Source: Bacteroidota bacterium (GTDB lineage Bacteria > Bacteroidota > Bacteroidia > Bacteroidales > UBA10428). From it: 64,000 bases of DNA. The translations under genes were made by a program, and so were the position numbers. The notes beneath the pieces are model-generated. The model was not told the DNA's origin. It saw nothing but the letters and a program-made list of their open reading frames with translations, and ran no database searches. The DNA is taken from NCBI GenBank assembly GCA_003252385.1, contig QKEH01000139.1, positions 22,598 through 86,597 on the forward strand. The letters run 5' to 3'. The first letter of the stretch is position 1, and the number at the start of each line of letters is the position of its first letter. Shown piece by piece: positions 1 to 64,000 of this stretch.

Positions 1-922
1 TACGGTCAAGCGGTTCCAGATAGGTCAGCACCGGGAGACGCCCGATGATTTCGGGAATCAGCCCAAACGATTTCAAGTCTTGAGGGGCGATATACTGAAG
101 CAGGTTTTGCCGATCGACTGTGTCCAGGTTCTTCGAAGCATTGTAACCTACCACTTTGGTGTTCAGACGCATTCCAATTTTCTTCTCGATACCATCGAAT
201 GCCCCGCCGCAAATAAAAAGAATGTTCTTGGTATCCACCGGAATCATTTTCTGATCGGGATGTTTACGTCCCCCCTGTGGCGGAACATTAATCACGGATC
301 CCTCCAGTAGCTTGAGCAATCCTTGTTGAACGCCTTCGCCGGAAACATCGCGGGTAATGGAAGGGTTGTCGGACTTCCGCGCAATCTTGTCGATTTCGTC
401 GATAAAAACAATTCCTTTCTCAGCAGCTTCCACGTTATAATCGGCCACCTGGAGCAAACGGGTGAGTATGCTCTCTATATCCTCGCCCACATATCCCGCT
501 TCGGTAAGCACAGTAGCATCTACAATGGTAAAGGGTACGTTCAGTAAGCGGGCAATGGTTCGAGCCATAAGGGTCTTCCCCGTTCCTGTGGCTCCTACCA
601 ATATGATGTTCGATTTGTCAATCTCCACCTCTTCGTCCTTTCGGTGGTGGTGCATCAGTCGCTTGTAGTGGTTGTAAACCGCGACGGACAGGTACTTCTT
701 AGCTTCGTCCTGTCCAATGATGTATTCATCGAGGAAGCGTTTGATCTCGGTGGGTTTAACCAGTTGAATGGAATTGATGTCGAAATCGTCCGATTTCTTA
801 AGTTCTTCCTGCACGATATCGTATGCCTGCTCAATGCAGTTATCGCAAATATGTCCCGATATACCTGCAATCAAAAGGTTAGTGTCTCGTTTTTCTCTTC
901 CGCAGAATGAACATCTATCCAT
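1..922 (-). CDS. clpX: ATP-dependent Clp protease ATP-binding subunit ClpX (3' end cut by window edge)
   Basis: The ORF track omits it because it runs off the window edge. Reverse translation from the ATG (complement of 920-922) gives [27 protein letters not shown] (C4 zinc ribbon). Further in there is a Walker A GATGTGKT (around 575-600), and the frame is open to position 1 (...[19 protein letters not shown]). It lies directly downstream of clpP in the canonical tig-clpP-clpX order. Confidence 0.9.
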
Positions 923-929
923 GGTACTG

Positions 930-1604
930 TTATTTGGTGCGTAGAAGAACCTCATCAACCATGCCGTAGGCCTTGGCTTCTTCGGAGGTCATCCAGTAAT
1001 CGCGGTCCGAATCTTTTTCAACTGTTTTTACCGGCGTGCCGCTGTGATCGGAAATGATCTTATACAGCTCCGCCTTCAATTTCACAATCTCACGGGTGGT
1101 GATTTCAATATCCGAGGCCTGTCCCTGAGCTCCTCCCATGGGTTGATGGATCATTACCCGGGAATGTTTCAGTGCCGAGCGCTTGCCCTTGGTTCCGGCA
1201 CATAACAAAACGGCTGCCATGGAGGCTGCCATGCCTGTGCATATAGTGGCCACATCGGAACTGATGTATTGCATGGTGTCGTAAATCCCCAAACCTGCAT
1301 ATACCGATCCACCGGGAGAATTGAAATAGATCTGAATGTCTTTCCCGGGATCCGTAGAATCGAGATATAGCAGCTGAGCCTGGATGACGTTGGCTACATA
1401 ATCATCAATGGGCAGTCCCAGAAAGATGATCCGATCCATCATCAATCGCGAAAAAACGTCCATGGACGCAATGTTCAGCTGACGCTCTTCAATAATAGTG
1501 GGTGAAATATAGCTGTTGTACGCAGAGGAAACACGATGCATGGTCATGCTGCTGATTCCTCTGTGCTGGGTTGCAAATTTCTGAAAATCGTTAAAATCTA
1601 CCAT
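930..1604 (-). CDS. clpP: ATP-dependent Clp protease proteolytic subunit ClpP
   Basis: 224-aa ORF with ClpP hallmarks: [24 protein letters not shown], the [12 protein letters not shown] catalytic Ser region and MIHQPMGG. Confidence 0.95.
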
Positions 1605-1641
1605 AAGTACCTTACTTGATTAAACCAAAGTAAAGTTAGTA

Positions 1642-3000
1642 CTATTTTTCAAACAATTTGTTGAATTTCTCCGTGGTCACTTCCTTCTCGTCGATTTTGG
1701 CGCTGGCTTTAATATGAGCCAACACTTTATCTTCCACCGCCCGGGCACGCATGTTGTTGAAGTCTTCACGTTTTTCCAGCATGCGTTGTGCAAACTGCAC
1801 CAGGTGCTCATCTTCAATATGACCCATGCCGTATTGGGCAAATTGCATACGGGTGGTTTCTATGGCTACTTGCATAATTTCATCCTGACTAACTTCCAGC
1901 TCATTGCTCTTCATCAGATGATCTTTAATCAATTGCCATTTCAAATCTTCCCGGAAACTTTCAAAATCCTTGTCAATCTCTTCAGCGGTAAATTTTCCTT
2001 CGTTGATAGCAAACAACCAACGTTTCAGAAAAGCTTCGGGCAATTCCAGTTTGGCTTTCTTCAGAAGGTTTTCTTTGGAGTCAATGCGGAATCGGTATTC
2101 GCTATCCTGTACGAGGCTTTTTTCAATTTGCTCGACCACTTTTATGCGGAATTCTTCTTCCGATTTTACCTCCCCGGAACCAAAAACTTTATCGAACAAT
2201 TCCTGGTTGACTTCAGCATTTTTAAAACGGCTTACTGATTTCAGGGTCAGCTCAAAATGACCGGTTAATGCTTCGGCCTCATCGCGGGTAATTTTCAGCA
2301 TACCGGCAATCTCGGCATTGCTGGGGTAGGCCTTTTTCAGGTCAATCACCATGGAAGCATCTATAACCAGTTTCAGCAGTTCTTTTTTAATCGCTTCGTC
2401 TTTGGCGCTTTGAATAGACAGAGTGGCTTCTTCCACCTGGATACCTTCTTCCATAACCTTACCTTCGGCATCAAGTTGTTTCAGGTTCACGCGCAGTATA
2501 TCGGTTTCCAGTGGAGCTTCGTCCAGTTCGATAAATTCGCCCAAACGCTGGGTGTAATTCTCAATGGTTTTATGGATTAAGTCCTCGTCCACCTGTATTT
2601 TATAATAGGTGAACTTATCTTTGGATGTAACTTTAAGATCCATCTCTGGAGCCAGACCCAGGTCGAATTTAAATTCAAAGCTTTCATCGTTATCCCAATC
2701 AATGCGTTGAGCATCTTCCATATTAGGCAGGGGATCGCCCAGTACGTGCAGTTTTTGTTCTACCAGGTACTTGGAGATGGATTCCGAAACCAGTTTGTTC
2801 ACCTCTTCCACCAGCACCGGCTTGCGGTACAGTTTTGTTATGAGTCCAAAAGGAACTTTTCCCGGACGAAAACCATCCACACGGGCCTTTTTGCGGTATT
2901 CTTTGAGGCTGTTACTAACGCGTTCTTCGTAATCGGCTTTTTCGAGCGTAACGCTAAGAACGGCATTTAACTTGTCAGAATCTACTTTACTAATGTTCAT
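1642..3000 (-). CDS. tig: Trigger factor (peptidyl-prolyl isomerase chaperone)
   Basis: 452-aa ORF. The N-terminus (VDGFRPGKVPFGLI) matches the trigger-factor ribosome-binding motif GFRxGxxP. It sits upstream of clpP-clpX. Confidence 0.9.
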   Translation of the reverse strand: MNISKVDSDKLNAVLSVTLEKADYEERVSNSLKEYRKKARVDGFRPGKVPFGLITKLYRKPVLVEEVNKLVSESISKYLVEQKLHVLGDPLPNMEDAQRIDWDNDESFEFKFDLGLAPEMDLKVTSKDKFTYYKIQVDEDLIHKTIENYTQRLGEFIELDEAPLETDILRVNLKQLDAEGKVMEEGIQVEEATLSIQSAKDEAIKKELLKLVIDASMVIDLKKAYPSNAEIAGMLKITRDEAEALTGHFELTLKSVSRFKNAEVNQELFDKVFGSGEVKSEEEFRIKVVEQIEKSLVQDSEYRFRIDSKENLLKKAKLELPEAFLKRWLFAINEGKFTAEEIDKDFESFREDLKWQLIKDHLMKSNELEVSQDEIMQVAIETTRMQFAQYGMGHIEDEHLVQFAQRMLEKREDFNNMRARAVEDKVLAHIKASAKIDEKEVTTEKFNKLFEK

Positions 3001-3164
3001 ATATCCAATATTTATCGCTTACTATAAAAAATCGCCAACACTAACGGGTTGCGAGAGTATTAGCGGTTACGATTTTGGGGAACAATACAGCACTAAATAA
3101 GCACTTGTTTTCGTCCACCATGCCGACATATTATCCGGTAAACAGGAAAGCTATCGACCCCATG

Positions 3165-3246
3165 TGCGGATGAAGGGACTCGAACCCCCACGCCCGAAGG
3201 CACTAGATCCTAAGTCTAGCGCGGCTACCAATTACGCCACATCCGC
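3165..3246 (-). tRNA. tRNA-Leu (anticodon TAG), long variable arm
   Basis: The reverse complement is GCGGATGTGGCGTAATTGGTAGCCGCGCTAGACTTAGGATCTAGTGCCTTCGGGCGTGGGGGTTCGAGTCCCTTCATCCGCA. It folds with acceptor GCGGATG/CATCCGC, anticodon stem CTAGA/TCTAG with loop CTTAGGA, a long variable arm and T-loop TTCGAGT. Confidence 0.85.
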
Positions 3247-3515
3247 AAAACGAGTGGCAAAGATACTATAAATTTCTAATATGGAAGGATTTTCGTTGAA
3301 ATTTCATGGGAAATTGCGGAGCCTCCCTCTGATAACATTGCCCCGGAAAGGATACGATGCTTTTTTGCATAAACCGCTCACCGAAATAACAACTCAAGAG
3401 GACGGTATCCGGAAGCTGTTTTGTCGGAATAATGAATAAGCCCAACCTAAAGTAGACCGGAATTCGCCCGGTTAATTCGTTTTTTTTTCGTAATTTTTTA
3501 CTTCAAACGCCACTC

Positions 3516-5861
3516 ATGAACTCGAAAGCATCGAACATTCTGATTGTGGATGACCAGATGGAGAACCGCACCCTGCTGGAAGCCTATCTGGAGGAACTGC
3601 CCGTGAGCATTGATGAAGCAGCCTCAGGCCCCGAGGCCTTGAAGAAGCTCCGGGAGCGGGAATACGTTATGGTACTTCTGGATGTGCAAATGCCCGGCAT
3701 GGATGGCTTTCAGGTGTTGGAAACCATGCGCTCCGAACCCGCCCTGGCCGATGTGCCGGTGATCTTTGTTTCAGCCATTTCCAATTCCGATGAACACATT
3801 ATCCGGGGTATTACCGGCGGAGCAGTGGACTTCATCCCCAAACCGGTAAACGGCACCATATTGACCAGTAAGGTATCGAATTTTATCAGTATGATCGAGA
3901 AACAGAAGAAACTCGACCAACTGGTTAAAAAACTGGAACGTACCAATCAACGCCTGAAAGAAAACGAACATAAGTTCAAGCGCATCACTCAATCGGCCAG
4001 CGATGGAATTATTCTGCTGAATGCTTCCGGGGACATCCGCTTTTGGAATGTGGCTTCCTCGCGAATATTTGGGTACAACAAGTTCGAACTTTTAGGGGAA
4101 AGTTTTCGTCAAACCCTGATAGCCCCAAAATCGCATGCCGCATTGGAAGAGCATTTTGAGGCACTGCGCAATTCGCAAAACCGCTTACTTCAACCCATAC
4201 GCATTACTGCGATAAAACAAAACGGACTCGAATTTCCCGTTGAACTCTCGCTGGGGCTTTTCCAAACCGCCGACAATGAGACCAACTACACGGTAATTGT
4301 TCGCGATATGACCCAGCGTGACAAAATGGAGAAAGAAGCCCAGGAAGCACGCGAGCTCCGAGAATCGAACAAAGTGATTAAGGAATTTATGGACAACGTG
4401 AGCCACGAGATGCGAACTCCAATGAATGCTATCATCGGCATTTCGAACATGTTCCTTAAGTACCAATCCGACAACCTTACCGAAAAACAGAAAGAAGGGC
4501 TGACCATGATTCAGCAAAGTGGTACACGCCTGCTGGATATGATTAACGATGTACTGGATATTTCGCGCATCGAATCGCATAAAGTAATGGTTCAGCTGGA
4601 AGCTTTTAATCCGGATGAGTTGCTGGCTACCATACGCAGCATGGTTCTCAGCCTTATTGAATCCAAACCAATTAAATTCCGGATTCAGAAAAGCCCTTCC
4701 GTACCGGACACCCTGGTGTCGGATCCAAAAAAACTGCAACAAATACTCATCAACCTGCTCAGCAATGCTGTAAAATTCACCCCCGAGGGCCGTATTCACT
4801 TGAACCTCCATTACAAAGACTCCCAACTGCATGTTGAAGTGGAAGATTCCGGTATAGGAATAGCACCGGATGCCCATTCCAAAATCTTTCAACGCTTCCA
4901 GCAAATCGACAATACCGCGAGTAAGGAATATCAAGGTACCGGACTGGGCTTGCACATAGTAAGCAAACTCCTTGAACTCTTAGGTGGGGGAATTTCTGTC
5001 GAAAGCCAGCCACAAACCGGCACCATCATGCGTTTCTGGGTTCCGGTAAGCTCCCCCGATACCCACGATGCCAGCCTGCAGGAAAGAAGCTACTCCCGGA
5101 AAATATCCTGGTACGGGCTCGACGATAGCAACAAAAAACTGGCCCTCATTGTAGACTCCAACCTCAACCACCAATTTCTGTTTACCAACTTGTTACGCGA
5201 GGCCAACTTCCGCTTTGTGTCGTGCTACGATGCCCACCACGGATTACTTTTAACGAATGAATTACTACCCGATTTGCTGATACTCAATATGGAAATGCCC
5301 AAAGTACAAGGGGTTCCTTACCTCGACCGGTTGAAGCAAACCAACGACCATCTCCGGCTTCCCATACTGGCCTTTACCTCCATTGAAAATCCGCATTTCA
5401 ACATACAGGGACTTACTCTCGAATTGTACAAAGGAATACTGGAAGAAAGCCGGCTTCTGACCGCCATCCAAAACCTGTCCCTGATCGAGAATGCACCCAA
5501 AATTTGCAACTGGTTGTACTTATACGAACATGCTGAACTGCCAAAAAACATGCTCCCTTCCGGCGCGGCCTGTTTCAAAAATGAGCATCCCGAAACAGCA
5601 CGTTTGGCCATCGAACGAAGATTTGTCCAACATTTGCTGCTCGACGGACTATCATCCGAAGGGCCTAACCTGCAGCTGATTGAAACACTGATCCTGCATC
5701 ACCATCGAATGCCAGATCTGATCCTGATTTCCGACGATCCGAACCCACTTCGATCGGTATCGCTGCAAAATCTGCCTTACCGACAAATCACATCAACGGA
5801 TCTGGCACGTGCCGGCACATTGGAAGCCGCTTTGTTGACCCTCCACCCCCCTAAATTGTGA
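3516..5861 (+). CDS. Hybrid sensor: N-terminal receiver, PAS, HisKA, HATPase, then C-terminal degenerate receiver-like region
   Basis: REC motifs (ILIVDD..., LLDVQMPGMDG), a PAS region (SASDGIILLNASGDIRFWN), H-box SHEMRTPMNAIIG and G-box GTGLGLHIV. The C-terminal region has a receiver-like pattern in which the acceptor position reads LLILNMEMP (Asn in place of Asp). Confidence 0.85.
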   Translation: MNSKASNILIVDDQMENRTLLEAYLEELPVSIDEAASGPEALKKLREREYVMVLLDVQMPGMDGFQVLETMRSEPALADVPVIFVSAISNSDEHIIRGITGGAVDFIPKPVNGTILTSKVSNFISMIEKQKKLDQLVKKLERTNQRLKENEHKFKRITQSASDGIILLNASGDIRFWNVASSRIFGYNKFELLGESFRQTLIAPKSHAALEEHFEALRNSQNRLLQPIRITAIKQNGLEFPVELSLGLFQTADNETNYTVIVRDMTQRDKMEKEAQEARELRESNKVIKEFMDNVSHEMRTPMNAIIGISNMFLKYQSDNLTEKQKEGLTMIQQSGTRLLDMINDVLDISRIESHKVMVQLEAFNPDELLATIRSMVLSLIESKPIKFRIQKSPSVPDTLVSDPKKLQQILINLLSNAVKFTPEGRIHLNLHYKDSQLHVEVEDSGIGIAPDAHSKIFQRFQQIDNTASKEYQGTGLGLHIVSKLLELLGGGISVESQPQTGTIMRFWVPVSSPDTHDASLQERSYSRKISWYGLDDSNKKLALIVDSNLNHQFLFTNLLREANFRFVSCYDAHHGLLLTNELLPDLLILNMEMPKVQGVPYLDRLKQTNDHLRLPILAFTSIENPHFNIQGLTLELYKGILEESRLLTAIQNLSLIENAPKICNWLYLYEHAELPKNMLPSGAACFKNEHPETARLAIERRFVQHLLLDGLSSEGPNLQLIETLILHHHRMPDLILISDDPNPLRSVSLQNLPYRQITSTDLARAGTLEAALLTLHPPKL

Positions 5862-5864
5862 ACC

Positions 5865-6962
5865 ATGAGTAAACCCGTAATACTTGTTGTTGATGACGAA
5901 CCGGCTAATCAGTTTTTGTTGGAAGGCCTCTTGAACGCCAACCATTACGAACCCCTGGTAGCCAGTCATGGGGCCGAATGTCTGGCCATGTTGGAAGAAA
6001 GCTCCCCCGATTTGATCCTGTTGGATATTATGATGCCCAAAATGACAGGAATTGAGGTGCTGGAACGCATCATGAAGTCGGATCGATTGAAAACCATTCC
6101 GGTGATCATGGTATCGGCCAAAACCGCTTCGGCGGATATTCAGGAAGCCCTGAATCTGGGAGCCATCGACTATATTAAGAAACCCTTCGACGAAATGGAA
6201 TTGCTGGCTCGGGTAAAAGTGGGTGTAAGGCTCAAACAAAACGAAGACGGTTTGCGTGAAATGATCCAGCAACGCGATGAATTTGTAAAAATCATATCAC
6301 ACGACCTGCGCTCACCCTTTTCGGCCATACACGGGTTTGCCGAACTTCTGGCGCAGAGCGACAACCTCTCCGACAACCAGCGACGATCGCTCGATTATAT
6401 TATCAAATCGGTAGAATTCAGCGATGAGTATTTCAACAAGCTGCTTAGTTGGAGTATGGTCAGTCATGGCGACCTGGGTTTGTCGCGTAAAATATTTCCG
6501 TTGGATATTTTTGTTGAAAGTATTTTCTGTGTTTTTGGTAAAAAGGCACGTGATAAAAACATCCGGCTGATTAATCAGGTAGAACCCACCACGCTGATCA
6601 ATGCAGATGAAACATTTTTCCGACAAGCGGTTTCGAATCTGCTGAACAACTCCATCAAATTCACCGAAGAAAAGGGCGAAATAGCCCTGATATCGAAAAG
6701 AAACGGCGATGGAATTCTGCTCATTGTTTCCGATAACGGTATAGGCATGCCTCCTGAATTAACCAACGAAAAGCTGTTCAGCAGTGAACTTACCGTATCG
6801 CAACGCGGCACCCATGGCGAGAAAGGAACGGGCATTGGACTGAATATCTGTAAAAAAATTCTGGATGCCCACGGCTTTGGCATTCACTATCAGAACAAGA
6901 AGAATGGGGGAACAGATTTTGTGATCCATATACCCAAATCGGCGAGCAGCCCCTGCAAATGA
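5865..6962 (+). CDS. Receiver-histidine kinase fusion (REC-HisKA-HATPase)
   Basis: REC motifs (ILVVDDEP, LLDIMMPKMTG, KKPF), H-box SHDLRSPFSAIHG, N-box NLLNNSIKFT and G-box GTGIGLNI. It starts 3 nt after the upstream kinase's stop codon. Confidence 0.85.
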   Translation: MSKPVILVVDDEPANQFLLEGLLNANHYEPLVASHGAECLAMLEESSPDLILLDIMMPKMTGIEVLERIMKSDRLKTIPVIMVSAKTASADIQEALNLGAIDYIKKPFDEMELLARVKVGVRLKQNEDGLREMIQQRDEFVKIISHDLRSPFSAIHGFAELLAQSDNLSDNQRRSLDYIIKSVEFSDEYFNKLLSWSMVSHGDLGLSRKIFPLDIFVESIFCVFGKKARDKNIRLINQVEPTTLINADETFFRQAVSNLLNNSIKFTEEKGEIALISKRNGDGILLIVSDNGIGMPPELTNEKLFSSELTVSQRGTHGEKGTGIGLNICKKILDAHGFGIHYQNKKNGGTDFVIHIPKSASSPCK

Positions 6963-7030
6963 TTCCTGCATATAGGTTGCACAGCCATTTTACCCCGGGA
7001 ACGATCCCTAAGAATTTAATAAAGAAGATG

Positions 7031-7507
7031 CTATCGAAACAACGTATAGATTAACGCAAGAGCCGTAAAAAGCAACAATACCATGGAACCTGCCAGGAAG
7101 AAAAGCATCCGCTTATGCCGGCGCTCCAGCTGCTTAACTCGCAGAAGATTTCGTATTTTTATCAGCACATTTTCTTTGGCAAATGAGTCCTTCACCAGAT
7201 AATCGAACGCCCCGCTTTTTATCGCTTCAATGGCCACGTCGATACTATGTTGCCCCGATAGAAAAATATACTCCACATTGGGGTATTTGGGCTTTACGCT
7301 TCGTATGGAATCGAGCCCGTTCATTCCCGGCAACTCATAATCCTGTATAATAATGATCGGATCTTTCCGATGCACTCTGGCCAGCATTTCCTCCACACTA
7401 AAAAAAGCGTGTACCTGATTAAATCCTTTACTCTCTAAAAAAGTACAGAGCAATGCATTCATGGGGGGGTCGTCTTCCACAACAAAAATCTGGGGTGTCT
7501 TTTTCAC
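7031..7507 (-). CDS. Single-domain response regulator with C-terminal transmembrane anchor
   Basis: 158 aa. Receiver motifs are IFVVEDDP, IIIIQDYELPGMNG and AFDYLVKD. The last ~25 aa (MLFFLAGSMVLLLFTALALIYTLF) are hydrophobic and no output domain is present. Confidence 0.75.
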   Translation of the reverse strand: MKKTPQIFVVEDDPPMNALLCTFLESKGFNQVHAFFSVEEMLARVHRKDPIIIIQDYELPGMNGLDSIRSVKPKYPNVEYIFLSGQHSIDVAIEAIKSGAFDYLVKDSFAKENVLIKIRNLLRVKQLERRHKRMLFFLAGSMVLLLFTALALIYTLFR

Positions 7508-7625
7508 GAAATACCTTTTTTGAATTCTCTATAAAAGATAGTTCGTTTATTTATGAGTGCCAATGGGAGAAAGAAAAAATCTATCTCCTTAAAAAACCGG
7601 CTGCCATGCAACCGGTTTCCAAACC

Positions 7626-8348
7626 TTATCGGAGGGTGAAGTTCTTTCCCAGATACACTTTGCGCACTTGCTCGTCGTTGGCCAAATCTTCGGCCGTCCC
7701 CGATTTTAGGATGTCTCCTTCGAACAACAGGTAGGCCCGGTCGGTAATTGAAAGGGTTTCGTGAACGTTGTGGTCAGTAATCAGTATTCCAATATTTTTC
7801 TGAATCAATTTCGAAACAATCTCCTGAATATCTTCTACGGCAATAGGATCGACGCCTGCAAAAGGTTCGTCCAGCAGAATGAATTTAGGATCTATGGCCA
7901 GCGCCCGGGCAATCTCAGTACGCCGACGCTCGCCCCCCGAAAGCTGAATACCCAGGCTCTTGCGTATTTTCTGTAATCCGAATTCGTTCAACAGCGACTC
8001 CACCCGATCTGCCTGCTCCTCCTTGGCCAATTTCGACATTTCCAGCACCGCCTTCAGGTTGTCTTCCACGGAAAGCTTGCGGAATACCGAAGCTTCCTGC
8101 GCCAGGTAGCCAATACCCATTTGCGCCCGCTTGTACACCGGTTCCCGGGTAATCTCTTTATCGTCCAGATAAATTTTACCACTGTTTGGGGTAATGAGTC
8201 CCACCATCATATAAAACGTAGTGGTTTTCCCTGCTCCGTTTGGACCCAGCAGCCCAACAATCTCACCCTGCTCCACTTCAACAGAAACTTCCTTAACTAC
8301 AGTGCGGTTGCGATAGCGTTTAACCAGGTCTTCGGTTCGTAATTTCAT
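7626..8348 (-). CDS. lptB: LPS export ABC transporter ATP-binding protein LptB
   Basis: Walker [10 protein letters not shown], signature LSGGERRR, Walker [13 protein letters not shown], and [10 protein letters not shown] plus a VRKVYLG tail typical of LptB. I chose the internal ATG at 8346-8348 ([12 protein letters not shown]...). The track ORF extends to 8483 with non-homologous-looking sequence. Confidence 0.85.
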
Positions 8349-8526
8349 GCGATGCGTATTTCTGATGGCGACAAATGTAACAATTTTTCCTGTTGCACAC
8401 ACGTAGTGTCTACGCCGGCACAAACCCACAGCCATGCGGGCATGCAGCGAGGACACTAGGTTCTGAAAACGGCAGTGCCGCATGCCCTGCAGCTTTTACC
8501 AATTAGCAAGCGCTCTCTAATGTATT

Positions 8527-11004
8527 TTAGAAGGTTAATTGCAACGTGGCACGCAAACCAAAGGTCTGGATGTTGGGATGATCCAAATACGACAATCGCC
8601 ACATGGCATCTACCCGTATCAGATTAAACAGGTTTTCGAAACCGATACCCGCTTCGTAGTAAGGTTTGCTGAGTCCGGAAAGCCCCAACGGGAAGTCCAT
8701 CACGTTACGATTCTTATCGGACAGGCTACCCACCAATCCCTTTACGGTTACCACCTCGCGCAGCTTCAGCCAACGTAAAAAGGGAATCCGGTTAAAGAAA
8801 AAACCCTGCATATGTTGTTCAGCAGCCAGCATAGCATAGCGGTCGCTCACAAACTCGTAGTAATTCATCATGTTGAAAGACTGAGGATCGTAGGCATAGG
8901 TTTCGTTCCCATCGTGTAGTTCCAGTAAGGGATAAGGCAGGGTACCAAACACCTGGCCGCCTATCAACTTGTATTTAAAATAGCCAAACGGATTGGTCTC
9001 AATTTTATCCGAAATCTGGGTGCGCAGCCGAAAGTATTCGTAATCACTTCCCAAGAAACCCTTTGGCCCATAGGTAAAGTCAACGTCAAGAATAGGAAAA
9101 TTCGACCCCACACTAATCCGTTCAAAAAAAGCCGTTAAAAACTTCTCCCGGTAGCCATAATGCAAATTCAATGTAATTTCGGACGAGGTCAATGGTCCCT
9201 GATCCATATCCTGAATCTGAAAAGGAACGTATCCGGTTGGATAGATCACCTGATGGCGAAGGGTCAACGTGTTGGAAAAACCCTGGTACCACTCTCGCAT
9301 AAATTCCAAATTCACCTGGTCTACCAGAGTTAACTTGTAATTGGGGTTCCTCCGAAGCAGGGTGGTCATAATGTTATCGTCCAGAAAGGCATTGGCACTT
9401 TTTCCCAATTGCCGCACATCGTGATAATACGACCCCATAAACATAATCCGAGGGTTGGTATTAAACATATACTCCATGGTTCCACCGTACTTCACCTTCT
9501 GATCCAAACTACCGTATGCCACGTGCCCGCCCAAACGAACCACCTTACTGAAATTAGGGTTGGTTCGCCCTCCCAGCCGTATGCGATGCCCTTCAATGGG
9601 ATTATGACTATACGTGGTATAGTAGGGGCCATACTCCACAGGACCGAACTCGTAGTAATATTCCGTCAGCATCTGTATCACGCTGTGTATCCGTTCAAAT
9701 GCCGGCATTTTTACCACCGAGTCTACCATGGAATAAATATTCTGCTCCTCCTCATCGAGTTCCACGGTACGGTTTGCTACCCAATAGGCTTCATCCTTAT
9801 CCAGGTTGGACGGATCTATGTAGGTATCGGTATGCATAGTTTCAATGCTGTCAGGAATGGGCACATCCAACTGAATGTTGCTGTACACCGAAGTTTTTCG
9901 CCCAAAAAAACCGGTACCCTTATCGGTCAGGTAAAAATCCAGTAGTAAATCCTCGCGCGACAGGAACCAGGTAGTATCGTTTACCCGTTGGTATTCGTTC
10001 ACCGCCATCAAATCGTTCAGGTAATTGATGTTGACATCGGGCGATACCCGCAACTGTATTTTTTTGATAGCAAAAGAGGTGTCGGCTACCCAAAAATAGC
10101 CATAGAAGGTACGTTCCAGCTTGCGCTTGGGCTTGAAATTGATCTTGAAACACCACGTGTCATCAATCATGGCGCTGTCTTCGAGCTGGTATTTGTAATA
10201 GGCACGGCCAAAATCGGCGATGGGGCTCACAAAACCCGGCTCAAAGAGGGTCATAAAATCATCGTAGATGTTGAGTTGTGCATACATCTTACCCGAAAAC
10301 TGCGAAATGGTATTGTTCTGCACCCCGCTGATCCGGAACGCATCGATCACCTCCCGTTCCAGTTTCGGGTTCTTCCGATAGTAGTAATGCGCCTTGCTTT
10401 CCGACATGAGTATGGGCAGGTAGTTTTTTCCAAATACCTCTGAGCTGTCCATGTTCTCAAAAATAAACTGGAAATTACGTACAAACATCTTATCCTTAAA
10501 GTCGTGTTTCACATTGTTCATATCGAGCCGAAGTTTGTTGTACGAATCGTACCGGTACGATGAAAAACGATTGGGATTATTCTGCTTTTTATGCGCTGAA
10601 ATATTACGCAATACGGCAAATGCCGGATTTTCGCCCGGGGTAACCACCACTTCTTCCAACATCAGGCTGGATGCCTTCAAATCGAAACGAACCTGTTGTT
10701 TGGTATGTTGAATGATGGCCATTTTCCCAGAGTTGTATCCCATACACGATGCCATAAGTGTATCGCTGGCCTGAAGAGTTTCCAGATAAAAGAATCCCTC
10801 AAAATCGGTTATGGTACCCGAGGTAAGCCCCTTGTATGTGACGTTTGCAAAAGGAATGGGTTCGCCAGTTTCGGCATCGTACACTCCTCCGTGCACCATG
10901 GTTTTTTGAGCATGTCCCCTGCCCGCTTGAACCAGTAACAGCACAAGGAGCCATAAAAAGCGAACTGAAAAAAGATTCATAAACCCAACCATTTTTGAAA
11001 ACAT
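8527..11004 (-). CDS. CarboxypepD_reg-like domain plus DUF5686-type outer-membrane protein
   Basis: Signal peptide (LWLLVLLLVQAGRGHAQ), then GGVYDAETGEPIPFANV...TDFEGFFYLE (carboxypeptidase-regulatory-like fold), then a long Tyr/Gly-rich beta-barrel-like C-terminus ending in ...TLQLTF. The start may instead be the ATG at 10980. Confidence 0.7.
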   Translation of the reverse strand: MFSKMVGFMNLFSVRFLWLLVLLLVQAGRGHAQKTMVHGGVYDAETGEPIPFANVTYKGLTSGTITDFEGFFYLETLQASDTLMASCMGYNSGKMAIIQHTKQQVRFDLKASSLMLEEVVVTPGENPAFAVLRNISAHKKQNNPNRFSSYRYDSYNKLRLDMNNVKHDFKDKMFVRNFQFIFENMDSSEVFGKNYLPILMSESKAHYYYRKNPKLEREVIDAFRISGVQNNTISQFSGKMYAQLNIYDDFMTLFEPGFVSPIADFGRAYYKYQLEDSAMIDDTWCFKINFKPKRKLERTFYGYFWVADTSFAIKKIQLRVSPDVNINYLNDLMAVNEYQRVNDTTWFLSREDLLLDFYLTDKGTGFFGRKTSVYSNIQLDVPIPDSIETMHTDTYIDPSNLDKDEAYWVANRTVELDEEEQNIYSMVDSVVKMPAFERIHSVIQMLTEYYYEFGPVEYGPYYTTYSHNPIEGHRIRLGGRTNPNFSKVVRLGGHVAYGSLDQKVKYGGTMEYMFNTNPRIMFMGSYYHDVRQLGKSANAFLDDNIMTTLLRRNPNYKLTLVDQVNLEFMREWYQGFSNTLTLRHQVIYPTGYVPFQIQDMDQGPLTSSEITLNLHYGYREKFLTAFFERISVGSNFPILDVDFTYGPKGFLGSDYEYFRLRTQISDKIETNPFGYFKYKLIGGQVFGTLPYPLLELHDGNETYAYDPQSFNMMNYYEFVSDRYAMLAAEQHMQGFFFNRIPFLRWLKLREVVTVKGLVGSLSDKNRNVMDFPLGLSGLSKPYYEAGIGFENLFNLIRVDAMWRLSYLDHPNIQTFGLRATLQLTF

Positions 11005-11018
11005 AGGCCATTACTCTG

Positions 11019-11843
11019 TTACTCCGTGAGGGTTTGTTCCTCCCGTGCCACAATCCTGCGGGCTATCCAAATACTCACTTCGTATAACACCAGCAAAGGT
11101 AAGCATACCAGAATCTGGCTAAAAACATCCGGCGGAGTGATAATCGCTGCAACAATGAGCATAACCACAACAGCATGTTTTCGGTATTTTCGTAAAAATT
11201 CCGGGGTCAACAAACCAATCCGGGTTAAAAACATGACAATCACCGGCAATTCAAAAACCACCCCAGATGCCAGGCATATACCGGCAATCAGCGAAACGTA
11301 CGACATTAGCTGAATGTCGTTCCTGGCCAACTCCGAAACCTGATAATTGTATAAAAAATTAATGGATAGAGGACATATTATATAATACCCAAAGGCCACC
11401 CCAATAAAAAACAACAGGGAAATAGCTCCCACCGCACCCCGCGCTACCCGGCGTTCGCTCGTATACAATGCCGGACGAACAAAACGCCACAGTTCGTAAA
11501 AAACATAGGGGAATGCCAGTATCAGACCACCAATTAGCGAGATTTTAAAGTGCGCCATAAATTGTCCTGCCATCTGGATACTCTGCAATTGTATGGGTTT
11601 CTGATTAATGCAAAGCACGTTGCTGTGCACAAACGATTCCATTCCCAGGCGGCACAACCACCTGCAGGTAATAAAATCGGCCTTGCTGGGGCCAAGCAAT
11701 ACGGTGTCGAAAACAAAGTGTTTGAATACAAAACCCAGCACCGAAAAAACCACAATGGCCACGGCCGAGCGCACCAAATGCCACCGAAGCTCTTCGAGAT
11801 GCTCCAGGAACGACATTTCGTTATGTGAAGATGTACTGCTCAT
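11019..11843 (-). CDS. tatC: Twin-arginine translocase subunit TatC
   Basis: MSFLEHLEELRWHLVRS is the typical TatC N-terminus, followed by six hydrophobic segments and PPDVFSQ. I preferred the start at M22 of the track ORF (MSSTSSHNEMSFLEHL). Confidence 0.85.
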   Translation of the reverse strand: MSSTSSHNEMSFLEHLEELRWHLVRSAVAIVVFSVLGFVFKHFVFDTVLLGPSKADFITCRWLCRLGMESFVHSNVLCINQKPIQLQSIQMAGQFMAHFKISLIGGLILAFPYVFYELWRFVRPALYTSERRVARGAVGAISLLFFIGVAFGYYIICPLSINFLYNYQVSELARNDIQLMSYVSLIAGICLASGVVFELPVIVMFLTRIGLLTPEFLRKYRKHAVVVMLIVAAIITPPDVFSQILVCLPLLVLYEVSIWIARRIVAREEQTLTE

Positions 11844-12157
11844 ACCGTACGGCAAACATACGCAAGCTTCTGAAACTTTTCTTGAAAAAAAACAGCATCT
11901 TATCAACTTTCACTGGCGGGTATCACACCCTCCCACCCGATAGTTTACCCGGAATCCATATCAAAAAAAAGCGTATATTTAGGCTGTAAAATATCCGCCC
12001 CCTAACCGAAATATTGCATCCTGATTCCGTGAGGTTGTCAAAAAAACTTAGTATTTTTAAGGTAACACCGAACAACAACCCAAAGAAATGGCGCAGCTCG
12101 CGTTTGTTTTAACGAAAGCATGGAGCAATATACCCGATAATACAAGGAATTACTAAA

Positions 12158-14353
12158 ATGAATGCAGTAGCAGATATGGATTTGATTAGTGTCCTCAGGA
12201 AACACTTCGGATTCACCAGTTTTAAGGGCAATCAGGAGTTGGTCATCCGGAATATCTTGTCCGGTCGGGATACTTTCGTGCTAATGCCTACCGGTGGAGG
12301 GAAATCCTTGTGCTACCAATTGCCCTCCATCGTACTGGAAGGAACCGCCATAGTTATCTCTCCCCTGATTGCGCTGATGAAAAACCAGGTAGATGCCATG
12401 CGTAGTTTCAGTGAAGACGACGGGGTGGCTCACTACCTGAATTCGTCGCTGGTAAAGAGTCAGGTGAACCAGGTTAAAACCGATGTTATCGACGGCAAAA
12501 CCAAGCTGCTTTATGTGGCGCCGGAATCGCTTACCAAAGAAGAAAACATTGCCTTTCTGCAACAAATAAAAATTTCGTTCTATGCCGTTGATGAAGCCCA
12601 TTGCATTTCGGAATGGGGACACGACTTTCGTCCTGAATACCGCCGCATACGCCCAATCATCAACGAAATAGGAAAAGCCCCAATCATTGCCCTTACCGCC
12701 ACCGCTACACCCAAAGTACAACACGACATCCAGAAAAACCTCGAAATGCTGGATGCCAATGTGTTCAAATCGTCCTTCCGCCGCGAGAACCTGTACTACG
12801 AAATTCGACCTAAGAAAAACGCCGTAAAGGAAATCATCAAATACATTAAAAGCAATCCCGGAAAATCCGGAATCATCTATTGCCTGAGCCGGAAAAAGGT
12901 GGAAGAACTGGCCGAAACCCTCAAGGTAAACGGTATTAAATCGCTCCCCTATCATGCCGGCATGGATGCTACCACCCGAGCAACCAATCAGGACAAGTTC
13001 CTGATGGAAGAAGTAGACATTATAGTGGCAACCATAGCATTTGGCATGGGCATTGACAAACCCGACGTGCGTTTTGTGATGCATTACGATATTCCCAAAA
13101 GCCTGGAAGGCTACTACCAGGAAACCGGACGCGCCGGCCGAGATGGCGGTGAAGGCAAATGCATTGCGTTTTACGCGTATAAAGACATTCAGAAACTCGA
13201 AAAATTCATGCAGGGTAAGCCTGTTGCCGAACAGGAAATTGGCAAACAGCTCCTGCTCGAAACCGTCTCGTATGTCGAATCGTCGGTATGCCGCCCCAGG
13301 TTGTTACTCAACTATTTCGGCGAAGAAATGAAGGGACGGTGCAACAACTGCGACAACTGCCTGAACCCTAAAAAACAATTCGAAGGTAAAAACGATGTAG
13401 TATTGGTACTACAAACCGTGCTGGAGGTCAAGGAGAAATTCAAGGCGGATCACATTGCGAATATTCTCACCGGCACCCTCTCCCAGGCAATAAAATCGTA
13501 CCGACACGATGAGCTGGAATTCTTCGGAGCAGGTAACGAACACGATATTAAACACTGGAATGCAGTAATCCGGCAGGCACTCATTGCCCGGTTTCTTTCC
13601 AAGGAGATCGAAAACTACGGCCTCCTAAAAGTAGAAGCCAAAGGAAAAAAATATCTTGAGCAGCCCGTTTCGTTCATGATCTCTGAAGATCACGAATACC
13701 CCGATACCGACGATGACGATTTATTGATCAGTGAAGGCCAGGGAGGTGGTGCTGCAGCGGATGAAGAACTCTTTATGATCCTGAAGGATCTGCGTCGAAA
13801 AGTTTCCAAACAGAAAAAGGTTCCTCCTTTTGTAATTTTCCAGGATCCATCTCTCGAAGACATGGCCATACAATACCCCACCACCCTGGATGAACTCCAG
13901 AACATCAGCGGGGTGGGTGCAGGAAAAGCCAGCCGGTACGGAAAAGAATTCATCGAAGTCATTAAGCGCTACGTCGATGAGAAAGAGATTGAGCGCCCCC
14001 AGGATATGGTGGTGAAGTCGGTTGTAAACAAATCCGGACTGAAGGTATACATCATCCAGAGTATCGACCGAAAATTACCGCTTACCGATATTGCAGACGC
14101 CAAAGGACTGGAAATGACTCAGCTGCTCGACGAACTCGAAGCGGTTGTGAATTCCGGAACCCGAATCAATATCGATTACTACCTTGACGACGTTATTGAC
14201 GAAGAACACCAGGAAGAAATCTTCGAATACTTCCGGGAAGAATCGGAAAGCGGCTCACTCGATGAAGCCCTTAAAGAACTGGGAGAAGACGAATACAGTG
14301 AGGAAGAAATCCGACTGGTACGTTTAAAATTTTTATCGGAACTTGGAAATTAG
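12158..14353 (+). CDS. recQ: ATP-dependent DNA helicase RecQ
   Basis: FGFTSFKGNQELVI, MPTGGGKSLCYQLP (motif I), DEAHCISEWGHDFRPEY (DEAH), ALTATAT, the zinc-binding CRxxxLLxYFGE...CxxCDNC and an HRDC-like region (PPFVIFQDPSLEDMA). Confidence 0.95.
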   Translation: MNAVADMDLISVLRKHFGFTSFKGNQELVIRNILSGRDTFVLMPTGGGKSLCYQLPSIVLEGTAIVISPLIALMKNQVDAMRSFSEDDGVAHYLNSSLVKSQVNQVKTDVIDGKTKLLYVAPESLTKEENIAFLQQIKISFYAVDEAHCISEWGHDFRPEYRRIRPIINEIGKAPIIALTATATPKVQHDIQKNLEMLDANVFKSSFRRENLYYEIRPKKNAVKEIIKYIKSNPGKSGIIYCLSRKKVEELAETLKVNGIKSLPYHAGMDATTRATNQDKFLMEEVDIIVATIAFGMGIDKPDVRFVMHYDIPKSLEGYYQETGRAGRDGGEGKCIAFYAYKDIQKLEKFMQGKPVAEQEIGKQLLLETVSYVESSVCRPRLLLNYFGEEMKGRCNNCDNCLNPKKQFEGKNDVVLVLQTVLEVKEKFKADHIANILTGTLSQAIKSYRHDELEFFGAGNEHDIKHWNAVIRQALIARFLSKEIENYGLLKVEAKGKKYLEQPVSFMISEDHEYPDTDDDDLLISEGQGGGAAADEELFMILKDLRRKVSKQKKVPPFVIFQDPSLEDMAIQYPTTLDELQNISGVGAGKASRYGKEFIEVIKRYVDEKEIERPQDMVVKSVVNKSGLKVYIIQSIDRKLPLTDIADAKGLEMTQLLDELEAVVNSGTRINIDYYLDDVIDEEHQEEIFEYFREESESGSLDEALKELGEDEYSEEEIRLVRLKFLSELGN

Positions 14354-14401
14354 TTACTTATAAAAATTGTACCTTTCCACACACCTTAAAAGTAAACTAC
14401 C

Positions 14402-15415
14402 ATGAAACGTGTAAAGAAACTTGCCTTAGCAATCGTTGTTACCAATAGTTTGCTGTGTGCAGCTCAGCCCAGCCTGACTTACGAAACGCATGCTTTACTG
14501 CCCGGCGAAGACAATCCGATGTCGATATGCAATTATGCCAACCCGGGTATGAGTGGCGCGAACATGACGTGGAATTTTTCCGATCTGCAGTTCGAAAAAT
14601 CATTCACCGGCTATCTGGCCACCTATACCGATCAAACCATTCATTCGTGTAATACCGTACTTACCGAGTTCAATTCCCTTTTCTACTTCGACGTTACCCC
14701 ACAGGGCATTACGCAATACGGATATGCATCGGACGATGGCAAACTGGTAACCGAATACGATGTTCCATTTGAAAAAATAAAATATCCATTTTCCTATGGC
14801 GATCAATACAGCGGATCGTTTTCAGCAACTACCAGCTACCAGGGCACTCCGCAAAGCGAACTTAATGGAACCTATTCGGTTGAAGCCGATGGCTATGGCA
14901 AGCTGATACTTCCAGGAAACATAAGTTACGATAATACGCTACGCGTTGCAACCACGCGAAACTACACCAGTACCTCTGGAAGTACCACCAGCGACATTGA
15001 ACTCACCACCTACCGCTGGTATAATAATTCGCATCGCTATCCCCTTTTGGTACTAACCGAATACAAGGTAACCACCGCAGGAAACACCAACATTACTTAC
15101 CAATCGGCTTATAACAACAATGCCGTGCAAAATCTATCTCCCGTGCAGGCGGGCAGCCTGTCGGTTTTTCCAAACCCGGCCTCTTCCAGCTTGAACCTGA
15201 GTTATACCGCCATTGCCGCCGGTACCTTGCATTGCTCTATTATTGACCCTTCCGGAAGGGTGGTTCGTCAGTTCGATCTGGAGGTGAACACTTCAGGCAG
15301 ACAAGCTATCGACCTGAGCCAACACATTACCGGGCTGAGAGCTGCAAACTATCAACTTCGTATGGAAAGTGGTAAGGAGGTATTTGAACAATCGTTTGTA
15401 AAGGTAGATAACTAA
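14402..15415 (+). CDS. Secreted protein with T9SS type-A C-terminal sorting domain
   Basis: Signal peptide, then a C-terminal ~80 aa region (LSVFPNPASSSLNLSY...YQLRMESGKEVFEQSFVKV) that matches the Por/T9SS CTD pattern. Confidence 0.7.
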   Translation: MKRVKKLALAIVVTNSLLCAAQPSLTYETHALLPGEDNPMSICNYANPGMSGANMTWNFSDLQFEKSFTGYLATYTDQTIHSCNTVLTEFNSLFYFDVTPQGITQYGYASDDGKLVTEYDVPFEKIKYPFSYGDQYSGSFSATTSYQGTPQSELNGTYSVEADGYGKLILPGNISYDNTLRVATTRNYTSTSGSTTSDIELTTYRWYNNSHRYPLLVLTEYKVTTAGNTNITYQSAYNNNAVQNLSPVQAGSLSVFPNPASSSLNLSYTAIAAGTLHCSIIDPSGRVVRQFDLEVNTSGRQAIDLSQHITGLRAANYQLRMESGKEVFEQSFVKVDN

Positions 15416-16563
15416 TCGAATTGTCGTCCCTTCCACTGGTAACGCCCGGCAACTGCTGTTCCGGCTGCTACAACCACATAAAGCGGATACAGACTGGCAA
15501 AAAAAGGCAACATCCAGAAGGGAATCCTCTTTGAAAAGAACCAACGGCCGGCATCCACAAAAAGGATGTCGGCCGTAATTTTTATGCCCAACAACAAGCC
15601 CATTGTGCCTGCCGGAAGTAACCCGAAACAGGTCACACCCACCGCTGCGAGCAGGCCGGTGTTGCCCGCCAAAACTGTCCAGGTCAGGATCAGGCTGTCT
15701 CTGTCAGTGTAGTAGCGGGCTTTTGCCCCCCATCGTATCCGTTGGTTTAAAAACTCGTTTACAGTTTGCGGAGCAGCGGTTTGGACCATGCCTTCCGAAT
15801 GATATAAGACGGCAATTCCCTTCGGAAATTTTCCTTTTATGGCATGCAGCAGAAATACATCATCGCCACTGGGCAGCTCGTGTTTTAATGCCAGGTGCTC
15901 CTCTAAATACACCGAACGACGAACCGCCAGATTGGCTCCATTGCAAAGTGTGGCATGCCCCAGCCGGGCACTGGCTGCTCCTGCCATAACCAACGCTCTG
16001 AAATCGATTCGGAAAAAGTGCCCGGCCAGCTTCTCCGGATATTCATAATCGACCAAGCCTATGCTCAATTGAAGTCTGTCGTCCGTAAACATTTCAACTT
16101 GCCTTTTAACCCACAGTGTGCCAAACCAACAATCGGCATCGGTAAAAAGCAGGATCTCGTTCTTAGCCAGCCTGGCACCATAAAGCAAAGCTTGTTTTTT
16201 CCCACCGACTGCCTGGGGAAGACGCAATACCCGAAGGGCATGTGGTAAATACCCCTGAACGCGCTTATGTTCCTGCACCAGACGATCGGAGTGATCGTCC
16301 ACCAGAATAATTTCCATCCGATCGGCGGGAAAATCCTGCACTGCCAGGCACGATAACAGCCGAAAAAGGTTCGCCTCTTCGTTGCGCACGGCCACCACTA
16401 CTGATACGGAACCTGCCGGGGCACCTGCACAGATGCTGGTTTTACCGAGCAAATACCACCCCCAACGCAGCCATACAAACACGGCAGCATAACAAACGAT
16501 AGCAGTAAAAAGCAGAAAAGTAAGCCATTGTGAAACAGGGAATCCTAATGCGCCTGTAACCAT
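15412..16563 (-). CDS. Membrane-integrated family 2 glycosyltransferase, processive-synthase-like
   Basis: N-terminal TM segment, the acidic motifs VDDHSD, TDADC and GDDV, a QRIRW (QxxRW) motif, then C-terminal TM segments. Its start overlaps the 3' end of the upstream kinase by 19 nt. Confidence 0.75.
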   Translation of the reverse strand: MVTGALGFPVSQWLTFLLFTAIVCYAAVFVWLRWGWYLLGKTSICAGAPAGSVSVVVAVRNEEANLFRLLSCLAVQDFPADRMEIILVDDHSDRLVQEHKRVQGYLPHALRVLRLPQAVGGKKQALLYGARLAKNEILLFTDADCWFGTLWVKRQVEMFTDDRLQLSIGLVDYEYPEKLAGHFFRIDFRALVMAGAASARLGHATLCNGANLAVRRSVYLEEHLALKHELPSGDDVFLLHAIKGKFPKGIAVLYHSEGMVQTAAPQTVNEFLNQRIRWGAKARYYTDRDSLILTWTVLAGNTGLLAAVGVTCFGLLPAGTMGLLLGIKITADILFVDAGRWFFSKRIPFWMLPFFASLYPLYVVVAAGTAVAGRYQWKGRQFD

Positions 16564-19403
16564 TGGTCTATCTTAATAAACAATTCCGATATGTTGATGG
16601 GCTTGGTAACAAAATCGTCGAACCCCGCTTCAAAGCATCGCTGGCGTTCCTCCGATATCGCATTGGCGGTTTGTGCAATAATGGGCACCTTGCGAAACTG
16701 CTTAATCGCCTGAGTGGCTTCCATTCCATTCATTTCGGGCATTTGAACATCCATCAGGATCAGGTCAATATCTTCCCGTTCCCTGGCTAATTCCACTGCC
16801 CTGGCACCATCGGGGGCATGAATGACTTCTGCATTCGTTTTCTTCAGAAATCCCTCGAGTAATTTGTAGCTGAAAGTATCATCCTCGGCCACCAGAAAAA
16901 GCTTACCTTCCCAGTTGTAGTCGGATCGGGGTCTCTTTCTATCGCTTTCTTCAGCACTCTTCAGTTTAGAGGGCACATAGGGTATGGTGAAGAAGAATGT
17001 AGATCCTGCGTTCACTTTCGACTCCACCCACATGGTTCCCCCCAACAGCTCCACAAAACCTTTAGAAATGGCAAGCCCCAAACCGGAGCCACTGTACTTC
17101 CTCGAGCGCGAATAATCCGCCTGAACAAAACGTTCAAAAATTTTATCGATCTTATCTTCTTCAATACCTATACCCGTGTCCTTAACATAAAACTCCAACA
17201 TGTCTTCCTGTGACAACCGATACCCAAACTCAATATACCCTTCCTTGGTAAATTTCATAGCATTCCCAACCAGGTTAATAATAACTTGTCGCAAACGGTT
17301 CGGATCGGTTTGAATGTAACATTTATCGTTACTAAACGCTTTACTCACCCGAAGCTGCACCCCGCTTTTATCTTTCAGAAAGCTGTTGGTCATGAATGAA
17401 GTATGCACCTGGGTAAGAAGGGCATTCAACGAAAACTCCTGCTGCAGAATTTTAATCTGTCCGGCTTCGATTTTTGAGAAATCAATGATGTCATCAATAA
17501 GATTCATCAGGATCTTGCCATTGTTGTTGATAATTTCAACATATTTTCTCCGATTACCCTCTCCCAACTGATCGTCATTCAACATTTCGGCAAAACCTAA
17601 AATGCCGTTCATTGGCGTACGTATCTCGTGCGACATATTGGTGAGAAAGGCCGTTTTTAGCTTGTCCGATTCCTCGGCCTTGTCGCGTGCCTGTACGAGT
17701 TCGTATTCCAACTGGCTCCGCTGCAATGCCACCGAAATCTGATGGACAAAAGTTTCGATGATATGTTTGAATTTGACAATGGTTTTGTTCAGCGTAAGTA
17801 TAATGATGTTGCCTAACAGCTTATTATCGCGAGCCATGGCAATGTGGTAGACTTTATTAACATGGATCTCTTCAATGATTCTTCCCAGGGCAGCACGGGT
17901 GAGAGGATCAAAGTTCAGATCTTCCGAAGGCCCATTATAAATAGTAATATTACCTGCATTCTCAATACTCTTCTCCGGTTGGTCAAGCTGGTACACCATT
18001 CCTATAGGTTCGTGCCCCAACACCGTATTAATGGCTTGCTGGTTGACAAACTTGCCATAGATGGCCTCTAACTGGCAGCTCTTTGTGGACTCGGTGTAAC
18101 TGGAAACCATAACCACTGCATCTTCAAGAAATTCGTACAGTTTATGGCAGATATAGCGGTAAATCTCATCGCGCCCCGACAAGCCGAGCAATTCCAAAGC
18201 CGAATTGCTCAAAAACACCAGGTTATCATGATACACCCGCTCCTTAAGTTCGGACATTTTACGATCCGAAATATCACGGGTATTCACTACAATTCCGCGT
18301 ATCGAAGGATTATTCAAATGGTTGGAAAAGATCGACTCCACATAAATCCATCGCTTGTTTTTATGCAAACTGCGATACTCCCGCTTAACCTGAGACATGG
18401 GCTCCAATAAAACCGCCTTAAGGGTTTCCCGGAATATGCCCTTGTCTTCGGGGTGAACCATTTCCTCGAAAGGTTTACCGATCAGTTCGTCGATTAGAAA
18501 ATCGGAAATCCGGTTGCGCAACGCACTCTCGAACATAATATTACCGGTTTTATCCAGTATGGTAATGGCATCGGAAGAGTACTGCAACAACGCTCTAAAA
18601 TGCTCCTCATTCTTGATGATGGTGTCTTCCATGGTTTTCCGGTCGGTAATATCGCGAGCGATACCGGTAATCCCTATCAATTCGTGTTCGTCGTTTACAA
18701 TTGGCGCCGTAAATGCTTCAATCCAGCAAGGATTGCTATCCACAATCCATTCGTCCTCAAAATACTTCCGCTTTCTCGCTATACGAACCGAAGAATCGTA
18801 TTTCTGAAACAAAGCACTGATCTGAGCGTCAAATAAGTCCTCATCCAATTTGCCTATAATATCGCAGTGATCCATGTTAAAGAACCCGGCAAATGGCTCA
18901 TTTACAGAGATGTAACGACCTTCCGCATCTTTCAGCCAGGCTAGGTACGGGATATTATCGAGTATCGCCTTTTGTTCTTGTCGGGTGTTCGAATTGCCAT
19001 TTTCCCCTGGCAACCATTCATTCCGGACACTAATTATGGTTAAATCAAACGAGCTTTGTCTTTTTTCGCCCTGAATCCGATTGCTTCGCAGAGTGACCTG
19101 GTATTTCTTGGCCGACGACTGCAGGGTACAGGTACACTCAAATTTACCAGAACTCCCCTGATACAGTGCCTTTCGGTCACTTTCCAAACGTTCCAGCGCT
19201 GCCGCTGAAATAGACCCTTGCAATGCTTTCGGAATATCTGTGCCGGTAGCTATCTTCACACCCAGCATGTCTTCAAAAGCCTTATTGTGGTAGACAATTT
19301 CCTTTTCGTTGGAAAGAACAAAGGCATCCAAAGCCTGGTCGGCTACTTTCCGTAATATGTCCCGATATGCTAACACACTGAAATGATTTGCGTTTGGAGT
19401 CAT
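16545..19403 (-). CDS. Multi-PAS hybrid sensor histidine kinase/response regulator
   Basis: Several PAS-like repeats (…DITDRK, …DISDRK boundaries), H-box SHEIRTPMNGILGF, G-box GSGLGLAISK and a C-terminal REC (LILMDVQMPEMNG, KPI). Confidence 0.85.
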   Translation of the reverse strand: MTPNANHFSVLAYRDILRKVADQALDAFVLSNEKEIVYHNKAFEDMLGVKIATGTDIPKALQGSISAAALERLESDRKALYQGSSGKFECTCTLQSSAKKYQVTLRSNRIQGEKRQSSFDLTIISVRNEWLPGENGNSNTRQEQKAILDNIPYLAWLKDAEGRYISVNEPFAGFFNMDHCDIIGKLDEDLFDAQISALFQKYDSSVRIARKRKYFEDEWIVDSNPCWIEAFTAPIVNDEHELIGITGIARDITDRKTMEDTIIKNEEHFRALLQYSSDAITILDKTGNIMFESALRNRISDFLIDELIGKPFEEMVHPEDKGIFRETLKAVLLEPMSQVKREYRSLHKNKRWIYVESIFSNHLNNPSIRGIVVNTRDISDRKMSELKERVYHDNLVFLSNSALELLGLSGRDEIYRYICHKLYEFLEDAVVMVSSYTESTKSCQLEAIYGKFVNQQAINTVLGHEPIGMVYQLDQPEKSIENAGNITIYNGPSEDLNFDPLTRAALGRIIEEIHVNKVYHIAMARDNKLLGNIIILTLNKTIVKFKHIIETFVHQISVALQRSQLEYELVQARDKAEESDKLKTAFLTNMSHEIRTPMNGILGFAEMLNDDQLGEGNRRKYVEIINNNGKILMNLIDDIIDFSKIEAGQIKILQQEFSLNALLTQVHTSFMTNSFLKDKSGVQLRVSKAFSNDKCYIQTDPNRLRQVIINLVGNAMKFTKEGYIEFGYRLSQEDMLEFYVKDTGIGIEEDKIDKIFERFVQADYSRSRKYSGSGLGLAISKGFVELLGGTMWVESKVNAGSTFFFTIPYVPSKLKSAEESDRKRPRSDYNWEGKLFLVAEDDTFSYKLLEGFLKKTNAEVIHAPDGARAVELAREREDIDLILMDVQMPEMNGMEATQAIKQFRKVPIIAQTANAISEERQRCFEAGFDDFVTKPINISELFIKIDQWLQAH

Positions 19404-19463
19404 GTAAAATCCTCTTGGTACAAATAGCTGGTCAAGGCTTTTAATAAACGTGCGGTTTGTCTG

Positions 19464-20087
19464 TCAGGCTCCTTCTTTTCTCCGTTTCAACTCATCGCGT
19501 ATGGTAGAAGCCAACTCGTAATCCTCCTGTTTGATAGCCTCTTCCAGCGAGCGCTGCAATTCGTCCACGTTCATTTTCGATAAGTTGCCACTACCGGATG
19601 TTATGGGTGTTTCCTCCTTTTCATCCTGATCCAAATCAGGATCCTCAAAATTCTCAGATTCCTGTTCAAAATCCAGAATGATTCCGGCACGCTCCATAAT
19701 TTCGGGCGTGGTATAAATCGGACAACGAAAGCGCAATGCCAGAGCAATGGCATCCGATGTACGCGTGTCCAGCTCAACCGTTTTAATGCTATCCTGACAA
19801 GTAAGCTGGGAATGAAACACCCCTTCTTCCAGTTTAGTAATAGTAACCTCCATTACCTGAATGTCGAAGATTTGGGCAAAGCTGAAAAATAAATCGTGGG
19901 TTAATGGCCTGGGAGGCTTCAAACCTTCCAGTTGTATAGCAATGGCTTGAGCTTCAAAACCTCCCACAATAATCGGAATTCGTCGCTTTCCTCCTTCTTC
20001 GGCAAGTACCAGCGCATATGCCCCGGTTTGGGTCTGGCTGTACGATATGCCAAGTACGTTTAACTTAATTTTACTCATGCCGCTCAT
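19464..20087 (-). CDS. Bifunctional nuclease (BFN/DUF151) family protein with C-terminal UVR motif
   Basis: YALVLAEEGGKRRIPIIVGGFEAQAIAIQLEG...RPLTHDL is typical of the BFN domain. The C-terminus (LQRSLEEAIKQEDYELASTIRDEL) is UvrB/C-like. The start is uncertain; ATGs are present at 20141, 20087 and 20078. Confidence 0.7.
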   Translation of the reverse strand: MSGMSKIKLNVLGISYSQTQTGAYALVLAEEGGKRRIPIIVGGFEAQAIAIQLEGLKPPRPLTHDLFFSFAQIFDIQVMEVTITKLEEGVFHSQLTCQDSIKTVELDTRTSDAIALALRFRCPIYTTPEIMERAGIILDFEQESENFEDPDLDQDEKEETPITSGSGNLSKMNVDELQRSLEEAIKQEDYELASTIRDELKRRKEGA

Positions 20088-20322
20088 TCCACTATGCAAT
20101 TGCTGACTATTTTTGATATGGCAAATGGCATTCTTTCGCATTGCCTGTTACAAATATAATCAAATCTGTTAGAGTGAAAGATATCCTGCCTCACGTTGTA
20201 AAAATATCCCCCGTAACAAATGGAATACCCTTTATTTCCTGAATGGCATTAAATCCTATGAAGATATTGACAGAAAGCATGAATTATTTTAGGCTAAAAT
20301 TTCAGGAATTCGTTTTTTTAAC

Positions 20323-20330
20323 TAATTTTG
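20323..20330 (+). promoter_or_regulatory. Candidate Bacteroidota -7 promoter box (TAATTTTG)
   Basis: Matches the TAnnTTTG consensus described for Bacteroides sigma-A promoters and lies 41 nt upstream of the rpsT ATG. I saw no clean -33 TTTG. Confidence 0.35.
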
Positions 20331-20370
20331 TCGCCTCATTTTAAGGACAATTAACAAATAGCATATAAAA

Positions 20371-20622
20371 ATGGCAAACCATAAATCAGCTATTAAACGA
20401 GCAAGACAAACAGAAACACGCAGAATTGAGAATAAGTACAAAGCACGTACTACTCGTAATGCCATTAAAAAACTTCGGTCTACTACCGAAAAAGAAGAAG
20501 CAGTTGCGTTACTGCCAAAAGTTAGCGCCATGCTCGACAAATTAGCAAAAAGCAATTTGGTACATAAGAAAAAAGCAGCCAACCTGAAATCGGGTCTGGC
20601 AAAGCATGTGAACAGCCTGTAA
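20371..20622 (+). CDS. rpsT: 30S ribosomal protein S20
   Basis: 83-aa basic protein beginning [13 protein letters not shown]... Confidence 0.9.
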
Positions 20623-20646
20623 ATAAAGTTTTTACACGATACTTTC

Positions 20647-20672
20647 AAACCCCGACCTTATCGGGGTTTTTT
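20647..20672 (+). terminator. Rho-independent terminator between convergent genes
   Basis: Stem CCCCGA/TCGGGG (20650-20655 pairs with 20661-20666) and a 5-nt loop, followed by TTTTTT and preceded by AAA. It could therefore work in both directions. Confidence 0.8.
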
Positions 20673-20691
20673 CGTTGGTCACTGCTTGCCA

Positions 20692-22371
20692 TTAACGAGC
20701 CACTACAAAACTCTTCTTCTGCACAAATTTCTCGCCGGAAGGATGTAAGGCTTCGAAATAGACCAGGTAATACCCATCGGGCACCAAGGCATCACTCCGG
20801 TCGGTGCCCTGGTAGATAATTTCGCCATGGGTGCCCAGCAGGGTCCCTTCAGCCAATACCTTCTGCAAAACTCCCCCTGCATTGTAGATGTAGACCCTCC
20901 CAATACTCCCCTCCAGCGCCAAACGATACTGAATTATGAGTTGCTCCTGCGCACCATCGCCATTGGGTGTAATAACTTTGGAGCTCAATACCACTATAGA
21001 TCCATCATCCAACTGCTCTTCCTGCGAATTGGGGCTTGCCGGGGTCATAAAACCCGCATCGGCCGAAGCAGATTGCCACAACTTCTTCCCTCCCCCGCTT
21101 TCGGCATGGATGCGTTCCAACGAAACCCCTTTAGTATCCACCAGAATTGGATGATGATCGTCAGGAAAGTAATTCACCGCATCGAGTACCTCATGATCAG
21201 GACTGGTAAGCTGCAAATAACTACCTGTATTTCGCAGAGACGGAAAATCTTCCATGTACACCACTTGCGAAGCCCTGCTGAACCACTCTGCACCATCAAT
21301 ACCCCGAAACGATTGGGCCAACACTACATAACCTTCGGGTGGCAGTGGCCAATATTCCGTGGTAATGTCCGAACCCGTATCGCCAACTTCAACCGACAAA
21401 TAACACCCTTTCAATTCCAGGGTTTTATCGGACACATTACGCAGTTCAATAAATTCGATACACCCTTCACAAGGTTCATACAGCACCTCATTCAATCGTA
21501 TTTCGCCGGGGAGTGGCTTCTCTGCCGTGCAGAAAGTAACAGATGCCTCCGACAGAAAGGAAGCACCGGTACACGTACAAACATCAGCAGTTACCGACAG
21601 AGTATAGTGTTCGCCCTTGCGCAAGGGCTGCTGAAATACCAGTTCGGTTACCTGGCTCTGCGGCCATCCCTGATGAACCTGTTGCGGATGACCCATCCCC
21701 TTGTTTACCGAGTAAAACATCGGATCCGCTGCAAGCAGGCTGTCTACTGGTTCGGAAAAGTACAATTTCAAGGTTCCCGAATCGGTAACCGCCACACGCC
21801 ACAGGGCTGCATCGGGCCTTTCGGAATCGGGGGCGATGGAATTGGGTTGTCCTGGTGTTCCTCCAGTATAATCTGTCGAACTCCCCCAGTTACCCTCTGT
21901 AAGACACGGCTCATTAGTATTCCGCATTTCCAAGGCATAACCTCCATTCCTGCAACTTGCAAGTTCGTGCCAGCTACTTTGGTACATCAGGCTGTGGATA
22001 GCTCTTCCGGAAGCATCCACTAAAACCAGTCTGGCACCGGAGTTACTCAATGCCGGAAAAGGGTCGGTTGCCAACAGGCGAGCTACTCCTGTAAACTTTG
22101 GTGCTGTTTCGGCAGCACAGATCAAATAGTAGCATCCGGGTTGTAAAAGGGTTGAGGGCAGTGTGACAGTAAGTTGATTGACCATTAGACGCCAGTTTTT
22201 AATCCAAAAGGCTTCGGAACTTCGATTGACAATCTCTATGTATTCGGCTTCAGGAAGCAAAACCGGAGGAGATGGGTCGACCATGACTTCAGAAAAAACT
22301 ACATCGTTCCGCGCCGGATAGTAAAAAGTATATGAGCAGGAAAGGTTACTGTTTCCGAACACATCCTGCAA
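20692..22371 (-). CDS. Lamin-tail-domain (LTD) protein with T9SS type-B-like C-terminal domain; probably the 3' part of a frameshifted gene
   Basis: Two LTD-like segments (VVFSEVMVDP...EYIEIVNRS...W and IRLNEVLYEP...EFIELRNVSDKTLELKGCYL). The C-terminus (ITPNGDGAQEQLIIQYRL...YLVYFE) resembles the gliding-associated/T9SS type-B sorting domain. The track start is a TTG with no signal peptide. Confidence 0.7.
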   Translation of the reverse strand: MQDVFGNSNLSCSYTFYYPARNDVVFSEVMVDPSPPVLLPEAEYIEIVNRSSEAFWIKNWRLMVNQLTVTLPSTLLQPGCYYLICAAETAPKFTGVARLLATDPFPALSNSGARLVLVDASGRAIHSLMYQSSWHELASCRNGGYALEMRNTNEPCLTEGNWGSSTDYTGGTPGQPNSIAPDSERPDAALWRVAVTDSGTLKLYFSEPVDSLLAADPMFYSVNKGMGHPQQVHQGWPQSQVTELVFQQPLRKGEHYTLSVTADVCTCTGASFLSEASVTFCTAEKPLPGEIRLNEVLYEPCEGCIEFIELRNVSDKTLELKGCYLSVEVGDTGSDITTEYWPLPPEGYVVLAQSFRGIDGAEWFSRASQVVYMEDFPSLRNTGSYLQLTSPDHEVLDAVNYFPDDHHPILVDTKGVSLERIHAESGGGKKLWQSASADAGFMTPASPNSQEEQLDDGSIVVLSSKVITPNGDGAQEQLIIQYRLALEGSIGRVYIYNAGGVLQKVLAEGTLLGTHGEIIYQGTDRSDALVPDGYYLVYFEALHPSGEKFVQKKSFVVAR

Positions 22372-23284
22372 TTGAGGTACGTTTAGTCCATAACTTCTGC
22401 CCGGCTCTAGTGCATAGGGTAATTGTAAGAGGATTCGACTGTGCCAGCTGATACACCGTTATTTCTGTTTCCTGTAAAAAAAGAACCGGTTCGCTGAATT
22501 CAATTTCAATCTGATATGGATTTATTACTACGACTCGTTTCAAATATGGAGATTCAGTATCTTGCGTAGCATTTCCATTAATCGAGAGCTCATCGAACCA
22601 CAAGCTTTGATCATGGCTTGCCGTATAGTGTAATGCCAGAATCAGATTCCTGATCATCCCAGCCTCTTCGGGCTTTATGGCTCCCAGATAGGTCTCGTGG
22701 GAATAGGAGTCCGTGATCGTAGCTCTTAAACTGTCACTGGGTGTGTACTCCAGGGTCAGAGTGATCCATTCACCGGAAGCTACATGCTCCTGCCAATTAT
22801 AAGCCGTAGTATTAAGCTGGATTTCACGCCCCTCGGCCAGCTCCCCCAGCTGCAGGAAGTCCTCACTCCCCTGACAATTTACCCCGATGAAATACCCCTC
22901 TTCGGGAATACCAAAAGCATCAGGAACATTGCCGGATGTCAGATAAACGCACCAGCGGTTATTGGCCGAAGGCTTGGAATCGTAACGTATTTTCATCTGC
23001 CATGAAACCTTGCCTTGCTGCAGGAGCAACGGATCATGAAAACAAGCCATCCAATCGACTCCCGCAACCGAATCGTCATGACAATGATGTAACGCGTAAC
23101 GGTCTCCGGCTGCATCCACATTGCGAATACACCAGTTTCCTTCCGCTTCCGGAAACCACCCCTGTAGTTGCTGGTTCTCAAAATCGGCATATACAACCTG
23201 TGCCACAACCAGGCAGGGTGCACTAACGAAAAAAATGAGAGCCGAAATCTTTATGAATATACTAAGCAGATGGTTTTTGGGCAT
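22346..23284 (-). CDS. Secreted hypothetical protein; probably the 5' part of the LTD gene
   Basis: I chose the start at MPKNHLLSIFIKISALIFFVSAPCLVVAQ, which is a signal peptide. The ORF ends 26 nt inside the next ORF, in a different frame. Confidence 0.55.
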   Translation of the reverse strand: MPKNHLLSIFIKISALIFFVSAPCLVVAQVVYADFENQQLQGWFPEAEGNWCIRNVDAAGDRYALHHCHDDSVAGVDWMACFHDPLLLQQGKVSWQMKIRYDSKPSANNRWCVYLTSGNVPDAFGIPEEGYFIGVNCQGSEDFLQLGELAEGREIQLNTTAYNWQEHVASGEWITLTLEYTPSDSLRATITDSYSHETYLGAIKPEEAGMIRNLILALHYTASHDQSLWFDELSINGNATQDTESPYLKRVVVINPYQIEIEFSEPVLFLQETEITVYQLAQSNPLTITLCTRAGQKLWTKRTSIAGCVRKQ

Positions 23285-23410
23285 AGTGGTTATGAATGGG
23301 AATGAGCGTACTGTGAAAGTCTGAAAATTATCCAATCCGCTGTTTCAATCCTGAAAATAAATTCCGAATTTTGCACTTGTATTCAATAAACTATAATATA
23401 GTCATTTATT

Positions 23411-23452
23411 GATTAAGAATCAAATCCCTCTCGGGGGATTTGATTCTTAATC
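23411..23452. repeat. Perfect 18-bp inverted repeat (hairpin/palindrome) in a divergent intergenic region
   Basis: GATTAAGAATCAAATCCC (23411-23428), a 6-nt spacer, then GGGATTTGATTCTTAATC (23435-23452). No U-run follows on either strand. Confidence 0.8.
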
Positions 23453-23480
23453 GGTAGTTTAATCACCAAAAAACGAGAAG

Positions 23481-24488
23481 ATGAAAATTGCAATTGTTGG
23501 CGTGAGTGGTGCCGTGGGTCAGGAGTTCCTAAAAGTGCTCGATGAGCGGAATTTTCCGCTGGATGAACTGGTATTGTTTGGTTCGGCACGCAGTGCCGGC
23601 AAAGAATACACCTATAAGGGCAAAAAACTGGTGGTTAAAGAATTAAAACACAACGACGATTTTAAAGGGATTGACATTGCATTGACTTCTGCCGGAGCAA
23701 GCACCTCGAAAGAATTTGCGGAAACCATTACCAAACATGGCACCGTGATGATTGACAACTCCAGCGCCTTCCGCATGGACAACGATGTACCCTTGGTAGT
23801 TCCTGAAGTAAATGCCGAGGATGCAAAAAACCGTCCCCGCAACATAATTGCCAACCCCAACTGTACCACCATTCAAATGGTGGTTTGCTTAAAACCCATT
23901 GAGAATCTTTCGCATATTAAAAAAGTGCATGTAGCCACCTATCAGGCTGCCAGCGGAGCCGGTGCCCAAGGCATGGCCGAACTGGAAAATCAGGTACAAC
24001 AAATTGCCAAGGGGGAAAAACCTACGGTTGAGAAATTCCAGTACCAACTGGCAATGAATATTATTCCCCAGGTAGACGTATTCACCGAAAACGGTTATAC
24101 CAAGGAGGAAATGAAAATGTTCTACGAAACCAAGAAGATTATGCACACCGATGCCGATGTGAGTGCAACCTGCGTGCGCATTCCGGTAATGCGAAACCAC
24201 TCGGAAGCAATTTGGATCGAAACTGAAGATGAACTGAGTCTGAATGCGGTACGGGAAGCTTTATCCAATGCGCCCGGAGTTACGCTGATTGACGATCCTG
24301 CCAACCGGAAGTACCCGATGCCACTCTTTGGTGCCGGCGAAGACGATGTATTTGTCGGACGAATCCGGAAGGATCTGACCAACCCCAAAGGCATTACGTT
24401 TTGGTGTGTTGGCGACCAGATTAAGAAAGGAGCAGCCCTCAATGCAGTTCAAATTGCCGAATATCTGGTAGAGAACAAACTGGTTTAA
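23481..24488 (+). CDS. asd: Aspartate-semialdehyde dehydrogenase
   Basis: [15 protein letters not shown] (NAD(P)-binding), [11 protein letters not shown] (active-site Cys) and QAASGAG. Confidence 0.95.
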
Positions 24489-24508
24489 CAGCTTACATAA
24501 TTTGCGTG

Positions 24509-24540
24509 AAACCCACTACACTTACGTATGTGGGTTTTTT
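24509..24540 (+). terminator. Rho-independent terminator of asd
   Basis: Stem CCCACTAC.../...GTA(T)GTGGG followed by TTTTTT (24535-24540). Confidence 0.7.
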
Positions 24541-24578
24541 ATTGCCTTAAATGCGGATTAGTGCCAGCGGAGGGGGAT

Positions 24579-25775
24579 TCAATACAGCAAATTATCGTAG
24601 GGATACCGGGCTACATGTACCTCCTTAATTTTGCCGTACAAAAGTTCCCGGAACTCATCAATATTCTCCTTGCGCAAGGCTGAAATGAACACACAGTGCG
24701 CCGCACTCTTTGCCATCCAGGTTTTCTTCAACTCCTCCAGGCTTACATTGGCGGCAGTGGATGGGGTAAGATCGTCTTCGTCCTTCTTCTCAAAGGTGTA
24801 CGCATCTATTTTATTGAAAACGATATAGGTCAATTTATTGGTAGCTCCAATTTCCTGTAGCGTTTCGTTAACTACATGCATTTGATCTTGAAATCCATCG
24901 TGCGAAATGTCTACCACATGCAACAAAATGTCCGATTCGCGAACCTCATCCAATGTCGACTTGAAAGACTCCACCAGGTTATGCGGCAGTTTTCGAATAA
25001 AACCTACCGTATCGGACAACAGGAAAGGCAGATTGCCAATAACTACCTTGCGCACCGTGGTATCCAACGTAGCAAACAACTTGTCCTCGGCAAAAACCTC
25101 CGACTTACTAAGCAGGTTCATGATGGTCGATTTGCCCACATTGGTGTAGCCCACCAAAGCTACCCGTACCATCCGTCCCCGATTCTTACGCTGGGTAGCC
25201 ATTTGGCGGTCAATCTTGGAGAGTTGCTCTTTGAGCCGGGCGATTTTATCGCGTATAATCCGGCGGTCGGTTTCAATTTCCGTTTCGCCAGGCCCCCGAA
25301 GCCCAATACCCCCGCGCTGCCGTTCCAGGTGAGTCCACATTCGGGTAAGACGGGGTAAAAGGTATTGGTATTGTGCCAGCTCTACCTGGGTTTTTGCATG
25401 GGCTGTTTGAGCCCTTGAGGCAAAAATGTCGAGTATCAGATTGGTGCGATCCAGTATGCGGCAGTTCAACTCTCGCTCTATGTTCCGCAGTTGACTGGGA
25501 GTAAGTTCGTCATCGAAAATGACCAAATCGATATCGTTATCTTTGATAAACAGTTCAATTTCCTCCAGCTTTCCGGAACCAATGTAAGTTTTCGGATTCG
25601 GCACGGGTACCCGCTGAATAAAAACGGAAACTGGAATGGCTCCGGCAGTTTCGGTTAAAAAAGCCAACTCATCCAAATATTCTTCTACTTCTTCCTGTTT
25701 TTGCTCATTGGTAATAACCCCTACCAAAACGGCACGTTCCCTTACAACTTCTGTTGAGATAAGCCCCATACTCAC
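24579..25775 (-). CDS. hflX: GTPase HflX
   Basis: HflX N-domain pattern (AVLVGV..., ELxxLxxTAG), G1 GYTNVGKST, G3 DTVGF and G4 NKID. Confidence 0.9.
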   Translation of the reverse strand: MSMGLISTEVVRERAVLVGVITNEQKQEEVEEYLDELAFLTETAGAIPVSVFIQRVPVPNPKTYIGSGKLEEIELFIKDNDIDLVIFDDELTPSQLRNIERELNCRILDRTNLILDIFASRAQTAHAKTQVELAQYQYLLPRLTRMWTHLERQRGGIGLRGPGETEIETDRRIIRDKIARLKEQLSKIDRQMATQRKNRGRMVRVALVGYTNVGKSTIMNLLSKSEVFAEDKLFATLDTTVRKVVIGNLPFLLSDTVGFIRKLPHNLVESFKSTLDEVRESDILLHVVDISHDGFQDQMHVVNETLQEIGATNKLTYIVFNKIDAYTFEKKDEDDLTPSTAANVSLEELKKTWMAKSAAHCVFISALRKENIDEFRELLYGKIKEVHVARYPYDNLLY

Positions 25776-25827
25776 ATACTAGTTAAGGCAGCAAAAATAA
25801 TACATTCCAGCGAGTTGTGATTAAAAA

Positions 25828-26997
25828 CTAGTAGATAAGACGGCGGCTGTCGATAATCAGATCGCTAATGGCATCGCGAAGTATGGGCACACAATCCATA
25901 ATTAACCTCTCTTCCGCAGGGAAGGGTACCTCGTCCAACTGAATCAAATCCAGGTCTTCGGGTAATAGCGCTTCGCGATGTCCGGTAGCTTTGCCCGAAA
26001 CATGTTCAAATACCGATGTCCCCTGAACCGATTCGCGTTTCAACAACCGGTTTGGGTGGGTTGCCATAAATTCCACTTCGCCTTTCAGGGTGGCTGACTG
26101 ATATTGCCGGATACGAATAACCCGGGCTGACAGATCCTTATATCTCGGAACTTTGATATCATTACCCAGCGTATCCTTCATTACATTACCCCGGTTATCC
26201 AACACATAATCGAATCCATCCTGAACCCGTTTTTGCCTGATATATTCCTCCCGTTCCTCCAAGGGAGGAATTACTTCCAACGAATTAAGCACTACCGCAA
26301 TGTAATAATCGTAAACCATATCAGGCTCCAAGGGTGCCAAATGGTACTCGACCCACTGGCTGTTAAACCGAGCCGTGTTCAAATTATCAATTTCATCGAA
26401 GAACTCTCTCGGCAATCGGTACTGCAACTTATTATCGTATTCAATTAACACCCTGCTGATACCCAATTCGCGCGATCTCTCGATTTTTACGCCAATACCC
26501 GGATAATCAACCGCCCGATAATCTCTGGCTATGCCATAATCAGCATAAGCCTGACGATAGGCTTCTTTCGTATTCAGCCGCATATTTTCCTCCGCTCTCT
26601 CAAAGTAAAAGCGAGCCGCATTAGTTTTCGCTTCAACAATCTTCTCCGAATAATCTACCCGAGTATAATCCACTACTTTACCGTTAACGGAATAGGGAAG
26701 TATCTTTTGAATACGATCCTGACGGTTACTCAATGCCAAGTAACGCCGGTAGATTTCGTCCCAATTCTCAGGCTTTCCTTCCTGAAGCAGAAAGTGGATT
26801 CGAGATTGATCCCGCTCATTGGCGAGTCGATACGCCTTATCCATCAGTTCCCGATCGGCATTATCGGCTTTACCCTTTAGTTGTTTTTTAATGCCCCGGT
26901 CAATTACTTCATCGTAATCGCCCTGCTGCAGCAGTTTTTCGGGCGATTTGCAGGCAAAGAGTACCGCCAAAAGCAGCAAGCATCCTATTTTTCTCAT
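25828..26997 (-). CDS. Hypothetical lipoprotein
   Basis: Signal peptide with lipobox LLAVLFAC. I recognised no domain. Confidence 0.5.
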   Translation of the reverse strand: MRKIGCLLLLAVLFACKSPEKLLQQGDYDEVIDRGIKKQLKGKADNADRELMDKAYRLANERDQSRIHFLLQEGKPENWDEIYRRYLALSNRQDRIQKILPYSVNGKVVDYTRVDYSEKIVEAKTNAARFYFERAEENMRLNTKEAYRQAYADYGIARDYRAVDYPGIGVKIERSRELGISRVLIEYDNKLQYRLPREFFDEIDNLNTARFNSQWVEYHLAPLEPDMVYDYYIAVVLNSLEVIPPLEEREEYIRQKRVQDGFDYVLDNRGNVMKDTLGNDIKVPRYKDLSARVIRIRQYQSATLKGEVEFMATHPNRLLKRESVQGTSVFEHVSGKATGHREALLPEDLDLIQLDEVPFPAEERLIMDCVPILRDAISDLIIDSRRLIY

Positions 26998-27029
26998 GGT
27001 GTTAGCTAAAAATCAGAAATTGAAGATAC

Positions 27030-27055
27030 AAAAAAAGAGGCTGCCGGGCCTCTTT
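27030..27055 (-). terminator. Rho-independent terminator downstream of the first TonB gene
   Basis: AAAGAGGC, a 6-nt loop, then GCCTCTTT. On the minus strand it is followed by a T-run (complement of the A-run at 27030-27036). Confidence 0.75.
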
Positions 27056-27075
27056 TAATATGTTGTAACGGCGAG

Positions 27076-27741
27076 TTACTGTAACATGAAAACTATGGAA
27101 AATGAATACTGTACACGCACCGGCATGCCACCTTGGCGCCCAGGGGTCCATTGGGGCGATTCCCGAACCACCCGTATCGCTTCGGCATCAATATCGGGAT
27201 TTACTCCTCGTAGCACTACTACATCTTCCACCTCGCCCTTTTTGTTTACCACAAACTGCAGGTGAACACGTCCGGTAACACCATTTTCGGCCGACAATTT
27301 CGGATAGATAAGATTCCTGGCAACATACATCCGAAACTGATTCAAATTGCCGCCCTGGAAGCTAGGCCATACTTCCGGGATCAGAATCACCGGGTCTTCT
27401 TCAGGGGTTTCCTCAATCCAGCTATAAACCGGAATTTCCGTATCCAGACTTACATCCAATCCTTCGAAACTGATTTCTTTGATTTCCACAGTATTCTCCA
27501 CAATTTGAATAACTTCCACAGGCCGGGGAGGTGGAGGTTTTGGAACCTCTCTTTGGGTATTGATAACCATCTGCTCGATTATACCCTCACTCTGGTCGTT
27601 GTCAATACATAACGTAGTGGTTTGTAGGCTGGTCCACTCAAACGCAACCAATGCCAGTGCAGTGGCTACCGTAATTCCAATTTGAAAATAGAGCATCCGC
27701 TTATCTTCAAGATTTGCATTTCTACTTTTCCTGGTTTCCAT
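27076..27741 (-). CDS. TonB-family energy transducer
   Basis: N-terminal TM anchor, Pro-rich spacer (PKPPPPRP) and a C-terminal TonB domain (FQGG...YPKLSAENGVTGRVHLQFVVNKKGEV..., W.PG). Confidence 0.8.
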   Translation of the reverse strand: METRKSRNANLEDKRMLYFQIGITVATALALVAFEWTSLQTTTLCIDNDQSEGIIEQMVINTQREVPKPPPPRPVEVIQIVENTVEIKEISFEGLDVSLDTEIPVYSWIEETPEEDPVILIPEVWPSFQGGNLNQFRMYVARNLIYPKLSAENGVTGRVHLQFVVNKKGEVEDVVVLRGVNPDIDAEAIRVVRESPQWTPGRQGGMPVRVQYSFSIVFMLQ

Positions 27742-27883
27742 GTTGTTCGGGATTAAAGGTTTACATGTAATAACAGTTCATTTTCTATCCTCGTTGCAAT
27801 TGGAAAAACAAGAACCCTGCCAAAATCGTTTCGAACTGAAATTGTAGCGGTAATCCAATAGTGAAATCTATCCGCACCCTTAA

Positions 27884-27914
27884 ACAAAAACCCCCAATGT
27901 TGCCACATTGGGGG
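27884..27914 (-). terminator. Rho-independent terminator downstream of the second TonB gene
   Basis: CCCCCAATGT, loop TGCC, then ACATTGGGGG (10-bp perfect stem, 27891-27914). The minus strand then reads TTTTTGTTT. Confidence 0.8.
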
Positions 27915-27938
27915 TTTGACCAATATCTGATTAATAGA

Positions 27939-28622
27939 TTATTGCAATACAAAAACGATGGGGAAAGTAAACTGAACTTTTACCGGTCGTCCCCGCTGTT
28001 TTCCAGGGGTCCATCGGGGCGATGATTTTACCACACGTACCGCTTCCTTATCCAGTGCCGGATCCACTCCACGAACAACTTGTACGTCACATACTTCGCC
28101 ATTGGTATTTACCGCAAATTGCACAAAAACCCGACCGCTGATACCGTTTTCGGATGCAATAGTCGGATATTGCAAATTCTGAGCTATATATGTCCTAAAA
28201 CCCAAACTCGCCTCCTGCCCGTTAAACATAGGCATGTCCTCAACAATAAAGAACACTTCCTCTTCGGCTTCTTCCTCTTCAATAGGAACAAAGTCGATCT
28301 CCATGTCTTCATCGGCATCCATACTTTCAAAATCAATTTCTTCAATATCCACATCATCTTCCACAATGTTGATCACTTCGATAACTTGTGGTGGAGGTGG
28401 AGGTGGAGGTGGCTGTTCAAGCAATTGCCGGGTAACGGGGATAATATCCTCTTCGGCCTCACCTGACTCCGACATGGCAAAAAGCTGATTGTCCTGCGGA
28501 CGCGATGTCCACTCGAAAGCAACCAACACCATGGCAATGGTTACCACAAGCCCAATTTGAACGTATAATCCTCTCTTCTTCTCGAGACTTGCTTTACTAC
28601 TTTTCTTAATTTCCATTTTCAC
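27939..28622 (-). CDS. TonB-family energy transducer (tandem paralog)
   Basis: Same architecture as 27076-27741: TM anchor, a PPPPPPPPP spacer, an acidic stretch and a C-terminal TonB domain (YPTIASENGISGRVFVQFAVNTNGEV). Confidence 0.8.
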   Translation of the reverse strand: MKMEIKKSSKASLEKKRGLYVQIGLVVTIAMVLVAFEWTSRPQDNQLFAMSESGEAEEDIIPVTRQLLEQPPPPPPPPQVIEVINIVEDDVDIEEIDFESMDADEDMEIDFVPIEEEEAEEEVFFIVEDMPMFNGQEASLGFRTYIAQNLQYPTIASENGISGRVFVQFAVNTNGEVCDVQVVRGVDPALDKEAVRVVKSSPRWTPGKQRGRPVKVQFTFPIVFVLQ

Positions 28623-29002
28623 GTTGTTTAAGGGGTCTAAAAATAGCTATTTCTAAAGGAATGGCAAAAAAAAGCCGCTCTATTTTCATCCGTTTTAAAC
28701 AAGATCACCAATAATCCTGCCAGAATTACCCCCGACACAATATTTTCCAGCAGTATTACAACCCAAGATTAACCCCCATCATACCCCATTGCCAGATAAT
28801 TGCAAAGAGGATGGTGACTCCCATTCAGAGCAGGCCTTCCCCACTTAAAGGCGCCTGTTGGGGTGGTTTTATGGTACAACCGAAACCCCATACCGCCCCG
28901 AATTTTTTTTCTGCAGATGGTTGCGATTTAAATATTTTTCCTATTTTTGCCCTGCTTTTAAAAGAAAAGCCGATCAGGATTTTTCCTAAGGTTCTTACTT
29001 AA

Positions 29003-29079
29003 GGGGGTTTAGCTCAGTTGGCTAGAGCGTTTGGCTGGCAGCCAAAAGGTCAGGGGTTCGACTCCCCTAACCTCCACCC
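29003..29079 (+). tRNA. tRNA-Ala (anticodon GGC), CCA encoded
   Basis: GGGGGTT/AACCTCC acceptor with the G3:U70 Ala identity pair, D-arm GCTC/GAGC, anticodon stem TTTGG/CCAAA with loop CTGGCAG, T-arm AGGGG-TTCGACT-CCCCT and a terminal ACCA. Confidence 0.9.
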
Positions 29080-29124
29080 AATTTTCCACAATCCATTTCT
29101 CGTTCCGGCAGTAATACTTTTCCT

Positions 29125-29769
29125 TTGAGCAAGCATTATATTCATACGCTCATTGCACAGGGCGAAAATCAACATCTGGATTTTAAGTACGTAATTTCCG
29201 ATGCACCAAAAATTGCACGCACCCTTTCGGCTTTTGCCAATACCGATGGAGGGAAGTTGCTGATCGGGGTTAAGGATAATGGCGTAATAACCGGAGTACG
29301 AACCGACGAAGAAGCCTACATGATTGAATCGGCAGCACAACTCTATTGCAAGCCGGAGGTATTGTACACACTAAATTCCTGGATAGTGGAAGGCAAACAG
29401 GTATTGGAAATCACCGTTACCCCCAGCAATCAGAAACCCCACCTGGCTCCGTGGAAGGATGGCCAGTGGCGGGCATATGTGCGCGTACACGACGAAAATT
29501 TTGTGGCCGGAAGCATCCAGGTGGCGGTTTGGAAGAAAATCCGTTCCGGCACCCCTACTTTGGTTCGCTATTCCGAAGCCGAAAACCAGATTCTCGATTT
29601 CTTACACCAATACCCGGGTTCTTCGTTTAACGATATTCGCAAGCACTGCCCGACTGGGTATCATCGCATCAAGAGAATACTGGTCAACCTTGTCACCATT
29701 GGAGTTATTCAAATTCATCATTCGGAGAATACCATCCGTTACCTACTTCATGAAAATCCTGCGGGATGA
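29125..29769 (+). CDS. AlbA_2 (Schlafen-like) domain protein with C-terminal wHTH-like region
   Basis: GENQHLDFKYVISDAPKIARTLSAFANTDGGKLLIGVKDNGVITGV is the characteristic AlbA_2 motif. The ORF has a TTG start. Confidence 0.6.
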   Translation: MSKHYIHTLIAQGENQHLDFKYVISDAPKIARTLSAFANTDGGKLLIGVKDNGVITGVRTDEEAYMIESAAQLYCKPEVLYTLNSWIVEGKQVLEITVTPSNQKPHLAPWKDGQWRAYVRVHDENFVAGSIQVAVWKKIRSGTPTLVRYSEAENQILDFLHQYPGSSFNDIRKHCPTGYHRIKRILVNLVTIGVIQIHHSENTIRYLLHENPAG

Positions 29770-30063
29770 TCGTCATTTCTCGCCACTTTTCTTAAAACGA
29801 CGTACTAATTTTCGCTAATTTTAACTCCATGTCGTTTCGTAAAACGATCTTTTCTTTGCCTTCATAAGTATTTTCCGGAGAAACCACCTGCAAAGCCAGC
29901 CCTGATAGGCAGGAGAGACACCAAACGTATCGACAATAAATTTTAGTAACTAGTATAAACCCGGAGTCATTCGACAGATTGGTAAACCGGTCGAATGATT
30001 CGCATCGGCGGGCATTACAACCGATGCAGGATGCTTGAACTAATTGCGTGTCATGTAACTGAT

Positions 30064-31143
30064 ATGAATATCGCCAGGAAAAACCCATTCCGTAAATTGC
30101 GAAGAACCAACATCATCTACCCCATCCTTTTCGGTATTGGAGTGGTGGCAGTCATCTTCTATCGTAATTTCGACCCATCGATATTCCATGAAATTCACGT
30201 TACACGACTTGCCGGATTATGGCTGGCCATTGCTATCGGGTTGATGGCAGTAAGGGATATCAGCTATATGATACGATTGAAAATTCTTAGCGAAAATTCA
30301 TTTTCCTGGAAACAATCCTTTCGCATCATTATGCTTTGGGAATTCACTTCGGCGGTGACCCCCTCGGCCATTGGAGGTACCAGCTTTGCCATCATCTTTT
30401 TGAATAAGGAAGGGCTCAAGCTGGGACACGCCTCTGCGGTGGTTATGGCTACCTCTTTTCTGGACGAATTGTACTTCCTGCTTACCTTCCCCTTGCTGCT
30501 CATCTTTTTAAGTGCCGACAAACTCTTTCAGGTGGGTGAGCCCATTGGTAATGCACTGAGTTTCTCCAATGAGTTTTTTGTATTTGCCGTGGTTGGATAT
30601 AGCGTTAAACTACTCTACACCCTGGCCTTAAGTTATGGACTGTTTTTTAACCCCCGAGGGTTGAAATGGCTCCTGCTGTGGATATTCCGACTCCCCATAC
30701 TACGCCGATGGCGTAAAGAAGCTAACGAAGCCGGAAGCGAAATCATTACCTCATCGTACGAATTGCGCCGTAAGCCATTTCGGTTTTGGCTAAAAGCATT
30801 TGGAGCCAGTTGCGTATCGTGGACCTCCAGATACTGGGTGGTCAATGCCCTGTTTCTGGTGTTTTTCGCCGTACCCGATCATTTTCTGCTCTATGCGAGG
30901 CAGCTGGTGGCCTGGATCATAATGCTCATTATACCTACTCCAGGCGGGAGTGGCGGTTCGGAGTGGATCTTTGCACAGTATCTCGGGGATCTTATCGATG
31001 CTGCTCCGGAGATTAAATCTTCTATTGCCATTGTGCTTGCCTTCATCTGGCGATTGATCAGTTACTATCCTTACCTTATAATTGGCAGTGTAATCTTCCC
31101 GTCCTGGATTCGAATGATGTTTGGCAAATCCTCCAATGAATAA
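30064..31143 (+). CDS. Flippase-like / LPG-synthase-TM (UPF0104) family membrane protein
   Basis: About 8 hydrophobic segments and the family-typical PTPGGSGGSE motif. I chose the ATG at 30064 (MNIARKNPFRKLRR) over the upstream track start. Confidence 0.65.
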   Translation: MNIARKNPFRKLRRTNIIYPILFGIGVVAVIFYRNFDPSIFHEIHVTRLAGLWLAIAIGLMAVRDISYMIRLKILSENSFSWKQSFRIIMLWEFTSAVTPSAIGGTSFAIIFLNKEGLKLGHASAVVMATSFLDELYFLLTFPLLLIFLSADKLFQVGEPIGNALSFSNEFFVFAVVGYSVKLLYTLALSYGLFFNPRGLKWLLLWIFRLPILRRWRKEANEAGSEIITSSYELRRKPFRFWLKAFGASCVSWTSRYWVVNALFLVFFAVPDHFLLYARQLVAWIIMLIIPTPGGSGGSEWIFAQYLGDLIDAAPEIKSSIAIVLAFIWRLISYYPYLIIGSVIFPSWIRMMFGKSSNE

Positions 31144-31228
31144 GGCCTTTCCTTTAGCAATACCAGCCTCTGCCTTGCATCCAACTTAATAGTTCATAAC
31201 TGTGCATCCATATTGCTTTGAAAATGGG

Positions 31229-31236
31229 TATATTTG
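31229..31236 (+). promoter_or_regulatory. Candidate -7 promoter box (TATATTTG) for the CheR-GAF-PP2C-ABC operon
   Basis: Matches TAnnTTTG and lies 108 nt upstream of the 31344 ATG, in the only sizeable intergenic gap (200 nt) before the operon. I saw no well-spaced -33 element. Confidence 0.3.
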
Positions 31237-31343
31237 GTTTTGAGGATTTGAAATATTAAGTATTTGTTTTTAAAACTCACGAAGTTTTAATAGATTTAAT
31301 ACTAAAACCAAGTAAGTATTGATCGGAAGTCAGTTTTAACTCG

Positions 31344-32189
31344 ATGTGTATGACGGTAACAGACCAGGATTTTCAGTTGTTTATTTTTGCCCTTAAGACT
31401 TCTTCCAAATATGACTTCAGTGAGTATTCAGAGAAATCACTAAAGAGAAGGCTCACCAAGATATTAGCTGACAACAAGCTCAACATTAAATTGCTGCTGA
31501 ATAAGATCAAAACAGATCCGGAATTTGTTGAGCAAATAGTTAAGGAGGTTACAGTAAACACCACCGAACTCTTTCGGGATCCTCAGGTATGGCATGCATT
31601 GCGCTACACCATACTGCCCAAACTAAGAAACAATTCTGTTATTAATATCTGGCACGCTGGCTGCTCTACCGGCCAGGAAGTGTATTCCATGATGATCGTT
31701 CTTAACGAAATCGGATTATTGGATAAAACCAAGATTTATGCCACCGATATCAATACCGATGTGATTGAACAGGCTCAAAAGGGAGAGTACAAATACCGTT
31801 TCAACATAGGATACCTGGATAATTTCGATAAGGTAATTAAAGAAAATCCCTATAACTACGAAGAGTATTACGATGTGCCTTATGAAAAATATTTTAGCAT
31901 TAATAAGGCTACCGATACGATTCAAATGCACGATTTCTTAAGAAACAAACCCATCTATAAAAAACACGACCTGGTCAAGGAGAACAATACCCTGTTTGTA
32001 AAATTTGACATCATTCTCTGCCGAAATGTAATCATCTACTTTAACTATAACTTACAGGGCAGGGTATTTGACCTGTACCATCGAAACCTTTATGACAATG
32101 GTTGCCTGATCCTGGGCATGCACGAAACCATTCTGGGTTCCTACTCGGTAAAATTCCAGAAAAAAGGACACGCTTATTACAAAGCCTAA
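31344..32189 (+). CDS. CheR-type protein-glutamate O-methyltransferase (motifs intact)
   Basis: Aligns by eye to Salmonella CheR: TELFRD (TxFFRE), NIWHAGCSTGQEVYSMMIVL (VWSAAASTGEEPYSIAITL), IYATDIN (FASDID), ILCRNVIIYFN (FCRNVMIYFD) and LILGMHE (LFAGHSE). Confidence 0.85.
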   Translation: MCMTVTDQDFQLFIFALKTSSKYDFSEYSEKSLKRRLTKILADNKLNIKLLLNKIKTDPEFVEQIVKEVTVNTTELFRDPQVWHALRYTILPKLRNNSVINIWHAGCSTGQEVYSMMIVLNEIGLLDKTKIYATDINTDVIEQAQKGEYKYRFNIGYLDNFDKVIKENPYNYEEYYDVPYEKYFSINKATDTIQMHDFLRNKPIYKKHDLVKENNTLFVKFDIILCRNVIIYFNYNLQGRVFDLYHRNLYDNGCLILGMHETILGSYSVKFQKKGHAYYKA

Positions 32190-32209
32190 TACTAACCGAA
32201 AAGAAAACC

Positions 32210-34390
32210 ATGAATCTCAAACAAATTCATATTAAATATAGGTTTTATCTCCAACTTGCGCTGTTTGTGCTATTCATGGCCTGTTTGGCCTTTAGTACGT
32301 ACCAGCTGTCCCAAAAGGCGAGTCGTGCACAAAAGTCAACACTGGAATTGTATAGTTTGGTTGAAGAAAGCGAAAACGCATTCATTCAGTATGTCAGTTT
32401 CCTATACAACCTCAATAGTACGGACGAGTTCTACCAAACCGGTTCCAATAGTAATACAAGAGCGTTACAAGCCTCGCTGCAAAGTTTGGAAGATACTTTG
32501 CAAGTCTTCTCTAATAAGAACCGTTTTGCCGCCAGACTGGCAAAACTCGGTTGGAACGACTCCCTGCGAAACGCCCTGGAAGCAGTCCAGGCTAATTTTC
32601 AGTTAACCAGCTTAACCCTTAAAGAACTGGGCAATAAAAACTCCGGACAAACCGGACATGCCCTGGCCTCCAGCAATCAAATTAAATTGCTCTTACGCCC
32701 CTATCCGTATCCATCCTTGCATAATGAGCTCGCCCGGTTACAATTTGCCGAGTCGGAATTTATTTTTAGTAAAGATCAACAGGCATACAACGATGCCCTG
32801 GAACACTTGGAATTGTTGCAATACGACCCAAACCTGGGAATGCTGGATTTCAGTATCCAGGATGAAATCCAACAGCACGCCGAAACCTATAAAAACTATT
32901 TATCACTAATACAAGCTTCCCTAAACAATCTGGGAAGCATCGCCAGCGGCCAGGGTTTGCTTCCTGATATGGAACACTCCTTACGTAACTTGGAAAACCA
33001 AGCCCACAACTACCAGGAGCATGCCCAAATGGAACAGGAGAAATACTCCCGGAATGCATGGTTGGCCGGAATCTTTTTGCTGCTGCTTATTGCAACAGGA
33101 TACCTCTATCAGCTCTACCGCTTTTATGCCAGTGTATACAATCCGCTGGAGTCTTTATCCGATTTCTCGGTTCAACTGGCTAAAGGTCATAAAAAAGTGA
33201 CTGCCTTGGAAACCCGAGTTCCTGCTGAATATGTCCATGTTTTTACCCATCTGAACGAGGTCTATCAATCCATTCAGAAAAAACGCGACTTTGTTGATAA
33301 TTTGCTTAAACAAAATTTCGATTCTGAACTGACTCTGCAGGGAAAACACGACCAGTTTGGTAAAACTTTATTGGCCTTGAAAGAAAGCATGCGAAAAGCC
33401 CGCAACGAAGAGTTAAAGTATGCAGAGGAAAACCAGAAACGCCAATATCAGAACGAAGGCATTGCCAAATTCTCCGAAATTATGCGCTCCCACAGCGACA
33501 GCCTGTCGGAGCTTGCTGATGAATTTATCAAAAACATTGTACGATACCTGGAGGCCATTCAGGGCGGTTTATTCTTAATCGACGAAGAAAAACCGGAAGT
33601 AATGAACCTGGCAGCAGCCTTTGCATACAACCGGAAGAAGTATCTTTCCCGAACCATTAAAATTGGAGAAACCCTGGTGGGAACCTGTGCCCAGGAAAAG
33701 AAAACAACACATCTGAACGAACTGCCCGAAAACTACATCGAAATTACCTCAGGTCTCGGCGAGACCCCCCCCAGCAATCTCCTACTGGTTCCCATCATGC
33801 ACGAAGAGCTATTGATCGGAGTGCTTGAAATGGCCTCCCTAAAAGCATTCCAAAGTATCCAAATTCAACTATGCGAAAAAATTTGCGACAGTCTGGCTTC
33901 CACGATTATTAATGCTCGCATTAGCACGAGAACTGCTGCCTTATTGGAAAAATCGCAGCAGCAGGCCGCCGAGATGGCGGAGCAGGAAGAAGAAATGCGC
34001 CAAAATATGGAAGAATTACAAGCCACCCAGGAAGAATCGCAACGCCGTGAAGAAGAACTGGAAGGCTTCCTGGAAGCTATCGATCAGTCTTTCTATGTTT
34101 TAGAATACAACACCAGCGGAACAATTATTAAAGTTAATCAGCGCTTCCTGTATTTAACCAACCTATCTATTGACAAAATCATTGGTAAAACCCATCGGGA
34201 AATATTTGGATCTAAGAGTAAAGTCGATTCGGCTTTCTTTGCCAAAATTGCAGATGGAAATATTGTCGATCTGACCGAGGTCGTCATCATAAATGATAAA
34301 AAGCTGGAGCTGAAAAATACCTTCTCCCCGGAGAAAGACCGGTCCGGAGAAACGATTAAAATATTAAATATCATGACAGTGATCATGTAG
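32210..34390 (+). CDS. Membrane sensor with MCP-like topology but no MCP signalling domain: TM, ~270-aa helical periplasmic domain, TM, HAMP-like linker, GAF, coiled coil, PAS
   Basis: I chose the ATG at 32210 (MNLKQIHIKYRFYLQLALFVLFMACLAF). The second TM segment is WLAGIFLLLLIATGYLY. The GAF core is YLEAIQGGLFLID...ITSGLGETPPSNLLLVPIMHEELLIGVLEMAS. The coiled coil is EQEEEMRQNMEELQATQEESQRREEELEG, and a PAS-like C-terminus follows (FYVLEYNTSGTIIKVNQRF). Confidence 0.75.
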   Translation: MNLKQIHIKYRFYLQLALFVLFMACLAFSTYQLSQKASRAQKSTLELYSLVEESENAFIQYVSFLYNLNSTDEFYQTGSNSNTRALQASLQSLEDTLQVFSNKNRFAARLAKLGWNDSLRNALEAVQANFQLTSLTLKELGNKNSGQTGHALASSNQIKLLLRPYPYPSLHNELARLQFAESEFIFSKDQQAYNDALEHLELLQYDPNLGMLDFSIQDEIQQHAETYKNYLSLIQASLNNLGSIASGQGLLPDMEHSLRNLENQAHNYQEHAQMEQEKYSRNAWLAGIFLLLLIATGYLYQLYRFYASVYNPLESLSDFSVQLAKGHKKVTALETRVPAEYVHVFTHLNEVYQSIQKKRDFVDNLLKQNFDSELTLQGKHDQFGKTLLALKESMRKARNEELKYAEENQKRQYQNEGIAKFSEIMRSHSDSLSELADEFIKNIVRYLEAIQGGLFLIDEEKPEVMNLAAAFAYNRKKYLSRTIKIGETLVGTCAQEKKTTHLNELPENYIEITSGLGETPPSNLLLVPIMHEELLIGVLEMASLKAFQSIQIQLCEKICDSLASTIINARISTRTAALLEKSQQQAAEMAEQEEEMRQNMEELQATQEESQRREEELEGFLEAIDQSFYVLEYNTSGTIIKVNQRFLYLTNLSIDKIIGKTHREIFGSKSKVDSAFFAKIADGNIVDLTEVVIINDKKLELKNTFSPEKDRSGETIKILNIMTVIM

Positions 34391-34406
34391 ATGACATCCG
34401 TATCCC

Positions 34407-35237
34407 ATGGTTGAACTAGGAATTGTAGACATACGCGAGATTATTCGACTGGTAAACGCAAACTTCGGTTTCGATTTGTCCAATTTTGCCCTTACTTCGC
34501 TGAAGTACCGGCTGGAACACATTATTTCGAAAAACAGTTTAACCAGTCCGGAGAATTTGTTCCGCAAACTGACTTCCGAACAGGCGTTTTTCGACACCTT
34601 CCTATCGCAACTGTTTGTACCCTCATCGGAAATGTTTCGCGACCCGTCGGTGTGGCGCTGGTTGCGTGAAGAGTATTTCGCTACCTTGGCAGACAATGCC
34701 CTGATGAATTATAAAATATGGGTGCCATTCTGCATTTCAGGTGGAGAATTGTGTACCCTATGCATTGTACTTAAAGAATTACGCCTCTTAGACAAGGTTA
34801 AAATTTACGCCACCTATTTTAGCGATTCCTCCCTGGAACAAATCAAGTCAGGGGTATATCCCTTAAAAAAAGTACAGGTGTCCGCAGAAAACTACCGCCG
34901 GTTTAAAGGCGATGCCAATTTCGAAGAGTATTACACCATGGATCAATATAACGCCAAAAGAGTGCTGGATTTATTTGATTCCGTCGAATTTATAAAGGAC
35001 GACCTCTCGTTTGGCAAAGCGCCCAAAAACGTAAAACTGGTGTTAATGCGCAATTCGCTGATTTATTTTAAACCTAATTTTCAGGATGATATATTGAATG
35101 TAATCTATCAAAGTATGTCTGCGGCTGGAATTCTTCTGCTGGGTTTGCAGGAACTCATCACAAAAAACCAAAATACCAAGTCATTATTTGACCCACAGGA
35201 GATAAGCGAGAGTATTTACAAAAGAAGAATAGGGTAG
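34407..35237 (+). CDS. Divergent CheR-like protein (SAM-binding motifs altered)
   Basis: It has the CheR fold pattern (SEMFRDPSVW, KIYAT, LMRNSLIYF, LLLGLQE). Motif I reads KIWVPFCISGGE instead of xxWxAGCSTGEE, and ATDID is replaced by ATYFS. Confidence 0.75.
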   Translation: MVELGIVDIREIIRLVNANFGFDLSNFALTSLKYRLEHIISKNSLTSPENLFRKLTSEQAFFDTFLSQLFVPSSEMFRDPSVWRWLREEYFATLADNALMNYKIWVPFCISGGELCTLCIVLKELRLLDKVKIYATYFSDSSLEQIKSGVYPLKKVQVSAENYRRFKGDANFEEYYTMDQYNAKRVLDLFDSVEFIKDDLSFGKAPKNVKLVLMRNSLIYFKPNFQDDILNVIYQSMSAAGILLLGLQELITKNQNTKSLFDPQEISESIYKRRIG

Positions 35238-35240
35238 CAT

Positions 35241-35798
35241 ATGAACTATAAGGCCGTAATAATAGGAGGATCAGCAGGTAGCTTTCAAATTGTTACCCGA
35301 ATACTCAATTCCCTGAACCCGAATTTTCCCCTGCCGGTTTTACTCTGCCTACACCGTTTGAAACATGTACGCTCCGGTTTTGTGGAAGCCCTTTCGTTGA
35401 AATCAAATATCCCCATATCAGAGCCCTACGACAAAGACCAGTTAAAACCCGGAAACGCATACCTGGCACCTGCCAATTACCATATGTTTGTGGAACTGGC
35501 CAACCGCATAGCTCTTTCCACCGATGAGCCAGTCAATCATTCCCGTCCATCTATCGACCTGTCCTTTGTTACCGCCGCCAATGCCTACCGCGATAAGTTA
35601 ATCGGCATCATTCTTTCGGGAGCCAATCGCGATGGAGCTTTTGGACTTAAAAAAGTGGTAGATAACGGAGGCTTAAGCATTGTTCAGGATCCACAGGAAA
35701 GCGAAGTAAAAACCATGCCAACATCCGCCTTGCAACTAACCAAAGTTGACTACGTATATACCACCGATCAAATTATCCGATTCCTGCAAAAACTCTAG
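35241..35798 (+). CDS. CheB-type protein-glutamate methylesterase, catalytic domain only (no receiver)
   Basis: 185 aa. Candidate triad residues are Ser in VIIGGSAGS (GASTGG in CheB), His in LLCLHRL (TQHMP) and Asp in LSGANRDGA (LTGMGNDGA). It also has the HSRPSIDLSF core motif. Confidence 0.85.
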   Translation: MNYKAVIIGGSAGSFQIVTRILNSLNPNFPLPVLLCLHRLKHVRSGFVEALSLKSNIPISEPYDKDQLKPGNAYLAPANYHMFVELANRIALSTDEPVNHSRPSIDLSFVTAANAYRDKLIGIILSGANRDGAFGLKKVVDNGGLSIVQDPQESEVKTMPTSALQLTKVDYVYTTDQIIRFLQKL

Positions 35799-35799
35799 T

Positions 35800-36576
35800 A
35801 TGCCCCCAATAAACCAACATAAAATTCAAACTTTACTGCCCTTCCTGGGCGTATTGCTCTGCATCCTGTTGCTGGTTATCAGCTTCTGGAACCATAGCCT
35901 CAAGTGTGAACTTGGAGTGAGCGCCTGGGCGTTAGTATTTTTAGTTTTAAGTATAGCCTCTCTCGCTTATGTTTACCTTCAGGTGGTAAAAGCCACCGAT
36001 CCAAAACATACCGAATCCCTAATTCAAACCGAAGTCGAAAAAGAACGCACCAAGATCCTGGCCAGTTTCGAAACCCACGAAGAACAGCAGGCAGATGACC
36101 TCCTGACTCTCCAAAAACAGGCAGATGAAATTCTTCCAAAAGGCACATTCAATCAAACCGACAAATTTCTGGATAAATTACTTTCCAATCTGTCGAAACA
36201 CCTTCAACTCTCCATGGGACTAGCCTATACGTTGTCTGAGCAAGGCGATGAATATTTTTTTTCAACAGCCTATGCGCTCACCCACGACGAACCTCTTCAA
36301 AGTTTCAAACCCGGTGACAATTTGAACGGTGAAGTAGCCCGAACACTGGAAACATTAATCCTTAACGATATTCCCGAAGATTATTTCCCCATAGAATCGG
36401 GCTTGGGTAAATCGCAACCAAAAACCCTGATTATTGCCCCTATTGTTCATGATAGTACATGTATTGCTATTCTTGAAATTGCTACCTTTAGTACGGTAGA
36501 CCATCAAGCCAAATTGATTATTGATGAAGTTTGCCAGAAGGCAGCCGGTAGACTTTTACAAATACAAAAGTCATAA
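35800..36576 (+). CDS. Two-TM protein with cytoplasmic GAF domain (short paralog of the sensor GAFs)
   Basis: The ATG at 35800 follows the cheB-like stop codon by one nucleotide. It has two hydrophobic segments, then a GAF core (YFPIESGLGKSQPKTLIIAPIVHDSTCIAILEIAT) paralogous to those in 32210-34390 and 36587-39211. Confidence 0.65.
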   Translation: MPPINQHKIQTLLPFLGVLLCILLLVISFWNHSLKCELGVSAWALVFLVLSIASLAYVYLQVVKATDPKHTESLIQTEVEKERTKILASFETHEEQQADDLLTLQKQADEILPKGTFNQTDKFLDKLLSNLSKHLQLSMGLAYTLSEQGDEYFFSTAYALTHDEPLQSFKPGDNLNGEVARTLETLILNDIPEDYFPIESGLGKSQPKTLIIAPIVHDSTCIAILEIATFSTVDHQAKLIIDEVCQKAAGRLLQIQKS

Positions 36577-36586
36577 GAAACAAGCT

Positions 36587-39211
36587 ATGACGAAACTATT
36601 ACAGCTATATAACAAATATTTTGGCAAGGATACGAACCAATTGCCTTTTGCGATTGTACTGGGATGCTTTTTGCCTATCATAGCATGGGTTATTGAAATA
36701 ATCTATCACAAAGCACCTGTTAGCCCTGCAGGACTGCTCCAATTACACAAAGAAAATGGGGCCCTTTTCGTGATCGACCTAATCCCTCTGCTATTAATTG
36801 GGTTAACTGCAATTACCCGTTTCAACCAGAAAACAGTAACCGAAGAATTCAATACAAAGTTGAATTCCCAGGAAAGACACTTGCAAAGCCTGGCCGAATT
36901 TGCCAAACAAATAGGCGAAGGCAATTACAATACCCAGCTCAATGTCGAAGAAAATAACGACTCGCTATCGCAGGCACTACTGGTTATGCGCGAGAACCTG
37001 GTTGCCAACCATAAAAAAGACACCGAACAGAACTGGATAGCCGAAGGGAAGGAAATAGTTTCTGACATCATGCGAACCAACAGCAGGGTTGAAGATCTAA
37101 CAATTCAAGTAATACGCGCGCTGGTGAAATACGTCAATTTGGTACAAGGCGCACTGTACCTTTATAACGAAGAGAAAGAAATACTTGAAAATGTTGCTAC
37201 CTATGCCTATAACCGCCAGAAATATATCAACCAAACCTTCAAAATTGGCCATGGACTAATTGGAGCCTGTGCCTACGAGAAAGAGTACATCTATCGTACC
37301 GAAATTCCCGACACTTATGCTACCATCACCTCCGGAATACTGGGCGATCAGAAACCCCAAAGCATTTTACTGGTACCTCTTATAACCGATGAAAAACTGC
37401 AAGGTGTAATTGAATTTGCCACCCTCCAAAAAGAAATCCCGGAACTTACCATACGTTTGTTGGTTGAATTGGCCGAGATTATTGCCCGCACCGTATTCAA
37501 TCTAAAAATAAACCAGCGTACGGAGATGCTCCTCCGCGAATCGCAGAAGATGACGGCTGAACTCAAGGAGAACGAAGAGCAGCTGCAACAAAACGCCGAG
37601 GAAATGCGAGCCACCCAGGAGGAACTCCAAAAATCCAACGAGCAACTCGAAACCAATATTCAAAAAGTGGAGAATGCTCAGAAACGACTTTATTCCCTGC
37701 TCGAAAATGCCTCGGAGATCATCGCCATCTACAATGAAAATATGCAGCTTACCTACGAGAGTCCGTCGGTAATTAAAATTCTGGGCTACACCCCGGAAGA
37801 GATGATGGGTGGCAAGGATATGGATCGTTTGACCCGAAAAGGGGAAACCGCTATGCGCCAAATGTTTAAGCAAATACTGGCGAACCCATCCGAAGCCGTA
37901 TCGATTCAGTATACCTACATGAAGAAGAACGGTCAGAAGATATTCCTTGAAACCACCGGACGAAATCTTCTGGATGATCCGGCCATCAATGGAATTATTT
38001 TGAATTCGAGCGATATTACCGAACGAAAACGCGCCGAGAAAGAGGAACGGATGCGAAGCAAGATGCAGGCACTTTCGGAGAACTCATTGGACATGATTCT
38101 TCGACTTAGCACCGTTGGTCAGTTCTTTTATGCCAACCCCATGGTAAAAAACTATACCGGCATCGATAATCAAAACCTCATCAATAAAACTCTTAACGAA
38201 GTTAACTTTGATGAAATCCTGTTCAATTATTTCCGCGACACCATAGCCGAAATAAAGGAATCCCCTGAAAAAACGACCAAAGAAATTACCATTACCGTTC
38301 CCACAGAGGATGGTGGCACGGAAGAAAGCATTATGAGTTTCAATGCCATCCCTGAATTTAATGAGAACGAGCTGGAAACTATCCTTTTTGTAGGACACGA
38401 TATAACTGAAGCCAAACGTATTGAACTGGAGATTCAGGATAAAAATCGAAAAATTGAAGATTCCATCAACTACGCGCGCCGAATTCAAACCTCTATACTC
38501 CCGGATAACCGGGTACTCCGCGAAGCATTACCCAAATCGTTCATATTTTATCGCCCTCGTGATGTGGTTAGTGGCGATTTCCCCTGGTACTTCCGAAAAG
38601 GCGATGATATTTTTATTGCTGCTGTAGACTGTACAGGGCATGGTGTTCCAGGAGCATTGCTCTCATTCATCGGGTACTTTTTGCTGAATAACATAGCCGA
38701 CCATCCCGTTGAACACACGGCATCCAGTTTGTTGAATAACCTCCATGCCTCGGTTCGAAAAACCCTGAAACAGGACGAAACCAATGCCGAAGCCCGTGAT
38801 GGAATGGACATTGCACTTTGTAAAATCAACTTTAAAAAAATGGAACTGCAATATGCAGGTGCCCACCGACCCCTTTACTTTTTGCGCGAAGGAGAACTTA
38901 CCGAATACAGAGGCGATCGCAAAGCCATTGGCGGCATTCCTCATAAAAACAAACTGGAAAAAGACTTTACGAATTATAGCATCGATCTTCAAAAAGGAGA
39001 CCGGGTATTCTTCTTCTCCGATGGACTCCCCGACCAACTGGGAGGGGATGAAGCAAAAAAATACTCCCCGAAACGAATTCGCGACAATATTGTTGAGAAC
39101 AAACACTTGACTATGGAGGAATATAATACTTTCTTTGCGAATGACTTTCTGGGTTGGATGACGAATCACAAACCGATTGACGATGTCCTCTTAATAGGCA
39201 TCGAGTTTTAA
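36587..39211 (+). CDS. Membrane sensor phosphatase (SiaA/RsbU-like): 2 TM, HAMP-like linker, GAF, coiled coil, 2 PAS, PP2C/SpoIIE
   Basis: I chose the ATG at 36587. The GAF core is YVNLVQGALYLYN...ITSGILGDQKPQSILLVPLITDEKLQGVIEFAT and the coiled coil is ENEEQLQQNAEEMRATQEELQKSNEQLE. The PAS boundaries are DITERKRAE and DITEAKRIE. PP2C motifs are ARRIQTSILP, VSGDFPWY, AAVDCTGHGVPGALLS, FFFSDGLPDQ and DDVLLIGIEF. Confidence 0.8.
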   Translation: MTKLLQLYNKYFGKDTNQLPFAIVLGCFLPIIAWVIEIIYHKAPVSPAGLLQLHKENGALFVIDLIPLLLIGLTAITRFNQKTVTEEFNTKLNSQERHLQSLAEFAKQIGEGNYNTQLNVEENNDSLSQALLVMRENLVANHKKDTEQNWIAEGKEIVSDIMRTNSRVEDLTIQVIRALVKYVNLVQGALYLYNEEKEILENVATYAYNRQKYINQTFKIGHGLIGACAYEKEYIYRTEIPDTYATITSGILGDQKPQSILLVPLITDEKLQGVIEFATLQKEIPELTIRLLVELAEIIARTVFNLKINQRTEMLLRESQKMTAELKENEEQLQQNAEEMRATQEELQKSNEQLETNIQKVENAQKRLYSLLENASEIIAIYNENMQLTYESPSVIKILGYTPEEMMGGKDMDRLTRKGETAMRQMFKQILANPSEAVSIQYTYMKKNGQKIFLETTGRNLLDDPAINGIILNSSDITERKRAEKEERMRSKMQALSENSLDMILRLSTVGQFFYANPMVKNYTGIDNQNLINKTLNEVNFDEILFNYFRDTIAEIKESPEKTTKEITITVPTEDGGTEESIMSFNAIPEFNENELETILFVGHDITEAKRIELEIQDKNRKIEDSINYARRIQTSILPDNRVLREALPKSFIFYRPRDVVSGDFPWYFRKGDDIFIAAVDCTGHGVPGALLSFIGYFLLNNIADHPVEHTASSLLNNLHASVRKTLKQDETNAEARDGMDIALCKINFKKMELQYAGAHRPLYFLREGELTEYRGDRKAIGGIPHKNKLEKDFTNYSIDLQKGDRVFFFSDGLPDQLGGDEAKKYSPKRIRDNIVENKHLTMEEYNTFFANDFLGWMTNHKPIDDVLLIGIEF

Positions 39212-39232
39212 TGATAAATAAACAGGTGTATT

Positions 39233-39814
39233 ATGGACAATAAAAAAGATGTAAAAGGCTTTCTGGAATTTGTCTACGAGTTCTACAAATCCATGAAAGC
39301 TCACGAAATCACCCTGGTGTATGAAGGAGAAATCACACACCAGATTACCAAAGCATTCACCTCGCTAACCGAGTCGAACATGGCCAAAGATGATGAGCCA
39401 GGAAATGTTCAACGGAAGGTTTTCCACGTAATGGTAGAATGCCTACAGAACATTAGCAAACATGCCGATGATTTTTCGTCGAGTGACTTCCTCTTCTCCG
39501 GGCGAGGCATTTTTCTGGTTAGCAAAGGCGATAATGAATACAGCGTAACCACCGGAAACGCTGTGGACAACGATAAAATCGAAGAGTTAACCAACATGCT
39601 CGAAACCATCAATAAAATGGATAAAGACGAGCTTAAAGATCTTTATAAAAAACAAATGAAAGAAGGACGCCTGTCGGAAAAAGGCGGAGCCGGACTTGGC
39701 TTTATCGATATTAAGCGCAAAACAGGCCGAGATCTTGAATATCACTTTTTGCCCATTTCGAACGATACTTCTTTCTTTTTATTAACTTCGACTATCTCAA
39801 GAGACGACAATTAA
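39233..39814 (+). CDS. SiaB/RsbW-like HATPase-fold Ser/Thr protein kinase
   Basis: 193 aa with an N-box-like VMVECLQNISKHA and a G-box-like EKGGAGLGFIDIKRKTG. The size and position, between a PP2C gene and a DUF1987 gene, match the SiaB arrangement. Confidence 0.65.
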   Translation: MDNKKDVKGFLEFVYEFYKSMKAHEITLVYEGEITHQITKAFTSLTESNMAKDDEPGNVQRKVFHVMVECLQNISKHADDFSSSDFLFSGRGIFLVSKGDNEYSVTTGNAVDNDKIEELTNMLETINKMDKDELKDLYKKQMKEGRLSEKGGAGLGFIDIKRKTGRDLEYHFLPISNDTSFFLLTSTISRDDN

Positions 39815-39827
39815 ATACAGTGTAGCT

Positions 39828-40208
39828 ATGGAAACTATCAAAATTCAAGGTACAGAAGATACCCCCAAAGTAACCCTAGATAAGGAGCATGAAATTATGG
39901 AGATATCGGGTCGGTCGTTACCGGAAGACGTAGCTTCATTCTATGATCCGGTTCTTGCCTGGTTGGACGAATATGCTCAGGATCCCAACCCAAAAACAGT
40001 ATTTAACTTCAAACTCATGTATTTCAACACTGCTTCGTCCAAGTTGATTCTGGATATCTTAATGAAGCTGGAAGAAATCCACGAAGCAGGACATGACGTA
40101 ACCATTCGTTGGCACTTCCCCGAGGACGATGAGGACATGGAAGAAGCAGGCGAAGAATACGCCGATATTGTAGATGTACCTTTTGATCAGGTACCCTATT
40201 CAGGTTAA
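39828..40208 (+). CDS. DUF1987 / SiaC-like partner-switch protein
   Basis: 126 aa: IKIQGTEDTPKVTLD...ISGRSLPEDVASFYDPVLAWLDEY...FNFKLMYFNTASSKLILDILMKLEE...IRWHF. This pattern is characteristic of DUF1987. The conserved Thr is at codon 68 (40029-40031). Confidence 0.75.
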   Translation: METIKIQGTEDTPKVTLDKEHEIMEISGRSLPEDVASFYDPVLAWLDEYAQDPNPKTVFNFKLMYFNTASSKLILDILMKLEEIHEAGHDVTIRWHFPEDDEDMEEAGEEYADIVDVPFDQVPYSG

Positions 40209-40251
40209 TTTGCCCACACCCAAGGTGTGTCAGCTAATCTAAACGTACGGT

Positions 40252-43200
40252 ATGAGTGAGGAAATTCTAAAAGCGCTTATGCAACTCTTTGCCATTGTGG
40301 CAAAGCAGGACGAAGGCGTTGAAGCAACCCAGGTAGATTATGTAAAGAACTTTCTGGAACAGCAGCTTACTGCTGAGAAGGTAGCGGAATACTATATGCT
40401 TTTCGAAAAGCATGCCGGGTTGCGGGATGAAGACGAATCGAAAATAAAAAATAAACTCACTTCAGTTCGCGATTCCGTGCGTATTCTGGGTTTGTGTAAA
40501 AAGATCAATAAGACACTTACCCAGAAGCAAAAAGTGGTTGCGTTACTGCGCCTCTTCGAAATTATCAACGCCGATCGCAAGTTTACCGACCAACGGATGG
40601 CAATCCTTAATACGGTTGCTGAGGTGTTCAATATTTCACAGGAAGAGTTTAAGAGTATCGAACTTTTTGTTGTTCAAACCCAACCGGAACACCTCGACAA
40701 CGAGAGTATACTTATCATCAACGATAAGAAGACACGGTTTGAACACGCCAAGAAGATCAAAACCAAAGAGCTTGATGCAGATATCTATATCCTTCGGATT
40801 GTAAGCGTTGATCTGTACTTCCTAAAATATACCGGTAATGAGGATTTGTATCTAAACGGACTACCCATCAACAATACCCGTATTTATCTTTTCGCGAATG
40901 GCAGCACTGTAAAACTCCCCAAAGGAGCACCTGTTTATTATAGTGATATTGCCGCACATTTTCTGGCGGACATCTCCGCCAGCAAGATATCCTTTACTGT
41001 TCGCGATTTGAGTTATCAATTCTCCAACGGAAATCTGGGTCTTCGAGACATTTCCTTCTCCGAAGGACATGGACGTTTGATCGGAATTATGGGAGCCAGT
41101 GGTGCTGGAAAAACCACCCTGTTGAATGTTCTGTCGGGCATTGAAGCTCCTACTCAGGGGGAAGTGCTGATCAACGGACTCAACCTGCACAAAGAAAAAG
41201 AAAAGTTGGAAGGAGTTATTGGGCTTATTCCCCAGGATGATTTGCTGATTGAAGAACTCACCGTTTTTGAGAATCTGTTTTACAATGCCAAGCTTTGCTT
41301 TAAGGATAAAAACGACAAGGAGATCACCCAACTGGTGAACAAAACCCTAACCAGCCTGGGACTTTTCGATCGCAAAGATTTAAAAGTTGGATCACCTCTT
41401 AAGAAAACCATCAGTGGAGGGCAACGCAAACGCCTGAACATTGCTCTTGAACTGATTCGGGAGCCCTCCATATTGTTTGTCGATGAACCGACTTCAGGAC
41501 TTTCTTCCCGCGACTCCGAAAATGTTATGGATCTTCTGCGGGAGCTTACCTTAAAAGGCAAGTTGATATTTGTGGTCATTCACCAACCTTCGTCCGACAT
41601 TTACAAAATGTTCGACAAAATGGTGATACTCGACACGGGCGGATATCTGATATACTATGGCAACCCGGTAGAAGGGGTCATGTATTTTAAACGCATGGAT
41701 GCCCAGATTAACAGCGATGTTGGCGAATGTGCAACCTGTGGTAATGTGAATCCGGAACTGATCTTCAACATTATTGAAGCCCATGTGGTGGATGAATTCG
41801 GCAACTATACCGATACGCGAAAAGTTTCGCCCACCAAATGGGAAGAGAACTACCAACAAAATTTCTTCCCCGAAGAAGTGGAAAGGGTTTCGGATCCACC
41901 CCCGAAATCTTTAAATATTCCCGGATGGTTCAAACAATTGAAAATTTATGGTATCCGGGATTTTTTGGCTAAGATCAGCAATCATCAATATGTCGCATTG
42001 AATCTGCTCGAAGCACCGGTACTTGGCTTCATACTCTCTTACCTGATCCGTTACATCGAAGACCCGAATTCAAAAATATACATCTTCAGGGTAAATGAGA
42101 ATATGCAGATATTTATCTTCATGTCTCTAATCGTAGCCCTTTTCCTTGGGTTAATGGTGAGCGCCGAGGAAATAGTCAAGGACAGGAAGATATTGAAGCG
42201 GGAAAAATTCCTCAATCTGAGTAAATCCAGCTACCTGCTTTCCAAAATATTAATACTCTTTATCATTAGCGCCATCCAGGCATTCCTGTTTGTGATTATT
42301 GCCAACAGCATTCTTGGGATAAAAGGAATGGGGTTCATCTACTGGTTTGCCCTGTTTTCTACAGCAGCTTTCGCCAATATGCTAGGGTTGAATATTTCCT
42401 CCACTTTCGATTCAGCCGTTACCATCTATATCCTTATACCGCTCCTCATGATACCCATGATGGTACTTAGCGGAGCCATGTTTAGTTTTGATAAATTGAA
42501 TCAACGTATCGGCCGGGTGGATAAAGTTCCGTTCATAGCCGAATTTATGGTCACCAAATGGGGCTACGAAGCTCTTATGGTACACCAGTTTAAGGATAAT
42601 AAATTTACTCATACTTTCTATGATTTAGAGCGACAGGAAAGTATTGCGGATTTCAAAAAGGTATACTACCTGCCGGAACTTCGCGACCGTCTCACCCGAA
42701 TTGATAAAGAACTTCGAGATATCAATCAGATTGATATCACCAAGGAAGATTTAACCTTACTAGTCAATGAGATTCGCAAGGAGAACAAACTGATCCGACT
42801 TATTGAGGATGATTTTATTAAGCAGGGCCATACCGAAGCAATTGACCTGATCAAACCGGTATACTTCGAGGATGTAGATGCTCTTACGAAAAATTTCACC
42901 TCACGGGATTCCCGGAGCGTTTACGAGTATTTAAAATCGCTGGATAGTTTCTATACCAATTTGTTTGCACTGGCCAGTAAGAAGCGTCAAAATATGATCA
43001 ACTACTTCCTGGAGAACCAACCGGAACGTTATCAGGAACGCTTTGACAGTTACTATAATGAAGCGATCTCCGATATACTTAAGAAAGTATATGAAAAACA
43101 GAAAATTCTGGAATACAGAAACCAACTGGTACAGCATATTGATCCGATATATGAGTATCCTATACCTTCGAATCCATTGAGCTTCCGAAGCCATTTCCTG

Positions 43201-43353
43201 GCCCCTTGCAAGCACTTTCTAGGCAAGTACTTCGATACCTACTGGTTCAATATGACCGTTATCTGGATTCTTACAGCGATATGCTATGGTTTATTGTATT
43301 TTGACGTGTTTAAAAAGCTGCTGACCATCAGCGAAAGTCTAAAAAGAAAATAA
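40252..43353 (+). CDS. ABCG-type half transporter (NBD then ABC-2 TMD) with ~260-aa N-terminal regulatory extension
   Basis: Walker A GASGAGKTT, signature ISGGQRKRLNIALEL and Walker B ILFVDEPTSGLS, with 5-6 C-terminal TM segments. The N-terminus is TerB-like and helical (LMQLFAIVAKQDEGVEATQVDYV...), followed by a beta-rich segment (DADIYILRIVSVDLYFLKYTGNEDLYLNGLPINNTRIYLFANGSTVKL). Confidence 0.85.
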   Translation: MSEEILKALMQLFAIVAKQDEGVEATQVDYVKNFLEQQLTAEKVAEYYMLFEKHAGLRDEDESKIKNKLTSVRDSVRILGLCKKINKTLTQKQKVVALLRLFEIINADRKFTDQRMAILNTVAEVFNISQEEFKSIELFVVQTQPEHLDNESILIINDKKTRFEHAKKIKTKELDADIYILRIVSVDLYFLKYTGNEDLYLNGLPINNTRIYLFANGSTVKLPKGAPVYYSDIAAHFLADISASKISFTVRDLSYQFSNGNLGLRDISFSEGHGRLIGIMGASGAGKTTLLNVLSGIEAPTQGEVLINGLNLHKEKEKLEGVIGLIPQDDLLIEELTVFENLFYNAKLCFKDKNDKEITQLVNKTLTSLGLFDRKDLKVGSPLKKTISGGQRKRLNIALELIREPSILFVDEPTSGLSSRDSENVMDLLRELTLKGKLIFVVIHQPSSDIYKMFDKMVILDTGGYLIYYGNPVEGVMYFKRMDAQINSDVGECATCGNVNPELIFNIIEAHVVDEFGNYTDTRKVSPTKWEENYQQNFFPEEVERVSDPPPKSLNIPGWFKQLKIYGIRDFLAKISNHQYVALNLLEAPVLGFILSYLIRYIEDPNSKIYIFRVNENMQIFIFMSLIVALFLGLMVSAEEIVKDRKILKREKFLNLSKSSYLLSKILILFIISAIQAFLFVIIANSILGIKGMGFIYWFALFSTAAFANMLGLNISSTFDSAVTIYILIPLLMIPMMVLSGAMFSFDKLNQRIGRVDKVPFIAEFMVTKWGYEALMVHQFKDNKFTHTFYDLERQESIADFKKVYYLPELRDRLTRIDKELRDINQIDITKEDLTLLVNEIRKENKLIRLIEDDFIKQGHTEAIDLIKPVYFEDVDALTKNFTSRDSRSVYEYLKSLDSFYTNLFALASKKRQNMINYFLENQPERYQERFDSYYNEAISDILKKVYEKQKILEYRNQLVQHIDPIYEYPIPSNPLSFRSHFLAPCKHFLGKYFDTYWFNMTVIWILTAICYGLLYFDVFKKLLTISESLKRK

Positions 43354-43435
43354 TGGTTTTTACTGAAACAGATTTTTAATATCTTTATAGATATTGTTAC
43401 ATTTGTTTAACGCAGAACAACTAACATTACGAGCT

Positions 43436-44341
43436 ATGCTTAGAAAATTTTATGCGCTTTTTGTTGTGAGTATACTGATCTTCGGATGCAAATCGGGAGG
43501 AGAACAAAACACAGGCGATGACTTCAAAGTGCCTGAGGCAGTAGTCAATGAAGGAGTTCTTGAAATCTCCGAAGAAGTTATGCAGGATATTGTGCAGAAT
43601 ATTGCCTCCCCGGTTGAAATGGCCGCTTTGGTAAAAAGTCTGGATGCCGGTTTTTCCAGTAAATATCTCGCTCCCACTGAAAACGTGGACGATCTGACAA
43701 CAAGTTATCAACAAGCGTTTCATTTGGGCATTTATGCTGCCGATTTGGGTTATCTGAACATTTACAATAAGAACAACTCCGTCATTGAATACATTACCGC
43801 CATAAAAACGCTTGCCGATGGCATACGCGTGGGTCAGTTCTTTGATTTCTCCACGTTAAAGCGGCTTACTCAAAATTCGCAAAACTTGGACTCCTTAATG
43901 TACACCTCGGTGCATAGCTTCAATCAAATGGACAAATACCTAAGAAGCGACAATCGAAGCAATTTGAGTACTGCCATGGTCGCCGGAATCTGGATCGAAG
44001 GTCTTTATTTGGCAACGCAAGTTGCGAAAGCTTCCCCACATCCCCAGCTTTCAGAACGTATTGGTGAGCAGAAGATTATTATGAGCGATTTAATGCTTAT
44101 CCTGGGCAATTACAAAAGCGATAAGAACTTTGCCAAGCTATTTGATGCATTTAACCAATTAAAAGCAGAGTTTAATAATGTTACTATTACCATCGAAAAA
44201 GGGGAGCCAGAAATGATTGAAGAAGACGGGATGCTCGTTATTGTTCAAAACGATGTAAGCATTGTTAACATCACCCCGGAACAGCTGACAAGCATTATCA
44301 AAAAGACCGAAGAAATCCGTAACATGCTAATCAGTATTTAA
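43436..44341 (+). CDS. Hypothetical lipoprotein (operon member)
   Basis: ATG at 43436 with lipobox MLRKFYALFVVSILIFGC. The rest is predicted mostly helical and I recognised no domain. Confidence 0.5.
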   Translation: MLRKFYALFVVSILIFGCKSGGEQNTGDDFKVPEAVVNEGVLEISEEVMQDIVQNIASPVEMAALVKSLDAGFSSKYLAPTENVDDLTTSYQQAFHLGIYAADLGYLNIYNKNNSVIEYITAIKTLADGIRVGQFFDFSTLKRLTQNSQNLDSLMYTSVHSFNQMDKYLRSDNRSNLSTAMVAGIWIEGLYLATQVAKASPHPQLSERIGEQKIIMSDLMLILGNYKSDKNFAKLFDAFNQLKAEFNNVTITIEKGEPEMIEEDGMLVIVQNDVSIVNITPEQLTSIIKKTEEIRNMLISI

Positions 44342-44342
44342 G

Positions 44343-44783
44343 ATGAAAAAATTCCTGAAGCTCATTTACCTCTCAATATTTCTTATCTCTACTGAAGCTT
44401 TTGCACAGGATAATGTTGAGTTAGTGGCACAATGTGCCGCCAGTGCCGGCGATGTTACCTATTTAAAGGATTTTGTCGTTAAATTGGATGCCGGGGTTCC
44501 TGGAGGAAACCCACCTTCGGCAAAATTCTCCATGGTATTAAGCAAAAGCACGCAATATCGCTTTTCGATTTGCACAGCTCCTGACTCCGATGGAGAGGCC
44601 ATTCTACAACTTTTTGACATGAATGTTTTACAGGGTAGTACCTACATTAGCGCAACCGGTAAAGAATTTCCCTTCTTCGATTTTAAATGCCAAAAAACTG
44701 GTGTTTATCATGTTTTTATTTCCTTTAAAGAAGGGAAACCAGGAGAGGCAGTTGGAATCCTATCGTTTGTAAAGAAACTGTAA
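44343..44783 (+). CDS. Small secreted hypothetical protein (last operon gene)
   Basis: Starts 1 nt after the previous stop codon. It has a signal peptide (MKKFLKLIYLSIFLISTEAFAQ), four Cys residues and no recognised domain. Confidence 0.45.
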   Translation: MKKFLKLIYLSIFLISTEAFAQDNVELVAQCAASAGDVTYLKDFVVKLDAGVPGGNPPSAKFSMVLSKSTQYRFSICTAPDSDGEAILQLFDMNVLQGSTYISATGKEFPFFDFKCQKTGVYHVFISFKEGKPGEAVGILSFVKKL

Positions 44784-44803
44784 AATCACACATCCCGATA
44801 TTG

Positions 44804-44830
44804 AAAAAGCCACAAATTGTGGCTTTTTTT
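44804..44830 (+). terminator. Rho-independent terminator ending the 31344-44783 operon
   Basis: AAAAA, then GCCACA-AAT-TGTGGC, then TTTTTTT. The flanking A-run and T-run allow bidirectional function. Confidence 0.85.
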
Positions 44831-44845
44831 ATTTCAAGATATTTT

Positions 44846-45835
44846 CTAAACCAGGAAATTTAAAGCTAAGGGCGCTATAATAAGAAACAATAATAATAAG
44901 CGGGTGAAGATGGAGACCTTACATTCGGTGAAATATACTGCCAAGAGAACGGAGATGGGAACTGCCATGAGGTAAAATACCTCCGAACCAACTGAGGGGA
45001 TTAACAACCCACAAAACAGGATATTAAGGAACAATAAGAAAAGTATCTGTAAGAGCTTGCGCACCTGTATTTTCGAGGTCGAAAACTTTCGTATGGCATA
45101 TAAGCTGGCCACAACTGCTGACAACATATAAAGTAACACACTGCTAATTAGCTGCCAAGAGGTAAAATAACTCTTACCAAGTACAACCCAGGACTTCAAA
45201 CTATCCCATGACGATGAAATAGAAATACCCAGGATATAGGCTGCTGTTAGAAGATAAATGGCAGGAATGATTAAACCAATAACGCTAAATAGCAACTCGC
45301 GCCAGTTCGATGGACGCAATATCCACTGCGAAAGCCATAAAAATGGGAATAGAAAAACAAGGTTAAAATAAAACATACTCCCAACAGCCAGCAACATACC
45401 TGCATCCAGGAAACGATAGGAAGTTCCTCGTTCATCAATGGCACCAACCACCCTTTCCAATACTAAAATTAGGAAGACTGCTGCCAGCAAGGCTCCAGAA
45501 TACAATTCGCTATGCAATGCAAAAACAGAAATAGCCAGGTAAAAAAGTGCAGTAAATTGAGATCGGCTCGAAACCAATTGATGACGAATTACAATGCGGG
45601 TTATTCCAAATGCCCCTAACAGCAATACCGCCATTAGAAACACCAGCACCAGTGCCTTGGCATTCTGATTGGATGTAAACTCGTGATACTCTCCCTGAAT
45701 AAATGGCGCTCCGAAAATAGAGGTTTGTATAAAATGTTTTCCCGGCGAAAAGTACGTAGTCAATACGGCGCTAACACCATAAAAGAATATGAGTAGAATA
45801 AAAAACTGATGATTTCGGCGTAAAGTACGTATCAT
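44846..45835 (-). CDS. Polytopic membrane protein, unknown function
   Basis: 329 aa, almost entirely hydrophobic segments (about 9 TM). I recognised no motif. Confidence 0.5.
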   Translation of the reverse strand: MIRTLRRNHQFFILLIFFYGVSAVLTTYFSPGKHFIQTSIFGAPFIQGEYHEFTSNQNAKALVLVFLMAVLLLGAFGITRIVIRHQLVSSRSQFTALFYLAISVFALHSELYSGALLAAVFLILVLERVVGAIDERGTSYRFLDAGMLLAVGSMFYFNLVFLFPFLWLSQWILRPSNWRELLFSVIGLIIPAIYLLTAAYILGISISSSWDSLKSWVVLGKSYFTSWQLISSVLLYMLSAVVASLYAIRKFSTSKIQVRKLLQILFLLFLNILFCGLLIPSVGSEVFYLMAVPISVLLAVYFTECKVSIFTRLLLLFLIIAPLALNFLV

Positions 45836-45847
45836 GAGTATACCACA

Positions 45848-45883
45848 TAAAAAAACGGCTGAAAGTAAAATTTCTCAGCCGTT
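45848..45883 (-). terminator. Rho-independent terminator of trxA
   Basis: AACGGCTGA (45854-45862) pairs with TCAGCCGTT (45875-45883). The minus strand then has a T-run (complement of the A-run at 45848-45855). Confidence 0.75.
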
Positions 45884-45899
45884 AACCAATCCGTGTATC

Positions 45900-46217
45900 T
45901 TAAAGCAGGGCTTCCAACTTGGTTACCAAAACATTTTTTGGACATGCTCCCACTTGCTTATCCTTTACCTGACCATTCTGAAAATACAAAATGGTTGGAA
46001 TATTACGAATTCCGTATTTGGCGGCCACTCCAGGATTACTATCCACATCAAGTTTACCAACTATTGCCCGGCCTGAAAAATCCTCTCCAATTTCAGCAAC
46101 GATTGGTCCAACCATGCGACATGGTCCACACCATTCTGCCCAAAAGTCAACAATTACAGGTTTGTCTGATTGGAGCACAATTTCTTCAAAATTCGCATCT
46201 GTAATTTCTAATGCCAT
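45900..46217 (-). CDS. trxA: Thioredoxin
   Basis: 105 aa with VDFWAEWCGPCRM (active site) and IRNIPT. Confidence 0.9.
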   Translation of the reverse strand: MALEITDANFEEIVLQSDKPVIVDFWAEWCGPCRMVGPIVAEIGEDFSGRAIVGKLDVDSNPGVAAKYGIRNIPTILYFQNGQVKDKQVGACPKNVLVTKLEALL

Positions 46218-46367
46218 TATCTTAATTTTTTAAAATGAATACTTGATTCTCTTTATGGGAAACAAAAATAATAAAATAAAGGTTGCTTGCCAGGAAAGTA
46301 ACTAAATAGCTAAGGCAGTGTTGCAGATAAACCTCCTGAACTTCCCTAATGCTCCGGTCCTCCCTGA

Positions 46368-46925
46368 CTAAGCCCAATCTGCTACCAACATGGCTTGAGC
46401 CAGCTGATTGGCTCGATCACGCCCTTGAAGCTGTTCCACTACTTTGAGTGAAAAATAAAGTGCGGTTCCAGGACCTCTTCCGGTTATAATATTTCCGGCT
46501 ACGCATGCCGCATCGTATTTCACCGAAGCACCAGTAAGGGTGTTTTCGAAGCCCGGATAACAAACTGCATTCTTTCCTTCCAGTAAGTCTAAACCACCCA
46601 GAACCATAGGCGCCGCACAAATGGCAGCCACGTATTTACCCTGTCTGGCAAAGTTGGTGAGTTGCCGGCCCAACGCCTGATGTTCCTGTAAATGTTTTGA
46701 TCCGGGCATCCCCCCGGGAAGGATGAGTACTTCTGCCGACGGATAATCGGCATCTTCGAACAGGCAGTCGGCGGTAATTTTAATCTGATGGGCTCCTATC
46801 ACCTGCAAACTTCCACTAATGGACACCATGGTAACATCAACTGCTGCTCTTCGCAACACGTCCACAATGGTTATGGCCTCTATTTCCTCGAATCCATTAG
46901 CGAGATGAACAAATGCTTTTTTCAT
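46368..46925 (-). CDS. DJ-1/PfpI family protein (YajL/ThiJ-like)
   Basis: LANGFEEIEA, LILPGGMPG and the nucleophile-elbow AAICAAP. Confidence 0.85.
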   Translation of the reverse strand: MKKAFVHLANGFEEIEAITIVDVLRRAAVDVTMVSISGSLQVIGAHQIKITADCLFEDADYPSAEVLILPGGMPGSKHLQEHQALGRQLTNFARQGKYVAAICAAPMVLGGLDLLEGKNAVCYPGFENTLTGASVKYDAACVAGNIITGRGPGTALYFSLKVVEQLQGRDRANQLAQAMLVADWA

Positions 46926-46977
46926 GACTTTGAAACTTGTGGGGTAAAGCTACGATATTTTCCTTTGGAGATTGGAC

Positions 46978-49900
46978 TTATATCCACTTCAACAGGGCAA
47001 AATCCTGTCGGTGTGCCAACTTCTCGTGTTTGGGGAAAATTCGAACTCCATATTCAAAAGTTCCAGGCCGATCGCTCCGTAAGTCGCATGTGTACGTGGC
47101 TATTCCTGAATTAACATTCGAAAGGTTAAAGGAATGCACCTCCACCAACTCTTTCATATCCTGAGTGGTTATTAACTCCACCCCAATGTGTTCAGGCTCG
47201 ATACCATCGAGTTTCAGGCTCACCTCCCCCTTATAAGGTGTTCCGGTATCCAATATCTCCAGGTTCGGATCAAATAAATTCATACGAACTACCTCAATAT
47301 TCCCCCAGGCGCGAGCGACACTTCGTTTCCAGGATGCAATATTTTTTGCTAAAGCATACTCGTTTCCCAGCATATTAACCGATCGTTCGTAAAGCCGGGT
47401 ATAGTATCTTTCCTGATAATCGGTAATCATTCGTCGGGTAGTAAATTTTGGCGAAACCCCGGCTATCGTATTTTTAATATAGGATACCCATTGAGATGAG
47501 TAACTTTTACCATTTCGTTTATAAAATGCAGGAAGTATTTCATTTTCAAATAAGCTATAAATCACTTCCGCATCGAGATTATCCTGAAAGACCTGATTCT
47601 CGTAGGTACGAACGTTGGTTAATGCCCAGCCGGCATCGGGCTGATAGCCTTCCACCCACCAGCCATCGAGTACACTGAAATGTAGGGTTCCGTTCATTAC
47701 CGCCTTCTCGCCACTGGTTCCTGAAGCCTCTAAAGGACGTGTTGGTGTATTCAACCAAATATCGGCTCCGGAGACCAAAAGTTTTGCCAAACCAATACTA
47801 TAGTTTTGCAGGAAAAGAATTTTCCCCAGAAATTCTGGTTTCTTAGAATAGTCGGTAATCATCTTGATTAGCGCCTGTCCGGCTTTATCGGCCGGGTGAG
47901 CCTTGCCTGCAAAAATAAACTGCAAGGGCATTTCCGGGTTGTTTAACAATGCCGCCAAACGTTCGGGATTATTGAACAACAAGTGAGCCCGTTTATAGGT
48001 GGCAAACCTTCGGGCAAATACCACGGTAAGTGCTTTATCGGATAGCTTGTTGTTAATAGCCATAATTTGCTTTGGATCCTCGTGCCGTTTGATCCAGTTT
48101 TCCTTGAACCGCTCCTTAACTGCTAATATTAATTTGGTTCGCAGTTGCTGTTTAATATCCCAGATTCGTTGGTCATCGTAATCGTAGATCCGGCTCCAAA
48201 GAACACGTTCCATTTGCCGATCCACAAAATTTCCTTCGAACATTTCGTTATAAAGTTGCTTCCATTCTTTGGAAGTCCAGGTGGGCCAATGAACTCCGTT
48301 GGTCACATAACCCACGGGGAGTTCTTCGGACAGGTAACCGGGCCATAAGCAGGTGAACATATCTCGGGTAACTGCTCCATGTAACATAGATACCCCATTG
48401 ACTTCCTGGGCAAAATGTGTAGCCAGATAGCTCATATTAAATTCTTCTTTCCAGTCGTTAGGGTTTGCCCTACCCAAAGCCATAAACTGATCCCATTTTA
48501 GTTTTAAACGATCGGGATAATGCCCCATGTATTTTCGGAGCATATTTTCATCGAAGTGATCGTGCCCTGCCGGAACTGGTGTATGGGTTGTAAATAGGGT
48601 AGATGAACGAACAATTTCTTTTGCCTCCTGGAAAGTAAGTTGTTCATTTTGCATATACTGACGTACCCGTTCCAATCCATTAAACGCGCTGTGTCCTTCG
48701 TTGCTATGGTACAGATCGGGATTGTATCCAAGTATATCGAGTGCGCGTATTCCCCCAACACCCAGAAGAATTTCCTGTTTGAGTCTGTTTTCTTTATCTC
48801 CCCCGTATAATTTATGCGATACGCCCCGGTCTTCGGGAAGGTTCATCTCGAAATCGGTGTCTAACAACAAAAGTACAATGCGCCCCACATGAAGCTTCCA
48901 GATTCTTGAATACAGGATGCGGCCGGGAAGCATCATTTGAACGGTTGCATAATTCCCATCTTCGTCTTTCACAGGCTCAATAGGGATTTTTGAGAAATGC
49001 TGATAATCGTAATCGGCTTGCTGTTCACCCTGGGTAGTTATTACCTGGCTAAAATAACCGTATCGATACAGAAGACCCACTCCAACCAGATTCACTTTGG
49101 CATCACTGGCTTCTTTAAGGTAATCTCCTGCCAGTATTCCTAAGCCGCCAGAATAAAGCTTCAAGCTGTCATGAAAACCGAATTCCATACTGAAGTAGGC
49201 GATTAAGGGCGAGGACAATTCCTTTGTCCCTTCCATGTACTGACTGAAGCGATCGTATACCCGTTGGAGTTTCCCCAGATAAACCTCATCTTTCGACAAG
49301 GCCTTCAAACGTTTATAGGCCACCTGTTCAAATAGAATTAACGGATTAAAATCACTGGATCTCCAAATATCGGGTGCGATTTCTTCGAAGAGTTCCTGAG
49401 CTTCATCGTCCCAGGACCACCAGATATTATTGGCAATTATATTAAGTTTCTCGAGTGGTTCGGGAAGTTTTGATCGTATTACAATTCGCTTCCATTTGGG
49501 CTCATCAGCCAATGGTTCAACAATTTCGTGAGATTGCTCTACGGGCCGCTCATCAATGGCTACAAAGGCGTCAACCCGTTGTAACGTTTTTTGAATTGCT
49601 TTTGAATAGGCTGTTCGATAATTTTCAATCAAGTTGGACCATAGCGCTGTCTTGGACAATTTCATCGCATTCTGGTGGATTTCCATCCGTTCCTCATCCG
49701 AGGCCTCATAGACCTGCAAGATTGCGTGCTGCAACCGATCCACTATATGTTGGTCCGAAACGTTGGAAGTGTCAATGATGGCAATGGCTTTACAATTGCT
49801 CTGACAGGCATCTTTGATCCATCGTCCGATACCGGCATGAGTGGTAGTAATGGTAGGTACCCCATACGAAATACTTTCGAGGGGGGTATAACCCCATGGC

Positions 49901-51210
49901 TCGTAATAGGATGCAAAAGAGGTCTGGTCGCAACCAATCAGAGTATCGTAATAGTTATAGCCCATAATTCCGTCTGAACCATTCAGGTAGCAGGGAACGT
50001 AAACCACTTTCACATTTTTATCGGTATTCTTATCCAGTCCCTGTGCCTGCAAGCGTTTAAGGATGGGATCCATCTCAGGATCGTGAAGATAGTGGGTAAG
50101 AATACGGGAACCTTGTTTAAGTTCAGTTCCGGATTGTATGGCATCCTGCAAATCCTTCCGGGGACCATAATGGTTTGCAGGACTGAGCAGGAAGGCTACA
50201 ATGGGGCGATCGAGTTTTTGATTTCGCAAACTGTTTATGGTATCAATAAACAGGTCGATACCCTTATTCTTAAACTCGTAACGACCACTTGTAGCAATAA
50301 CGTATGCGTTATCGGGAATCTTTTCATTCAATAATGCGGAAGCAACCTGAAGCATTCTGCTACGGGCCTGACTGCGCTTGTTATCATAATCGGACTCGGA
50401 AGGTAAGGTGCTTACTTCAAATCCATTAGGAAGAATCAGATCCGCATTTTTATTTAAAAAATGCTTGCATTCCAGTGCGGTGATATCGCTTACTGTGGAA
50501 AAAATATCGGCTTCGTGAGCTGAAATTTTTTCTAACGATTGCTTGGAGACAATTTTATATTCACGAGCCAGGTCTTCGACATTATAATGCTCCATTTCCT
50601 CGTAAAGTGGCTTGTAATGTCCGGAAAGCGTGCGCCCCATAATGGTAGCATGAGTAGTAAAGATGGTTGCTGCCTGAGGCAGAGATCGTTTCAGATAAAG
50701 TATTCCGCAACCCGACATCCATTCGTGAAACTGAGCTACCACCTTGTCGGTTTTGGTAAGGGAGAAAAGAACGAAATTTTCGATCAACTTTCCGGTAGCA
50801 TAGCCGAATAATACCGGTTCGATATAGTCCCACTGCCCAGAGATAGAGTCGAGCTTATAGGTCTCCCACATTTCTGTAAATATTTCATCCTTCTTCGTGA
50901 TGAAGTTGGTAAAATCAATCAGCACGGTGATAGGTCGTCCCGGAACTTTCCACCGCCCAATTTTTATCCGGAATCCATCGGCCTCAGCATGCATGCGCCA
51001 ATCAGCAAGCAGCTGCGTATCCTGTTCAAATTCAGGATTCATTCCTGAATCGTGTACCAGATCGGGGCCAAACAGAATGTACTTGTTCTCAAATTGCTGC
51101 ACTAAACTAAGGGCTTTAGATGATAATACGGTATGCATGCCCCCTATTTGGTTACATACTTCCCAACTCACTTCAAACAAATAATCCGGACTCAGTTTTT
51201 TATCAGACAT
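46978..51210 (-). CDS. Fusion protein: eukaryote-type GT3 glycogen synthase (N-terminal) plus GT35 alpha-glucan phosphorylase (C-terminal)
   Basis: One 1410-aa ORF. The N-terminus (YLFEVSWEVCNQIGGMHTVLSSKA...FHEWMSG) matches the GT3 glycogen synthase signature. From about aa 670, AYFSMEFGFHDSLKLYSGGLGILAGDYLKEASD...HSNEGHSAF...EASGTSGEKAVMNG (PLP-Lys region) matches the alpha-glucan phosphorylase family. Confidence 0.85.
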   Translation of the reverse strand: MSDKKLSPDYLFEVSWEVCNQIGGMHTVLSSKALSLVQQFENKYILFGPDLVHDSGMNPEFEQDTQLLADWRMHAEADGFRIKIGRWKVPGRPITVLIDFTNFITKKDEIFTEMWETYKLDSISGQWDYIEPVLFGYATGKLIENFVLFSLTKTDKVVAQFHEWMSGCGILYLKRSLPQAATIFTTHATIMGRTLSGHYKPLYEEMEHYNVEDLAREYKIVSKQSLEKISAHEADIFSTVSDITALECKHFLNKNADLILPNGFEVSTLPSESDYDNKRSQARSRMLQVASALLNEKIPDNAYVIATSGRYEFKNKGIDLFIDTINSLRNQKLDRPIVAFLLSPANHYGPRKDLQDAIQSGTELKQGSRILTHYLHDPEMDPILKRLQAQGLDKNTDKNVKVVYVPCYLNGSDGIMGYNYYDTLIGCDQTSFASYYEPWGYTPLESISYGVPTITTTHAGIGRWIKDACQSNCKAIAIIDTSNVSDQHIVDRLQHAILQVYEASDEERMEIHQNAMKLSKTALWSNLIENYRTAYSKAIQKTLQRVDAFVAIDERPVEQSHEIVEPLADEPKWKRIVIRSKLPEPLEKLNIIANNIWWSWDDEAQELFEEIAPDIWRSSDFNPLILFEQVAYKRLKALSKDEVYLGKLQRVYDRFSQYMEGTKELSSPLIAYFSMEFGFHDSLKLYSGGLGILAGDYLKEASDAKVNLVGVGLLYRYGYFSQVITTQGEQQADYDYQHFSKIPIEPVKDEDGNYATVQMMLPGRILYSRIWKLHVGRIVLLLLDTDFEMNLPEDRGVSHKLYGGDKENRLKQEILLGVGGIRALDILGYNPDLYHSNEGHSAFNGLERVRQYMQNEQLTFQEAKEIVRSSTLFTTHTPVPAGHDHFDENMLRKYMGHYPDRLKLKWDQFMALGRANPNDWKEEFNMSYLATHFAQEVNGVSMLHGAVTRDMFTCLWPGYLSEELPVGYVTNGVHWPTWTSKEWKQLYNEMFEGNFVDRQMERVLWSRIYDYDDQRIWDIKQQLRTKLILAVKERFKENWIKRHEDPKQIMAINNKLSDKALTVVFARRFATYKRAHLLFNNPERLAALLNNPEMPLQFIFAGKAHPADKAGQALIKMITDYSKKPEFLGKILFLQNYSIGLAKLLVSGADIWLNTPTRPLEASGTSGEKAVMNGTLHFSVLDGWWVEGYQPDAGWALTNVRTYENQVFQDNLDAEVIYSLFENEILPAFYKRNGKSYSSQWVSYIKNTIAGVSPKFTTRRMITDYQERYYTRLYERSVNMLGNEYALAKNIASWKRSVARAWGNIEVVRMNLFDPNLEILDTGTPYKGEVSLKLDGIEPEHIGVELITTQDMKELVEVHSFNLSNVNSGIATYTCDLRSDRPGTFEYGVRIFPKHEKLAHRQDFALLKWI

Positions 51211-51286
51211 TGCTTCCTGTATTAAAGTTTCTATTGGTATCCTTCCCTAATTTCTTCTACTAATGGAGAACAACCGGCTATGTGCA

Positions 51287-52768
51287 CTATGCCTTGGATG
51301 TTGTCTTTTTGATTGTCTTTTCGGGTTCCTTTTTTGTGGAATCCTTTTCGGAATTTTTCTTCGCGATGGAAGACTTGACATTTCCCCTTTTTACTGAATT
51401 TGCCTTTTTCTCGGCATCAGGCTCGCTTTTTGAGTCCCTGCCGTTGGTATTCAGAGTCTTTCGCTTCACTGTTTTCAGCCTTACTATCTCCTTCTCATAC
51501 TTCTCCAGTTGAAGGTTCTTTTCATAGATAATGGCGGCCAGGGTGGCGATTTCTTTTTCCGACTCACTCTCAGGCACCGATGCATTCACCCGCAAAATAA
51601 AATCGCTTAGAATGTTCATGTAGTTGATGTACGCATCGTAAGGTGAATCGAAGGGATTGAAATAGGAATGTACTTCGCCATCGCTGAATACCTTGGTGGA
51701 CATATAGTAAAAATGATCGCTGGCCTGAAGGTATTTCCAATCGGTAAGTATGTGCTTGTCTTCGCATTTAGTGATTTTACCCGTTAGGGCATACAAAGCA
51801 TTAAAGGCATTTTCCTGCATGTCGTTACCCAGCCAGGCAGTAAGGTCGCGTTCTTCATCGGCCCACGAAATTGGATACGGTACATTAACCGCTGCAATCG
51901 GCTGCAGGTTTTCAGCCACTTCGGAGGGAGTACTGAAGGTGAGCTTGGTTTTTTTGAATACGACTTTTGGAAAACTCTCCAGAAATTTTAATATTCCGCT
52001 TTCCTTTTCCTGGTGCTCCCCAAAGGTTTCGTAGTCCATAAACAGGTTAATGGTTTCTTCCTTGTCATCGGTATTTTTTAACCAGGAAACGAATTTGTCG
52101 GCAGTTAAAGGATATTCTGCCCAGCCTTTATCCGAGAACCGAAATGCAATATCGTCGCTTAACTTGTAATTTTTAAGCAATACCTTCAACCTGGGATTGA
52201 TTGCGTTGTAATAAACGTAATTTGGACTTTTCCAACCTAAAATATGTTTTGCCCCCTCGGTTAGCATGGCTTTGTATCCCATGTCGGCAACTCGGGCGCC
52301 AATTTCGTCGGAATAAATTAGTTCGGTATTTCGGAATACGGTTGGCGTGATCCCAAAATAATCTTTTATTTTTTTAGAGTGCAATTCTACCTGCTTTCGG
52401 AATTCACTCTCCGAACTTAGCGATGCCAGGGAATGCGAATAGGTTTCGGCTAAAAATTCAACGGAACCGGTTTCTGCCAACTCTTTAAAACTATCAATCA
52501 CTTCCGGGGCATACAGTTTAAACTGGTCGAGAGCGATCCCCGATATGGAAAAGGCCACTTTAAACTTTATTCCGTATTCTCTGATCAGCGACAACAAGAT
52601 CTTGTTAGCAGGCAAATAGCACCTGTCCGCTACCTTTCTCATGATCGATTCGTTAAGGTAATCGTCGAAGTAGTACGAGTCGTTACCTATGTCAAAAAAT
52701 CGATACCGTTTAAATCGCATCGGTTGGTGTACTTGAAAATAAAGGCAAATCGTTTTCATTCCGTTCAA
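51287..52768 (-). CDS. GH57 family alpha-amylase-like glycoside hydrolase with Lys-rich C-terminal tail
   Basis: ICLYFQVHQPMRFKRYRFFDIG and ...YETFGEH are GH57 signatures. The last ~70 aa are K/S/E-rich and low in complexity. Confidence 0.8.
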   Translation of the reverse strand: MNGMKTICLYFQVHQPMRFKRYRFFDIGNDSYYFDDYLNESIMRKVADRCYLPANKILLSLIREYGIKFKVAFSISGIALDQFKLYAPEVIDSFKELAETGSVEFLAETYSHSLASLSSESEFRKQVELHSKKIKDYFGITPTVFRNTELIYSDEIGARVADMGYKAMLTEGAKHILGWKSPNYVYYNAINPRLKVLLKNYKLSDDIAFRFSDKGWAEYPLTADKFVSWLKNTDDKEETINLFMDYETFGEHQEKESGILKFLESFPKVVFKKTKLTFSTPSEVAENLQPIAAVNVPYPISWADEERDLTAWLGNDMQENAFNALYALTGKITKCEDKHILTDWKYLQASDHFYYMSTKVFSDGEVHSYFNPFDSPYDAYINYMNILSDFILRVNASVPESESEKEIATLAAIIYEKNLQLEKYEKEIVRLKTVKRKTLNTNGRDSKSEPDAEKKANSVKRGNVKSSIAKKNSEKDSTKKEPEKTIKKTTSKA

Positions 52769-52829
52769 TTTCTTATCTGGTTCTTTGGATTGGATCTAGC
52801 AGCTTCCAACAATATTCAGTGTCACAGGT

Positions 52830-54125
52830 CTAGGCCTGCTTTTTTAGCATCTCGTTATAAATATCCACTACTTTCACAGCCGTTTTTTCCCACTTCAGAT
52901 TATCCACTTCAGCTCTTCCGTACTTTTTAAAATAGCTTGACAAACCGCCATAGTTTAAAATCCCATATATGGCATCGGCCATGGCATGAACATCCCAAAA
53001 ATCGATTTTAATGGCATGCTTTAAAATTTCAGAAACTCCAGATTGACGGGAAATGATTACCGGTACATCGGACTGCATGGCCTCCAGGGGCGATATTCCG
53101 AAAGGTTCAGAAACCGAAGGCATTACGTACACATCGCTCAGGGCAAACATCCGTTGCACATCGTCTCCCTTTAAAAATCCGGTGAAGTGGAAACGATCGC
53201 CAATACCCAACTCGGAAACCCTGTGAATGGAACGAGCCAGCAGTTCGCCACTCCCGGCCATCACAAAACGAACATTGCGCATTTTATGATACACCATGTT
53301 GGCGGCTTCAATGAAATATTCGGGTCCTTTTTGCAAGGTTACCCGCCCGAGAAAGGTAACCACCGGTTCCTTCATCCGGCTTTCGCTTTGGCCGAGCCTT
53401 CTTTTCTTTGCCGGTTCTACAGCGTTGTACACGGTGTGTACCTTAGCCGGATCGACTCCGTAATTGTTTATTATGGTATTTCGAGTCAGATTACTTACGG
53501 CGATAATTTTATCGGCCGCATGCATTCCCCTCCTTTCAATATCATACACGCCGGGGTTAACGCTCCCTCCACTCCTGTCGAAATCCGTGGCATGCACATG
53601 GATCACCAGAGGTTTACCGCTAATTTCCTTGGCGGCAATGCCTGCGGGATAGGTGAGCCAGTCGTGAGCATGAATTACATCGTGTTCGTAATCGCGCCCG
53701 ATGTAGGAGGCAACGATGGCATAGTTAGCAATATCCTGAAATAAATTTGGCCCATAACCGGTGGAGAAATCAATTTTCCCGGAGTGCCGGGTGTTAATAA
53801 GCTCCTTTTTTTCAATCCCGTTTGACTCGGACAGTATTGCGTATTCTTCGGGTGTGGTGTAGGGTACCAAATTCGATCCAACCTGAATGTATTGAATCTT
53901 TCGCAGGTATTCTTCGTAATTCACATCCTTCTCCCCCAATGAAACATCGCTGGCACCAACCAGCCGGATACGTTGTTGATCTTCATCGCCAAATGCCTTT
54001 GGAACCACGAAGGTAATATCCATATTGCCCAGGGAGGTAAGCCCCCGGGTTAGCCCGTAACAGGCGGTACCTAAGCCTCCAGAGATATGTGGAGGGAATT
54101 CCCATCCGAACATCAGTACTTTCAT
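52830..54125 (-). CDS. GT4 glycosyltransferase (glycogen-synthase-like)
   Basis: MKVLMFGWEFPPHISGGLGTACYGL..., HAHDW and the C-terminal EPFGISPLEAM motif (E-x7-E). Confidence 0.8.
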   Translation of the reverse strand: MKVLMFGWEFPPHISGGLGTACYGLTRGLTSLGNMDITFVVPKAFGDEDQQRIRLVGASDVSLGEKDVNYEEYLRKIQYIQVGSNLVPYTTPEEYAILSESNGIEKKELINTRHSGKIDFSTGYGPNLFQDIANYAIVASYIGRDYEHDVIHAHDWLTYPAGIAAKEISGKPLVIHVHATDFDRSGGSVNPGVYDIERRGMHAADKIIAVSNLTRNTIINNYGVDPAKVHTVYNAVEPAKKRRLGQSESRMKEPVVTFLGRVTLQKGPEYFIEAANMVYHKMRNVRFVMAGSGELLARSIHRVSELGIGDRFHFTGFLKGDDVQRMFALSDVYVMPSVSEPFGISPLEAMQSDVPVIISRQSGVSEILKHAIKIDFWDVHAMADAIYGILNYGGLSSYFKKYGRAEVDNLKWEKTAVKVVDIYNEMLKKQA

Positions 54126-54166
54126 TTAAGTAGCTCTTATAGAGTAAGTATTTGGTTTTTGTATTT

Positions 54167-56143
54167 TTATTCGGCCAACACGGAAAGTATTTCTTGTTCC
54201 GATTCCACGTGTTCCACCCAATCGATGGTATTTAGTAATGCTGCTACACTGGGGGCATAGGAAATAGCTTCCCGGGGGGCATATGGGGGGTTGCCATCAA
54301 AAACTTCGGAAATGGAACCAATACCCTGTTCGAGAAGTGTAGCTTCAAAATCGTTGATTACTTTTTTTATAGCAGCTAATCCCGATAACTTAAAAAGTCT
54401 CAGATAGCCGGTACAATAATGTTCCACCAACCAGGGCCATGCACTTCCCTGATGCAGGGCATAATCGCGTTCCGATGGATACCCCTCACACCTGCTCTGG
54501 TATTGCGGATGATTAGGCGCCAGGGAGCGTAGCCCCCGGGGGGTGAGCAAATCCCGACGAACCAGTTCCAATACAGACTTTTGCATTTCTTTGGTTAGAG
54601 GGGTATAAGGCAGTGAGGTCGCAATCACCTGATTGGGGCGTATGGAAAAATCTTTATAGTCGCCATTGGTATAATCGGCCAGGTAGTTATAACTATCACT
54701 CCAGAATTCGCTGATGAAAGCCTCCTTCATCTTTCCGGCCAAAGCCTTCCAACGTTTGGCCACCAAGGGTTCGTCGGATTTTTCGGCCAGTTCGGCACTG
54801 AAACAAAGAGCATTGTACCACAAGGCATTCACTTCAACAGTACAGCCTGTGCGAGGTGTTACGGGTTTGCCATCCACTACCGAGTTCATCCAGGTAAGAG
54901 CTATTCCCGGTTCCCCGGCGTATATCAGTCCGTTAGGAAGCATGTGGATGTTATGAAGCGTTCCTTCCGAGAAGTATTTGATGATTTGTTTAATCGCTTT
55001 GTGATAGGTGTCCCACATGAATTTACAATCGTTGGTTTTAAGGCAATACTGTTGTATGGCCCAAATAAACCAAAGCGAGGCATCTACGGACTTGTATTCG
55101 AAACGGTCGTCGGTGTAAACATCGGGGAAGAGACCCTGATGCATCCGTTGAACCATGGTGTCCAATACTTGTTTGTAATTTTTTATATCGCCCAAGGGCA
55201 GTAGCAGACCCGGCATACTAATAAAAGTATTTCGCGCGGTGTAGCCATACCAGTGGAAACCCGACATAATTTCAGTTTTCCTTTCCCTATGTACAATAAA
55301 TTGTTCTGCACTGTTAATCAGGCAATCTTTGAAAGTATTGCGGGCGATGCGTTTTTTTTCGCCAACGACAAATTTGCGCCCCAGCGTTGAAGGGGTCGTT
55401 TCGGTAGTGCTGGCCGAGAAAATAAGCGTTTCTCCTTGTTTGACCGGTAATTCAAAATATCCGGGCACAAAAAGATCTTCCTTATAATCGTAACCGCGGC
55501 GTTGCTCCTCGAGGTACTCCACATTATAGTACCAATCGGGGGTAGGAATAAATTCGTTCTCTTTGGAAAATTGCATGTGCAAATAAGGATACCCGGCATA
55601 CAATCGTATTTTTATGCCATTGGGAATAAACTTAACCCGGGTTTGAGCATGTAAATTGGCCTTACTCAGCTGATGCATATTCCGGAATGCCAGGAAGGGT
55701 GTAAAACGCAACCGGGTGGGCTTGTCGAGTTCCTGAATGGTATAGCGAACCAAAATTTGCTGTTCCTTTTCTACCAGTAAACTTTCGCGCAAAATGCGCA
55801 CCCCGCCGACACGGTAATAAATTTGCATGACCGTTTCCACCTGAAAGTCCTGCACGTATTTATGACCTTTAGGGGTGTAATTATCCCCTTCGTATTTCCG
55901 TATTCCCAAATTGAATTCGCTTTTACCCTGCACTACGGTGCAGTCGAGTGACGAGAGCAAAACATGTTTGTCTCCATCAAGATGTTCCATGGGACATACC
56001 AGCAAACCATGATATTTCCGGGTATTGCAACCGACGATGGTGGTACTTGCATAGGATCCGGCCCGGTTGGTGCGAAGCAACTCCCTACCCAGGGAATACT
56101 CCAGATTAACCAACTCGGATTTGTCGAAATTTAGGTAACTCAT
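54167..56143 (-). CDS. Glycogen debranching enzyme (amylo-alpha-1,6-glucosidase family)
   Basis: The N-terminal debranching-enzyme domain pattern (NRAGSYASTTIVGCNTRKYHGLLV) and a C-terminal (alpha/alpha)6 amylo-1,6-glucosidase pattern (LTWMNSVVDGKPVTPRTG..VEVNALWYNAL, GSAWPWL). Confidence 0.85.
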   Translation of the reverse strand: MSYLNFDKSELVNLEYSLGRELLRTNRAGSYASTTIVGCNTRKYHGLLVCPMEHLDGDKHVLLSSLDCTVVQGKSEFNLGIRKYEGDNYTPKGHKYVQDFQVETVMQIYYRVGGVRILRESLLVEKEQQILVRYTIQELDKPTRLRFTPFLAFRNMHQLSKANLHAQTRVKFIPNGIKIRLYAGYPYLHMQFSKENEFIPTPDWYYNVEYLEEQRRGYDYKEDLFVPGYFELPVKQGETLIFSASTTETTPSTLGRKFVVGEKKRIARNTFKDCLINSAEQFIVHRERKTEIMSGFHWYGYTARNTFISMPGLLLPLGDIKNYKQVLDTMVQRMHQGLFPDVYTDDRFEYKSVDASLWFIWAIQQYCLKTNDCKFMWDTYHKAIKQIIKYFSEGTLHNIHMLPNGLIYAGEPGIALTWMNSVVDGKPVTPRTGCTVEVNALWYNALCFSAELAEKSDEPLVAKRWKALAGKMKEAFISEFWSDSYNYLADYTNGDYKDFSIRPNQVIATSLPYTPLTKEMQKSVLELVRRDLLTPRGLRSLAPNHPQYQSRCEGYPSERDYALHQGSAWPWLVEHYCTGYLRLFKLSGLAAIKKVINDFEATLLEQGIGSISEVFDGNPPYAPREAISYAPSVAALLNTIDWVEHVESEQEILSVLAE

Positions 56144-56388
56144 GCCTGTGCTAATCTTTTTAAAATTAACAAATTGAATACAATAATGTTGCGATTTTTT
56201 GCAGGAAGAAACAGCAGGATTGGGTTGCTCAATACTTCTTCATTACAAAATTCTCAGCTTTGAAAGCTTATTAAAGTTAGTTTAACCTTTTGAATAATCC
56301 ACTATAAAAACCAAGCAATAATGGAATCTTTTTTTAATGGTACGGAAGAATATATACGCTGTAATCCGTGAATTTTAGAAGGGAATTG

Positions 56389-56396
56389 TAGTTTTG
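56389..56396 (+). promoter_or_regulatory. Candidate -7 promoter box (TAGTTTTG)
   Basis: Matches TAnnTTTG and lies 29 nt upstream of the 56425 ATG, inside a 280-nt AT-rich divergent intergenic region. Confidence 0.35.
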
Positions 56397-56424
56397 TAAA
56401 ATTGTAATCCGAATCGTTTTATTT

Positions 56425-57582
56425 ATGTACAGGCCGTTTATACATTTTCTGACTGGCGCATGCATTTTGCTACTGACTCAGTGTTCTCCTGATCAGCAAT
56501 TCACTGTCGGTGGAACTTTTTCTGTTGCAGATCCTACCCCGGTAAAACTCTTCCTACTCACCAGCGAAGAAGCGGTACTGATCGACTCGTCCCATACGGA
56601 AGACGGTAAATTTCAACTCTCCGGAACCTCGGAATATGCAGGAATCTACCTCTTGAAGTTTTTCAACGACCAACGAATTTTCCTGATTGTTCATCCGGGA
56701 GATGACATTGATCTGGAGATCGACAACTCGACAGAATGGATCAGTTACTATGTTAAAAACTCCCTCGATTCCAAATGGGTGAAAGAATTAACCGACCGGC
56801 AAAACCAGGTGTTGAGGACATTCGATCAGCTTAGCGAAATGTGGTCGCAAGCGGGTTCGGACAGTACACTTCGCCACACCATTGACAGTACCTACCATGC
56901 CACGCTTCGCGACCATCGCGATTCTACACGAGATTTCATCCTAAAGCACCCCCATTCGCTGGCTACCCTTATGGCAGTGTACCAAAACCTGGGACGAAAT
57001 TCGCAGTCGCTCTTTGACCCCTACGATGACCACAAACTATTCAGCTTTGTAGACTCCAACCTGACAACCCTGTACCCGAACACCGCGGCTGTTCAGGCTT
57101 TAAACAAGGAAGTAAACGATATCCGCTCGCAAATCCAGCAAAAGAAACTTATTGAAAAAATCGTGGAAGAAGGACGTCCATTTCCTCCATTCGCCTACCC
57201 GAAACTGCATGGCGACACCATTCGACTGAGCGGATACAGCGGAAAACCTGCCGTGCTCCTTTTTTGGGCAACCTGGAACAGCTATTCCGTAAGCCAGCTG
57301 CAGGCTCTAAATACTCTTGCCTGCACACCTGCAGCCAGAAAACTGGATATCGTTACCATTTCGCTGGACACGTCGCCTGAACTGCTGGATACCTTTTTGG
57401 TACGACAAAACATACAAGTTCCCGTGGTTTGCGATTATGCCTATTGGGATTCTGAAATTCCGGCCCGATATGCGGTAAAACGTATTCCCTCCTCCCTGCT
57501 CATAAATACACAAGGAGTTATTGTCGGAAAAGATATCTTTGGTACCGATCTTGACTATCGCATAAACGCACTACTTCCATGA
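56425..57582 (+). CDS. TlpA/AhpC-TSA-like thioredoxin-fold lipoprotein lacking both active-site cysteines
   Basis: Lipobox LLLTQC, an N-terminal DUF4369-like beta domain and a C-terminal thioredoxin fold. The canonical FWATWCGPC reads FWATWNSYS. Confidence 0.65.
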   Translation: MYRPFIHFLTGACILLLTQCSPDQQFTVGGTFSVADPTPVKLFLLTSEEAVLIDSSHTEDGKFQLSGTSEYAGIYLLKFFNDQRIFLIVHPGDDIDLEIDNSTEWISYYVKNSLDSKWVKELTDRQNQVLRTFDQLSEMWSQAGSDSTLRHTIDSTYHATLRDHRDSTRDFILKHPHSLATLMAVYQNLGRNSQSLFDPYDDHKLFSFVDSNLTTLYPNTAAVQALNKEVNDIRSQIQQKKLIEKIVEEGRPFPPFAYPKLHGDTIRLSGYSGKPAVLLFWATWNSYSVSQLQALNTLACTPAARKLDIVTISLDTSPELLDTFLVRQNIQVPVVCDYAYWDSEIPARYAVKRIPSSLLINTQGVIVGKDIFGTDLDYRINALLP

Positions 57583-58745
57583 AACTCTTTCCCTTCGTTC
57601 TGGCCATAGTGGTTTTGGCCTCCTGTGCCCGAACCCATAAAGCCACCATTACCGGAACCATCGATCGTATCCAACCCGGCGAAACTGCTTTTCTTGAGGA
57701 AATCACGCCCTCCGGATTACGCATGGTGGATTCGGCAGCCATTAACAAAAAGGGAAACTTTAAACTGTCAGCCCCTCTGGTCCGCCCCGGCTTCTATCAA
57801 TTGTCGGTTTTTAGTGGTCAAAAACTAACGCTGATCCTTCAACCCGGCGATAAAATAACTTTTACCACCGACATACAGGATTTTTATACCCGCAAAACCC
57901 TTGAAGGTTCCCCCGTTTCGGCACGAGTAAACCTGCTTCACGACAGTCTTCGCCATGTTTCCCAGACCTTGCTTTCCATCGAAAAAGAATACGCACAAGC
58001 CGATAGCATTTCACCCGAAGGAATACAGCTCCGAGAACAGCTTTCGAAAAAATACGACGCAATAATGGAGAACTACCACCGGTTCTCGGCTGGATTTGTG
58101 ATTGAAGACCTGGCATCGTTGGCCAATGTGGCAGCCCTGTATCAGGAATATGCCCCGGGTTATTATGTGTTCCACAAAAGCAGCGACCTGCAGTATTTTA
58201 AACTTGTGCGCGACACCCTTTCGAAATACTACCCGCAAGTGGGTATGGTTACCAATTTGCAAAACAACTTCAGCACATTTTACAAACAATACACCCAAAT
58301 GCAGCTCCTCCAGAAAGCCCAGCCCCGCGAAGTGGCTTTCCACTATTTTGAGCTGCCCGACCTCCATGGCAATATAAAATCCATGCACAATTTGTCGGAC
58401 AAACTGGTATTGTTAAGTTTCTGGTCGAACACCGAAGCGTCCTGTGTGGCCAATAATCAGGAACTGCTGCCCATTTACAAGAAATACCACGGCCAAGGTT
58501 TTGAAATATACCAGGTTGGGCTTACCCGCAACATGGCCAACTGGCAGTCGGCAGTCCGGTTTGAAAACTTTCCCTGGATCAGCGTTTGTGATACGGCGTA
58601 TCCCAACTCTGAATCGCTGCGGTTTTACCATGTCAGCTCGGTGCCTACCAACTACCTTATTGACCTGCGCAAACCTGATATCCTGGCGCGCGACCTGACC
58701 CCCGGGCAATTAGACCATACCCTGAATCACCTTCTGAATCGGTAA
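57579..58745 (+). CDS. TlpA/AhpC-TSA-like thioredoxin-fold lipoprotein with a single active-site cysteine (tandem paralog)
   Basis: Lipobox VLASC and the same two-domain layout as 56425-57582. The active-site region reads FWSNTEASC (ExxC instead of CxxC). It overlaps the upstream paralog by 4 nt. Confidence 0.65.
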   Translation: MKLFPFVLAIVVLASCARTHKATITGTIDRIQPGETAFLEEITPSGLRMVDSAAINKKGNFKLSAPLVRPGFYQLSVFSGQKLTLILQPGDKITFTTDIQDFYTRKTLEGSPVSARVNLLHDSLRHVSQTLLSIEKEYAQADSISPEGIQLREQLSKKYDAIMENYHRFSAGFVIEDLASLANVAALYQEYAPGYYVFHKSSDLQYFKLVRDTLSKYYPQVGMVTNLQNNFSTFYKQYTQMQLLQKAQPREVAFHYFELPDLHGNIKSMHNLSDKLVLLSFWSNTEASCVANNQELLPIYKKYHGQGFEIYQVGLTRNMANWQSAVRFENFPWISVCDTAYPNSESLRFYHVSSVPTNYLIDLRKPDILARDLTPGQLDHTLNHLLNR

Positions 58746-58751
58746 ACCCGC

Positions 58752-59558
58752 GTGAAAGAAAAAAAGAACATATATTTCATCTCGGACCTGCACCTGGGAT
58801 TGTATCCTCTCGAGAAAAGCGCCGTACGCGAGAAAATTGTTGTTGATTTCCTCGACCAAATCCGCGACGATGCTGCCGAATTGTACCTGATGGGTGATAT
58901 TTTCGATTTCTGGCACGAGTACAAGCATGTAGTTCCCAAAGGATTTACACGTTTCCTGGGCCGATTGGCCATGATGGCCGATTCGGGCACCCGCCTGCAT
59001 TTTTTCACGGGCAACCACGATATTTGGGCCTATGGATACTTTACCGAAGAGTTGGGTATGAAAATATACCGTCAACCCCTGGTTACAACCCTGCACGGCA
59101 AAAAATTCTTTCTGGCCCATGGCGATGGACTGGGACGTGGCGACAATGGCTATAAGCTGCTCAAATGGTTCTTTACCAACAAATTTCTCCAGTTTTGTTT
59201 TGCCCGGCTTCATCCCAATTTTGCCCTCTGGATTGGGAAAACCTGGTCGAAAAACAGTCGGTATTCGAAAGGTATTGTTGCTGAAGAATTTGCCGGCGAA
59301 GAAGGCGAATTGCAAATTCAGTTTGCCAAAGAAGAACTAAAACACCATCATTACGACTACTTTGTATTTGGCCACCGGCACATTCCGAGTGTGATTACCC
59401 TGGGTGAAAAAACCCAGGTAATTAACCTGGGGGATTGGATTTACAGTTTCACCTATGCGGTACTGGAAGGTGACCGGTTAAGTCTCAGAAGTTTCACCCA
59501 GAACCATGATCCTATTCTCTACAAGCACTATCCCAATAGGCCCTCCCATGAAAACTAA
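58752..59558 (+). CDS. lpxH: UDP-2,3-diacylglucosamine diphosphatase LpxH
   Basis: Calcineurin-like metallophosphoesterase motifs in the LpxH arrangement: YFISDLHLG, LMGDIFDFW, GNHD, LAHGDG and FGHRH. The ORF has a GTG start. Confidence 0.85.
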   Translation: MKEKKNIYFISDLHLGLYPLEKSAVREKIVVDFLDQIRDDAAELYLMGDIFDFWHEYKHVVPKGFTRFLGRLAMMADSGTRLHFFTGNHDIWAYGYFTEELGMKIYRQPLVTTLHGKKFFLAHGDGLGRGDNGYKLLKWFFTNKFLQFCFARLHPNFALWIGKTWSKNSRYSKGIVAEEFAGEEGELQIQFAKEELKHHHYDYFVFGHRHIPSVITLGEKTQVINLGDWIYSFTYAVLEGDRLSLRSFTQNHDPILYKHYPNRPSHEN

Positions 59559-60891
59559 AATCATCTTCTCCCTGCTCTTAATCTGCTCGGCAATTTTGAA
59601 TGCCCAATCGCCTTTTGTTAAAGGCTATGTGGTTACTCTGCAGAATGATACCCTCACAGGGCTTCTTCACCGCGATGGACTTCACGCCCGCACCAATGCA
59701 TGTACCTACCGGGCCGATTCGGTATCGGAATCCGTAATTTACACCGCCAACGACCTTAAAGGCTACGGATATTCCGGATCCAAATGCTTCCGCAGTAAAA
59801 CCCTAATTATAAACGAGAAGCCCGTTACGCGCTTTACCGAGTGTTTGCTCGATGGCGCTATTAGTTTATATCTGGTTCAGGGGGCTGATTTTGATGACCG
59901 GTACCTGGCCGAGATGGACACCAACAGCTATGAATTGAATAATGATATGGTTAGCTATACCCAAAATGGCACCCATTACCAAAAACATTCCGAACAGTAC
60001 AAAGGCACCCTGAAATTTATTACCCGTCAGGTACCCTCGCTGCGATCGCAGATAGAAACGACCAACTTCAGGCCGGCTGCCCTGGTGAAAGTATGTAAGG
60101 AATATCATACTGCCACCGCTGCAAATACCCCCATGAAGGAATACTATGGTCAGGTGGAAAAAGTGAAAAACCACTGGGAATTGCAGTTTGGAGTGCTTGG
60201 TGGAGCAGGAATCTCGAAAGTTGCCATGAAGGATGGGTTGAAATATGTTGGAACGGATATAGAAATCCTGGGCGACGGTCGCTATACTGCCGAATTCTAT
60301 GGCTCCGATCATTATTCGGGATTTGGCAGGACCAGTTATTCCGGACAAAGTAACCTGATACTCCCGGGTATATCCCTGGCAATGGAGCAGGGCAACGTTC
60401 AGGCCATTCAACTGGAAGTGTGGGTGAGCAGACAGCAGTTTACCATGGGTACCAACCCACTCGAATTCACCGCCCTATCTGTACCCGTTCTGTATCGCAG
60501 AAACTTTTTACCTGCCCAAAAACTCCGCCCCTACCTAACCGTTGGATTGCAAACCCACGTGTACACACAGGTGTCCCTTTTGGACAGTATCCGTGTCGAT
60601 TACGGCGCACCCGCTCTGGGGCTTTATAACGAGGTGGATTACACCGAAAAAGACCTTTACGAGAAGCGCCCCGGGAACGAAACCGGCACCGTCTTCAGTC
60701 TGGGTGCAGCAGCAGGTATCGGAGCCCGGTACGAAATTCACAGGAACGGGTTCCTGCAACTGGAATGCCGCACCAACCTGGCCTACTGGAAAGGTTCGCA
60801 CACCCTGCAGAATGAAATCTATTCAGAATTCGTATGGTTGCACTACGGATTTCAAGTCCAACTCTCCTATGTGGTTGGCCTGGAACTCTAA
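59548..60891 (+). CDS. Hypothetical outer-membrane (beta-barrel-like) protein
   Basis: ATG at 59548 gives a signal peptide (MKTKIIFSLLLICSAILNAQ). The C-terminal half has alternating hydrophobic/aromatic beta-strand patterns. I recognised no family. Confidence 0.45.
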   Translation: MKTKIIFSLLLICSAILNAQSPFVKGYVVTLQNDTLTGLLHRDGLHARTNACTYRADSVSESVIYTANDLKGYGYSGSKCFRSKTLIINEKPVTRFTECLLDGAISLYLVQGADFDDRYLAEMDTNSYELNNDMVSYTQNGTHYQKHSEQYKGTLKFITRQVPSLRSQIETTNFRPAALVKVCKEYHTATAANTPMKEYYGQVEKVKNHWELQFGVLGGAGISKVAMKDGLKYVGTDIEILGDGRYTAEFYGSDHYSGFGRTSYSGQSNLILPGISLAMEQGNVQAIQLEVWVSRQQFTMGTNPLEFTALSVPVLYRRNFLPAQKLRPYLTVGLQTHVYTQVSLLDSIRVDYGAPALGLYNEVDYTEKDLYEKRPGNETGTVFSLGAAAGIGARYEIHRNGFLQLECRTNLAYWKGSHTLQNEIYSEFVWLHYGFQVQLSYVVGLEL

Positions 60892-62912
60892 TTCTGAATG
60901 AGGTATTTCTTCATCACTTTAACAATATCGCGTTGTTGTAAGGGTTTTAACAGCAAATGGTCGCCTCCGGCACGACGGAAGTTATCGTGCTCCGTAGTTT
61001 CGGTAGAGGCAGTGAGCGCAATCACCGGCAGTTGACGGAAACTTTCCATGTGCCGGATTTGTTCGGTTACCTCAACCCCGGTTGGCGTAGGCATTTTCAG
61101 GTCGACAAACACAATGTCGTATGGGCAGGTAACCAGTTTTTCCAATCCGGTTTGACCGTCGAGGCAGGTATCTAATTGATAATTTTCGAAGTTCTCGTTT
61201 AAAAACTCACGGAATATCTCGCAGTTCAAAGCAATATCATCGATATACAACACCCGAACCTCCTTGGGAAAAATAGTCTTGGTCTGACGCTCGGCATCTT
61301 CACCGTTCCTGTGTTTTTTCTTTTGCAGGGGTACATCGGTCAACCAAAGGGTAAAGGTCGATCCCTCATCGGGGACACTTTCCTTTATGAACAAATCGCC
61401 CTTCATCAGGCGAGCCAGTTTCAGCGATATGGCCAGTCCCAGTCCGGTTCCTCCGTACTTTTGTACCGATTGATTCTCTTTTTGCACAAAAGCTTCAAAA
61501 ATCCGTTTTTGCTGATCCATAGGGATGCCCACTCCGGTATCCTGTATGTCGATGGTGATATCGGCCAATTCCTCATCCTCTTTAACCCGAACCTGGGTTG
61601 AAATGGTTATGGAACCTTCCTCCGTAAACTTGAACGCATTTCCAATCACATTCATCAGGATCTGCTTAAGACGCACCGGATCGGTAACCACCTGATCGGA
61701 AAAGTCGTCAGGCAGCTGGAGGGTGTAGTTGATTTTTCGGGTTAGGGCATTGGCAGAGAACAGCACATACACTTCCTGAATGAGCGCTCCCAAATCGAAG
61801 GGTGCCAGGGATAAATTCACCTGATTGGCTTCAATCTTCGATAAATCAAGAATATCGTTGATCAGTGCGAGCAGGGTTTCGCCCGCCAGGCTGATGTTCT
61901 TCACCATGCTCGCCTTTTTTATGTCGGTTTCCCTGCGTTCCAGTACAGCCGAAAATCCAAGAATGGCATTGAGGGGGGTTCGGATTTCATGGCTCATATT
62001 CGCCATAAAAGCACTAAGGGATTTATTAGCCGATTCGGCCTTTTCTTTTTCCTGGCTCAAACGGGTAGATAGTTTCTTTAACTGTTCGTTGGAATACTTC
62101 AACTTTTCGGTGCGTTCTACTACGCGATTCTCCAGCGTGTGGTTCAATTCCCCCAACTCATTGAATGCAAAACGTAACTGATCAATATGTGCCTGAATCT
62201 GGTTGTCCTTATCGGCCAAACCGTCCAGCATGGCTTTATATGCCAGCAACAACTGCCTGATCTCACGGGTGTTCGATGTAGGAAGTTCGACGTGATATTC
62301 CCCTTCCCGGATTCGGGTGGTGGTGTCGGCCAATTGCTTCAACGGTTGCAAGGCCTGACGGGTAAACCGTGCGGTAACGGGTATGGTTAAGCCAATAAGT
62401 GCAAGGGTCAGGTAAAAATAAATGTGAAAACTGTTCCAAAACAGCTCGCGCAGGCGCACGGTAGAATACCCCAGACAAAACAACCATCGTTCCTGATCTT
62501 CATGGTGTTTGATTTCGAGAGGAATAAGCCATACCCGGGTAGCCCGATCCAGACATTTGCGATTGGTCTTGGATCGGAGCGTTTTAATTCCGTGAAAAAA
62601 CGCCCTTTCCCGATCCGTTATTTCATGAATGGGCTTACTGGATAATTCGATTTCGCGGTTTCCATTAACAATGTACCAGAAGGAAAAATTTTCGTCGTGG
62701 GCAATTTCATTCAACAATTCGAACGGCCATATGCGCTCAAAGTAGCCAATCTCCAACTGGGTAGCGGCTCCCGAAGCGAGTGTCAGCTGGGTTTTGTCCA
62801 GCGCTTCCGATATGGCTTTATCTTCGTGACGTACCGCCGTAATCACAAAAGCTGCAATAACAAACAGCAGGATAAGGGATACCCCAAGATATATTTTATA
62901 GAACAGACCCAT
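60888..62912 (-). CDS. Hybrid sensor histidine kinase/response regulator (2 TM, HAMP, HisKA, HATPase, REC)
   Basis: TM segments at the N-terminus and around aa 165-185, H-box SHEIRTPLNAILGF, G-box GTGLGLAISL and REC (VFVDLKMPTPTG, LLKPL). Confidence 0.85.
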   Translation of the reverse strand: MGLFYKIYLGVSLILLFVIAAFVITAVRHEDKAISEALDKTQLTLASGAATQLEIGYFERIWPFELLNEIAHDENFSFWYIVNGNREIELSSKPIHEITDRERAFFHGIKTLRSKTNRKCLDRATRVWLIPLEIKHHEDQERWLFCLGYSTVRLRELFWNSFHIYFYLTLALIGLTIPVTARFTRQALQPLKQLADTTTRIREGEYHVELPTSNTREIRQLLLAYKAMLDGLADKDNQIQAHIDQLRFAFNELGELNHTLENRVVERTEKLKYSNEQLKKLSTRLSQEKEKAESANKSLSAFMANMSHEIRTPLNAILGFSAVLERRETDIKKASMVKNISLAGETLLALINDILDLSKIEANQVNLSLAPFDLGALIQEVYVLFSANALTRKINYTLQLPDDFSDQVVTDPVRLKQILMNVIGNAFKFTEEGSITISTQVRVKEDEELADITIDIQDTGVGIPMDQQKRIFEAFVQKENQSVQKYGGTGLGLAISLKLARLMKGDLFIKESVPDEGSTFTLWLTDVPLQKKKHRNGEDAERQTKTIFPKEVRVLYIDDIALNCEIFREFLNENFENYQLDTCLDGQTGLEKLVTCPYDIVFVDLKMPTPTGVEVTEQIRHMESFRQLPVIALTASTETTEHDNFRRAGGDHLLLKPLQQRDIVKVMKKYLIQN

Positions 62913-62946
62913 CAGGTAGTGAGGCGCTTGTGTTGATTGTAAAGTG

Positions 62947-64000
62947 TCAGGGTTCCGGGAATATTAAAATACCCGTCATGAGGTTGCCGTAGATATTACC
63001 AATTCCGGGAACATAGCCATGTTCGCCATTCGTAAAGGTTAACAACCAGGGTTTATCCTCGAGCGACATGCGCAACGATTGCGCCATTAAAGGATGCTGC
63101 TCGGCTGGAATGGATACCGGGTAGGAAGCACAACAAAACACCAATGCCGAAGAGACCCGTGTTTCAGGCGCATTGATAATGGCATATTCGGGTTGTTTCC
63201 ACAAATGGTTAATCAGCAGGTTGTATTTGCCTTCGGCGTAATAAATGGTATCCCCTTCAGCGATATGAAAATGTTGTTGCACACGTAAGTTCTTGTTTTC
63301 ATCCAGCGTAGGATGCATAAACTGGTAGTAATCCACTCCGGTTTCGTGCCGTTTTAGGTAGATGGGGTGCAGCGTGCTAAAGTTCAGAAAGGCCCAGTTG
63401 GCGGTATCAATGCTTTCCACCGGGCGCCCGCACCATTCGCTGTAGACCTCTTTGGATGGCCGGCCATCTATTTCGTACAGAACCCCATCGCGGGTATGGG
63501 TAACCCGCCCGTAATTCCGGGTTAACGAAAAACCTCCCCGAAAATCGCAGGCAATGTTTTTCTCGGAAAAAAGCAGGGCCATAACAAAATTGTTTCCATG
63601 CACCTGACGGGTAAAGTTGGCAATTTTATCACCTTCAATCCAACCGCCAAAAATGGGCACCTCGCCATGGAAGTAGTCGGAAACCTTGGAGAAGATTTCC
63701 TTGGATTCCCCATCGCTGATGAGTATAATCTTATTGGGTTTTTGCGACATGGGTTCCAGGCCGGCATCGCGGTAAGCCATCTCCACGGCTCTGCTTACCA
63801 GCGATTGATTGGTTGTATCGTCGTCCAGAGTTCCCGAAGCCACGCCCGTTTTGAGGTAAGGATATCGCAACGACATGGCCGTAACATGGTGGTACGAATA
63901 TCGATTGGAACCATCGGGGAAAAGGTTCAGGTCGTACACAATGCTCCAACCAAAAAATTTCCGCCGGGGGTAATGTGCTTTCAGAGTTGCTAAAACCGAA
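62947..64000 (-). CDS. FIST-domain-like sensory protein (5' end beyond window)
   Basis: The frame stays open upstream of the track's GTG at 63939 through to position 64000 (...SVLATLKAHYPRRKFFGWSI-VYDLN). The pattern GVLYEIDGRPSKEVYSEW resembles FIST_C. It sits directly upstream of a hybrid kinase, which is typical for FIST proteins. Confidence 0.55.
   Translation of the reverse strand, partial: SVLATLKAHYPRRKFFGWSIVYDLNLFPDGSNRYSYHHVTAMSLRYPYLKTGVASGTLDDDTTNQSLVSRAVEMAYRDAGLEPMSQKPNKIILISDGESKEIFSKVSDYFHGEVPIFGGWIEGDKIANFTRQVHGNNFVMALLFSEKNIACDFRGGFSLTRNYGRVTHTRDGVLYEIDGRPSKEVYSEWCGRPVESIDTANWAFLNFSTLHPIYLKRHETGVDYYQFMHPTLDENKNLRVQQHFHIAEGDTIYYAEGKYNLLINHLWKQPEYAIINAPETRVSSALVFCCASYPVSIPAEQHPLMAQSLRMSLEDKPWLLTFTNGEHGYVPGIGNIYGNLMTGILIFPEP

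Follow-up and report, generated by a model that had tools for sequence, protein, structure and literature searches.

An acidic heptad helix in a CheR/CheB-associated PP2C sensor of Bacteroidota: a candidate methyl-accepting input to a SiaB/SiaC-like partner switch

Introduction

Bacterial chemotaxis has its textbook memory device in the reversible methylation of glutamate residues. In chemoreceptors such as Tsr and Tar of Escherichia coli, Glu/Gln pairs recur every seven residues at heptad positions b and c, the c residue being modified by CheR and CheB, and at some sites the gene encodes Gln, which CheB deamidates. The enteric methylation consensus is EExxA(S/T) (PMC1079850), and the four orthodox sites of Tsr sit at heptad c, with Glu at b (PMC9282233).

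Outside chemoreceptors, glutamate methylation has been shown experimentally in very few proteins; the case we found is RsbK of Bacillus cereus, whose methyltransferase has no paired esterase. The mapped methylation sites of RsbK are reportedly two Glu residues, seven apart. RsbK has a CHASE3-HAMP-GAF-S-helix-kinase architecture (PMC4574943), and the helix that follows its GAF domain is methylated by the CheR-type enzyme RsbM and feeds a PP2C/partner-switch pathway (PMC4574943, PMC12848376). A second kind of system is the predicted MAC class (Wuichet & Zhulin 2010), which summaries present as uniting receptor and kinase functions in one protein, and which one 2022 account describes as lacking experimental characterisation. 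In the SiaABCD system of Pseudomonas aeruginosa, a membrane PP2C phosphatase (SiaA), a kinase (SiaB) and a phosphoprotein (SiaC), whose roles are outlined in PMC7647112 and PMC8457831, are encoded in that order with a diguanylate cyclase, SiaD.

Here we analyse a locus in a 64-kb stretch of Bacteroidota DNA (the window), in which genes for CheR and CheB precede a sensor phosphatase with an acidic coiled-coil helix. The evidence leaves us evenly divided on whether this helix is methyl-accepting and tunes a PP2C/SiaB/SiaC switch via CheR and CheB, a reading drawn from sequence comparison. If it is, a complete CheR/CheB pair would act directly on a sensor phosphatase driving a Ser/Thr partner switch, and adaptation by methylation would reach beyond kinase-based signalling to signalling through phosphatases, in Bacteroidota that are non-motile or glide. 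What appears to be new is the phosphatase/partner-switch output of such a system, the closest published kinds being the predicted MAC2 class and the methylated S-helix of RsbK.

Results

Organisation of the locus

The conserved cluster encodes, in order, CheR, a paralogous sensor (MAC-A), a degenerate CheR, CheB, a small GAF protein, the PP2C sensor, SiaB, SiaC and an ABC/TerB protein (Table 1). The original prediction had read CheR, CheB and SiaB/SiaC-like genes around the sensor, and Pfam and NCBIfam confirm this context. Pfam finds neither CheA nor CheW among the nine genes, and the cluster holds no GGDEF gene of the SiaD type. According to Pfam and an AlphaFold2 model, the PP2C sensor consists of N-terminal helices, which are probably membrane-spanning, a GAF domain, the acidic helix (hereafter the module), two PAS domains and a SpoIIE/PP2C domain; Pfam detects no HisKA or HATPase_c domain in it. 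Its PP2C part resembles SiaA most closely (NCBIfam 2e-48, under the equivalog cut-off), and its orthologues, 120 among the matches listed, are 856-875 aa long.

Table 1. Features of the locus, in window positions.
Feature	Position	Strand	Basis and remarks
CheR-type methyltransferase	31344..32189	+	Pfam CheR 1.7e-36; intact motifs AGCSTGQE, ATDIN, CRNVIIYF
Paralogous sensor MAC-A, without output domain	32210..34390	+	Pfam: N-terminal region, GAF, module, one PAS
Module of MAC-A	33911..34066	+	Profile match; all four pairs Glu-Glu
Second CheR paralogue, degenerate	34407..35237	+	Pfam CheR 1.1e-21; PFCISGGE; ATYF replaces ATDI (against 5ftw)
Catalytic domain of a CheB methylesterase/deamidase, 185 aa	35241..35798	+	Pfam CheB_methylest 1.1e-47; no receiver domain
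Small GAF protein, N-terminal hydrophobic region	35800..36576	+	Pfam GAF_2; in 70/80 loci
Sensor phosphatase, PP2C output	36587..39211	+	874 aa from the ATG that agrees with orthologue lengths
Module of PP2C sensor, 52-residue heptad helix between GAF and first PAS	37499..37654	+	Translation, profile match, orthologue conservation
Pair 1, Glu-Gln (GAGCAG), heptad b/c	37577..37582	+	Translation
Pair 2, Glu-Glu at 37598-37603, inside EEMRAT	37598..37615	+	Translation
Pair 3, Glu-Glu (QEEL)	37619..37624	+	Translation
Pair 4, Glu-Gln (GAGCAA)	37640..37645	+	Translation
SiaB-family protein kinase (DUF6272)	39233..39814	+	NCBIfam NF038262 175.5 bits (cut-off 85); Pfam DUF6272; 74/80 loci
SiaC-family phosphoprotein	39828..40208	+	Pfam SiaC 145.9 bits (cut-off 24.5); 73/80 loci
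ABC transporter fusion, TerB-like N-terminal region	40252..43353	+	Downstream; 71/80 loci

The first CheR aligns to 5ftw with its motifs intact, these being retained in nearly all orthologous loci, and its sequence marks it as the presumed active enzyme of the cluster. In the second CheR the SAM-binding Asp is replaced by V, I, S, T or Y in those two-CheR loci where the motif could be recognised, and the protein is possibly non-catalytic. An arrangement of one CheR per sensor was considered and rejected: the SAM-binding Asp is gone from the second CheR in the two-CheR loci with a recognisable motif, and both CheRs remain in reduced clusters where the PP2C protein is the only sensor. The Ser, His and Asp of the CheB triad align with those of 3sft in the motifs GGSAGS, CLH and NRDG, and 1chd is matched too. 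At the output end, the SiaC-family protein, with an NCBIfam match of 89.9 bits that falls below the cut-off of 150, is the presumed substrate of the SiaB-family kinase and of the PP2C domain; that the ABC/TerB protein is the target of the switch is speculative.

Orthologous loci were collected by scanning contigs with patterns specific to the PP2C orthologues, which gave 80 species-level genomes, all from that one lineage. CheR and CheB lie upstream of the PP2C gene in every such locus with enough flank, a single one excepted (L076, see below). MAC-A occurs in 43 of the 80 loci. About 24 loci have no MAC-A and retain the order CheR(-CheR)-CheB-GAF-PP2C-SiaB-SiaC, and in these loci no protein other than the PP2C sensor carries the module.

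Comparison with described systems

Compared with the MAC2 class, as given in secondary descriptions, the locus has a non-chemoreceptor sensor whose coiled coil carries methylation-site-like Glu pairs, CheB and CheR homologues encoded separately, and no CheA or CheW in the cluster; the class and the present cluster are, moreover, both predictions from genomics. The locus departs from MAC2 in its output, a PP2C phosphatase acting on a SiaB/SiaC switch where the class has a kinase, and in that most relatives of its helix have no output at all.

The likeness to RsbK/RsbM, which is one of architecture, lies in a candidate acceptor helix placed directly after the GAF domain of a membrane sensor, in an adjacent methyltransferase gene, and in a pathway with a PP2C phosphatase and a partner switch at its end. 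RsbK, however, is a hybrid histidine kinase with a C-terminal receiver domain and acts by phosphorylating RsbY, a separate PP2C protein, whereas here PP2C is fused to the sensor; and RsbM is an orphan, whereas the present cluster adds CheB and a second, degenerate CheR.

All four pairs of the PP2C helix show the b/c geometry of chemoreceptor sites, with a seven-residue spacing, and the candidate modifying enzymes are of the same kinds. The PP2C sensor differs from chemoreceptors in lacking the MCPsignal domain, with its CheA/CheW-binding hairpin tip, and the antiparallel four-helix bundle. Its helix forms one linker between two domains, presumably as a parallel dimer, and the cluster is without CheA/CheW. 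Nor does the helix show significant sequence similarity to chemoreceptors. Its profile retrieved no chemoreceptor from the PDB (best E 0.23), MCPsignal (PF00015) matched neither sensor and neither isolated helix, and a two-copy relative/construct reached an E of 0.016 against this model, with 15.5 bits for a cut-off of 34.6. These searches gave no evidence that the module is homologous to chemoreceptor methylation helices.

The SiaABCD system provides the closest model for the downstream part, with a SiaA-like membrane PP2C, a SiaB kinase and a SiaC phosphoprotein encoded in the same order. Differences are the absence of the SiaD cyclase, in place of which the cluster has the ABC/TerB protein, the make-up of the sensor (GAF, acidic helix and two PAS domains, preceded by CheR/CheB), and SiaA and SiaC equivalog matches that stay under their cut-offs.

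An acidic helix with four heptad-spaced pairs

The module occupies residues 305-356 of the 874-aa PP2C sensor, after a GAF domain that ends at about residue 323 in the numbering of the 896-aa ORF. The in-frame translation of 37481-37720 includes NLKINQRTEMLLRESQKMTAELKENEEQLQQNAEEMRATQEELQKSNEQLETNIQK. In the AlphaFold2 monomer model most of the module falls within a single helix, residues 286-352, that runs on from the last GAF helix; the model speaks to the monomer only, with a mean pLDDT of 74, a pTM of 0.34 and low confidence over residues 339-375. Judged from its sequence and conservation, the segment is a conserved coiled-coil signalling helix that joins GAF to PAS-PAS-PP2C. The original prediction had described this stretch correctly, except that the start it gave, 37510, misses the frame by one base, and had aligned it without gaps to the helix of MAC-A, an alignment that holds with 50% identity over 52 residues.

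Four residue pairs are spaced by seven residues, each followed directly by a hydrophobic residue. With the hydrophobic columns 22, 29, 36, 43 and 50 of the module as heptad d, columns 19, 26, 33, 40 and 47 are a, where conserved polar Glu and Gln occur, and the pairs thus take the solvent-exposed b and c positions, the second, E/Q-variable residue standing at c (the Gln of pair 1 is residue 332). EEMRAT was found exactly where it had been reported and agrees with EExxA(S/T), which pair 2 alone matches in full. Translation also bears out that the outer pairs are Glu-Gln in the PP2C sensor and Glu-Glu in MAC-A.

Conservation of the pairs

All 120 orthologues among the matches listed retain the helix, at 66-100% identity, and so do the 80 species-level genomes. 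In these 80 the pairs read as follows: pair 1, EQ in 45, EE in 33, DQ in 1 and ET in 1; pair 2, EE in 76, ED in 3 and QM in 1; pair 3, EE in 73, DE in 6 and EQ in 1; pair 4, EQ in only 27, with TH, EK, KK, KN, AQ, AK, SN and others elsewhere. The first position keeps its Glu at pairs 1 (79/80), 2 (79/80) and 3 (74/80) and varies at pair 4. E/Q occupancy, which the original prediction had proposed to score at the four positions in register, takes three forms: near-invariant EE at pairs 2 and 3, E or Q in 78 of 80 species at pair 1, and free variation at pair 4. In MAC-A, pairs 1 and 2 are EE in 43 of 43 orthologues, pair 3 is EE in 42 (D-E in the other), and pair 4 has E as its second residue in 41.

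The Glu-Gln pairs, being in register with the Glu-Glu pairs of the paralogue, had been likened to Gln sites that CheB deamidates, and here pairs 1 and 4 part company. At pair 1 the second residue switched between E and Q at least nine times on a neighbour-joining tree of 75 orthologues, a behaviour that fits a site acted on by CheB/CheR, and is almost exclusively E or Q, whereas exposed positions nearby use K, Q, R, E or A. The fit is incomplete, as two distant orthologues (P0254 and P0227) have E-K at this pair and such an orthologue occurs with a complete CheR-CheR-CheB cluster. That CheB deamidates the Gln of pair 1 is, on these patterns, possible but rather unlikely; this Gln may instead be a fixed methyl-mimic. 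At pair 4 (NEQLE) the claim does not hold: the first residue is E, T, K, A, S, L, D, H, R, Q or I, and the second is Q, K, N or H and is Glu in none of 75-80 orthologues. Being unconserved and never Glu, pair 4 is not a conserved E/Q site, and deamidation of its Gln by CheB is very improbable; on the alignment, the likeliest explanation of this Gln is that a non-acidic residue is simply tolerated there, and pair 4 is probably no modification site in the PP2C sensor.

These observations bear on a variant reading, in which the helix is methyl-accepting and only pairs 2 and 3 cycle, both Gln being fixed methyl-mimics that bias the set point of the phosphatase. The near-invariant EE of pairs 2 and 3 would suit it, as would the K at pair 1 in distant orthologues that retain CheR/CheB and the apparent selection for non-acidic residues at the second position of pair 4; the repeated E/Q switching of pair 1 is rather what is expected if CheB equates the two residues. 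We hold this variant to be possible, though somewhat doubtful.

The module beyond the locus

We built a profile (A2) from copies of the helix in other proteins only. In a six-frame scan of the window it matches only two places, the helices of MAC-A (46.8 bits, E 8.6e-14) and of the PP2C sensor (28.2 bits, E 5.7e-8), the latter being the more diverged copy and the former the closer to the family consensus. A search of 1.84 billion library sequences gave 2772 representative proteins at E<=0.001. Copies number one to eight per protein in 150 representatives, typically ahead of each PAS domain, and an output domain is missing from most of them. By a crude motif test, none of the 150 best relatives is a kinase, and Pfam found no kinase domain in any of nine module proteins scanned. 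Pfam has no model for the module, and isolated helices gave only weak, generic coiled-coil matches. Family-wide, Glu occupies columns 26-28, 34 and 35 in 93-96% of sequences; pair 2 is E in 96% at both positions and is followed by A (79%) and T (82%).

A less probable reading, in our estimate an unlikely one, is that the helix is an unmodified signalling or dimerisation linker of the S-helix kind, that CheR and CheB serve the paralogue(s) or another substrate, and that the E/Q changes are conservative ones on an exposed face. The repetition of modules before PAS domains in mostly output-less proteins speaks for it. Among 33 wider-family loci of at least 12 kb only four have CheR within 10 kb, and the available flanks of three other module-PP2C-SiaB-SiaC loci contain no CheR/CheB, which disposes of the idea that the module always adjoins these enzymes. 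Chemoreceptor genes are, however, often scattered away from cheR and cheB, so that missing adjacency is weak evidence for a linker. Within the helix, pair 4 is free to vary, pair 1 can be E-K and pair 2 E-D, and it is the paralogue's helix that is all-Glu and nearer the consensus. Against a plain linker stand the roughly 24 loci without paralogue, where CheR and CheB are retained directly 5' of the GAF and PP2C genes; the 93-96% conservation of outward b/c Glu in pairs 2 and 3, more than dimer packing by itself would account for; and the near-restriction of pair 1 to E or Q through its at least nine changes.

A chance origin in a Glu/Gln-rich low-complexity coiled coil, suggested by the composition of the segment and by its weak matches to many unrelated coiled-coil Pfam families, is refuted for practical purposes by the two unique profile matches in the window, the 2772 family members and column-by-column conservation in orthologues down to 66% overall identity.

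Discussion

Returning to the methyl-accepting reading, we picture its mechanism as follows. The intact CheR would methylate the second Glu of the conserved pairs, the likeliest acceptors being pair 2, which its sequence makes the best candidate, and pair 3, and CheB would take the methyl groups off. Neutralising the acidic face would alter the packing or stability of a marginal coiled coil and so set the strength with which N-terminal/GAF input reaches PP2C. PP2C and the SiaB-like kinase would then determine the phosphorylation state of the SiaC-like protein, and the partner switch would gain a slow, reversible input for adaptation or memory, comparable to that of chemoreceptors. Because CheB has no receiver domain, feedback, if any, would have to come from the quality of each conformation as a substrate rather than from CheB phosphorylation.

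Several observations weigh against methyl acceptance: only pair 2 fits the consensus, pair 2 is E-D in three orthologues whose loci contain CheR and CheB, pair 1 can be E-K, the helix of the PP2C sensor is the more diverged of the two copies, and searches found no similarity to chemoreceptor methylation helices. As most module members lie away from CheR/CheB, methylation is something we infer. L076, though a single case, speaks for methyl acceptance: its central E-E is replaced by Q-M, and it is the sole orthologue without stand-alone CheR/CheB upstream.

The system is compact: a 52-residue helix with two near-invariant Glu pairs and a position that naturally alternates between E and Q, CheR in an intact and a degenerate form, CheB without a receiver, and natural variants without the paralogue or without the enzymes. 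The function of the helix matters well beyond the locus, since it recurs in thousands of multi-PAS proteins. An ambitious extension, which we consider improbable, is that the acidic heptad module serves across Bacteroidota and related bacteria as a general adaptation unit that accepts methyl groups. The (HAMP)-GAF-(module-PAS)n proteins, which number in the thousands, would then be chemoreceptor-like transducers, many of them multi-module and without enzymatic output; CheR, CheB or CheB-CheR fusions would modify them in trans; and PP2C/SiaB/SiaC partner switches would serve as outputs instead of CheA/CheY. In the present cluster, the extension would have the PP2C sensor assemble, via the common helix, with its output-less paralogue(s) and with the small GAF protein, the degenerate CheR being a non-catalytic adaptor. 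The module profile has no match in the small GAF protein, which stops where the module would start and is conserved in its place between CheB and the PP2C gene.

The paired helix of the PP2C sensor

The acidic heptad helix of the PP2C sensor, a module of 52 residues, translates in frame as NLKINQRTEMLLRESQKMTAELKENEEQLQQNAEEMRATQEELQKSNEQLET and contains the four pairs of the original prediction, the outer two being Glu-Gln as claimed. The pairs are spaced by seven residues, each directly followed by L or M, and the central EEMRAT matches the whole EExxA(S/T) consensus proposed for it, as the only one of the four pairs to do so. Also as predicted, the helix aligns without gaps to that of the output-less paralogue MAC-A, with 50% identity and E-E at all four paralogue pairs. 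The observation of a paired acidic helix in the PP2C sensor is confirmed. The coiled coil had been placed at 37510-37690, a start that misses the reading frame by one base. When all six frames of the 64-kb window were scanned with a profile built from the helix copies of other proteins, only these two helices matched. The window is DNA of an uncultured Bacteroidales bacterium.

Genes of the cluster and features of the two helices. SiaABC names are based on NCBIfam and Pfam matches and on the P. aeruginosa literature.
Feature	Positions	Strand	Description
CheR1	31344-32189	+	CheR, motifs intact
MAC-A	32210-34390	+	Sensor: GAF, acidic helix, one PAS, no output domain
MAC-A helix	33911-34066		Paralogue copy of the module
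CheR2	34407-35237	+	Second CheR; PFCISGGE and ATYF replace SAM-binding AGCSTGEE and ATDI
CheB	35241-35798	+	Catalytic domain only; Ser/His/Asp triad intact
Small GAF protein	35800-36576	+	N-terminal hydrophobic region; stops where helix would start
PP2C sensor	36587-39211	+	GAF, helix, PAS, PAS, SpoIIE/PP2C (SiaA-like)
PP2C sensor helix	37499-37654		Module
Pair 1	37577-37582	+	E-Q
Pair 2	37598-37603	+	E-E, within EEMRAT (37598-37615)
Pair 3	37619-37624	+	E-E
Pair 4	37640-37645	+	E-Q
SiaB-like	39233-39814	+	SiaB-family kinase
SiaC-like	39828-40208	+	SiaC-family phosphoprotein
ABC/TerB fusion	40252-43353	+	ABC transporter with TerB-like N-terminal region

The heptad phase was derived from 457 aligned copies of the helix, in which columns 22, 29, 36, 43 and 50 are strongly hydrophobic and form the d phase; the a phase, or second core, corresponds to columns 19, 26, 33, 40 and 47, with conserved polar residues (Glu and Gln) at columns 26 and 40. 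By this assignment the pairs fall on b and c, c being the position of the residue that varies between E and Q. The four orthodox sites of Tsr likewise lie at c, with Glu flanking at b (PMC9282233), and changing the first Glu of a pair lowers methylation about 35-fold (PMC1079850). An AlphaFold2 monomer model places the module in one helix (residues 286-352) that extends without a break from the last GAF helix; residues 339-375 are modelled with low confidence, which is expected when the dimer partner is missing.

Pair occupancy among orthologues

The analysis covered 120 listed orthologues (66-100% identity) and 80 species-level genome loci. Among the 80 species, pair 2 is EE in 76, ED in 3 and QM in 1, and pair 3 is EE in 73, DE in 6 and EQ in 1. 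Pair 1 is EQ in 45 and EE in 33, with DQ and ET once each, and pair 4 is EQ in 27, the other species showing TH, EK, KK, KN, AQ, AK, SN and further combinations. In the paralogue (43 loci), E-E occupies pairs 1 and 2 throughout and pair 3 in 42 loci, with one D-E, and pair 4 ends in Glu in 41. A neighbour-joining tree built from 75 orthologues of the PP2C sensor requires no fewer than 10 changes at the second residue of pair 1, nine or more of them between E and Q, and the only states there are E, Q and a single T; at the second residue of pair 4 it shows 15 changes, with Q, K, N and H as the states and Glu absent throughout. The more distant orthologues P0254 and P0227 have E-K at pair 1, and P0254 belongs to a complete cluster that includes a pair of output-less sensors as well as CheB and both CheRs.

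Scoring E/Q occupancy in orthologues, the check proposed with the observation, thus has a mixed outcome: Glu-Glu is conserved at pairs 2 and 3, whereas pair 4 fails. The idea that E-Q marks sites of the type deamidated by CheB survives in part for pair 1, which behaves much like an E/Q-equivalent position, though not strictly, but is not borne out for pair 4, whose Gln, as judged from the alignments, is not a conserved site. For the Gln of pair 1, deamidation and a role as a fixed neutral residue are both plausible.

In L167 (1477-6926), a distant orthologous cluster, two output-less sensors carry an all-Glu module, and pair 1 of the PP2C helix reads Glu-Lys. One of these sensors has a dCache ligand-binding domain, resembling the varied sensor domains of chemoreceptors.

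Linkage to CheR and CheB

Genes for CheR and CheB are found directly upstream in all loci with enough flank except L076. About 24 loci without the paralogue, such as L034, retain the order CheR(-CheR)-CheB-GAF-PP2C-SiaB-SiaC-ABC, and in these the PP2C helix is the sole module copy near the enzymes. In L076, a Sphingobacteriia MAG, no stand-alone CheR or CheB was found upstream (positions 1-9000), and the central pair of the helix (10001-10156) is Q-M, in NAQMMRIT; no other orthologue has Q-M there in place of E-E. The loss of CheR/CheB alongside that of the central E-E is suggestive, as a single case. The most likely reading, which we hold with about even confidence, is that CheR and CheB of the cluster modify the helix, with pairs 2 and 3 as the core acceptors, and that the PP2C/SiaB/SiaC switch thereby gains an input for adaptation.

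The ATDI motif of CheR holds the Asp that binds the ribose of SAM. In nearly all loci, CheR1-type enzymes retain CRNVIIYF and A[TS]D[IL]N. CheR2-type proteins have lost this Asp, to V, I, S, T or Y, in those two-CheR loci whose motif could be recognised. Where a single CheR is present, it is intact in most loci, an intact motif not being found in L051, L066, L078 and L079. Judging by these motifs, CheR2 may be a non-catalytic CheR paralogue conserved beside CheB.

One clade also encodes a receiver-only protein and a fusion of CheB with CheR, some 6 kb away on the downstream side of the PP2C cluster, as in L060 (17423-20153). The same arrangement occurs in L047, L061, L063, L072 and L076, and partially in L070. 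The fusion consists of an N-terminal CheB, then CheR, then more sequence, and most loci of this clade also have stand-alone CheR and CheB.

The wider module family

A 52-column profile of the module, for which there is no Pfam model, found 2772 representative proteins when a library of 1.84 billion was searched at E<=0.001, with the consensus ...LLxESQQQaEE[LM]kAQEEE[LM]RQN[ML]EELxATQEE[ML]xR...E[L]. Second residues of successive pairs are E in 66% and Q in 15% at column 21, E in 93% and Q in 2% at column 28, E in 96% at column 35, E in 68%, Q in 8%, D in 8% and A in 6% at column 42, and E in 77% and Q in 7% at column 49. Most members are (HAMP)-GAF-(module-PAS)n proteins (P0122-P0270; loci L083-L163) and lack a recognisable output domain. 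The best 150 of the 2772 proteins hold one to eight significant copies each, usually one before each PAS, and by a crude test 142 of these 150 have no output domain, the outputs found being PP2C in seven, GGDEF in one and a kinase in none. A Pfam scan detected no output domain in nine of nine family proteins.

Among 33 loci of the wider family that span 12 kb or more, only four have a CheR within 10 kb, all four resembling the same cluster type, and the available flanks of three other module-PP2C-SiaB-SiaC loci (L164, L165 and L166) contain no CheR or CheB. The helix is therefore conserved whether or not genes for methylation enzymes lie nearby, which leaves two possibilities: modification by enzymes acting in trans, or a role of the helix that has nothing to do with methylation. 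Methylation enzymes do act in trans on the products of scattered chemoreceptor genes. The main rival reading, which we consider less likely, is that the helix is a conserved signalling linker and stays unmodified.

Relation to known systems

Substrate status for the helix has an experimental precedent in B. cereus RsbK, where a CheR-type enzyme methylates a helix after a GAF domain, upstream of a PP2C and partner switch (PMC4574943, PMC12848376). In secondary descriptions, MAC proteins have CheB and CheR fused (MAC1) or associated (MAC2), and the class, defined genomically in 2010, is described in 2022 as not characterised experimentally. By these descriptions the cluster fits the MAC2 idea, but differs in having a phosphatase output. 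Our literature search found no paper linking CheR/CheB with SiaABC-type switches. The finding is best seen as a variant within a class of systems already known, mostly by prediction.

Neighbouring genes

Of 80 loci, 70 keep the small GAF protein between the CheB and PP2C genes, and it could pair with its two larger sensor relatives. The ABC/TerB fusion comes after the SiaC-like gene in 71 of 80 loci, although L167 encodes TerB and ABC separately; it is a possible target of the switch, where Pseudomonas has the SiaD cyclase. In L164 and L165, the module-PP2C, SiaB-like and SiaC-like genes are followed by a TPR-PP2C protein and a second SiaC-like gene, and in L166 by the TPR-PP2C protein only. 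Genes for SprB, a gliding-motility adhesin, and PorP/SprF lie directly upstream of the cluster in one orthologous genome (L001, 1-4454); neither is at the corresponding place in L002 or in the window, whose cluster has an LPG_synthase_TM gene (29995-31143) ahead of it instead.

Follow-up and report, generated by a model that had tools for sequence, protein, structure and literature searches.

The window, by which we mean the whole 64,000-nucleotide stretch of DNA analysed here, contains a set of forward-strand genes in which an ABC transporter directly follows the components of a phosphorylation-based partner switch. The set begins with a CheR methyltransferase and a CheB methylesterase (34407–35798; Pfam CheR and CheB_methylest), which stand at the head of a conserved, syntenic operon, and continues with a SpoIIE-type GAF-PAS-PAS-PP2C phosphatase (36521–39211; Pfam SpoIIE, PAS and GAF) that is syntenic in Bacteroidales loci and stands where SiaA does in the Pseudomonas system. 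The next gene (39233–39814) encodes a SiaB-family protein kinase (DUF6272) that scores 175.5 bits against SiaB_fam_kinase NF038262, for which the cut-off is 85, and 145.6 bits against Pfam DUF6272. It is followed at 39828–40208 by a gene for a SiaC-family phosphoprotein of 126 amino acids (Pfam SiaC PF09345, 145.9 bits), and this is the neighbour that the first-pass annotation had described as a Thr-phosphorylated switch protein, correctly in that the Y65-F-N67-T68 motif is kept; 26 orthologues all share Y65, F66, N67, T68, A69, S70 and S71. With a SiaB kinase, a SiaC bearing Thr68 and a PP2C phosphatase encoded together, the operon qualifies as a partner switch of the SiaABC type. Because both proteins fall below the NCBIfam equivalog cut-offs (SiaC NF038265, 89.9 against 150; SiaB NF038264, 81.4 against 225), they are members of the SiaB and SiaC families and not orthologues of the Pseudomonas proteins, and with an ABC transporter rather than a GGDEF protein encoded downstream, the operon is not an orthologue of SiaABCD.

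Only 43 nt separate the end of the SiaC gene from the start codon of the transporter, and a scan that is uninformative for Bacteroidota promoters returned neither promoter nor terminator between the two. Downstream of the transporter (43394–44783) lie genes for two secreted or lipoprotein-like proteins of 315 and 146 amino acids, which are kept in that position in loci L001–L168 and L171 and accompany the transporter in the Sia-linked clade as well as in the large Sia-free one. Neither gave a Pfam or NCBIfam match, and a lenient Pfam scan added nothing usable.

The transporter itself is a forward-strand open reading frame of 1033 amino acids (40252–43353, ATG at 40252) whose Walker A motif, GASGAGKT, spans residues 281–288 (nt ~41092). 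The start of the frame and the position of this motif bear out an N-terminal extension of about 260 amino acids at 40252–41040, and both peptides quoted from it in the first-pass annotation are present in the translation. The protein is an ABCG-type half-transporter of the ABC-2 exporter class, with the nucleotide-binding domain (NBD) preceding an ABC-2 membrane domain (TMD) on one chain: Pfam ABC_tran covers residues 264–415 (111 bits) and ABC2_membrane residues 562–780 (83 bits), human ABCG1 can be aligned over residues 245–754, and TIGR00955 scores 263 bits, which is under its cut-off. This core (41041–42621) comprises the NBD at residues 264–480, a linker with a conserved CxxC (C493, C496) and the membrane domain at 562–780. 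It is joined to the extension by a short linker (40987–41040) that leads into the first NBD strand, with pLDDT falling to 64 near residues 241–250 and the ABC_tran match beginning at 264. At the other end lies a C-terminal extension of about 240 residues with a closing membrane helix (42622–43353), which is variable apart from its last ~100 residues and matched nothing in Pfam, nor anything usable in a lenient Pfam scan; N936, K987, T996, N1000 and W1005 are nevertheless invariant among 44 full-length relatives of 38–52% overall identity.

The first part of the N-terminal head, residues 1–142 (40252–40677), is a TerB-family helical bundle. The Pfam TerB model PF05099 matches residues 8–136 with 36.9 bits (cut-off 24.4), or 32.5 bits when the full-length protein is searched, and an AlphaFold2 (AF2) model of residues 1–263 (pLDDT 87, pTM 0.80) places helices at 3–148 and strands at 153–221. 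In a Foldseek search of the PDB the helical part resembles PG1108 of Porphyromonas gingivalis (2h5n; 131 columns, TMt 0.58–0.61, probability 0.95–1.0), which we take to be a TerB-family structure, and the TerB-type module proposed in the first-pass annotation is confirmed by fold as well as by profile score. A single-sequence search of this part against PDB sequences yielded nothing but ApcE linker repeats, whose weak and recurring similarity was judged spurious. The near-invariant residues in the same 44 relatives are L6, A8, L12, F13, Y47, N86, L89, Q93, K94 and F126; conservation is very strong at the N-terminus, MSEEIL..A..LF, and a polar helix motif, C82-K-K-I-N86-x-x-L89-x-x-x-Q93-K94, is also conserved. 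The two half-repeats of the TerB family (hydrophobic-A-x-x-D-G ... E) are recognisable in the sequence (KQDEG..., NADRKF...). The domain differs from other TerB modules in being fused to an FHA-like domain and an ABC transporter, in carrying the family-specific C-K-K-I-N...Q-K helix, and in the loss of the acidic motif from distant members of the transporter family.

The second part (40678–40986) is a minimal FHA-fold beta-sandwich at residues ~150–228 followed by a helix at 230–243. The beta-rich, FHA-like segment suspected earlier is ordered and adopts an FHA fold: in a domain-only AF2 model of residues 143–245 (pLDDT 89), all 50 of the 50 Foldseek matches listed against the PDB are FHA-domain structures (TMq 0.36–0.57), with probabilities mostly of 0.9–1.0 and a best E of 0.007, so that none of the matches listed reaches E <= 0.001. 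When the whole 1–263 model is searched, FHA domains make up most of the PDB matches listed, alongside the TerB-like PG1108 chains, and the structure prediction and fold search that the first-pass annotation had proposed for the extension thus returned both folds. A profile of the beta segment, trimmed because the PDB-sequence matches of a longer version were dominated by nucleotide-binding domains, found the FHA domain of MEK1 as its sole match among all PDB sequences, at a marginal E of 0.017. The listed fold matches include non-canonical FHA domains that serve as phospho-independent interaction modules, namely those of kinesin-3 and the N-terminal FHA of EssC from type VII secretion (5fwh, 1wv3, 4egx, 4ejq), although a sequence relationship to them is undetectable and they belong to motor proteins and secretion ATPases, where the domain here forms part of a transporter head. 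The FHA domains of EssC are likewise not known to carry the phosphothreonine-binding residues.

Given an FHA fold, a Thr-phosphorylated family protein encoded next door and the existence of a phosphorylation-regulated, FHA-bearing ABC exporter in Rv1747, it might be expected that the FHA-like domain recognises phospho-T68 and that phosphorylated SiaC docks on the extension, as the first-pass annotation had in mind when it invoked that precedent. The details of the domain speak against such a role. The sandwich is truncated, with ~6–8 strands against the canonical 11, and the residues by which FHA domains bind phosphothreonine (Gly-Arg in the beta3-4 loop, Ser-x-x-His in beta4-5 and Asn in beta6-7) are unconserved at the expected positions 157–158, 174–177 and 196 in 186 family members, an absence that had been noticed in the single sequence and now extends to the family. 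The DCSLNGT motif of MEK1 aligns to a variable ytgkeel in the transporter, and Pfam FHA (PF00498) matches 0 of 25 members even at E <= 10. Among the FHA-type residues checked in the 186 members only N202, the structural Asn of a conserved LNG motif, is invariant; G217 of the same domain is invariant or nearly so. Furthermore, SiaC of Pseudomonas binds its target only while T68 is unphosphorylated, and phosphorylation of T68 abolishes the binding (PMC8457831). Because the binding residues are missing and the SiaC of the only studied system binds in its unphosphorylated form, a reading of phospho-SiaC through the FHA fold is unlikely, and the full account modelled on Rv1747 is very improbable.

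The two domains together form a widespread unit. Conservation of the head module extends over 698 clusters at 50% identity (E <= 0.001), full-length members are ~1000 amino acids long with the head at residues 1–~265, and its conservation is far beyond chance. It is also not confined to loci with a Sia switch. The first-pass annotation had tied the extension to neighbouring PP2C, kinase and DUF1987 genes, and at the level of gene neighbourhood that expectation fails: the complete extension is present in 83 sister-clade loci (L082–L164) and in two distant relatives, L169 and L170, and the flanks of all of these (up to 10 kb) lack SiaB, SiaC and PP2C. In the large Sia-free clade the head is as conserved as in the Sia-linked clade, or more so, and conserved differences between the two clades are spread evenly over all transporter domains (2–5% of positions). 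At no position do all Sia-linked lineages share a conserved residue that every one of the three Sia-free lineages has altered. Since the head is equally conserved in the Sia-free clade and no position co-varies with the presence of Sia genes, residues 1–~245 are a fixed, family-defining module and not a dedicated receiver of SiaC.

The gene coupling between SiaC and the transporter is nonetheless very strong. Of the 80 Bacteroidales loci, almost all that extend far enough upstream have SiaC directly before the transporter, and the adjacency recurs in six divergent lineages (L081, L165–L168, L171) at 33–52% identity. Three arrangements are found. The first, CheR-CheB-GAF-PP2C-SiaB-SiaC-ABC, is that of almost all Bacteroidales loci with flank and of L081 and L165–L168; in the second, at 33% identity, the upstream signalling genes have been exchanged and the order is RR-PAS-PP2C, RR-HisKA-HATPase, SiaC and ABC, with a 3-nt gap; in the third, seen at two loci (L072, L080), a divergently oriented SiaB-SiaC pair occurs with no PP2C. 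Since SiaC stays adjacent across the Bacteroidales loci and the divergent lineages, and through exchanged and inverted gene sets, the transporter is very probably the output of the SiaB/SiaC switch, and the pattern suggests an output that is previously undescribed; in the literature searched, DUF1987/SiaC was not connected with an ABC transporter in any paper. The earlier proposal that the extension receives SiaC therefore stands only in part: the two genes are tightly coupled, but the extension is kept in loci free of Sia genes and holds no residue that tracks them.

It could be argued that the transporter is not a target of SiaC, that adjacency reflects co-transcription only, and that SiaC controls something else elsewhere. 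The link is one of gene context, and at one otherwise Sia-free locus (L084) a SiaC gene lying 10 kb off in unrelated surroundings illustrates that SiaC genes also occur apart from the transporter. This explanation is improbable, however, as the adjacency survives divergence to 33% identity, exchange of the phosphatase and kinase genes and inversion of SiaB-SiaC, the inverted arrangement has no alternative effector gene beside SiaC, and the gene downstream of siaC encodes the target in the paradigm system (PMC8457831). That SiaC binds the transporter we consider probable.

Where on the transporter it would bind is a separate matter. The head may function without SiaC, in auto-inhibition or dimerisation of the NBD, in ligand or metal sensing by TerB or with some other partner, in which case SiaC would act on the NBD, the NBD-TMD linker or the C-terminal extension. 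The equal conservation of the head in the large lineage without Sia neighbours, its retention in two further Sia-free relatives and the lack of a Sia-correlated residue signature are all consistent with this, and the most conserved features (the MSEEIL N-terminus, N86/Q93/K94, N202 and G217) are common to all lineages. Set against it, the acidic KQDxG motif of TerB is unconserved among distant members, a point against any universal ligand site, and conservation in the Sia-linked clade is poor (15% of positions) for the C-terminal extension, which is the transporter's other accessory region in the cytoplasm. In addition, partial distance-matrix correlations with SiaC, from an analysis that is noisy and carries no valid significance test, were +0.27 for TerB and +0.19 for the FHA-like domain and -0.20 to -0.26 for the NBD, TMD and C-terminal extension, so that the two head domains are the only parts of the transporter with a positive value; CheB and the 146-amino-acid protein ranked above TerB. 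Co-variation of this kind gives the head a slight and weak advantage over the transporter's other parts. A head independent of SiaC is possible but doubtful; docking of SiaC on the head we propose only tentatively, at somewhat less than an even chance.

The account that we favour overall, at a probability of roughly 0.45, combines a phospho-independent head, a transporter that serves as the output of the partner switch, and docking of SiaC. The head, a TerB bundle packed on the minimal FHA-fold sandwich in the cytoplasm ahead of the NBD, is most likely a phospho-independent regulatory and interaction module that tunes both ATP hydrolysis and export. Phosphorylation of SiaC at T68 would be set jointly by the SiaB kinase and the GAF/PAS-PP2C phosphatase, the latter with CheR/CheB adaptation, and SiaC, encoded directly upstream, would then bind the transporter in this window and in most lineages. 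If it docks, SiaC most likely does so unphosphorylated, and by analogy with SiaC-SiaD it would do so on a helical surface, for which the conserved basic or polar TerB helix C82–K94 is the best candidate. The direction of any SiaC effect on the transporter is something we infer. In its most specific form, in which the GAF/PAS- and CheR/CheB-fed SiaB/SiaC switch directly gates an ABCG-type exporter by docking of unphosphorylated SiaC on a head made of TerB and a phospho-blind FHA domain, the proposal is possible but less likely than not.

To our knowledge, SiaC/DUF1987 proteins are widespread and have a single known target, a diguanylate cyclase. If the proposal is true, transport rather than c-di-GMP synthesis would be a new class of output for the family, and ABC transporters would gain a new mode of post-translational control. 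Over many Bacteroidota lineages and in three gene arrangements, the conserved gene downstream of SiaC is an ABC exporter, and control of that exporter would make the SiaC family the general 'adjacent-protein' switch proposed by the authors of the SiaC-SiaD structure (PMC8457831). The head is in any case an unannotated and very widespread pair of domains, and its FHA fold, with no phosphothreonine reading, is a useful case of the re-use of that fold.

Two known systems inform these interpretations. Rv1747 of Mycobacterium tuberculosis is reported to be an FHA-bearing ABC exporter under Ser/Thr phosphorylation control (PMC3138270), with two canonical phosphothreonine-binding FHA domains, a phosphorylated linker and a Hanks-type kinase, PknF (PMC3138270, PMC8339232). 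The transporter described here is likewise an ABC exporter in which the NBD precedes the TMD, and it too has an N-terminal FHA-fold module and Ser/Thr phospho-signalling genes nearby. It differs in having a single truncated FHA fold, in the same position before the NBD, that lacks the binding residues and a Pfam match, in the TerB domain preceding that fold, and in its SiaB/SiaC switch. The closer parallel is with SiaABCD of Pseudomonas aeruginosa (PP2C SiaA, kinase SiaB, phosphoprotein SiaC and diguanylate cyclase SiaD), in which SiaC activates the product of the gene downstream by binding its helical stalk (PMC8457831). Both systems combine a PP2C and a SiaB-family kinase with a SiaC-family protein that bears the Y65/N67/T68 motif, and both place the effector gene immediately downstream of siaC. 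Unlike that of SiaABCD, the phosphatase here has GAF/PAS sensors and follows CheR/CheB, and in place of a GGDEF cyclase with a coiled-coil stalk the effector is an ABCG-type exporter whose head is TerB/FHA-like.

The ABC transporter ORF at 40252–43353 (+) encodes 1033 residues, in which Pfam recognizes TerB (residues 8–136), ABC_tran (264–415) and ABC2_membrane (562–780), and residues 245–754 can be aligned with human ABCG1. Walker A falls at residues 281–288, so the first ~260 residues (40252–41040) form an N-terminal extension, as the first-pass annotation had proposed; both peptides that it quoted occur in the translation. Between the nucleotide-binding domain (NBD) and the membrane domain (TMD), a CxxC motif (GECATCGNVNPE; window 41722–41757, residues 491–502) is a possible site for metal or redox chemistry, and C493, C496, G497 and E502 are nearly invariant among 44 relatives. 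A C-terminal extension of ~240 residues (window 42622–43353, residues 791–1033) ends in a membrane helix and gave no match in a Pfam search; it is highly variable for the most part, with N936, K987, T996, N1000 and W1005 invariant.

AlphaFold2, given an alignment of 56 homologues (45–80 per cent identity), returned a confident two-domain model of residues 1–263 (pLDDT 87.1, pTM 0.80), with helices at 3–148, strands at 153–221, a further helix at 230–238 and disorder limited to an acidic loop at 60–67. Foldseek matches of this head model in the PDB are mostly FHA domains (MEK1, CEP170, Rad53 FHA1, KIF1A and the N-terminal FHA domain of EssC), together with PG1108 (2h5n; 131 columns, TMt 0.6), which we take to be a TerB-like protein. 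When residues 143–245 were modeled alone (pLDDT 89), 50 of the 50 matches listed were FHA-domain structures (TMq 0.36–0.57, best E 0.007), and none among the matches listed reached E ≤ 0.001. A profile built from 25 sequences of the beta segment had a single match among PDB sequences, the MEK1 FHA domain (E 0.017), in which 'SVDLYFlkytg..vLNGl' is paired with IPMFYVKDCSLNGTYLNGL; Pfam FHA matches none of the 25 members. Per-position conservation over 186 members revealed that none of the phosphothreonine-binding residues (Arg, Ser-x-x-His, loop Asn) is conserved where expected, and the residues that are invariant or nearly so (F190, L201, N202, G203, Y212, G217 and the Y-Y-S-D motif at 229–232) are structural. 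Given the Pfam TerB match, a modeled FHA fold and binding residues that are not conserved, the earlier description of the head as a TerB module joined to a degenerate FHA-like domain that lacks the canonical phosphothreonine-binding residues is correct. Residues 44–91 (window 40381–40524) also bear a weak, repeated similarity to phycobilisome ApcE linker repeats ('ESKLKNxxxSVRxFVRxLG'; summed E 1e-4, no single repeat significant), probably a chance helical motif.

The head is a family-defining part of the transporter. When 1.84 billion cluster representatives were scanned in full with HMMER, the module was recovered in 698 clusters at E ≤ 0.001 and in 427 at E ≤ 1e-10. Members of full length have ~1000–1040 aa and carry it at residues 1–~265, at identities down to 28 per cent. 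In the heads of 44 full-length relatives N202 never varies, L6, A8, L12, F13, Y47, N86, L89, Q93, K94, F126 and G217 almost never do, and the TerB 'KQDxG' motif is not retained in distant members. All 120 listed database entries of the family (P0001–P0120) fall far short of the full ~1000 aa, and the transporter is split into at least two called genes in each of the nine loci where a listed match was looked up (L081–L085, L165–L168); automated annotations therefore often read 'TerB family protein, partial' or name a short ABC protein.

In the window the transporter belongs to a long operon, in which it is preceded by a 762-aa GAF/PAS protein (32102–34390), CheR (34407–35237), CheB (35241–35798), a GAF protein, a GAF-PAS-PAS-PP2C phosphatase (36521–39211), a SiaB-family kinase (175.5 bits with the NCBIfam subfamily model, whose cut-off is 85) and a SiaC-family protein (39828–40208, +; Pfam, 145.9 bits). 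Heptad stretches rich in Gln and Glu (EEMRQNMEELQATQEE and QQNAEEMRATQEELQKSNEQLE) occur in both the 762-aa protein and the phosphatase, and are candidate sites of methylation through which a phosphatase-based pathway would adapt. CheR and CheB adjoin these heptad-bearing proteins, and the operon has no CheA, CheW or CheY. Downstream follow a 315-aa lipoprotein-like protein ('ILIFGC', 43394–44341), a 146-aa signal-peptide protein, secreted or lipoprotein-like (44343–44783), and a convergent DUF6427 membrane protein (44846–45835, −). The first two, for which no family match was found, accompany the transporter in the large Sia-free clade as well as in the Sia-linked one, the third recurs in the annotated Sia-free loci, and all three probably belong to the export machinery.

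Among 80 Bacteroidales genome loci (head identity 62–81 per cent), of which L011 and L078 have almost no upstream flank, synteny extends over the whole operon in essentially all with enough of it. A window-type operon also precedes the transporter in Fulvivirga maritima (L081, 49 per cent) and in another four divergent lineages (L165–L168, 45–52 per cent). In L072 and L080 a SiaB-SiaC pair (34 and 48 per cent identity to the window's) lies directly upstream on the opposite strand, transcribed away from the transporter (4507–5465, −, in L080), with no PP2C, CheR or CheB nearby and no other candidate effector adjoining SiaC. In L171 (33 per cent), response-regulator-PAS-PP2C and response-regulator-HisKA-HATPase proteins replace the phosphatase and SiaB (3266–10024); SiaC is retained, ending 3 nt ahead of the transporter, and may there be phosphorylated by the histidine-kinase-type ATPase. 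Adjacency to SiaC kept through three arrangements is strong evidence, from gene order, that the transporter is the output of the Sia switch.

It had been suggested that the head is the receiver of the SiaC signal. A sister clade (L082–L085 and 79 metagenomic loci, many with 1.5–10 kb of upstream flank) has a complete head at ~51 per cent identity to the window, with the core and two downstream genes as in the window, and no SiaB, SiaC, PP2C, CheR or CheB in the flanks of any of these loci; nor do Sia genes surround the distant relatives L169 (28 per cent) and L170 (37 per cent). Of the four Sia-free loci with annotation, three (L083–L085) have a lysyl-phosphatidylglycerol-synthase-type membrane protein (LPG_synthase_TM) directly upstream, and L084 has a SiaC gene ~10 kb from the transporter in an unrelated context. 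Conservation of the head is at least equal in the Sia-free clade, where 72 per cent of TerB positions are ≥90 per cent conserved versus 61 per cent in the Sia-linked clade. Conserved differences between the clades affect 2–5 per cent of positions in every domain, and at no position of the head does conservation throughout the Sia-linked lineages coincide with a change in all three Sia-free lineages. Because Sia-free loci keep an equally conserved head, the proposal fails at the level of gene neighborhoods: the head would not be a dedicated SiaC receiver, and would have a role independent of adjacent Sia genes unless the switch is encoded elsewhere in those genomes.

In the best-supported picture the head would be a constitutive, phospho-blind regulatory and interaction module ahead of the NBD, and the PP2C/SiaB/SiaC switch would have the transporter as its effector in most lineages; we put the probability that the transporter is SiaC's target at about 0.7. 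SiaC keeps Y65-F-N67-T68-A-S-S, invariant in 26 orthologues, and T68 is the phosphosite of Pseudomonas aeruginosa SiaC, which when unphosphorylated binds a diguanylate cyclase, the product of a downstream gene, at its helical stalk, phosphorylation blocking this binding (PMC8457831). The FHA fold is unlikely to read phospho-T68 in the manner of Mycobacterium tuberculosis Rv1747, the canonical phosphothreonine-binding residues being absent. If SiaC contacts the head, it would most likely do so unphosphorylated and through a helical surface, as SiaC does with SiaD; the conserved basic or polar helix C82-K-K-I-N86...Q93-K94 might complement the invariant acidic 'EDDEDMxEAGEEY' of the window SiaC. 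Distance matrices for 54 sequences (53 loci and the window, common signal removed) give SiaC positive correlations with the two parts of the head (TerB +0.27, FHA-like domain +0.19) and negative ones, −0.20 to −0.26, with the NBD, the TMD and the C-terminal extension, but little weight can be placed on this because the values for CheB (+0.53) and for the 146-aa protein (+0.38) are higher. Docking on the head is a candidate partly undercut by the Sia-free clades, and overall we hold the head as SiaC's contact site to be somewhat doubtful.

The anatomy of the head is solid and the genetic coupling of SiaC to the transporter striking; in a literature search, no paper found tied DUF1987/SiaC to an ABC transporter. 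The architecture resembles that of Rv1747, but the transporter here lacks the canonical FHA domains that define the Rv1747 family. As judged from its genes, the system would work like SiaABCD of P. aeruginosa, with a transporter in place of the cyclase.
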